DNA of 64,000 bases. Origin: Callorhinchus milii. Its lineage: Eukaryota. A program made the position numbers and the translations under genes. The notes beneath the pieces were generated by a model. It did no database searches. It saw only the letters and a list, made by a program, of their open reading frames with translations, and had not been told where the DNA came from. The stretch is from contig NW_024704751.1 in the NCBI RefSeq assembly GCF_018977255.1, forward strand, positions 8,308,001-8,372,000, in the 5' to 3' direction. Positions within the stretch are counted from its first letter, which is position 1. Each line of letters begins with the position of its first letter. Positions 1 through 64,000 of this stretch are shown one piece after another.

Positions 1-437
1 CTGACCAACGCTGGTGCAAAAGACAGACAGGACCAGTGGGAATCAATCCTGCAGGACACTGAGCAATGCTCTCCTGCAGTTGGTGCAATGCTCCTGTGTC
101 GCTGTCTCTCTTTACTCAGTGACCCGGTGAGGAATTCTCCGGTGGAAAAATGTTGTGTTTCTTTTTGGTTTTCTCTGTTTTTCTCGCCCCCCTCCTACCC
201 AACCCTCGCTTGCCCGTTCCCTCCTGGTGTATCTATTCCATCCTTCAAAAAGGCTCCAGCATTGATGAAGTAAAACACAACCCCCGCCCCCCCAACATTG
301 ATCTAGAACCTTTCACGTCAGGAGGACGTCCCCAAAGGTGCTGTGTCTCCACACCCTCTTTATCCATCAGCAATCACTGCCATCAGCAATATGGTACCAT
401 TGTCATTAGATATTGTCTCGATGGTCTGAGCCTTTGG

Positions 438-3400
438 CTACTGCTTACCCATCATGGCCAGAGCAGCCCCGAACGCGGAATCTGTCTCCTGCTCGTACTG
501 GATGGGCAGAGGGAAGGCTTTCTCCACCTCCTGTCTCAGCACCTCGTTCCTCAGCAGGGCGCTGCCGCTGCCCAGAATCCTCCGCACCCCCGCCTCCACC
601 AGCTGCCTGCATGGCAACATGGAATGGATGTTCTCCACAACCCCACGGCACAGGGCTCTGGTTAGGTGGGCCAAGGACAGGTTGGTTGGAGAGATGTTAA
701 GCACGGATGCCAGCTGACCAGGCAAATGCCTCTCTCCTAACAAGGTTGGCTGAATGGTGAGATCAGTGTGAGGCAGGTCACGGGCTGCGTCTATCAAGTG
801 GGAGTAGATGATGGGTTCCGCCGGGGCATCCAGGCCTAGGAAAAGGGGAATAAAATGCGGAGATTAACCATCCCCGAGGGCAACCCGGTTAGAGCTTTCT
901 CACCTGTGCTACCTTCAGATCCTCAACCGTTTCAAAAGGTCTTGGGGAACTGTTAAAATCTCCACCACACCACAAAAACTGGAACTGAAAAGTCTGAAAG
1001 GCCCCCCCCAAAACTGCCCGAATTGTCCTCAGTGGCGACTGGGCGACGCTGGCAGTTTTGGGCATTTTTCACTTCACGTTTTATCATCACAATTCAGGTC
1101 GAAACCTTAGGCAAGTTTCCTTACTCCACACGCCTCTGTTTACCTAGCGGTAAGTAGGAACCCAGTTGTTAGTCAACTGACTTGTTAGGGGACAGAGGCT
1201 GAGGGAGACAGGGAACAGAGACACTGAGTGAAAAAGGGGCAGACCGCCTGGGTAGTTAGAGGTGAGGAAGAAACACATTGATCGGTAAACTGGACAGTAA
1301 TAATAATAATAAACTTTGCATTTGATACAGCGTCTTAGCATGTCTTCGAGACGTCTCAAAGCGCTTCACAGAATACACCGTAAAGTGAATTGACTGCGGC
1401 AGCCAACTGCGCACAGCAGACAATCACCCGAACCTTCTACGAATACTTCTCAGCTTCTTACCCAGCTCCTGCATCCACTGTGTCACCGTCCTGACGAAGG
1501 TGGACAACACGTTCCCGCCGTTGAGAGCCGCTGCTACAGCCAAGTGGGTCCCGTCAAAGTACGGCACATAGGCAACGGCTGCTCCTGGGTTAGGCTGGGC
1601 CGGTGGCTCAAATCCTGGGGCCGGGGCAAAAGTCAACTGTGCCGAGGTGCTGATGTTCAGAACTGGGGAACCAAAGAGATAGTAACTGAACCGGTCTAGC
1701 AAACAGCTTCTGTCTAAAAAAAAATGAATCGGGGCCAGAGTGTTTTGTCCGATTTACCAGCAAATGCGCCGGAAATATAACATTATAGTAATAATATTAT
1801 AAAAATAATAATCCTGGCATTTGATACAGCGCCTTGTCACGTCTTCGAGACGTCTCAAAGCGCTTCACAGGATACACTGTAAAGTGATTTGACTGTATAT
1901 TCTGTGGGCGAAACACGGCAGCGCACAGCAGCGTCCCCACAAACTGAGTGACCAAATTATTATTGTTATTTTATTTTGAAGGGATTATTACCCCCGGAAA
2001 AGTGATCCGCCAATCGATTGACACCCGGGTTCTGACTTACTGCGAGGTAAACAGAGTTGTGCGTGTGTGTGGAGTGAGGAAACTTGCCCAATGTTTCGCT
2101 CTGCCCGGGAATCGAACCCAGGTCCTCTCGCTTGCGAGGACTAACCACTAAGCTACAGGGCTCCACAACATTAAGTGCGCAATCTGACATGTTGATTCTC
2201 TTACCTGCATCAGTCTTCTCCTTCATGCAAGAGTACACAGCGGCCTGGAAATCCCCGAAGGCCACGCCAACATCCGTACCCTGGGGCACCCCACACCACT
2301 CGCTACATGTTTGGCCAGCCACGGTGCCCGGCTCCACCACTGTGGGCAGCAGCCATGTGGGGAAACCAGCATCGCCGAGACTATGACAGGAAGAAACAAA
2401 TAATAATAATAATAATACTAATAATCCTTGCATTTGATACAGCGCCTCTTTGAGAAGCCTCAAAGCGCTTCACAGAATATGCTGTAAAGGGTAGTTACTG
2501 TGTGTTTTGTGGGCGACACCCGGCAGATCCCAAACCAAGAAGAGAAAGCGGACTTACATTTGCAAATTCCAGGACCCACTTTTGGTATTATAATACCCCC
2601 AACTCGCTGCGTTGTGCGGAGACATCAGAGGCTTTTCAAGCCCACACAACATGGCCACAACATAGTCGTGGATAGTCCCCGCTGCACTGTAAGGCTTCAG
2701 AAAGCCGGGTCTGGAGAAACACGGCAAAACACATTTCACCGAGAAACAATTTAACATTGGCCAACCATACCTGTGCGTTTACGTTCACTTAGAAGGATGG
2801 CAAAATAATTCCCGACTTCGGATGATATTTTGAAGAGTAATTTAGAGATTTCTACCTGTTTCTCAGGTACCAGAAGAGGGTGGCGCAGCCGAAGCCGGTG
2901 GAAGGAAGGATGTGGGAATCTGGCCTCGCAAGGGAAGCCAGGAACTCGCTGTTGCAGCGACCATCTTGCCACGTGACCAGCTGACTGACCTGCTCAGGGA
3001 GGAATGTCAGACCATCTGCACTCGCCTGCCAGCTACAGCCTGAAACAGAACATCGCAAGATATCACAGACTCCCAACACCAACCATCCCAGACACCGGAA
3101 ACCCACCGGCTCCCAGAGACGTGCTCCCGATGTGAAAGGGGCCATACGTGCAATTTGTGGTTGTTGTCTGTGATGGGAGAGCTCAGAGACATCAAGGCTG
3201 CCCTTGAACTCAGTGAAGGCTGAGGGAGGAGAAGCTGAGATACTGGAGCACTTGGGAGATGTCTCAACCTGCTACACAAGATTTATTGTAAAGTGACTGT
3301 ATATTTGCAATTGAAGCGCAGCAGCCAATTTGCACAAAACAGTGTCCCACAAAACGTCCACAAAGAGAGTGACCAATTTTATCTGAACGACTGTAGGCCA

Positions 3401-4854
3401 GGACACTGGGGGAATCTCCCTTCTCTTTTCAACAGATCCATTGGATCTTTAACGTCTACCTGAACAGGCAGACAGGACCTCTGTTTAACGTCTCACATAA
3501 AGGTGAAGGACGACACCTCCGACCATGTATTGCAGTATAAACCTACATTGTGGGTTTAGTAGATCTTGAACCGACAACCTTCTGCCTCAGAGGCAAGAGT
3601 CCTACCAACTGAGTCAGACCCACATTGGCACCGTATCAAAAGGTGATTGCAATCAAGGTGCACCGTGTACTCTGGCAAAGCAGTGATAAAATGGCTTGAT
3701 GTTGGTGGAACAATAGTCCAGGATGTGATAATATCAGTGTATTCATACCACGTGTTGTTTCGCAGCAATCTGCGCAGCACAGTTGGCCACATAACCTGAC
3801 TACAAGTCTGAGCTTCAACAACAACTTGCATTTATATAAAGCCAGAAGGCGTCTCGGAGCGCTTGAATTATTTTACTGGTTTTGGCATTTCAGTGGGACT
3901 GGAATTTCCAGAGCCCCCAGGACCCTACCCTGCGTGAGGGACTCTACATAATTGCAAGTTGTTGTTGTTGGTCACCAGTGCCTTCAATCCAACCTCTTAC
4001 AAACGCCCGGGCTGGTTTGATTTTGGATCGCTCCCCAATAGAAACGATGTGGCTTCAGCCCTTCATGAACCCGTCACTGGGGGCGTTGGGCTGCTCTTAC
4101 CTGCCTTGGCTGCCCACAGCACAACTCCGTGCATCTGTCCCGAGATTCCGACTCGCACCACCTTGTGCAGGCGATTTCCGGGCAGAGCAGCCAGGCACTG
4201 GTGTAGAGCACTCACAATCCTGCTCACATCCTGCTCTCGAGCCTGTAAACACACACACAACTGGCAAACAGGCAGGAGGCACCCGCCAAACCCTAGCCTG
4301 CCCTGAAATGGTATCTCTTCCACCTGGTAGACGACGCCAGGGTTTACTGCTCTGTGTTTAACAAGTCTCTGGAAATACTGAAGGCTCTATGGACTAGTTT
4401 TAACAGATTAAGATAAATCTGATCTTGCGTTAAAAAAGCCACTTCAACCTCAGCAAGAAGCCCGGTGAATGAATGATTCTAAGTGTAAACGGCCCATTGG
4501 ATGTGGCCGCCATTTCTCTTGGGATTTTTTNACTTTCGCCGCGTTTCGCCCGTAAAACTAAATTAAATATTAAATTAAAACACAAGAGTTAATCCACTCG
4601 ATGGCGTATCCTGTGGAGCGCTTTGAGACGTCTGGAAGACGTGATAAGGCGCTGTGTCAAATGCAAGTTATTATTATTATTATTATTATCATCATCATCA
4701 TCACCTGTTCCCCGTCCTGGCTCGGGGCGCTGGCCAGTGTGTCGCGAGTCTGTGTGTTGACCAGGATCCGACTCTTTGACTCCACCAGCACCGCCTTCAC
4801 CGAGTTGGTGCCTAAATCCAAGCCCAGCACGTAGCTCTGACATGGCGCACTCAT
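438..4854 (-). CDS. SHPK: Sedoheptulokinase (FGGY carbohydrate kinase family), 7 coding exons
   Basis: Exons 4854-4705, 4242-4101, 3039-2856, 2710-2558, 2380-2205, 1662-1462, 835-438, all GT-AG with consistent phases. Motifs YVLGLDLGTNSVKA, GISGQMHGVVLW, LVTWQDGRC, AAGTIHDYVVAMLC, NAASWGYY, GDFQAAVYS, VLNISTSAQL, AALNGGNVL, PTLLGERH, DSAFGAAL match SHPK/CARKL. Confidence 0.96.
1804..2164 (-). mobile_element. tRNA-derived SINE with LINE-like (ATT)n tail
   Basis: Reverse strand starts GGAGCCCTGTAGCTTAGTGGTTAG...GGTTCGATTCCCGG (A/B boxes) and ends in the AAGCGCTTTGAGACGTCTCGAAGACGTG...TATCAAATGC..GATTATT tail. Confidence 0.85.
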
Positions 4855-4859
4855 GGTAC

Positions 4860-5900
4860 ACAAGACACCAGCTCAAACCTGTCCAGCCGGGGCCATGGAC
4901 TGTGGTTAGTAAATGCTCTGTCGGACTCGCGCGAGATTTACATTTGTATACTGACGCAGCGTCTGTCACGTCGGGAGGACGTCTCCAGGCGCCGGCAGCC
5001 CAGGGTTAGCCCCCGCGGGCTGGGCAGGTGTCACGATCCTGGTCTGGGGCCACCATCAGTCAGCCAGTCAGTGAGCGGCATCACGTCGTGGGCGGGGAGG
5101 CTGCGATTTGGGGGTTTTGGGGTGTGGGGGATGTGGGGGGGGGGGTGTTGGTGTGTATGTATGTGGGGTTGGGTCTGGGGGGTGTGTGTGTGGGGGGGGG
5201 GGGAGGGTTAGGGGGTTATGGGCGTGGGTAGCTGGTGCAGGAGTTTGTGGGGGAGCCGGGTTTGGCAGTGAATAGGGTTGGGGTGTAGGTTTTAGGGGAA
5301 GGGTAGGTCTTTAGGTGTAGGTCTATGTGGGGGGGAGGGTGTGGGGGGGAGGGGGGGAGAGGTCTATGTGGGTTGAGGGTGGGGGGGGTCTGTGTGGGGG
5401 GGGGTCTGTGTGTGGGGGGGTCTGTGTGTGGGGGGGGTCTGTGTGTGGGGGGGAGGGTGTGGGGGGTCTGTGTGTGGGGGGTCTGTGTGTGGGGGGTCTG
5501 TGTGTGGGGGGGTCTGTGTGTGGGGGTCTGTGTGTGGGAGGGAGGGTGTGGGGGGTCTGTGTGTGGGGGGTCTGTGTGTGGGGGGGAGGGTGTGGGGGGT
5601 CTGTGTGTGGGGGGAGGGTGTGGGGGGGTCTGTGTGTGGGGGGGAGGGTGTGGGAGGGTCTGTGTGTGGGGGGGAGGGTGTGGGGGGTCTGTGTGTGGGG
5701 GGGTCTGTGTGTGGGGGTCTGTGTATGTGGGGGGGTCTGTGTGGGGGGGTCTGTGTGTGTGTGTGGGGGGGAGACGATGTGCAGCACCGACCTACGTCAT
5801 CGCGCAGAGCGGGGTCAGGGGTCGCGCGGTGACGCAGGCGTCGGTCACCGTCACTGACGCCCGAGACACGCGCGCCCCCGGTCAGGCTGGTGAGTACCGC
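4860..5900. promoter_or_regulatory. Divergent (bidirectional) CpG-rich promoter region of SHPK and EMC6
   Basis: Lies between head-to-head 5' ends. CpG-rich patches at about 4900-5110 and 5770-6150 contain several TGACG/CGTCA half-CRE sites, a GC box and TCTCGCGAG-like motifs. Confidence 0.6.
5324..5770. repeat. G-rich minisatellite (GGGGGGTCTGTGTGT / GGGGGAGGGTGT units)
   Basis: Directly visible tandem units. The long Gly/Val/Cys and Pro/His/Thr ORFs here are repeat artefacts. Confidence 0.95.
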
Positions 5901-6741
5901 ACACCCCGCGGCCCGGCCCCTCCCTCCCCACCCCCGGCCTCTCCCTCCCTCCCTCCCCACCCCCGGCCTCCCCACCTCCCCCCCCACCCACCCCCGGCCT
6001 CTCTTTACCCGAGTCCCGGGGAGGCCTTCGCGGCTCGGTCCCAGCCCCGGGGCCTCAGGCCTGTGCTCCCTGTTGAGCCTCAGGCCCTCCCCTCAGGCCT
6101 CTCGCGAGGGTCTCCAGCCGAGCGGCCCCACCAGACACGCAGCCCCGGCCCTCCCCCCCCCACACACACACACACACACTCCACACAGTCACTACACTTT
6201 ACGGTATATTCCCGTGAAGGGCTTTGAGACGACCTCGAAGACGCGATAAGGCTCCGGGTCCGAATGCGACGATTATTATTATTATTATTATTATTACTCC
6301 TCTCCTCCTCCTCCTCCTCCTCCGCCCTCTCAGCTCCCGTTGACCCCGCGAACCAAAGGCCGAGCGGGTAGCGGTGGGTGGTCCACCACCGCACACTCTG
6401 GACCCCCACCACCACCACACACTCTGGACCCCCACCATCACCACACACTCTGGACCCCCACCGTCACACACTCTGGACCCCCACCATCACCACCACTGCA
6501 CACTCTGGACTCCCCCCCCCCCCCCCCAATCCTTGGCTCTTGCTGACCTGCGCCTAATACACTCTCTCTCTCTCTCGGGGGGGAATTTGGGGCTTATAGC
6601 TCTCACCGGAGAGGACAAAGATCTGCTCGGCTGCGGTGCCCCCACAGCCCGATCTGGCCCTGCGACACTCGGGGGATGTTCAGTTGGTTTCAGGCGCCAG
6701 AGGGCAGCCGGAGCCTGAGCAAAGCAAATCAGTGGGTTGCG

Positions 6742-6779
<38 letters not shown>

Positions 6780-6979
6780 AGAAGGGAGTTTTGTTGGTTT
6801 CAGGAGTCCAATTGAGATAATCAATTCGCTTTACAGTGTATTCTGATAAGGCGCTGTATCAAATGCAAGGATTATTATTATTATTATTATTAATAATAAG
6901 TTTGGAGCAAAGTCCTGCTCAATTTCCCAGACTCTGAAACTGTCTCTCGTTTTCCTCCAGCAGAGTTTCCGAGGTGACC

Positions 6980-7312
6980 ATGGCTGCTGTGACCGCCAAG
7001 CGAGACGGGCCGCAGTTTATCAGCGAGATGGCAGTGCGAGGCAACGCCGCCGTCCTGGAATATTGTCGGACCTCGGTGTCCGCGCTGTCAGGGGCCACGG
7101 CGGGTATCCTGGGGCTGACGGCCTTGACCGGCTTCGTCTTCTACTTTGTGGCGTCGTTCCTACTCTCCCTGCTGCTGACGGTCAAAGCCGGGCGCCTATG
7201 GAGAAAGTACTTCAAGTCTCGCCGGCCTCTCTTCACCGGCGGACTGGTCGGGGGGCTTTTCACTTACATCCTCTTCTGGACATTCCTCTACGGCATGGTG
7301 CACGTATATTGA
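6980..7312 (+). CDS. EMC6: ER membrane protein complex subunit 6 (110 aa, single coding exon)
   Basis: [47 protein letters not shown]...[27 protein letters not shown]. Acceptor ctccag(cag) at 6955-6963, likely non-coding exon ending at a donor near 5890 (CTG|gtgagt), AATAAA at 7467 and 8440. Confidence 0.98.
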
Positions 7313-10300
7313 CCCGGGCGGGCGGGTGGGCAGGCGGACACTGGGACAGGCAAGGCGATCGGAGGCTCCTCTCAGCCGGGATCGGGACTCTGACTCGCCT
7401 GCGGACAACTGCACGGTAAAAAAACGATTCCGGCATGTGTGTCAAGTTAACTTAATGAGATTTGCAAATAAAACAGTCGTATTTTCCAACCGAATTTTCA
7501 CAATTACCAGATGAAATTCTAGTTGCTTTAGACGGATAGTGCTGGCATTACTTTTGTACGGCGGGAGGAGACTGTGCGCGTGGTTGTGGGATGTCTTGTA
7601 TCTTTGTAAAAGCGACCGCCATGAGCAACCCAGAACAGAGGATGACGAGTTAAGGAGAAGGTTTCCGTCCTGGGAGCTGGTAACGAGCTATTGAATGTTC
7701 GGCACAGGGTAGTTGGGTTTGCCTTATGAAATGCCACATGCGGTTAGTGTGCTAAGATGTCCATCCAAGTGAGTTCCCAGGCTCGTGATACCACTCACTC
7801 AACTTGGGAGTTGAGGCACTTTCCCTCTCCTGCAGCGTGATGGCAAAATGGGTGATGGGCTGAGACCAAAGTCCTGCAGCTCAGTCAGGTAGAGTTGGGT
7901 GGGCATCTGAACTGTGAAACGTGTGTCGGTCTGGACGCCAGACACAAAGAGCCCAGTAATGTCCAGTATCACAGTCTGAAGTACGTTGAGGGTTATTAGT
8001 TTGTGTAGTATTGACCTGCCATTAGCTTTGTTCCCACTGAAATGTGGCATTGCCTCTCGCCACGACATTTGAGTACTAATGACACCAGCATTTAGGACTG
8101 TTACAAGCCGGAATATCAAAAGACCGAGTTTGCTAATCTTCTCTTGTTTCTCAACTGGTCCTGGTGGGCTGGGCTGTGTGTGGTGTAAAATCTGTGGTGA
8201 ACTTTCATGACAGCTGATTTGCAGACCGAAAAGAGAGGGAATTGATTTTTGATCAAGAAATTCGACCATTTCTGAGAACACGGGAGTGAGAGTCTTCAGA
8301 AGAGCATGAACTCTTTGTTAGTTTGTAATTCACAGCCCTGGTACCCGCTTACAGGAAATAAATTTACGTTTGATTCTTCTGTTTTGTGCATATTTATACT
8401 GAAATTTGTGTGCAATAATAATCCTTAATAATTATTAATAATAAATGAGTTTATGCTTAAATAGGTTTTCCGAGTACAGTAATGTGTGTAACGTTAAGTT
8501 GAATCTGAACTTTATTTTGATTCGTTAAAACAACCCCATCAAATATAGGCGTTCATGTTGTCAGGACACCAGTCAACCAATTGTTACAAAAAGGCTTTAT
8601 TTCTGTGTTTTTTTTAAAGTATTTTTTACACCAAATTAAAATTTCAAGCTTCACACCACAAACTATTACTGTGAAAACAGTGCACAGCAGCATTTGCCAG
8701 ATCCCAAATGAATCTACACTTAAGCAGCTGGTCGGATTCCACCTACAATCGCTAGCTGCGAGAGAGAGAGAGGGGGGAATCGAGTTGAGCAGCCCCACCA
8801 CCAGCTGACAGCCATCTCCACCACGTTGCGTTCGATGGCTAAGTGAAGACGCGTGTGTGTGTGTGTGTCAGTGTGTCAGAGCACGACAACCGTTCGATGT
8901 GAAGACTTTGGAGGCAGAGATTACGTGGAGAGCGCGAGGCACACTCTGCGTCAATGCTGGGCTAGTGCCCACCATTGCCGGCCGGCCACGTTCCTGGCCC
9001 GCAGAGTGGCTTCCAGGGCAGAGGCTGATCAAGATGGCAAGCAGCGTATAGTCACTAAACAGCGGTCTGCAGTCAACCTACCTACAGACTTAGACAGTAA
9101 CACAGGCCTCAAAACAAATGTAAACATCTCTTTCTCTCTCCTCCCACCAAATCACCCTGAATAAAACCTGTCCTCATTGTGCAATAATCTCTAAAATATA
9201 TTTCTCAAGGGTTTCCTTCAAGGCAGAAATATTAACTAAGACAAGGCACCATCATCTAATTTCCTCAGTCACTCAATCAGTCAGTCTCTCTCCCAAGCTC
9301 TAACCATCGCTGTAACTCGACACGTCTGTTTTATTGTGTGGATATTTTGTGCTTTTCAAAGTAAAGTTGTTTGTCCATGCCAGGAAATAGAACAATCTCT
9401 CTTCTCAACTCACCCAGGTTAGAGACAGAGTAAAGCTCCCTCTGCACTGTCCGTCCACACTCTCAGGTCAGTGACAGCACGGGTTAGAGACAAAGTAAAG
9501 CTCTTACTATTCTGCCCTGACCTCCAATCTCAGAACCTATTTTCCAGTGACAGCTTTATTTCTTGCACCGTCAGCTGCTCTGCGTCTTTTTTGGTGCCAG
9601 GTTACGGGCAGCATTATTTTGTGGGTTCGCGACCACGAGAAATTGTTGGCTTTCAGCCTAGTCTGCTCCACAACCAGTGAGCACCGTGGGGGCTTCCACC
9701 CAAGTGACATGGCTCTATCCCAGTGTGCTCACATACTGCCGTTCCCCACCCCCCAGGGCACTGGCTTGGTTCATGTAAAGCTGTGCTACGGTGGGCCTGG
9801 CTCTTCCTCGCCTCCCGTCACACTAGGGCAAGCTGGACGCAGTCTCTGTACAGTATATGGTTTCAGATTGTGCGTTAGTGCAAAACCAAGGCAGTTAGAT
9901 TAACAGGGATAGAATGTATAACCAAATTACAGGGACCTCGCACAGGTTCACCTGTATAACATTAGGAACATTTGAAGGAAGGCCCAAGGTTCTCCTCCAG
10001 TCTGTGCTGAGTGAGCGGATCTCAACTGGGGTCATGGGTGGGCCTTGACTTATACACAAAAATGCAGCAGGAGTGAGGAGTGCTCACTCCAGATCATTAT
10101 CCCTCACCCTGCCATAAACGCTGTGTGTGTGTGTGTGCGTGCGAGAGAGGGAGCATGTGTGTGTGTGTGAGAGAGAGAGAGAATGTAAACTCTCAGCACC
10201 ATGACTGTAAACTCTCAGCACGAGGTTGAGCCAGGAGGTTGGGGGCGTGAGGAGCAGAGCCATTAAACTGGAGGAAGAGGCAGTGAGGAATGACAGCCAA

Positions 10301-10394
10301 TTCCAAGACTGGACAAACAGAGGGAAGGACAGAACCCACAGACACAGACACTGGCTGACAATGTGAGGTCAGAGTGAGTGCTCGGTGACCAGCC

Positions 10395-10456
<62 letters not shown>
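10395..10456. repeat. (ATCA)n tetranucleotide microsatellite
   Basis: About 15 perfect units in the presumed BLTP2 3' UTR region. Confidence 0.95.
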
Positions 10457-10457
<1 letters not shown>

Positions 10458-11328
10458 CAAACACAGATTCCCAACAGTTCCTCCCAGAGTGAAACAGGAA
10501 GAGACTGGGAATGAGTGGGGAAGTACAGTGGGAGACACAAAATATACAGTCAATTCACTTTACAGTGTATCCTGTGACGCGGCCTTGAGACGTTTTGAAG
10601 ACGTGATAAGGTGCTATATCAAATGCAAGGATTATTATTTATTTATCTATCTATCTACCTGACATCCATTCCCTTTTTGGGAAGGGTGAGGTGGGGCAGT
10701 GGTCGGGAACCCAATAAGAACTGGATTCGATTTGTTTTTTTCAAGCACGATTCAGAGATCAGACACGTAACGGAAGTCAGGAGATAAGCCGTTAGATCAC
10801 AATGGCTGACGAGTTACTACAAAGCAGTGCAGGTTTTAGTGTCTGATCAATGACACTGAGTTAGCTTTTCCACCCTTATCCCTCTCTTCTTAAAACATTT
10901 TTACACAGGCACAAAGTGCCCAATAATAAGCCCGCCCCGAGTCTGAACCAGAGTCGAGAGAAAAATCATCTCTTGAGCCTCCCCCAGTCCAGCCCACCCC
11001 CATCCACACCCCCACCCAACAGACCCCGCCCTAGCCACCGCCAACAGAGCCTGTCCCACCCCCGCGACCAGCACGTCCCACCCCCAACCCGCCTCACCCA
11101 GGACCCGCCCCAGCGATCAGCACGCTCAGACCCCACCCTGCCCCACCCCTGCCCCCATGGCCGGCCAGCCCGCCCGGTCCCAGCCCCACCCCTGCCCCCA
11201 TGGCCGGCCAGCCCGCCCGGTCCCAGCCCCCACCTCCATCGCTAGCACACCCTGTCCCAGACCCAGCCTCACTGACAGAGGAGGCGGTGGGGGGGGGGAA
11301 ACAGCTAGTTTCTCTCCCGCCTCCCCTC

Positions 11329-33018
<21,690 letters not shown>

Positions 33019-34649
33019 AGTGGGGGGGAGGGCCTCGGGCCTCGGGCCTCGCCGTCCGCGGCCTCTCCCCTCACCTGACACCGGGCGGCCCTGGAGGAGC
33101 TGTCAGGCCTCCGTCCGTCCGTCCCCGCGCGGGCCGACCGAACCCACTCCCGGCGTTTAACCATCACCGCCGACACCGCCGCAACAGCGGCAGCAGCGAC
33201 GTGGAGCAAAGGCGGGGCCGACCACAACTCGCCCCGGAGTGACTGCCGCGCCCAGACTCCACCCCCCCCACCCCCGCCCCCACTTGGGCGGGTTTCACGC
33301 CCAATTTGGGCGGGTCGGTGTTGCGCTGGGCGTGGGGTGGTGGGTGGGGGGGGGGGGGGGTTGGTGCTTAATTTCTATATCTTTTAAATTTAAACCTGCA
33401 ACCAACCCCCCCCCCCTCATGCCCCCCACACCTCCTGCCCCCCTACTCCCACCCCCACCCCAGTCCGGGCAAACACTAATATCGCAGTCTGAATGGAATT
33501 TTCCCGAATGCCGGGAACACTGTCCCTCAGGACCCGGTTGGCAGAACTCTGGCCACTGAGTCAAAAGGTTAACGAACGCTCCCGCGTCCGCCCACAAGTT
33601 TACAGTCAATTCACTTGACAGTGTGTTCTGTGAAGCGCTTTGGGACGTCCTCCCGACGTGAAAAGCGCTATATCAAATGCAAGGATTATTATTATTATTG
33701 TATTAGTTCCACCCCCACATTGAGACTTCCGAGCTCACGGCCCGGGCTGATGTCCTAGTGCAGTGCTGGAAGAGACACACTCTTGAAAGAGACATTAAAC
33801 TGAGGGCCCATCTGTCCGTTCAGGTGAATGTTAAACATCCTATGGCACTATTCAAAAAGGGAGTTTCTTTCTCCTGGTGTCCTGGCAAACAAATCCCCCG
33901 GATAAAATTAGTTCTCTACATTACGGCTGTTTGTGAACAAAATTGGTTACTGCATTGGTTTACAAATACAGTCACTGCACTATACAGCAAGTCCCACAAA
34001 GCACTTTGAGGTGTTTCGATGACTCGATGATACTGTATCAAATGCAAGGATATTAAGACTGGTTGGTAACTCCAAGTTTTGTCAAATAATTGGAGCAAAA
34101 CATCCACGGTAATTAGCGAGTGATTATTCGAGGTCCTGGTAGCTGCTTTATTTCAGTTGGGTCAATGGTGGTCATTAGAAAGCAACCCCCCCCCCCCCCC
34201 CCACTTCCCCCGGTGCCCACAGAACCAGCTTGAACCATCGCTGTCAGGCCAGAAAATACATGAAATTCTATGACTTGAATTGGGATCTTTCAGTCACAAG
34301 TTCCGCCTTCTTGTATTAAGAACATCACACCACCGTAAATCCAGCCTTCTTAGTTGTTTTATTCAGACATGTTTAGTTACACATTTTACACATTCTGGAA
34401 TGATTCCAGGCTCGACTGACGTGTTATTTTACTCCCAAACAGTTAATTTACACAACCTGTACTGATCTACGGTCTACCGGCTCGCTGTCCTGTCCTCTTG
34501 TTCTACAGCCTGTGCGTCTAAGACAAAAACATTTCCAGAGATAGTAGCGAGAAGTGTGGCTCCCGGAGCTCTGGACATTTCAGAGCTAAAACCCAAAGCT
34601 CCCAATTGGCCCTGGTGTAATGACACGTGCGAGCCCTCAGGCTCTCTGA

Positions 34650-37600
34650 TCACCCTGCCAAAGGCAGCGTCAGTCTCTCCTCCCCTAAGAAGTCGCCGTC
34701 AAAATCTCGGAAGGGATCGGGAAGGGCTGTGAGTTTCTCGGCGGAGAGCGGGGAGTCCATGGGAAGTTTCTGCAGTAAGTCTGGATCGAAGGACAAGCCC
34801 TGGAAGAAGTGCTGGTGTGCGAAGTGGTCGAGGAGTCGCAGACGACGCAGGGGGTTCTTGCACAGGAGCTGAAACACGATCACAAATGCGGTGAAGCACG
34901 TGTGCAGATCAGGGCACGTAATAAGGTAAACATTAAACAATGCAGACAACTGCTTCCAATAAACCAGGTCAGTATATTCTCTGTTGTACTTCTCTGTCTC
35001 TTGAAAGTGGTGCTCTGTGCTGGACTACGACTATGTTTTGCTGTACAGTTCTATGGGCACCAGGTGTCTTCCAGAACCTCACTTCAGTGACCGTTTTAAT
35101 TTGTGAGTGTTGGCAAGTATGGAGCGGGTCCTACTCTAAAGCCACTTACTGCAGCGGGCTCTGGAAAGTCACCGGGAGCAGAAAATCCAGGCCCACGTTC
35201 CCCCTCCAAAGCCCAGGTTAATGAGCACTCATACTCCATTGTCATCAAAGAATCTCTAATACCAGAGACCAGTAGCAACCTTGCTGTTCTGTGTGGCTCA
35301 CAATGCAGTATGAATATCACACTGTATATCAATATCGCACATTAATAATATAACACAACAGCGTGAATTGTATGTCAATATTACACTATCATGTTTGTGC
35401 TGAGCAACTCTTAACTCCCTGCGCAGCACAAACATGATAGGTCGAATGACCTTCTTTGCTGCTCATTTCTGTCATACTAACTATAGGATTATCCTACCTC
35501 TGCAAGTAGGAGGGCAAGGCTGTGGCTGACAGTCGCTGGAGGTGTTAAGTCGGCCATCTGTACGCTGACCAGCATTGCGGAATGGTCGGTTTCAGGCTCC
35601 ACAGGAAACTAGCCAGAGATGGAGGAAGAAAAAAAAACTGCATGAGCTGAAGGAGTGAGCAATTCCAAACAATCCATAAACATCAAGTTCGTCCCGAGAG
35701 AAGGGATAAATCACGCCAACATTCACTCTATTTATAATCACGCCAACTGAATTCAACGGCTCGACCGTGAAGACTACAGGCAAGGAGGGAGCGTTATCAC
35801 ATTGCACAAACCTGCTCAGCCACTGACCTCAAAAAAAGACATTCAATTTAAAATGTGTCAGAGCAAAGAAAGTGAGGTGTGTGACAGTGCTGTCCTTACC
35901 CGGTTGGTTGCCAACACGTGCAGCAGTATTCCCAGCGACCACCAGTCTGAGGAGTGATTGTAGGGCCCTCCACTCAGCACTTCAGGGGCTACCGAACAGC
36001 AGCAACAACAAACATCAGTTCAGAGGGTCCAGCGTAGAGCAAGCAGCAGCTCTGACCATCACACAATGGAACCCCCACCACAGCCCCCTTCCCATCACCC
36101 CCATCGTTATACACCCTTCACAAAGTAGTCCCCGCATTCACCAATATACTGAATTGATGATCTTCCAATTTTAAGATCCATTTCATTCCTGCGTTGACCA
36201 TCTTGCTCAGGTTTCCCCGATCGATTCAGTTGATTTGATTCCACGACCTGGTTGGCATCGCTTGCCCTCGGCCACTTTGTTTCCAATAGGTCACTCTCAC
36301 TCGTTTCCACCCCCCCACCCACCCTCCAACCCCGACTCCCACATACTCCCTCTGCCAGCCCCCAGCTTACCCATGTACTGCATTGTCCCACAGATGGTGT
36401 ATGCTCGCTCTCCCCGGCGTAGTCTGTGTGACAGACCGAAGTCAGTCAACTTCAGGTGGCCTGAGATACAGAGACTCTCATCACTACCAGCACCACCTAC
36501 TACAACGAAAACAGAGGCCTTGTGCCTCAACTCAGCACAATGCTGAGAGTAAGTTATACATTGTGAATTACTCAGCCAGAGTGACAGCCATGTACAGTGC
36601 TGTTGACAGCATATAATATACACACAATGAGATCTGCAGGAAATAAGCATTACCTCAAGAGTTCACAGTTGAGTTACCGGCCTCGCTCTAATTCAACCTG
36701 TCTGGAGGGAATGATTGAGGACATGACTAAAGCAGGTCTCCAAAAGGAAGGCTACACTCAGGCCAGCGATTCAATTAGTGGAATTGAATTTATTGGGAAC
36801 CATTTGCGCTCACAAAGTTCTCCTCCCAGGAACACATTTGATTTAAAATCCAATAATGGCTAATTCTTTGGGGAATAAATACCTTTTACGTCAGATTTTT
36901 GGATGGATTCAAGCTTACCTTTGTCGTTGATAAGAATATTCTCCATCTGAAAGAGTGAAAGGTTAGAGATCAGAGTTCATTGAGATGACACGGAATTTGG
37001 TGGAAACAGGCCACAGGCTCTCCTCTCCCTCTCCCAAAAAGAGCCTGGGTCTTTTCTCTTACCCTCCCTGCAGAATGGACCAAGGCCTTTTCCCGCACCC
37101 ACCCCCCTCCCCCCGTGGCTGTGTGCGGACAAGTCTGAGTGTCACAATGTTTTGAGTGAACAAAATCTCCAGTTCTCAGCGAGTGATCACCTGAGAGGTG
37201 CAGCACTCAGCCAGTTCTCAGTCATGGCTGGTGAGCCAAACATAACTTGTAAGTGTGTCAGCCTGGCTCAGCTGCCTCTGAATCCGAAGGTCATGAATTC
37301 AGAGTCTTGGCTGACACCAGTACTGGGGGAGGGCTGCATCGCCCACAATACTTCATCAAGCCGCTCGTATTCGGACACAGGAAATCGGCCGAAGGATTGA
37401 ATGCAAACGTCTCTTACCTTCACGTCGCGATGAATGACTCCGAAGTCATGGAGAAACCCTGAAATAGAGTGGAAAACCAAGGATAACAACTACCAGTATC
37501 TCCCTAGGATTGAGATTGCAATGTGTTTCCAGGTAAAAATAAAGGGCAGCCCCCAGAGCCTCCTCCCTTTCGTGGGGGTCCCGAGACTGCTGTGCGCAAA

Positions 37601-40600
37601 TTGGCTGCTGGAGTCTGATACCTCCCCCCTCCCTCTCTGGCTTGGTGGCGGACTCCACCACTCTCAAGCACCCTGGATGCTACCAGAGGACGCTGTATAA
37701 ATGCAAGTTGCTGTTGCATATCAAATGCAAGAATAATTATTGTATCCATTTGTTTGTTTGCATGTTTGTTTATAAAATAAAAAGACATATTTACATAATT
37801 TAGATATATTTATACACACAAAATAAAAGCTGCAGAACAACGACTCACCCAACGCAGAGCCCAGCTCGGCTGCAAACACTCGGAGCTTCCCCTCGGCGAA
37901 CGGCCCGTGGGTGGACCAAAGCATGAAGAGGTCACCAGTGGAGCAGTAGTCGCACACTACAGAACCAGAACAAAACACAAGGCGCTCAGCGGTAGGGAAC
38001 ACACAGCCAAACTCGTCCCGTGGCAGGGAGGGGCTTTGCATGAAACCTTTTGACACTGGAGGGCAGTGTGAATGAGCGCTTCACTCCCAGGCAGTGCAGC
38101 GACAGAAACTCAGTGAGATGCTTTTCGCTCATTGTAAACCAGTGTGGAGAAATAAGAGCGCAAATTAAAGTCCTACCTGCAATCGTGCCACAGCACCAAT
38201 TCAGATGATGCGCATTCAAATCAATTTCACCGACAAAAAACAACGGGAAGAATGCTACATGCCTGTTCAGGTGGATGTTAAAGAGAGGGGGGGGCTTTCC
38301 CCCGGTGTCCTGGCCAACAATCCATCCACCCGACAAATTTTTTTTTGGTCACATTCACTTCATGGCTGTTTGTGGGACAGATTGGTTCAATTCCACACTT
38401 CCCATCACACTGCTGTTAACATGACGTCTGCTAAAAGAAACTGAGGTGTACAGAAATGATGCAAGGGAGTTGGAGCAGCCCCAGTCTCACCCTGCGTCTG
38501 CGTCAGCTACGCCCAAAGGCTCGATAAACAGTGCGACACACAAACGCATACAGATGTGCAACAAATATTCTAAAACAGCTGGCGTGCTCCACGACAAGCA
38601 AAATCAAGCCAGTTTAGAGTATTCTCAATGAAGCAAAACTGGTCCTGCATTTGAAATCGCATATCTTTATGCAGTTTCCAGGAGGAAAAAAATGTTTCCA
38701 GTGAAATTTATCCTCCCTCCACCCACCCGCCCGCCCCTCCCATTGCCTATCTGAGCTACATTACATTGGGAATCACTGAGGGGTGTCAAGCATTTCCTTA
38801 CAGATAGTTCCTACGAATGGTTATCGACATGAAACGTTAACTCACTTTCGTCTCTCTATAGATGCTGCCTGACTTGCTGAGTGTTTCCAGCCACTGTTTT
38901 TATTTTAGGGCAGTGAGGTTGCGCATGCGTATCTCGTGGTGACAGGTTAAACAGGAAACACTGAGCAAGGGAGCGCACTGAGCCCAGCCCCTCCATAACA
39001 CACCAAGACCAACCTGGCATGATGTGGGCAACAGCGATAGGAAATAGAATAAAAGAACACATGCCTGGTTTACTCTTGTGTGTGTGAGTGGGGGAAATTA
39101 GTTGGTTTACAGTCTGAAGGGGGGAACGGGAAATTGATCTTATACATCCCACACCCCCAGATGAGTAAATGATTGCGGTATCTATTCTGCTTTTTATCTT
39201 GAACAAGTTTCTCACCAGTCCGAGCGAAGTACAATCTCAGCACATCTTTCAGAGTACGGGCTCCTACTTTACAGAAGGCAGATCCAGTGCCCAGTGCAAA
39301 GTGAAGGATGGCCTTCTCCATTCGCTTCTACCACACAAACAATGCCAGCCAACTCACCAGTGTGGATAAGCTGAAAGACCCCCTCCTCAAAACAGATCAG
39401 TCATTTGGTTTCAGCCCGATAGTCAAAGAATTCTTTACTCTTCCTGTAAATTTCAGCTCGAACCAATTGGGACTGAAACAAGCCCAGCAGTCCGCAGATC
39501 CTTACAGGTTGTTTTTTCCCCAACACCCTGTTACAATGCTCTATAAACATTGCATAGAGGGCAGGTCACTGCGGTTAAACAATTGATGAGAGAAAGCGCT
39601 CCCTTGACATGTTCACCCCTTTGCACATCACCACACTTTGGTGCCTCTATTCCATTTTCCCATGAAGTAAACACAAGCGGAGCCAGTAAAAGCTATATCT
39701 ATTGGGATTATTACAGGTCAAAGAAATCAAAGACCCTTCTCTCGCTCCTGAAAAACTTAGGAGCCATACTGCATAGAATTTAGGTCCCGACAGTAATGTC
39801 CAAACACCTCAATATGTGCTCCACCCATCCTAGCTCACTCACCCCACTACCTTATTCCCCAGGAGCCCTGGAGGTAAATTTTCACATTATCCACAATGGT
39901 AGCTCTATTATTGGGTTGGTTGGCATCTTTTGAAGACTATTTGTGTAAACTAGTATATCACAAGAGCTCTGTGGAAGGAGGCTACTCTAGAGGGTAGCAG
40001 CTAACACAAAGCAATTGCACCAAAACGCCAATACATCTGTCAGTCAACTCACTAATAAAGAGCTGCCGTGATGTCTGCCAACACTCCAGTAAACTCAGCA
40101 CAAACGGATGCCGAACCTGTTTCTGGGAAGGAGAATGAGAAGAAAAGCATTTCCGGAAACTGCTCCCAACTCACCGATGGGAGAGAGGAGGAGACTGGAG
40201 CACGAGGGAATCAAACCAACAAAAACAACAGCATCTACTGAGCAGTCAGTGAGGATCAGACTAAGAGTCTTCACAACCGGACGCAGAGCGAGTATCTATT
40301 GATCCTGCCTTCCCAACTGATGGAAAGAATGTGATAGTTACTAGCAATGAAACCCAGAGAAGGAAAAAGAACTGGGTCAGGTTATACGTTGATGGAAACT
40401 TTCCCAATAGCTTGATGGATGAAGGGAACCGTGGTTGACAAGTCTTTAGGAGAGATGGGTGGGGGAGAAGGAGGTGGGGGGAGAGAGAAAAAAAACGCAG
40501 ATATTGATAATAATTCCTGCATGTGTTTTACTTTCTCTTCCTGAAATTGTAAAGTAAAGATGAACCCAGACCAACTTCATAAACACTTCAAGAGAAGAAT

Positions 40601-43287
40601 TCAATGTGAAAACGAGCTTGCAATAATCTCATCCTGGCAGTGCTGGGATTGTGCTGCTGGTGCTCCATTACCTATGGCAGACTCAACTCTCAGACCAACA
40701 GACAAGCGATCAGAGAGAGGTATTAGTGTCCCGTACAGCAAGCTGCTGGTTAGTTACCTGGATAATAACTTCATCCTTGCATTGCTGAAGGACGTCTTGC
40801 TGCAGAACCTCTGTTTTCAGCAACACCTAGAGAAAAGGCACACAAATCGAATCAGCACAGTGCTGCGAAGCCTAAGAGTAGAGTTACAAAGCCATAAGAC
40901 TATTCCCTCACACACCTAAGCCAGCCTGAGCAAAACAGTAGTCACGTTGGTCACAATGTTTGATTTAGACAAAGGAATCTCAATATCTGACGAAGACTAA
41001 AACTCCCTCCCTAGGGCAAACTCAAGTTCTCCAGCACTTTAGGTACAAGTATAAATTAACAATACTGTGGGCCTATTTTCCAAATGTCAATTGGTCACAA
41101 TGTAAAGTTAATTGTAAACCCATCTGAGCTACTAACGTCTTTTCACCTCCAACCTTTCAAACTAAATTGCACTTACTTTTACAGCGTATATCTTCTTCTC
41201 AGTCCCTTGAGACACTTTCAAAATCGATCCAGACGAACCTTTTGCGATGAATGCCAGAACCTAAAGCAGTGAGAAATCAGAGTTACCATTGAAGATGCAT
41301 GAGCACACCTCCTCTGTATCTTTCATCCCAGGAATTTGGGTCCCTGACTGTCCAGCACCTTGGAACGTCTTCCCGACATGAAAGGCGCTGTACAAGTATA
41401 ATTTGTTGTTGTTAGATTTGGATCACACGCGTTTTGTTTATACAACCTCCGATTTCATTACTACAGACTGAGTCACAGTATGACAGGTTACACCCCATAA
41501 CTGATAATATAATAGGCTACTATAAAAACTATAAAGTAAATATAAATATATATTATATATTTACATAAAAAATAGGAAAACCCTATAATTAAATAACTCA
41601 TTAGATCATAGAATTACATTTTATAAATTATTATTATTATTATCTATAACTATAAATAGGTTTACACCAAAGTTGTTTTCTACACTACACCTATATTCAC
41701 ATCAGTCACTGTAGCTGATAAAAGTGTATGCATCAAGGGGATAATAGGGGATAGGGGAGTGGTATTTTGAGTTAGGAGATGATTTGCTTATAAAATACAA
41801 CTAGGGCAAAGAAATCTAAGTGGTTTTGACAGGAAACTGAATGGAACTCGGGCGCATTTTTAAAACGTGTGCGTTTTGGATGATCATACGATTTATAAAG
41901 AAAAGACGTTGTCTTACTGTCTCTCCTCTTAAACTCATTTAAATACCAGCAGGAAAAGATACCATAGAACTTAGTGGCGGGTAGAATAATAAACCCATCA
42001 GGGCTCACTACCTCAAACTGTTGCTCCAAAGGCTGCGATCGGAAGGGGAACTCCGGGAAGAAGAGCGAGACGAAGCGGGGGAAAGGCCATTCTGGAGGGC
42101 ACGCAGCATCAACGGTCTGCGCTCTTTTCTCACAGATCTGCAAGGGGTCCGGAAAGGGCTTGCGGGCTGCTTGAAAGGGTCCGAGGGTGTACCAGCCGGA
42201 GACGGAGAGACCCACGCTGGACAAGACGCTTTTCCACTTGGAGGCCGCGGCTTCTTTCTTGGTCAGATGACCTCTCTGTTAAATCAGCAGGAGAACACCA
42301 CCAATGCCGCGCACTGTTTACAACGCTCACGCAACACATTAGAATCAACGTCACAGATAATACAAACGACAAATACATAATTTTCTCCCAACCCTCTTTC
42401 ACCTGTTGCCTATTTTCAGCGAAACGAAAGGGCGGTCGGATCTCTTTTCGGGGCGGTAACGAACCCCCCCCCCACCCCCGGCGTTTTCTTTTCAAAAAAT
42501 AAGCGACAGTAACCCAGGGGACCGCTCAACCCACGACTGCTTGTGGGGACGCCGCTGCGGCCGCTGCACCGCGCGGCTAACCTTTGCCCGGGGGGCCGGG
42601 GCCCGCCCGACCCTGCGCGAGGAGGGGGGGGGCTGCACCAACCCACGCAGGTCCCGCGAAAAGCGCTTTGCTGGGGGCGCCTCGGGGGCGCGATAAGGCG
42701 CTACGTCAAAGACAACTACGATTATTATTATTATAATTATATATATATTATATATATATATATACGCGCACACGCACGCGCGAGCGCTCTGCACGAGGTT
42801 CAAGGGGTCACCAACCGTCACCCCCAGCACTGCTCTCACAGGGTTAAGGCCTCGGGCCTGGTTGCGTGTGTGTGTGGGTGTGTGTGTGGGTGTGGGTGTG
42901 TGTGTGTGTGGGGGGTATGTGTGTGTGGGGGGGCAGTGTGTGTGGGGGGGTGTGGGGGGTGTGGGTGGGTGTGGGTGTGTGGGGGGGGGTGTGGAGGGGG
43001 TTGTGTGTGTGGGGGGTGTGTGGGGGGGTGTGTGTGTGAGTGTGTGGTGGGGGGGTGTGTGGTGGGGGTGTGTGTGTCTGGGTGTGTGTGGGGGGGTGTG
43101 TGTGTGTGGGTTTGTGTGTGTGGGTGTGTGTGTGGGGGGGTTGTGTGGGTGTGGGTGTGTGTGTCTGGGGGTGTGTGGGGGTGTGTGTGGGGAGGGAGGG
43201 GGGGGGAAGAGAGAGGATCACCTGCCGTGTCCTCCCGGGCTGCTCGGGCCCCGCTCCACCCCGGCCTGTGCTCGGCTCACTGCCCAT
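34650..43287 (-). CDS. RSKR: Ribosomal protein S6 kinase-related protein (SGK494), AGC-like Ser/Thr kinase, 12 coding exons, about 412 aa
   Basis: Exons 43287-43222 (MGSEPS..., Kozak gcggcgATGG), 42275-42012, 41260-41177, 40826-40758, 40122-40053, 37956-37849, 37458-37418, 36946-36919, 36460-36371, 35988-35900, 35608-35498, 34868-34650 total 1239 nt, in frame. Motifs [61 protein letters not shown]. Confidence 0.92.
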
Positions 43288-44245
43288 CGCCGCCGGCTCC
43301 CGCTTCTCCTCTCACATTATCCGGCTCTCTCTCTCCCCCCCACCCATCCCCTCACAGGCCGCGGTGTCGTCTGAGTTCCCTGTCACAGGCTGAGCCGCTG
43401 CCAGCATCAACTGCTACCCCCTCCCTCCCCCCCGCGGCAAGCACCCTGGGATACTGGAGGTCTCCGTGTTGGAGGACTCGAAGCCAGTCATGACACCCCG
43501 CCCCCCGCAGCACCCTGGGATACTGGAGGTCTCCGTGTTGGGAGGACTCTAAGCCAATGATGACAGATAGCCCTCCCCATCCCCCCCCACCCCCAACAAG
43601 AAAAACCCCACCTCCTCCACAAAAAAAACCCCACCCAAAAAAAAACCCTCCCCAAGAGACTCTCCAGAAAGCCCCCCCACCCAAGAGACATTCCCCGCCC
43701 CCCCCAGAGACATCCCCCCCACCCGAGAGACGTCCCCACAACCCGAGAGACGTACCCCACCCCCCCACAGAGACATCCCCCCCCACCCGAGAGACATTCC
43801 CCGCCCCCCCCGAGACATCCCCCCCAACCCGAGAGACGTCCCCACAACCCGAGAGACATTCCCCGCCCCCCCCCCGAGACATCCCCCCCCAACCCGAGAG
43901 ACGTACCCACAACCCGAGAGACGTACCCCGCCCCCCCCAGAGACATCCCCCCCCTGAGAGATATCCCCCAGAAAGCCCACCCAAGAGAGATGTCCCACAG
44001 CAATGCCCCCCCCAGCTACAATCCCCCCCACCCCCCCCGCACACACCCATATACAATATATGCAGGGGGTGGACTCGATTCTATCTTGAAATTCCATTGC
44101 CAAACATGCACCTTGCACTCAGTTCAGCTCCAAAGAAACCCCTTTATATTTTGCCCCCCCCCCCCCCCCACCCACCCGGGAAGATAGTCTCAAGTTGGAC
44201 AATAAGGAGTTGGGCGGGATTTCTGATCAACTTCAGACGATGTGA

Positions 44246-44249
<4 letters not shown>

Positions 44250-44278
<29 letters not shown>

Positions 44279-44415
44279 GCCTTGCATTTGATATAGCGCT
44301 TTTCACACCTTCTCGCCGTCTCGAAGCGCTTCACAAAATAGAGTGTAAAGTGAATTGACTGTATATTTGCGGGCGAAACGCGGCAGCCAATTGCGCACAG
44401 CAGCGTCCCCACAAA
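44250..44415 (-). mobile_element. Representative 3' fragment of the dispersed SINE/LINE tail family
   Basis: Motif GTGAAGCGCTTTGAGACGTCTCGAAGACGTGATAAGGCGCT.TATCAAATGCAAGG(ATT)n. More than 25 fragments in the window, e.g. about 1300-1420, 2400-2520, 4610-4690, 6190-6300, 10540-10640, 15215-15280, 15710-15880, 18100-18220, 18525-18640, 20485-20600, 23430-23600, 32150-32310, 33600-33700, 61980-62110. Confidence 0.85.
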
Positions 44416-44484
44416 CAGTCGTACGCAAACTGTCTCATACAAATACAGCAGTTCGTTCTCAACCTCTTAACTTATTTCCTGGAA

Positions 44485-44666
44485 AAAAAACTTTACGTAA
44501 AGTGGTTGTTTTTTTCCCAACTGAAAAACAGGTTGTACATCGGCTCCCAATTCAGATTAACCATTATTGAAATTCATCACAGTTGTTTGAACAGGCAGAA
44601 GCGACAAACAAGCTCTGGGTAAATACAGAAGGAACATTCCAGAACCTAGAAGAATCCACTGCGGAC
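44485..44666 (+). promoter_or_regulatory. VTN copy A proximal promoter with liver-type sites (paralogous region at about 51680-51860)
   Basis: Conserved between both copies. C/EBP-PAR-bZIP-like TTACGTAA at 44493 (TTGTGTAA in copy B), HNF1-like ATTAACCATTATT at 44556, FOXA-like GTAAATA at 44619 (GTAAACA in B). Motif matches are by eye only. Confidence 0.45.
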
Positions 44667-47600
44667 ATGAGGTGGCTGGCGGTGGTCATTCTCCTCGGCT
44701 CCTTCGTCTGTCCAGCGTCCACCGACCAGGGTAAGGGGAAACGGGCTTACAAGCCATCAGGCTCTACAGCACTTCACTGAGGGACCAGAGAGTTTAAAAG
44801 GGAGACGGCTAGATTCCTGGCAATCATGGGGATAAAGGAGCGTGGGGAAAAGGCCACTCCTCCTGTTCTTATGAGAGAGAGGTGAGTTGAAGACAACTCA
44901 TACTCCAATCTCCCTGCACTCTCCTCTCTCTCTACATCTCTCTGGCTGTCTCCCTCGGTTTGCCATACTTCAGGCAGTGCCTCAGTGTGTTAACCACTGG
45001 CTAGTGTGCAGTTGAGCTGTACGGAATCCAAAAAGTCCCAGAATAACATGGCTGTCTGGGTTGAGTTGGCCAATTCGCCGGAGGTGGCCTGGCGATAGTA
45101 TGGGTATTCCAGTTGACCTCAGGCTCTTGCTCCTGCTGGAGCATGTGTTGCCATTTCAGCCCAACTTCTAGGGATATTAAATACCCCGCTGACAGTCTGG
45201 GCTAACACACAGGTGAGGTGATTGAGGCTGGCAGGAATGGAAGGACTCTGAGGATGTTGCTTTCTGTAATGACGCAGATTTCCACTTGTTTTTGCCTCCT
45301 GTGGCACAGGTTCCTGTGTCGGCCGCTGTGCTGATGGCTTCAACGAGACCCATAAGTGCCAGTGCGACAATCTCTGCCACTTCTACAAGAGCTGCTGTGT
45401 GGATTATAGCACCGTGTGCAGGCGAGGTAAAGAAAGTGGCACAAAGGCAGCATCACTCTCACTCATGGAAATACTGAACACTGCAGAGGGAGCTTTAGAG
45501 TGTCTCTAACCCTGACCTGGGAGTGTGGACGGACAGTGTAGAGGGCGTCTTTACTCTCAAAGCTCCAGCTGCTATGTTGGAGGTATGGCTTGGCCCTTTG
45601 AACTGAGAGGAGATCCCCAGAGTACCGTTTGGTGGTTGGTGGAGTCCTGTAGCTCAGTGGTTAGAGCACTCGCCTTGCAAGCAAGACAACTGGGTTCAAT
45701 TCCAGGCAGGGCGAAACCTTGGGCAAGTTTCCTTACTCTGCACACCTGATAATAATCCCTCCAAAAAAAAACAATAATAGATCGGTCATTTTCAATCCAC
45801 ATCTGTTTGTGGACGCTGCTGTGCGCAATTGGCTTCCATGTTTCGCCCACAAATATACAGTCAATTCTGCATACAGCATATTCTGTGAAGCGCTTTGAGA
45901 CGTCTCGAAGACGTGACAAGGCGCTATATCAAATGCAAGGATTATTATTATTATTTGGTGTAGCTCTGTGTCAGTCACTGCCTGGAGCACTGTGTGAGGA
46001 AGGACTGAGAACTCTTGTTATGCAGGTTCATGTTTTTTTAAAGAAAGAGTGGAAGTGAGGAGAAGCCTAACCATGTGTTTCTCTCCTGATGATTGCTGCC
46101 CCAGCCCACGGCGATGTCTTTACTGTGCCTGAGGATGAACATGACGATGATGACGATGAGTTTGATGATGATATTAATGGGGGAGTTACAGGCTCCAGTC
46201 TTCCATTTGTCTCGTTGAGAAATACAACAGAACCAGAGACAGCAACAGAACTGGCAATGGCTCTGGAACCAGAGACAGCAACAGAACTGGCAATGGCTCT
46301 GGAACCAGAGACAGCAACAGAACTGGCAATGATTCTGGAACCAGAGACAGCAACAGAACTGGCAATGGCTCTGGAACCAGAGACAGCAACAGAACTGACA
46401 ATGATTCTGGAACTAGAGACAGCAACAGAACTGGCAATGACTCCGGAACCAGAGACAGCAACAGAACTGGCAATGGCTCTGGAACCAGAGACAGCAACAG
46501 AACTGGCAATGGCTCTGGAACCAGAGACAGCAACAGAACTGGCAATGATTCTGGAACCAGAGACAGCAACAGAACTGGCAATGGCTCTGGAACCAGAGAC
46601 AGCAACAGAACTGACAATGATTCTGGAACCAGAGACAGCAACAGAACTGGCAATGACTCTGGAACCAGAGACAGCAACAGAACTGGCAATGACTCCGGAA
46701 CCAGAGACAGCAACAGAACTGGCAATGACTCTGGAACCAGAGACAGCAACAGAACTGGCAATGATTCGAGAACCAGAGACAGCAACAGAACTGGCAATGA
46801 CTCTGGAACCAGAGACAGCAACAGAACTGGCAATGGCTCTGAAACCAGGACCGAAACCCAATGATCTGTGTTCCGACAAAGAATCCTTTGATGCCTTCAC
46901 TGACCTAAAAAATGGATCCATCTTTGCTTTCAGAGGTAAGAGCTTTCAGCATTCACACACAGTCACCCTCACATTGTCTCCGCCACACACTCACCCCCGC
47001 ACTCACCCCCACACTGCCTGTCTCTCTCTTCTCAGGGGAATACTTTTATGAACTGGACAGTTACAGCTTTCGCGAAGGATATCCTAAACGCACCAGTGAT
47101 GTCTGGGGCATCCCAGGCCCCATTGATACGGCCTTTACACGGATAAACTGTGAGGGCAAGACGTACATCTTCAAGGTAAATTCTGATCAGCTTCCTTTAT
47201 TCTCTTGCTCCTCGGTGCTGACTGGTGATGGGGTTTGCTCCCGAGCACCACCTCAGCCAGGCGGCCTCTCTCCACGCCTGAGCCAGGAATTGTGTCCACA
47301 AGACATCCAGCTGGCTCCAAGGTGACGTTCCCAGCATGGAATGTCATAATCTGAAGCTGTAAACCACTCCAGCCTTTACAATATAATCATAATAATAATC
47401 CTTACATTTGGAATAGCGCCTTATCAGGTGTGCGAGACATCTCAAAGCACGTCACAGGAATCACTTCGCTTTGTTCTGTATTAAACTGCATCTGCATCTG
47501 CCATCTACCTGCCCATTCTGCAAACCTGTTTGCCTTCCTGTATCTTCTTTGCAATTGTCTTCATCACTCACCACATCCCTGGGGATGTGATTCCAAAATT

Positions 47601-50320
47601 TGTAAATTTCTATATCTGAGTCCAAATCATTTATGTACATGGTGAGGGGGGCAGGAGCAAGAAGTGAGGAAGGGAAAGACAGAGAGAAAGACTCATCCAC
47701 AAACATAAAGTATTAGTTGTTCCTTCCCACCTTCATTTGCAGGTAAGACCTTTTCCATATTGCCCATCGTGGGATAGGTGAGAGAGAGAGACACAGAGAG
47801 TGTGAGTGGTTGAGTGTGAACGAGGAAAGAGAAAGATAGTCTTATTTGCCATTAGTAAATATTTTACTTTCTGCTCTACCCAGGGTGATAGCTACTGGCG
47901 TTTTGACGATGGCAAACTGGATCCAGGATTCCCAAACAAGATCAAGTTAGGTTTTCCCGGCATTCCATCAAACTTGGATGCCTCCTTCGCATTGCCCGCC
48001 TCCAACATTAATGGCAACGAGCGAGCTTACTTCTTCAAAGGTAACCAGCAAATTCCAGCACTGCCCAACGCACATAAACCCTCCACAGAGTCGTCACTCC
48101 TAAGGCTCACGTTATTTTCATCAAAATATTTTTTCTGTAGGAAATCAGTACTGGCAGTACGTTTTCAAACATCAGCCCAAACGGTCAGAGTGCCTGAAAA
48201 CATCGGAGTCTGTGCCCTTCCAGAGATATGCTATAACAATGTTGGACCCGTGGGAAAGTCTTTATGAATTGCTATTTCAAAGCTCTGCATCTGGTGGTAA
48301 TGTTTGTACAAGTAATCTCTTTGTACCTCTCCCCCCAACTCCCCTCTCCCCACCCTCTGTCCTCCACTCCCCTCCCTCCCCAGCCAATCTGCGCTATTAG
48401 AAAAGAGAAGGGAGTTTTGTGATGTCCTCGCTAACAATCCCCCAAATTAATTGGTCATTAGGGTATCAATCTGACTCAGTCAGTAGCACTCTCGCCTCTG
48501 AGTCGGAAGATTGTGGGTTCAAGCCCAAGTCAGGACTTTGAACCCACGTAGTCCAAGCTGACACTGCGATGCAGTGCTGGGGGAGCGCTGAGTTGTTGGA
48601 GGTGCCGTCCTTCGGATGAGAGGTTCAACTGAGAACCCGTCTGCCTGTTCAGGCGGATGTTAAAGATCCCACAAGACCAACAACAAAATGACATTTATAG
48701 AGGACCTTTCACGTCAGGACGACATCCCAAAGTGCTGAAACGGCGCTATGGAGTTATGGTGTTACGGTCTCACAGCGCTATTGGAAAAACAAAGGGAGTT
48801 TCTCTCTCCCGGTGTCCTGTCCGACAATCCCCAAAAATCTAATCCATCAATCACTCCACGGCTGTTTGTGGGACATTGCTGTGTGCAAATTGGCTTCCGC
48901 ATTGGCTCCAAACTACACAGTCACTGCACTTGACAGTGAGTCCTGGAAGTCGCTGTATGAAATGTACGAGTGTTATTGTGAGGCTCGGTGATGACTTTGT
49001 GTTCTAGATGGCGCCATTGGACCAGGCTCTGTCTCCCGGGACTGGCTGGGACTTCCCTCTAATGTGGATGCCGCGATGTCCGGAAAGCTCTTGATGATTT
49101 CACAAGATGTTCCCGATCGACAGAGGGGTAGGAAGAAACCAAAGAAGAGAAAGGGGAAGAAAAAGAAGCATCATTCCTCCAGCATGGAATTTTACTTTCA
49201 CAAGCGTCCTGGATTGGTTCCCAGTCAGAGTATCTACTTCTTTGCTCAAGGTGTCGTCCTGGCGTTTAAACAGAATCATAGAATCATTTAGCTTCACAGC
49301 GCAGAAGGAGGCCATTCGACGCATTGAGTCTCCCAAAGGAAGCTGTTCATCCATCCTCACTGCCCTGCCATCTCATCCGCTTGCATGTCTCTAACTTTCA
49401 TATACCTGTCTACTTCTCTCTGACTCTACATTGGCCACTGTCTCTGCCACCTCACTTGTCAGGAGGTTCCACAACCCAGCAACTCTGTGTGTGAACATAT
49501 TTTCTCTAAACTCTCCTTTTGCTCGCCTTGTGATTATCTTATATTCGTGTCCTCCAGTTACTGATTGCCTGACCAGTGGAAGCAGCTTCTGCCCATTTTG
49601 CTTCTCTGGTCCAATGACAACAGACCCAACTTCTCCAGTCTCTCCTCCTACTGTAACCCCTCAGTCTTGGATTGATTCTCATAACCTCCTCTGCACCCCC
49701 GCCAAGGCTTCAGCGTCTTTCCTGAAGTCAGGCTCTGCCACTAAGTGTGGGTGTGTGTCTCTCTTTCTTTCTCTTCCTAGCAGTCTGTGTGTGTATCTCT
49801 CTCTGTGTCTCTTTCAACTACTTTAACAGTCTGTGTGTGTCTCTCATTCTCTCGGACAGTCTGTGTGTGTCTCTCATTCTCTCGGACAGTCTGTGTGTGT
49901 CTCTCATTCTCTCGGACAGTCTGTGTGTGTCTCTCATTCTCTCGGACAGTCTGTGTGTGTCTCTCATTCTCTCGGACAGTCTGTGTGTGTCTCTCATTCT
50001 CTCGGACAGTCTGTGTGTGTCTCTCATTCTCTCGGACAGTCTGTGTGTGTCTCTCATTCTCTCGGACAGTCTGTGTGTGTCTCTCATTCTCTCGGACAGT
50101 CTGTGTGTGTCTCTCATTCTCTCGGACGGTCTGTGTGTGTCTCTCATTCTCTCGGACAGTCTGTGTGTGTCTCTCAGCTGCAGGGGGCCTGACTAACCCT
50201 TTTCTCGTTACAGACGAGTATTACCGCGTGGACCTGGAGTCCAAGCAAGTGGCGCTCGTGGACCCGCCGTACCCCCGGTCCATCGCCAGATACTGGTTCA
50301 AGTGCCGCGAGTCGGAGTGA
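44667..50320 (+). CDS. VTN: Vitronectin-like, copy A (HGD instead of RGD, 17 x 12-aa repeat insert), about 604 aa
   Basis: Exons 44667-44730 (signal peptide), 45310-45426 (somatomedin-B SCVGRC...CQCDNLCHFYKSCCVDY), 46105-46935, 47036-47175, 47884-48040, 48141-48296, 49008-49250, 50214-50320. Hemopexin repeats (FDAFTDLKNGSIFAFRG, DVWGIPGPIDTAFTRINCEGKTYIFKG), a basic heparin-binding stretch and C-terminal YPRSIARYWFKC. AATAAA at about 50443. Confidence 0.93.
45641..45955 (+). mobile_element. Full-length tRNA-derived SINE (same family), only in VTN copy A intron 2
   Basis: Pol III A box (TAGCTCAGTGG) and B box (GGTTCAATTCC), (ATT)n tail, candidate TSD TTGGTG. Absent at the equivalent position in copy B (about 52930). 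Confidence 0.9.
46230..46841 (+). repeat. Coding 36-bp minisatellite, 17 units (EPETATELAM[A/I/T]L)
   Basis: GAACCAGAGACAGCAACAGAACTGGCAATGGCTCTG x17 = 612 bp, in frame within exon 3 of VTN copy A. Confidence 0.97.
48468..48965 (+). mobile_element. Deu-domain-like SINE with a nested reverse tail fragment (paralogous copy 55835-56340)
   Basis: tRNA-like head (TCAGTCAGTAGCACTCTCGCCTCTGAGTC..GGTTCAAGCCC), then GGAGGTGCCGTCCTTCGGATGAG...GTTAAAGATCCCAC...GGGAGTT..CCCGGTGTCCTG resembling the DeuSINE central domain from memory. Related fragments at about 3300-3620 (-), 15298-15410, 33720-33960 and 38260-38400. Confidence 0.65.
49826..50176. repeat. 30-bp intronic minisatellite (CAGTCTGTGTGTGTCTCTCATTCTCTCGGA), VTN-A intron 7
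   Basis: About 11.5 near-perfect tandem units directly upstream of the branch point GACTAAC at 50191. Confidence 0.95.
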
Positions 50321-51860
50321 GACCCGGACTGACCTGATATCTGCATCAACTGTGGCCAAGACACACACTGTGAACCCTATTGGAGAGGAGGACCTCCGGC
50401 CGACCACAGCTCACACACGTACCCGAGTCCTCCACAGCAACCAATAAACACACAAAGTCAACCTGAGTGGTTCTGTGTCTCTCTCTCTCTGTTAGGAACT
50501 GTGCTGTCCTGAAGCCGGGGTTACTTTCCAAGATAATTAAAAACACACGCAGTCACCACACTTTACAGTCTATTTCGTGAAGCGCTTTGAAGCGTCCCGA
50601 AGGTACGATAAGGTGCTGTATCAAATGCGGGGATTATTATTATTAGCTAGTTTACTCCTGTTTTGTAAAGCCCCCACCCCCAACCCCACCCCCTCGCACA
50701 CACACATTGACAAGTTTTGTAAATCCACTTCCTTTATCTCCCCCATAACAATACCTGTAACTAACAGCGCATCATGGAGCCAGTCAGGTTGTTTAGGAAA
50801 TTCTGAGCGAAAAACACAGTAAAACACACATCCGCTGGTTGTCAAGGCATCGGTTGGTGCTACTTTGCCTTTTTAACCAGGTTCATCCACAAAACAACGT
50901 GCATTAATGTCGCATTGAAATGCTGAGGCTTATAATCCGGGTAAACATATCCGTGTGGTCACACTTTTGGATGTGACGTAGCAGTCGGCTTCACTATTCC
51001 ACTAGTGAGCTACGCAGGATGAATCAGGTTCATGTTCTTGCTCATCATCTTGTGACTCCTGGCGCGCGGTGCATTTATGTGGCCTCCAGGTCAGTACAGG
51101 ATCAGCCTCCAAGGTCCTCGTTCATGGTCAAACAGCCCCTCACACTCACTAACCACGCTCTCGTATGAAGAACGGCCGCTTAGTTGAAGTGCTGTCAACA
51201 ACTGGCGATTTGAACGCCAGCACAAGTCTTTAGGAGAGATTGGTGGGCGTGTGTGTGGGTGGGGGGGGGGGAGGGGGGGAGACAAGGTGAAAGACATTGC
51301 TCAGAGCTCATTCCTCTAACACTGGGGATCGTCCTCGTTGCTCTCCTCTGCACCAAATCCACTAAATAAAATTGGTCGCTCACTTCATGACTGTTTGTGG
51401 CGCATTACTGTATGCAAACTGGCTCCTGGGTTTTGCCCACCAAACACACAGTCAATCCACTTTACTGTATATCTTGTAAAGAGCTTGCGGACATCTCAAC
51501 GAGGTAATAAGATGCTATATAATTGTTATTACTATTAACATCATAATAATATTACTATAATGCTGTGAAGCACTTTGAGATGTTCTCCCAACCTGAAAAG
51601 CGCTGTATCAAATGCAAGGATTATCGTACAAATAATACAGCAGTTGGTTCTCGATTACTGTTACTTATTTCGGGGAAACAACCTTGTGTAAAATGTTTGC
51701 TTTTATTTCCCCAGCAGAAAAACAGATTGTACATCGGCTCCCAACTCAGATTAACCATTATTGAAAATCAACACAGTTGTTTGAACAGGCAGAACAGGCA
51801 AACAAGCTCTGGGTAAACACAGAAGGAACATTCCAGAACCCATAGGAATCGACTGCGGAC

Positions 51861-54800
51861 ATGAGGTGGCTGGCGGTGGTCATTCTCCTCGGCTCCTTCG
51901 TCTGCCCAGCGTCCACCGACCAGGGTAAGGGGGAAACGGGCTTACAATCCATCAGGCTCTACAGCACTTCACTGAGGGACCATCGCGGTGTTGAAAAGGC
52001 TGACGGCTAGATTCCCGGGACGTCATGGGGATAAAGGAGCGTGGGGTAAAGGCAGGGAAATAGTTTCAAAAGATGTGCCAGGGTCTGATTAACTGGTGGA
52101 ACAGGATTGACGGACTGAATGGCCTCCTCCTGCTCCTATGAGAGAGTTGAAGGCAACTCAAACCCGAATCTCCCGTGCACTCTCCTTCTCTCTCGCTCCC
52201 CGTCTCTCTCTGGGGCTGCTCATATTTGCCCCGGGTTTGCCGTTACTTGTGTTTCAGGCAGTGCCTCAATGTGCTAACCACTGGTTAGTGCGCAGTTGAG
52301 CTGATCCCCAGAATCCAAAAGGTCCCAGGGTAACATGGCTGTCTGGGCTGAATTTGCTGATTACAGCGGGGAGGATAGTGTGGGTGTTACGGTTGACTTT
52401 GGTGCCCTTGAGCACTTGCTCCTGCTGGATAGTGCATGTGTGGTCATTTCAGCCCAACTTCTAGGGATATTAAATACCCCGCTGACAGTCTAGGCTAACA
52501 CACAGAGGAGTGAGGTGATTGAGGCTGGCAGGAACTCTGAGGATGTTGCTTTCTGTAATGACGCAGATTTCCACTTGTTTTTGCCTCCTGTGGCACAGGT
52601 TCCTGTGTCGGCCGCTGTGCTGATGGCTTCAACGATACCCATAAGTGCCAGTGCGACAATCTCTGCCACTTCTACAAGAGCTGCTGTGTGGATTATAGCA
52701 CCGTGTGCAGGCGAGGTAAAGAAAGTGGCACAAAGGCAGCATCACTCTCACTCATGGAAATACTGAACACAGTGTAGAGGGAGCTTTAGAGTGTCTCTAA
52801 CCCACTGTCACTGACCTGGGAGCGTGGACGCACGGTGTAGAGGGAGCTTCACTCTCAAAGCTCCAACTGGTATGTCGGAGGCGTGGCTTGTCCCGTTAAA
52901 TTGAGAGGAGATCCCCAGAGTGCCCTTTTGCTGGTGTAGCTCTGTGTCAGTCACTGCCTGGAGCACTGTGTGAGGAAGGACACTGAGAACTCTTGTTATG
53001 AAGGTTCATATTTTTTTAAAGAAAGAGTAGAAGTGAGGAGAAGCCTAACCATGTGTTTCTCTCCTGGTGATTGCTGCCCCAGCCCGCGGCGATGTCTTTA
53101 CTGTGCCTGAGGATGACGAAGAGTTTGATGTTGACATTATTGGGGGAGTTACAGGCTCCAGTCTTCCATCTGCCGCTTCAACAACAGCCTTGTTGAGAAC
53201 GACAACGGTACCAGAGACAGCAACAGAACCGGCAACGACGACTCTGGAACCAGAACCCAAACCCAATGACCTGTGTTCCGACAAAGAATCCTTTGATGCC
53301 TTCACTGACCTAAAAAATGGATCCATATTTGCTTTCAGAGGTAAGAGCATTCAGCATTCACACACATACACACAGACGTGCACTTTTCCAGCAGGTGTCA
53401 TCTGATAGCGAACGGCAGCAGGAGCCTTGACTGGTCTGACCTCTTCCCATCCGGGGACACTGAGGACTATTGTTGTACTGCACTTCAGGCTCCAGCATAA
53501 TGGTGTCTGTCTCCCAGGGCGCGCACACATTGATCTCAATAGCTGTCGCTTGTGCCATTAATTACACTTACAAGGCTGTTATCTGATGGTTTATCACCTG
53601 TGTTAGAATTCCTGTCCCACCCCTTGCTGGTTCCCCTGTCTGTCTGAGGTTCTGAACTCACTGGGCCCCGGCATACTTTGCTGCACGTGCCAAGCTACGG
53701 TAACATCCAAATCCCACGTTTCGTCACCACACCGTCTCCCCCACACTGTCTATTCCCAGTCCATGCATCATTCCCCCTGCCTTACCTCATTCAAAGAGCG
53801 TCTCAAGACCTTCCTCTTTGACCGTGCGTTCGACCACCCTCCTACGCCCATCCTCCCTGCCCTCCAGCCCCCCACACCCTGATCCCAATCCTCGGCTCGG
53901 GTCAAAATCCCTGACTGTCCAGCATCTTGGGACATCCTCCCGACGTGAAAAGCGCTTTACAAATGTAGTTTGTTGCTGTTGTTGTCTCCCCCACACACTC
54001 GCCCCCACACACTCACCCCCGCACTCACCCCCACTGCCTGTCTCTCTCTTCACAGGAGACTACTTTTATGAACTGGACAGTTACAGCTTTCGCGAAGGAT
54101 ATCCTAAACGCATCAGTGATGTCTGGGGCATCCCAGGCCCCATTGATACGGCCTTTACACGTTTAAACTGTGAGGGCAAGACGTACATCTTCAAGGTAAA
54201 CTCTGGTCGGCTCCCTTTATTCTCTTGCTCCTCGGTGCTGACTGGTGACGGGGTTTGCTCCCCAGCACCACCTCAGCCGGGCGGCCTCTCTCCATGCCTG
54301 AGCCAGGAATTGTGTCCACAAGACATCCAGCTGGCTCCAAGGTGACGTTCCCAGCATGGAATATCATAATCTGAAGCTGTAAACCACTCCAGCCTTTACA
54401 ATATAATCATAATAATAATCCTTACATTTGGAATAGCGCCTTATCAGGTCTGCGAGACATCTCAAAGCGCCTCGCAGGATATACTGCAATGCGGAGTGAC
54501 TTTGTTTTGTATTTCCTGCTAGTTGTAATCACTCAGCCTCTGGTAACATCTTGGTAAATCCACACTGCACTCTCTCTCCATTGCCACAACCTCCTCCCTG
54601 CAGTAAGGTGACCAGAACTGCACACGGCATCTCCATGTGGTCTGAACAAGGTTTTATACAAATTGAACATTACTTCCCCACTTTTATACTGTGATCCTCT
54701 CAACATTAAGCCCGGTTCTCTGTTTGCACTATTTATGGCCTTGACCACCTTTGTTACTAATTTTAGAGACTTTATTCAGCTGAATCTCTTAAGTTCTTAG

Positions 54801-57435
54801 CATCTAAGATAAAATGGCTTCTTTATTGCTCCCACCAAAGTCAATCACTTCGCTTTGTTCTGTATTAAACTGCATCTGCCATCTCCCTGCCCATTCTGCA
54901 AACCTGTTTGCCTTCCTGTATCTTCTTTGCAATCGTCTTCATCACTCACCACATCCCTGGGGGTGTGATTCCAAAATTTGTAAATTTCTATATCTGAGTC
55001 CAAATCATTTATGTACATGGTGAGGGGGGCAGGAGCAAGAAGTGAGGAAGGGAAAGACAGAGAGAAAGACTCATCCACAAACATAAAGTATTAGTTGTTC
55101 CTTCCCACCTTCATTTGCAGGTAAGACCTTTTCCATATTGCCCATAGGTGAGAGAGAGAGACACAGAGAGTGTGAGTGGTTGAGTGTGAACGAGGAAAGA
55201 GAAAGAGTCTTATTTGCCACTAGTAAATATTTTACTTTCTGCTCTACCCAGGGTGATAGCTACTGGCGTTTTGACGATGGCAAACTGGATCCCAGATACC
55301 CAAGAAAGATCAAGAGAGGTTTTCCCGGCATTCCGTCAAACTTGGATGCCTCCTTCGCATTGCCCGCCTCCAACATTAATGGCAACGAGCGAGCTTACTT
55401 CTTCAAAGGTAAACAACAAATTCCAGCACTGCCCAATGCACATAAACCCTCCACAGAGTCGTCACTCCTAATGCTCACGTTATTTTCATCAAAATATTTT
55501 TTCTGTAGGAAATCAGTACTGGCAGTACGTTTTTGAAAATCAGCCCAAACGGTCAGAGTGCCTGAAAACATCGGAGTCTGTGCCCTTCCAGAGATATGCT
55601 ATAACAATGTTGGACCCGTGGGAAAGTCTTTTTGAAGTGCTATTTCAAAGCTCTGTATCTGGTGGTAATGTTTGTACGAGCAATCTCTTTGTACCTCTCC
55701 CCCCAACTCCCCTCTCCCCACCCTCTGTCCTCCACTCCCCTCCCTCCCCAGCCAATCTGTGCTATTAGAAACGAGAAGGGAGTTTTGTGATGTCCTCGCT
55801 AACAATCCCCCAAATTAATTGGTCATTAGGGTATCAACCTGACTCAGTCAGTAGCACTCTCGCCTCTGAGTCGGACTATTGTGGGTTCAAGCCCAAAGTC
55901 AGGACTTTGAACCCACGTAGTCCAAGCTGACACTGCGATGCAGTGCTGGGGGAGCGCTGAGTTGTTGGAGGTGCCGTCCTTCGGATTAAAGGTTCAACTG
56001 AGAACCCATCTGCCTGTTCAGGCGGATGTTAAAGATCCCACAAGAACAACAGCAAAATGACATTTATAGAGGACCTTTCACGTCGGGACGACATCCCAAA
56101 GCGCTGAAACGGTGCTATGGAGTTACGGTGTTACGGTCCCACAGCGCTATTTGAAAAACAAAGGGAGTTTCTCTCTCCCGGTGTCCTGTCCGACAATCCC
56201 TTAAAAATCCAATCCATCAATCACTCCACGGCTGTTTGTGGGACATTGCTGTGTGCAAATTGGCTTCCGCATTGGCTCCAAACTACACAGTCACTGCACT
56301 TGACAGTGAGTCCTGGAAGTCGCTGTATGAAATGTAAGAGTATTATTGTGAGGGTCGATGATGACTTTGTGTTCTAGATGGCGCCATTGGACCAGGCTCT
56401 GTCTCCCGGGACTGGCTGGGACTTCCCTCTCATGTGGACGCCGCGATGACCGGAAAGCTCTTGATGATTCGACAAGATGTTCTCATCCGACAGAGGGGTA
56501 GGAACAAACCAAAGAGCAGAAGGTGGAAGAAAAAGAAGCATCATTCCTCCAGCATGGAATTTGACTTCTACATGCCTCCTGGATTGGTTCCCAGTCAGAG
56601 TGTCTACTTCTTTGCTCAAGGTATCGTCCTGGCGTTTAAACCAGAATCATTCACATCCATCGAGACTCTCAAAGCAAGCTGTTCATCCAACCCCACCGCC
56701 CTGCCCTATCCCCACTCCCTCCTCGCCGGTCTCCCCAGGTCCACCACGGAGGTCAGGCTTTCAGCCATTACACCTCAAAACTTTGGAACACTCTCCCTCA
56801 ATCCCTCCGCCTTGCCCCCTCTCTCCCCTTTTTCAAGTCCCGCCTGAAAACCTTACTTTTCGACCGTGTTTACGGTCACCCAGACCCAGCCCCCCCACCC
56901 CCCTCCGGCTTGGAGTCAGGCTCCGCTAGCGCATGTCTCTCAGGTCCAATGCTCTGGGACACTATCCTGCGTCTGTGTGTGCATCTTTCATTCTCTCTGA
57001 CAGTCTGTGTGTATCTTTCATTCTCTCTGACAGTCTGTGTGTGTATCTTTCATTCTCTCTGACAGTCTGTGTGTATCTTTCATTCTCTCGGACAGTCTGT
57101 GTGTGTCTCTCATTCTCTCGGACAGTCTGTGTGTGTCTCTCATTCTCTCGGACAGTCTGTGTGTGTCTCTCATTCTCTCGGACAGTCTGTGTGTGTCTCT
57201 CATTCTCTCGGACAGTCTGTGTGTGTCTCTCATTCTCTCGGACAGTCTGTGTGTGTCTCTCATTCTCTCGGACAGTCTGTGTGTGTCTCTCAGCTGCAGG
57301 GGCCTGACTAACCCTTTTCTCGTTACAGACGAGTATTACCGCGTGGACCTGGAGTCCAAGCAAGTGGCGCTCGTGGACCCGCCGTACCCCCGGTCCATCG
57401 CCAGATACTGGTTCAAGTGCCGCGAGTCGGAGTGA
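51861..57435 (+). CDS. VTN: Vitronectin, copy B (canonical RGD), about 413 aa
   Basis: Exons 51861-51924, 52599-52715, 53083-53340 (begins A-R-G-D-V-F-T-V-P-E-D), 54056-54195, 55252-55408, 55509-55664, 56378-56620, 57329-57435. Same architecture as copy A and an intact frame. Confidence 0.95.
54500..55020 (-). mobile_element. Degenerate CR1-like LINE fragment in VTN-B intron 4 (shorter version 47460-47640 in copy A)
   Basis: Reverse translation has CR1 ORF2-like pieces (YINDLDSDIE, YKSGEVMFNLYKTLFRPH). Other CR1-like 3' fragments at about 30325-30510, 49270-49740 and 51960-52140. Confidence 0.7.
56970..57292. repeat. Same 30-bp minisatellite, VTN-B intron 7
   Basis: About 11 units, the 5' ones more diverged (TATCTTTCATTCTCTCTGA). 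Confidence 0.95.
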
Positions 57436-58035
57436 GACCCGGACTGACCTGATATCTGCATCAACTGTGGCCAAGACACACACTGTGAACCCTATTGGAG
57501 AGGAGGACCTCCGGCCGACCACAGCTCACACACGTACCCGAGTCCTCCACAGCAACCAATAAACACACAAAGTCAACCTGAGTGCTTCTGCCTCTCTCTC
57601 TCTCTCTCTCTCTCTCTGTGAGGAACTGTGCTGTCCTGAAGCCGGGGTTACTTTCCAAGACAACTAAAAACACACGCAGTCACCACACTTTACAGTCTAT
57701 TCCGTGAAGCGCTTTGAGGCGTCCCGAAGGCGCGATGAGGCCCTGTGTATCGCAGGCCATGGGGTGTAAATGCTAATAGCGGGAAATAATTATTAATTAA
57801 TTAAGAATAACTTGGGTGGTCGGGAAGGTCCTGCCTCCGGGCAGCGGCTGCGGTGGGGGACTGCAGGCGGGGACAGGAGCCGGAGATGGGAGGGTGGGGG
57901 GTGCGCAGAGCAGAGACACCCAGAGGGGAGGGAGAGAGGGTGAGAGGCGATGCTGCATTGTGGATGATGTAATGCTTTGTGCAGAGGCGCTGTGGATGCT
58001 CCAGTGCAGTCTCCTGTGTTGGTTGCAGTGAGACA

Positions 58036-58067
<32 letters not shown>

Positions 58068-58265
58068 CAGAGACAGAGAGAGAGGGAGACAGAGAGAGAC
58101 AGAGACAGAGAGAGAGAGAGAAGTTGATGTTCTTGTCCTGTGCCTTAAAGCATCTGATGTGACTGCACTGAGACAGACAGAGCAAAAGAGGGAGAGAGAG
58201 AGAGAGAGGGAGGAAGCAGTTGGATGTTCCTGTGCTGTGATGTAAAGCCCTCTGTCTTCTCGCAG

Positions 58266-58451
58266 NNNNNNNNNNNNNNNNNNNNNNNNNNNNNNNNNNN
58301 NNNNNNNNNNNNNNNNNNNNNNNNNNNNNNNNNNNNNNNNNNNNNNNNNNNNNNNNNNNNNNNNNNNNNNNNNNNNNNNNNNNNNNNNNNNNNNNNNNNN
58401 NNNNNNNNNNNNNNNNNNNNNNNNNNNNNNNNNNNNNNNNNNNNNNNNNNN
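58266..58451. other. Assembly gap (186 N)
   Basis: N run immediately upstream of SARM1 exon 1. There is also a single N at 4531. Confidence 1.
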
Positions 58452-58704
58452 GGAAGGAGGGAGAGGAAGGGAAGGAGGGAGAGGAAGGGAAGGAGGGAGA
58501 GGAAGGGGAGGAGGGAGAGGAAAGGGAAGGAGGGAGAGGAAGGGAAGGAGGGAGAGGAAGGGGAAGGAGGGAGAGGAAGGGAAGGAGGGAGAGGAAGGGG
58601 AAGGAGGGAGAGGAAGGGGAAGGAGGGAGAGGAAGGGGAAGGAGGGAGAGGAAGGGGAAGGAGGGAGAGGAAGGGGAGGCAGCAGTTGGATGTTCCTGTA
58701 GCGC

Positions 58705-61700
58705 ATGTCTCTCAGGTCCAAACTGCTCTGGTTTCTCGCCATGTTGGGCTCAGAGCAGCATCTCTCAATGCCGGGGTCCAGCCCCAACCCCTCCAACCCC
58801 ATCCCTCCAACCCCAACCCCCCCAACCCCTCCAACCCCATCCCCTCCAACCCCAACCCCCCCAGCCCCATCCCCCCAACCCCATCCCCCCCAGCCCCCGC
58901 CCCCGCCCCCCCAGCCCCAACGAGGAGGCGATGGCAGCCACGCAGCGCCTCTCAGCGCCTCTCCGACGCGCTCTGAGCGCCCTCCGAGCGGCCCGCGGCT
59001 CCGGGGAGGAGCAGCAGCGGCTGATGGCCGAGATCCAGGGGCTGGTGCTGGAGGGGTGGGGTCTGGCGGCCCTGGGCCGGGGGGTGGCCGCCGCTCTCTG
59101 CGACCTCATCCGTCTGGAGGGAGGTCTGGACCGTCTCCTGGAGCTGCTCAGGTCCCCGACCGCGGAGATCAGGTACCGGGCGGCCAGACTGCTGGAGCAG
59201 GTACTGGTCACCGAGAACAGGTGAGGGGGGGGGGGGGGGGAGGGGGAGGGGGAGATGGGGGTGGGGTGGGGGTAGATGGGGTGGGGGTGGGGGAGATGGG
59301 GGTTGGGGTGGGGGGAGATGGGGGTTGGGGTGGGGGAGATGGGGGTTGGGGTGGGGGAGATGGGGTTGGGGTGGGGGAGATGGGGGTTGGGGTGGGGGAG
59401 ATGGGGGTTGGGGTGGGGGAGATGGGGGTGGGGGTGGGGGGAGATGGGGGTGGGGGTGGGGGAGATGGGGGTGGGGGTGGGGGAGATGGGGGTGGGGTGG
59501 GGGGAGATGGGGGTGGGGGTGGGGGGAGATGGGGGTGGGGGTGGGGGGAGATGGGGTGGGGTGGGGGGAGATGGGGGTTGGGGTGGGGGAGATGGGGGTT
59601 GGGGTGGGGGAGATGGGGGTTGGGGTGGGGGAGATGGGGGTTGGGGTGGGGGAGATGGGGGTTGGGGTGGGGGAGATGGGGGTGGGGTGGGGGGAGATGG
59701 GGGTGGGGGTGGGGGGGAGATGGGGTGGGGGTGGGGGGAGATGGGGGGGGTGGGGGGAGATGGGGGTTGGGGTGGGGGAGATGGGGGTGGGGGTGGGGGG
59801 AGATGGGGTGGGGGGAGATGGGGGTGGGGGGAGATGGGGTTGGGTGGGGGGAGATGGTTGGGGGGCACTTGGAGACGTCTCGAAGACGTGATTTGGGCGC
59901 CGGGTCAAACACAAGGATTATTATTGTTATTGTTATTAGCCGTCAGTTTTCTCCCCTTTCGTAACCCCCACCTCATTCCACCCCCCCACCCCCACCCCCC
60001 ACACCCCCACAGCCCACCCCCCCCCCCACCCCCCCACCCCCCGCACACACACATTGACGAGTTTAGTAAAATCTCTTCCTTTATTTCCCCAACAACAATA
60101 TCTATAACTGAGAGAGGCCATTGCGAAACCCGGTTATTTGAGGAAATTCTGAGCGACACATACAGTAAAAACCACATCCTCTGACGTGTGAAGGCATCGG
60201 TTAGCGCCGCTTTGCCTTCGAATCCGGTTCAACAACAAAGCAATAACATGCATTCTTTCCAAGGGGTGGGGGAGAGATGGGGGGGCGAGGGGGGGGGGGT
60301 AATGTTTCTGAGCGCGGGGGCTTCATTGTCATTGGTGTTTGTGTTAATCAGAGGGGCCTCGTAATGTCAGGTGCCAGTGACAGTGTTGAGAGGGGGTGGG
60401 GGAGGGGGGAAGGTGTTGGGGTTGGTGTGGGTGGGGTGACTGGGGTGGGGGTTAGGGGGCAGTCAGGTGGTGGTGGCGGGTTGGCTGCCGGGGTCTAGTT
60501 GTGCCGATGGGCTCTCTGTGACTGGCGTCTCTCCCACAGGGACCGTGTGGCTCGCACGGGCTGGGCTTGATCCTGGAGCTGGTGAGGGAGCGCGAGGACG
60601 TGCCGATGGCCAGGGTCATGTCCGGGATCCTGCAGCACATGTTCAAGCACTCGGAGGAGACCTCGTACCTGCTGATCGCCAACGGCGGGCTGGACGCCAT
60701 CCTATACTGGTGCCGGGGCACGGACTCAGCCCTGCTGCGGCACTGTGCCATGGCCCTGGCCAACTGTGCCATGCACGCCGGCCACAAGAACCAGCGGCTC
60801 ATGATCGAGAAGAACGCAGCGAATTGGCTGTTCCCACTGGCCTTCTCCAGCGACCAGCTGGTCAGGTTCCATGCCTGCCTGGCCATCACCGTGCTAGCCA
60901 CCAACAGGGAGATCGAGAAGGAGGTGGAGGGGTCGGGGACCCTGGACCTGGTGGAGCCCTTCATCGCCTCGCTTCACCCCGAGGAGTTTGCGCGGAGCTG
61001 GCTCGACAGCGGGGAGAACTCGCAGGGACGCACACCCGAGGACCTGCAGAGGCTGGTGCTCCTGCTGGACAGCCCACGACTGGAGGCTCAATGCATCGCG
61101 GCCTTCTACCTGTGTGTGGAGGCCGGCATCAAGTGCGAGCAACACAAAACCCAGGTGAGGGCTGAGAGAGAGAGAGAGAGAGAGGGCAGGGCTGGTCCCA
61201 GGTCATGGGTAAGAGACTCCCTCTCTACGCTGTCCGTCCACACTCCCAGGTCCGTGACAGGACAGGTTAGTCTCTGTGTAAAAGTGGAGTTGATGATCGT
61301 TAAGTAAGGTGAGGGTTTGCTGAGTGACACGAGACTTGGGGTTTGAGGGACAAGGTCAGGACAGACACCAGGAAGTACTTCTTTACACCGAGGTGAAGTA
61401 ACAGCTGGAATACGTGACCAAGAGTGGGGACTGAGGTCGGCTCGGTGTTGTCTGGGGTGTGGGGGTGGGCATACAGACCCGACGGGTCACCATCTCTCTC
61501 CTCTCTCTCTCCCTCGTTGCAGATATTCTATGAAATCGGAGCAGTTCAGAGCCTCAAGCGGATCGTGAGCTATTCCCGGAACGTCACCACCTCGGCACTC
61601 GCCAAGAAGAGCCTGAAGATGATGGGGGAGGCCATTCCTCGCCGGCTCTCCCCGGCCGTGCCCAACTGGAAACCCTGCGAGGTGCAGACCTGGCTCCAGC

Positions 61701-63570
61701 AGATAGGCCTGAGCAGCTACTGCCAGAGGTTCCTGGTGAGCGGCGGAGAAGGGGGAGAGGAGAGGGAGCGGGTGGGTGGAGGAGCAGTGGGAAAGCCTGC
61801 CAGACAGTGATCTCAATGGCAAGCCACGCCGTTTTAGCTGGTTTCTCAATTACCAGCGAACACACTCAATTCGGTCACTCAATCCACGGCTGTTTGCGCT
61901 CCTCGCTGTCACGCGCTCTGGGACTTTACCCCGCGTGAGGGACGCTCTCCAAGTGCAAGTTGTTGATGTCGTTGGCCGCCGCGCTTCGCCCATGAAATAC
62001 ACAGACACTCCACTTTACAGTATATTCTGCGCAGCGCTTTGAGACGTCTCAACAACGTGATAAGGCGCGGTATCAAATGCAAGGATTATTATTATTATAA
62101 TTATTATTATGATTACTTACCTGAAATGCACTGTGTAGATGTAGGTTGTTCTGGTAGACGTGTTGTGTGGGTTGAGACGAGCCTAGTTGAGATGAAGCTG
62201 AACACTGACCAGGATTATCACATCCCCAGGAGCTGGAGGTGGATGGAGACCTGCTGCTGGTCATATCTGATTCCGATTTAATGGAAGATCTGGGAATAAC
62301 ATCCAGCATTACTCGCAAAAGGTGAGGAATTGCTCGTATTTATATATAGAGATATTGATCACCTCAGGCTCCACGCTCCGTTCTCCCTGCACTTAAAACC
62401 CCACTGTAGACTGGAACTCGCCATCCTCACCAGCCATAAACTGCGGCTAATCCAAACCTCCAACGCCCACATCCTCACCCCCACCAAACTCCACACACCC
62501 GTCGAACCTCCGTCTCGCCCCCTCTCTTTCTATCAGTCTTTAAATCATGTCTCACCTCTTCGACCACGCCTCTGGTCCCCTCCCCCTCCCCCTCAGCTCA
62601 TCATCATACCCCATCATTGCGAACTGCTCCGAAACGTTGCCCTGGGTGAAAAGTGCCGCATAAATGCTGCCGTTGTATCCGTAATAATATCCTGAATTAA
62701 AGGGACCTCAATGTGACTGATGGCCGGGGTTATGTATAGCTGGGAGCTCGCGTCTGTCGCTTTAACCGACCCACTCTGAGTCTCACCGGCAGGTTTCTGC
62801 GGGAGCTGACCGAGTTGAAGACGTACGCCAATTACTCGACCTGTGACCCCAGCAACGTGGCCGACTGGCTGGGCAGCATCGACCCCCGCTTCCGGCAGTA
62901 CACCTATCACCTGGTCCAGGTGGGCATGGACCGTGCCAGCCTGCCCACCGTCACCGACACCCAGCTGCTCACCGACTGCCGAGTGCACCTCGCCTTCCAC
63001 AGAGCTCGTATCCTCCTCGCTGCCCGGGGTAAAGGTCCTCACGTTGTCACACTCGCACCCAGGGTCTCTCTCCCCGTCACGCTCACACCCGCACTCCTCC
63101 CTGCCACACTCGCACCCAGAGTATGCGAGGAGGGTGGGGAATGTGTGTGCCAGGGGGAAGTTATATGCCGGATGGGGGGAGAAGTGGGGGGGAACGCATG
63201 GTATAGAGGGTGGGGGGATTGAACATAGGTGACATAGGTGAGATGCTGCAAGGAGCGCCATGCCTGGGTCAGCGATGGACTGAGCCGTCGAGAGGTTTTG
63301 TTGACACACAGGTCGGAGCTAGCCAGGGGCCTGGGGATGGGGGGGCAGTCATATCGTTGCTCCAGTCCCCGTGCTGAGCAGAGTTCAGGGCTGGTGACTG
63401 TTGGCTGTGGAGACGTCTTGTGGCTTTTTCATTCCCAGAATCTAACGTGAAAGGGTTTGATTTTCAGAGCTGTTGCTGCCGTGTTTGCCCGACAGCTGTA
63501 ATAACTCCTGCTCGGAAGGGCCAGATGTGTTTATCAGTTACCGGAGGACAACAGGATCACAGCTGGCCAG
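58705..63570 (+). CDS. SARM1: Sterile alpha and TIR motif-containing protein 1 (NADase), 5' partial, with frame anomalies in exons 1-2
   Basis: Exons about 58705-59220, 60540-61154, 61523-61735, 62230-62321, 62793-63028, 63468-63570; the gene continues past the window. ARM ([42 protein letters not shown]), SAM ([25 protein letters not shown]) and TIR start (DVFISYRR...GSQLAS). Confidence 0.93.
59225..59865. repeat. G-rich minisatellite (GGGGGAGATGGGGGTTGGGGT) in SARM1 intron 1
   Basis: Directly visible tandem units with dense G4-forming potential on the sense strand. Confidence 0.95.
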
Positions 63571-64000
63571 GTTTGCACATCTGTATCTAGGGCTGGGATA
63601 GTCTCAGGGCCAGAAGGCCTATGGGCTTGACCAGAGCCATTGGTTCAGTCCATCTCCATCCCAAGCAAGGTCCTGGGTCCCAGCTTTGGGCTCTTGATCC
63701 TATGGTATCTCATGATGGGTGTCTGGATCACTCGGATGTTTAATTTTGTGGGTGAGCTGTGCTCATAATGTACAGTCACTATACTTGACAGCATCTTCTG
63801 CGAAGCGCTTTGAGATGTCAAATGCGAGGGTGGTTATTACTATTAAGGGCAAAATACTGCAGATGCTGGAAATCTGAAATAAGAACAGAAGTGGCTGGGA
63901 ACACTCAGCAGGTCAGGGAGCAGCTATGGAGAGGAAAGTGAATTAACATTAACTATCATTACTATTATAATAATCCTTATAATTATAATAATCCCTGTTA

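What the first reader, a model, noticed from the sequence alone, without database searches (positions are those of the whole stretch)
44667..57435. Tandem vitronectin pair: one canonical, one apparently neofunctionalised (no RGD, long acidic repeat stalk)
Seen: two complete 8-exon VTN genes with intact frames, splice sites, promoters and polyA signals. Copy B reads A-R-G-D after the SMB domain. Copy A reads A-H-G-D, has an expanded acidic tract (EDEHDDDDDEFDDD vs EDDEEFDVD) and a 204-aa insert of 17 x EPETATELAMxL between SMB and the hemopexin propeller. Established: RGD is the integrin-binding site of vitronectin, SMB binds PAI-1/uPAR, and the hemopexin/basic region binds heparin, complement C5b-9 and calcium phosphate. 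Inference: copy A is a secreted, integrin-blind, strongly acidic protein with a likely O-glycosylated spacer. It could be a decoy, a complement or plasminogen regulator, or a mineral-binding matrix protein. The mineral role would matter if this is a cartilaginous fish, a group reported to lack SCPP mineralisation genes.
Basis: partly seen in the sequence, partly recalled or inferred. Interest (0 to 1): 0.85.

Follow-up and report, generated by a model that had tools for sequence, protein, structure and literature searches.

The report
Vitronectin gene pair, one lacking RGD
The elephant shark has two side-by-side vitronectin genes; the longer one, already listed in databases as 'vitronectin-like', is transcribed, has lost the RGD cell-adhesion motif and carries a long acidic repeat, and its function is untested.

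Summary
Two intact 8-exon vitronectin genes lie in tandem: A at 44667-50320 (604 aa) and B at 51861-57435 (413 aa). All 14 introns are GT-AG. A reads HGD where B reads RGD, a single CGC>CAC change. A also has a 15-nt acidic insertion and 17 in-frame 36-nt units (EPETATELAMxL).

The genome is Callorhinchus milii. Both genes are already public: A is XP_007894721.1 'vitronectin-like' and B is NP_001279188.1 'vitronectin precursor'. My four paper searches on this gene or its linker found no discussion of A.

The copies differ by 5-13% in DNA, so this is not a haplotype artefact. A-specific spliced RNA contigs occur in three runs from two studies. One carries the HGD codon and the acidic insertion without any difference.

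Ten of ten elasmobranch vitronectins inspected keep RGD, and nine of them have acidic Pro-rich tandem repeats in the linker. The stalk is therefore a chondrichthyan habit, not a mark of new function. The unusual feature is the RGD loss (0 of 111 other vitronectins examined have another xGD).

AlphaFold predicts helices for the repeat rather than a mucin-like coil. The repeat contains no Ser, so it offers no S-x-E sites, and nothing supports a mineral role. Function remains inferred.

The parts
44667..44730 (+). Copy A exon 1 (start codon, signal-peptide-like MRWLAVVILLGSFVCPASTDQ)
   Evidence: The peptide is identical to exon 1 of B and is found verbatim in XP_007894721.1.
45310..45426 (+). 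Copy A exon 2, somatomedin B domain
   Evidence: Pfam PF01033, E 6e-12. One nucleotide difference from B, at 45347.
46105..46935 (+). Copy A exon 3 (831 nt): HGD, acidic tract, 17-unit repeat, start of the hemopexin region
   Evidence: Spliced RNA contigs: X3 record 19 joins exon 2 to 46103-46236 with 0 differences, and X5 record 27 joins 46866-46933 to 47034-47173.
46107..46109 (+). CAC (His) codon in place of the Arg of RGD. B has CGC at 53085-53087.
   Evidence: Unchanged in X3 record 19 and X1 record 2.
46230..46841 (+). In-frame coding minisatellite, 17 units of 36 nt (EPETATELAMxL)
   Evidence: TRF and unit table: 7 distinct DNA units give 7 distinct peptides, with no synonymous variant. 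Units 1-5 recur as units 7-11. RNA contigs lie inside it: X2 records 10 and 11, X3 record 21, X5 records 25 and 26.
47036..47175 (+). Copy A exon 4 (hemopexin)
   Evidence: PF00045, E 1.4e-7
47884..48040 (+). Copy A exon 5 (hemopexin)
   Evidence: PF00045, E 7.7e-8
48141..48296 (+). Copy A exon 6. An alternative donor 9 nt further (48305) gives isoform X1 (GGNVY).
   Evidence: P0003 and P0152 compared. X2 record 14 (A-type, 0 differences) joins 48295 to 49007.
49008..49250 (+). Copy A exon 7, basic (heparin-binding type) cluster RQRGRKKPKKRKGKKKK
   Evidence: 13 of 17 residues K/R. It has 20 differences from B in 243 nt, 17 replacement and 3 silent. A-type RNA contigs: X3 record 22 (0 differences) and X2 record 16.
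50214..50320 (+). Copy A exon 8 (hemopexin, stop TGA)
   Evidence: Identical to exon 8 of B, as are the next 140 nt.
50443..50448 (+). AATAAA after copy A
51861..57435 (+). Copy B, canonical vitronectin (8 exons: 51861-51924, 52599-52715, 53083-53340, 54056-54195, 55252-55408, 55509-55664, 56378-56620, 57329-57435), RGD at 53085-53093
   Evidence: It equals NP_001279188.1/K4FT09 except for one residue in exon 3, where the window has P and the cDNA has L.
57558..57563 (+). AATAAA after copy B

Best explanation
This is a tandem duplication of the vitronectin gene in Callorhinchus milii, dating from after the chimaera lineage split from sharks and rays. Both copies are transcribed.

Copy B is the ordinary adhesive vitronectin. 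Copy A is the RefSeq 'vitronectin-like' gene. A keeps the signal peptide, the somatomedin B domain, the hemopexin repeats and the basic cluster.

A has changed in three ways:
- It lost the integrin motif through one CpG transition (CGC to CAC, RGD to HGD).
- It gained five acidic or His residues in the acidic tract.
- Its linker expanded by a very young in-frame 36-nt minisatellite built from the ancestral linker segment (B: VPETATE[L/P]ATTTLEPE).

Inferred mechanism: A is secreted together with B. It can still engage somatomedin-B ligands (PAI-1 type) and polyanions or complement through its propeller and basic cluster. It cannot anchor cells through alpha-v integrins. It would therefore act as a non-adhesive, more acidic, longer vitronectin that competes with or buffers B.

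Shown: gene structure, identity, transcription, splicing, the HGD codon and the repeat.
Inferred: secretion, ligand binding, loss of integrin binding, and any physiological role.
For: Structure and domains.

Identity: all 8 exon peptides of A occur verbatim in XP_007894721.1.

Lineage-specific duplication: A and B are each other's nearest relatives. The hemopexin half of A is 81% identical to a B-type model. The next hit is a shark vitronectin at 54%. 510 hits reached E<=1e-10, of which 120 were listed.

Not an artefact: the copies are 86.8-95.3% identical in DNA, the introns have different lengths, and both proteins are recorded on one 22.4-Mb public contig.

Expression:
- X3 record 19 has 25 nt of exon 2 joined to 46103-46236 with 0 differences. 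It spans the HGD codon and the A-only 15-nt insertion.
- X3 record 22 is A-type exon 7 with 0 differences.
- X2 record 14 is the A-type end of exon 6 joined to exon 7.
- X2 record 16 is A-type exon 7, depth 4944.
- X2 records 10 and 11 lie inside the repeat.
- X5 records 26 and 27 run from the repeat end through the end of exon 3 into exon 4.
- X2 has zero depth in the intron 1 bins, so it behaves as RNA.

RGD is otherwise near-universal: of 118 non-Callorhinchus vitronectins, 111 had a recognisable end of the SMB domain. Of those, 107 read RGD, 4 had no xGD (models without the start of exon 3), and 0 had another xGD.

The retained parts look constrained:
- The SMB domain differs by 1 residue.
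- Exon 8 is identical.
- The basic cluster holds 13 of 17 K/R in A and 11 of 17 in B.

Exon 7 has more replacement change (17 per 187.7 sites) than the flanking introns 5 and 6 (28 of 811 sites), Fisher p 0.0026. All 7 polarised exon 7 changes lie on A's lineage, 7 against 0, p 0.016. This argues against plain decay.
Against: - No function was tested.
- Across exons other than exon 3, pN/pS between the copies is 1.08 (32 replacement, 8 silent). That is what relaxed constraint gives.
- A has changed at positions invariant in 10 outgroups: I357T, F478Y, D551Y and V564I.
- The repeat is so young that selection on it cannot be read. There are no synonymous differences among units.
- The excess in exon 7 could instead mean that gene conversion homogenised the introns and stopped short of exon 7. 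Identity runs from about 87% at the 5' end to 100% in exon 8 and the 3'UTR. Alignment of the K/R-rich stretch to outgroups is weak.
- Contig depths cannot rank A against B, and the tissues are unknown to me.
- Whether HGD truly fails to bind integrins was not tested here. I found no paper on HGD as an integrin motif (2 papers, both irrelevant).
- No A-specific contig shows the exon 1-exon 2 junction.
Confidence: 0.55

Rival explanations
1. Copy A is a redundant young duplicate drifting under relaxed constraint. It is still transcribed because it inherited the promoter. The RGD loss, the acidic insertion and the minisatellite expansion would be neutral or slightly harmful accidents with no new role.
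For: - pN/pS is 1.08 over seven exons.
- A has 14 derived changes against 8 for B, several at invariant positions.
- The R>H change is an ordinary CpG transition.
- The repeat units are near-identical and form a higher-order duplication, typical of an unstable minisatellite.
- Linker repeats come and go in every chondrichthyan lineage examined.
Against: - The frame is intact through 1815 nt, including 612 nt of repeat.
- All splice sites are intact and used.
- 14 against 8 is not significant, p 0.29.
- Exon 7 replacement divergence exceeds the intron divergence, p 0.0026, which drift alone does not give.
- A's basic cluster became more basic, not less.
Confidence: 0.3
2. Copy A is still an adhesive vitronectin. 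HGD, or another site, still engages an integrin or a uPAR-like receptor. On this view the pair differs mainly in linker length, as the long and short vitronectin genes of the skate Leucoraja do.
For: - Leucoraja erinacea has a 536-aa long-linker and a 430-aa short-linker vitronectin-like protein recorded on one contig, both with RGD. A long and short pair can therefore exist without loss of adhesion.
- The SMB domain of A is intact.
Against: The Arg of RGD is conserved in 107 of the 111 vitronectins examined, and the other 4 are models without that exon part. From recall, not read here: mutating the RGD of human vitronectin abolishes cell adhesion. A paper with that title phrase is cited in 13 papers (listing only).
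Confidence: 0.1
3. Copy A is an acidic mineral-binding or mineral-inhibiting matrix protein that stands in for the SCPP genes that cartilaginous fishes lack.
For: Only its charge: 104 D+E against 52 K+R in the mature protein, pI 4.47. I did not check it.
Against: - The repeat has no Ser, so it offers no S-x-E phosphorylation sites. A as a whole has one S-x-E, shared with B.
- Equally acidic linkers occur in RGD-bearing vitronectins of sharks and rays.
- A-type and B-type contigs both reach high depth in the same run X2.
- No skeletal expression data were available to me.
Confidence: 0.03
4. The pair is an assembly artefact, that is, two haplotypes of one gene placed in tandem.
For: UniProt/Ensembl models of this species mix A and B exons. 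One DNA contig of run X1 carries all 8 B-type letters of exon 5 inside A-type flanks. Assemblers therefore do confuse the copies.
Against: - DNA divergence is 5-13%, with large intron length differences.
- Distinct A-type and B-type transcripts occur in one run: X2 records 9 and 13 are B-type, and records 14, 16, 10 and 11 are A-type.
- RefSeq lists both as separate genes on one contig, and B has its own cDNA.
Confidence: 0.02

Closest known systems
Vertebrate vitronectin (VTN), e.g. NP_001279188.1 of C. milii (copy B) and the elasmobranch vitronectins P0161-P0224
   Same: - The exon count and intron phases match copy B.
- The layout is signal peptide, somatomedin B domain, acidic tract, linker, hemopexin repeats and basic cluster.
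- The hemopexin half is 81% identical to a B-type model and 54% to shark vitronectin.
- It lies next to a gene with two SAM domains, noted by the scan as SARM1.
   Different: - HGD in place of RGD.
- The linker is 261 aa, against 70 in B and 83-164 in ten elasmobranch proteins.
- The repeat unit is richer in Leu, Ala and Met and poorer in Pro than the elasmobranch units.
Teleost vitronectin a / vitronectin b pair
   Same: Two vitronectin genes in one genome. PMC6337849 (section 8 read) reports an extra a/b copy in teleosts.
   Different: - The teleost proteins listed that had a recognisable SMB end keep RGD.
- That paper reports an extra copy only for teleosts and does not mention a second C. 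milii gene.
- The C. milii pair is tandem and far younger. The teleost proteins are each roughly 33-54% identical to A.
Proteoglycan 4 / lubricin (PRG4). Comparison from recall, not tested here.
   Same: The overall layout is somatomedin B domain(s), then a long tandem-repeat stalk, then a C-terminal hemopexin-like domain, with no adhesive RGD role. Copy A has arrived at a similar layout from a vitronectin start.
   Different: Lubricin's stalk is a Pro/Thr-rich, heavily O-glycosylated mucin domain many times longer. A's repeat is 20% Thr, 9% Pro and 25% Glu, and is predicted helical. A is a recent vitronectin copy, not a PRG4 orthologue.
Coding minisatellites (VNTR) in secreted proteins
   Same: A 36-nt unit, 17 near-identical copies, a higher-order 6-unit duplication, in frame.
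   Different: Length polymorphism, the defining behaviour of a VNTR, could not be tested. The only full-length read-outs (the window and the RefSeq protein) show the same 17 units in the same order and may derive from the same assembly.

Membership tests
Vitronectin | N-terminal somatomedin B domain with its eight cysteines | tested here: met
   Pfam PF01033, E 6e-12, 46.1 bits against a cut-off of 23.1, on exon 2 of A. One residue differs from B.
Vitronectin | RGD integrin motif directly after the somatomedin B domain | tested here: not met
   A reads HGD (CAC) and B reads RGD (CGC). 107 of 111 other vitronectins examined read RGD.
Vitronectin | Hemopexin-type repeats forming the C-terminal propeller | tested here: met
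   PF00045 on exons 4 (1.4e-7), 5 (7.7e-8) and 8 (9e-4, below the cut-off on its own). Full-length public proteins of both copies carry PF00045.
Vitronectin | Basic (heparin-binding type) cluster in the penultimate exon | tested here: met
   13 of 17 residues are K/R in A and 11 of 17 in B. Heparin binding itself was not tested.
Vitronectin | Orthology or paralogy by sequence and position | tested here: met
   The nearest relative is copy B in tandem. The next nearest are elasmobranch vitronectins at 54%. A BLTP2-family exon lies upstream and SAM-domain exons lie downstream. That this matches the human neighbourhood is recalled.
Mucin-like O-glycosylated spacer | Tandem repeats dominated by Pro, Thr and Ser, intrinsically extended | tested here: inconclusive
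   The repeat has T 41, P 18 and S 0 of 204 residues, against E 51, A 39, L 32 and M 17. AlphaFold2 on the single sequence gives one helix per unit at pLDDT about 67-82, pTM 0.42. Glycosylation cannot be tested with these tools.
Acidic secretory calcium-binding phosphoproteins (SCPP/SIBLING type) | Many S-x-E phosphorylation sites in an acidic disordered protein; membership of the SCPP gene cluster | tested here: not met
   There is one S-x-E in all of A, shared with B, and none in the repeat, which has no Ser. The gene is a vitronectin copy at the vitronectin locus.
MgtE_N helical domain (Pfam PF03448) | Homology to the N-terminal domain of Mg2+ transporter MgtE | tested here: not met
   The Pfam hit (E 3.9e-8, 34.2 bits, 3 stretches) falls wholly on the repeat. 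Foldseek matches to MgtE chains have TM 0.24-0.28 over 119-136 columns, among many generic helical repeat proteins. I read this as a repeat look-alike.

The most novel reading that the evidence does not exclude
Copy A is an adaptively diverged vitronectin that no longer binds integrins. A de novo minisatellite has built a structured, helical, highly acidic stalk between the somatomedin B head and the hemopexin propeller. Its heparin-binding exon has been reshaped by selection. The result would be a lubricin-like or anti-adhesive plasma or matrix protein invented in chimaeras. That would be a datable example of a new domain born from a coding VNTR.
Probability: 0.15. Interest if true: 0.6.

Novelty: new variant of a known kind. 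Interest (0 to 1): 0.35.

Why it matters
Vitronectin's RGD is close to invariant across jawed vertebrates: 107 of the 111 proteins examined have it, and the rest are truncated models. An expressed natural copy without RGD, with every other module kept, could serve as a natural separation-of-function variant. It could show what vitronectin does apart from integrin adhesion (PAI-1 and complement control, polyanion binding).

The locus also shows that the linker of cartilaginous-fish vitronectins is a hot spot where different acidic tandem repeats arise again and again. Here a 204-aa segment was built so recently that its units still lack silent differences.

The practical value is modest. The gene is already annotated, the duplication is young and confined to one lineage, and no function is shown.

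Tried and rejected
1. The Pfam MgtE_N hit on the repeat and the Foldseek search of the AlphaFold model (best E 1.3e-5 to designed helical repeat proteins, TM at most 0.32). I rejected both as homology. They are generic helical-repeat resemblance.

2. HMMER of the exon 3 peptide against 1.84 billion representatives gave 196 hits at E<=0.001, with 150 listed. Only P0003 and P0001 are vitronectins. I read two of the others, P0004 and P0005. Both are unrelated long proteins with their own 12-residue tandem repeats. I did not inspect the remaining 146. Close relatives (over 50% identity) hide behind one representative, so this search cannot show other chimaera orthologues.

3. Word-index search with the same peptide gave 2 hits: P0001 and a plant phosphatase, which I dismissed.

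4. Gene conversion as a live polymorphism. The X1 contig has 8 of 8 B-type letters in exon 5 inside A-type flanks. X5 record 27 has two B-type letters in exon 4. The Ensembl models are mosaics. Contig builders can merge paralogues at shared words, so I do not claim it. The identity gradient and the identical exon 8 and 3'UTR are still best read as past conversion.

5. The joints for introns 2 and 5 in run X2. The intron 5 joint (record 13) is B-type, and the intron 2 joint in X2 cannot be assigned to either copy. I count only the contigs named in the report as A-specific.

6. Dating the duplication. The collections searched returned no other holocephalan vitronectin: nothing lay between 81% and 54% identity. 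No date is given.

7. Papers. Searches found nothing on a second C. milii vitronectin or on chondrichthyan linker repeats. For PMC6337849 I read passages and section 8. Its Additional file 1, Figure S4 (the vitronectin tree) could not be seen and might show the paralogue. One search (HGD motif) gave 2 irrelevant papers. One search was a listing only.

Exon peptides were searched one by one by window reference. Full-length work used the public proteins P0152 and P0156 by id.

Full report
WHAT IS THERE. A blastn comparison of 44000-51200 with 51201-58200 gives collinear blocks offset by about 7.2 kb. Identity rises from 86.8-88.2% at the 5' end to about 95% in the 3' half. Reading frames and splice sites give two complete genes on the + strand. 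Each has eight exons with the same phases, and all 14 introns are GT..AG. Copy A (44667-50320) has a 1815-nt coding sequence (604 aa). Copy B (51861-57435) has 1242 nt (413 aa). An AATAAA follows each stop codon by about 120 nt. Searched exon by exon, Pfam finds a somatomedin B domain in exon 2 (E 6e-12) and hemopexin repeats in exons 4, 5 and 8.

- A reads A-HGD-VF and B reads A-RGD-VF. The codons are CAC and CGC, one transition at a CpG.
- A has a 15-nt insertion in the acidic tract.
- Exon 3 of A holds 17 in-frame 36-nt units at 46230-46841. TRF reports period 36, 17.2 copies, 94% matches and no indels.

The units fall into 7 DNA variants that encode 7 different peptides. There is no silent variant, and units 1-5 recur as units 7-11. 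The array is therefore very young. Its unit resembles the single linker segment of B, VPETATE(P/L)ATTTLEPE, so it grew out of the native linker.

WHOSE GENOME, AND IS IT KNOWN. The exon 3 peptide of A hits a Callorhinchus milii vitronectin. In a full HMMER scan it hits a 607-aa protein at 100% identity. Cluster look-up names them:
- A is XP_007894721.1 'vitronectin-like' (604 aa), with isoform X1 XP_007894720.1 (607 aa, an alternative exon 6 donor 9 nt downstream).
- B is NP_001279188.1 / K4FT09 / AFK11268.1 'vitronectin precursor' (413 aa).

All eight exon peptides of my A model, and seven of eight for B, occur verbatim in these proteins. The eighth B peptide differs by one residue. The gene models are therefore already public.

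Several UniProt/Ensembl models of the species mix A and B exons or read into intron 7. I take these for model or assembly artefacts.

In print I found nothing on the second gene. Four searches gave no paper. PMC6337849 (passages and section 8 read) says cartilaginous fishes have a vitronectin with an integrin-binding region and reports an extra copy only in teleosts. Its supplementary tree could not be opened.

IS THE PAIR REAL AND IS A EXPRESSED. The copies differ by 5-13% in DNA and their introns differ in length. Both proteins are recorded on one 22.4-Mb public contig.

I laid the contigs of four public runs of the same organism on 44600-50400 at 98% likeness. Run X1 (2025) covers introns at depth of about 10, so it behaves as DNA. 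Runs X2 and X3 (2013, one study) and X5 (2022, another study) behave as RNA. X2 has zero depth in intron 1 and has spliced joints.

A-specific pieces, judged against the list of A/B differences:
- X3 record 19 has 25 nt of exon 2 joined to 46103-46236 with no difference. It spans the HGD codon and the A-only insertion.
- X3 record 22 covers exon 7 (49031-49184) with no difference, across 14 A/B differences.
- X2 record 14 is the A-type end of exon 6 joined to exon 7.
- X2 record 16 is A-type exon 7, depth 4944.
- X2 records 10 and 11, X3 record 21 and X5 record 25 lie inside the repeat.
- X5 records 26 and 27 run from the last unit through the end of exon 3 into exon 4.

Against over-reading:
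- X2 records 9 and 13 (exon 2, and the exon 5-6 joint) are B-type.
- The X2 joint over intron 2 cannot be assigned.
- X2 shows no contig over the end of exon 3 and exon 4. The tool warns that such holes prove nothing.
- No A-specific contig shows the exon 1-2 joint.
- Contig depth cannot rank genes.

X1 record 2 (45956-46268) differs from the window at 46023 and 46238 but not at the His codon. HGD therefore stands in at least two haplotypes and in data of three studies. Fixation is not shown. The count of 17 units has no independent support.

HOW UNUSUAL IS IT. I searched with the hemopexin half of the public A protein (510 hits at E<=1e-10, 120 listed). After the two Callorhinchus clusters the next hit is a shark vitronectin at 54% identity. 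The duplication therefore happened on the chimaera side after the split from sharks and rays. No other holocephalan protein was returned, so I cannot date it more closely.

Of the 118 listed proteins from other species, 111 have a recognisable end of the somatomedin B domain. 107 of these read RGD within 14 residues. Four have no xGD and look like models lacking the start of exon 3. None has another xGD. The RGD loss is thus the exceptional feature.

The stalk is not exceptional:
- All ten elasmobranch vitronectins measured keep RGD and have acidic linkers of 83-164 aa with 22-59 D+E. Nine of the ten have pI 4.3-5.3 and one has 6.48.
- Nine of ten elasmobranch linkers scanned carry tandem repeats with lineage-specific units of 8 to 22 residues. 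Some reach only about 1.3 to 2 units.
- A's linker is the longest (261 aa, 67 D+E, pI 4.47).
- B's linker is short and non-repetitive (70 aa, pI 6.07).
- The skate Leucoraja erinacea also has a long-linker and a short-linker gene product recorded on one contig, both with RGD.

WHAT THE REPEAT MIGHT BE. It is 25% Glu, 20% Thr, 19% Ala, 16% Leu, 9% Pro and 8% Met, with no Ser. AlphaFold2 on the single exon 3 peptide predicts a helix of about 10 residues in each unit at pLDDT about 67-82 (pTM 0.42). The flanks fall below pLDDT 50. Pfam's MgtE_N hit and the Foldseek matches (TM at most 0.32) are generic helical-repeat resemblance. Single-sequence predictions on perfect repeats can be over-regular, so a helical stalk is a lead, not a result. 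It does weaken the 'mucin-like spacer' reading.

SELECTION OR DRIFT. Counts were made per exon on in-phase codons without joining. Exons other than exon 3 show 32 replacement and 8 silent differences, pN/pS 1.08. I polarised against nine elasmobranchs and the coelacanth. Of 43 A/B differences, 14 are A-derived, 8 are B-derived and 21 are unresolved (14 against 8 gives p 0.29).

- It has 20 differences in 243 nt against 28 in 811 nt of introns 5 and 6 (p 0.004).
- Replacement sites alone give 17 per 187.7 (p 0.0026).
- All seven polarised changes are on A's side (p 0.016).

This fits adaptive change in A. It also fits gene conversion that homogenised the 3' introns, exon 8 and the 3'UTR (100% identical over exon 8 plus 140 nt) but not exon 7. 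Several polarised sites lie in a K/R-rich stretch that aligns poorly.

MOST LIKELY MECHANISM. A keeps every module except the integrin motif and is transcribed with correct splicing. I therefore read it as a secreted vitronectin variant that can still bind somatomedin-B ligands and polyanions but cannot attach cells through alpha-v integrins. It would be a non-adhesive, longer, more acidic partner or competitor of B (confidence 0.55; only the anatomy and expression are shown). The main rival is a redundant copy drifting under relaxed constraint (0.3). Other rivals:
- A is still adhesive (0.1).
- A has a mineral-binding role (0.03). It has no S-x-E sites beyond one shared with B, equally acidic linkers occur in ordinary shark vitronectins, and it appears co-expressed with B.
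- The pair is an assembly artefact (0.02).

SURROUNDINGS. Upstream on the - strand lies a large exon of the Hobbit/BLTP2 family (23661-24857, E 1e-65). On the + strand there is an EMC6-type ORF (6974-7312), and on the - strand a kinase exon (36297-36650). Downstream on the + strand are exons with two SAM domains, which the scan's note s1-904554 calls SARM1. That this matches the vitronectin neighbourhood of other vertebrates is my recollection.

VERDICT. The interpretation overrates the stalk and has no support for the mineral idea. The expressed RGD-less paralogue is real and, as far as my searches reach, undiscussed. It is a new variant of a known kind, of moderate interest.

Noticed in passing
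window 45376-45957 (intron 2 of copy A): This stretch reaches contig depths of 10^4-10^5 in all four runs laid and has many joints to other places. It behaves as a high-copy interspersed repeat. It is absent from intron 2 of B (678 nt in A against 367 in B), and part of it matches B's intron 4 in reverse (45849-45955 against 54510-54405, 81%).
   Followed up: partly
window 49826-50176 and 56971-57292 (intron 7 of A and B): A 30-nt minisatellite lies in both copies: 11.7 copies at 99% in A and 10.6 copies at 95% in B. The first 320-520 nt of intron 7 do not align between the copies.
   Followed up: no
window 50214-50460 and 57329-57575: Exon 8 and at least 140 nt of the 3'UTR are 100% identical between the copies, while the 5' end is only about 87% identical. 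The gradient suggests gene conversion in the 3' part.
   Followed up: partly
window 47925-47967 (exon 5 of A): A DNA contig of run X1 (47616-48355) carries all 8 B-type letters of exon 5 inside A-type flanks. This is either a converted allele or a contig merged across the paralogues. It is unresolved.
   Followed up: partly
window 48297-48305 and 55665-55673: An alternative donor 9 nt downstream of exon 6 adds GNV and changes the junction residue, giving ...SGGNVYGA.... It is seen in RefSeq isoform X1 of A (P0003) and in a UniProt entry for B (V9KX97, P0159).
   Followed up: partly
window 53231 region (exon 3 of B): The window encodes VPETATEPATTTL, where the cDNA protein K4FT09 has VPETATELATTTL. 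This is a Pro/Leu polymorphism in the segment from which A's repeat unit derives. The Leu form is the closer match to the unit.
   Followed up: partly
public proteins P0172 and P0245 (Leucoraja erinacea): The little skate has a long-linker (536 aa, six 16-residue units, flagged low quality) and a short-linker (430 aa) vitronectin-like protein recorded on one contig, both with RGD. This parallels the long and short pair seen here.
   Followed up: partly
window 23661-24857 (-), 6974-7312 (+), 36297-36650 (-): Neighbouring coding pieces: a Hobbit/BLTP2-family exon (E 1e-65), an EMC6-type ORF (E 4e-23) and a protein-kinase fragment (E 3e-5, below Pfam's cut-off).
   Followed up: partly
window 42866-43189, 43672-43969, 58452-58679, 59236-59814: Dense simple and minisatellite repeats (GT-rich, C-rich 20/106-nt units, GGAAGGAGGGAGAGGAAG, GGGGGTGGGGGTGGGGGAGAT) flank the vitronectin pair on both sides. 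The N run at 58266-58451 was left untouched.
   Followed up: no
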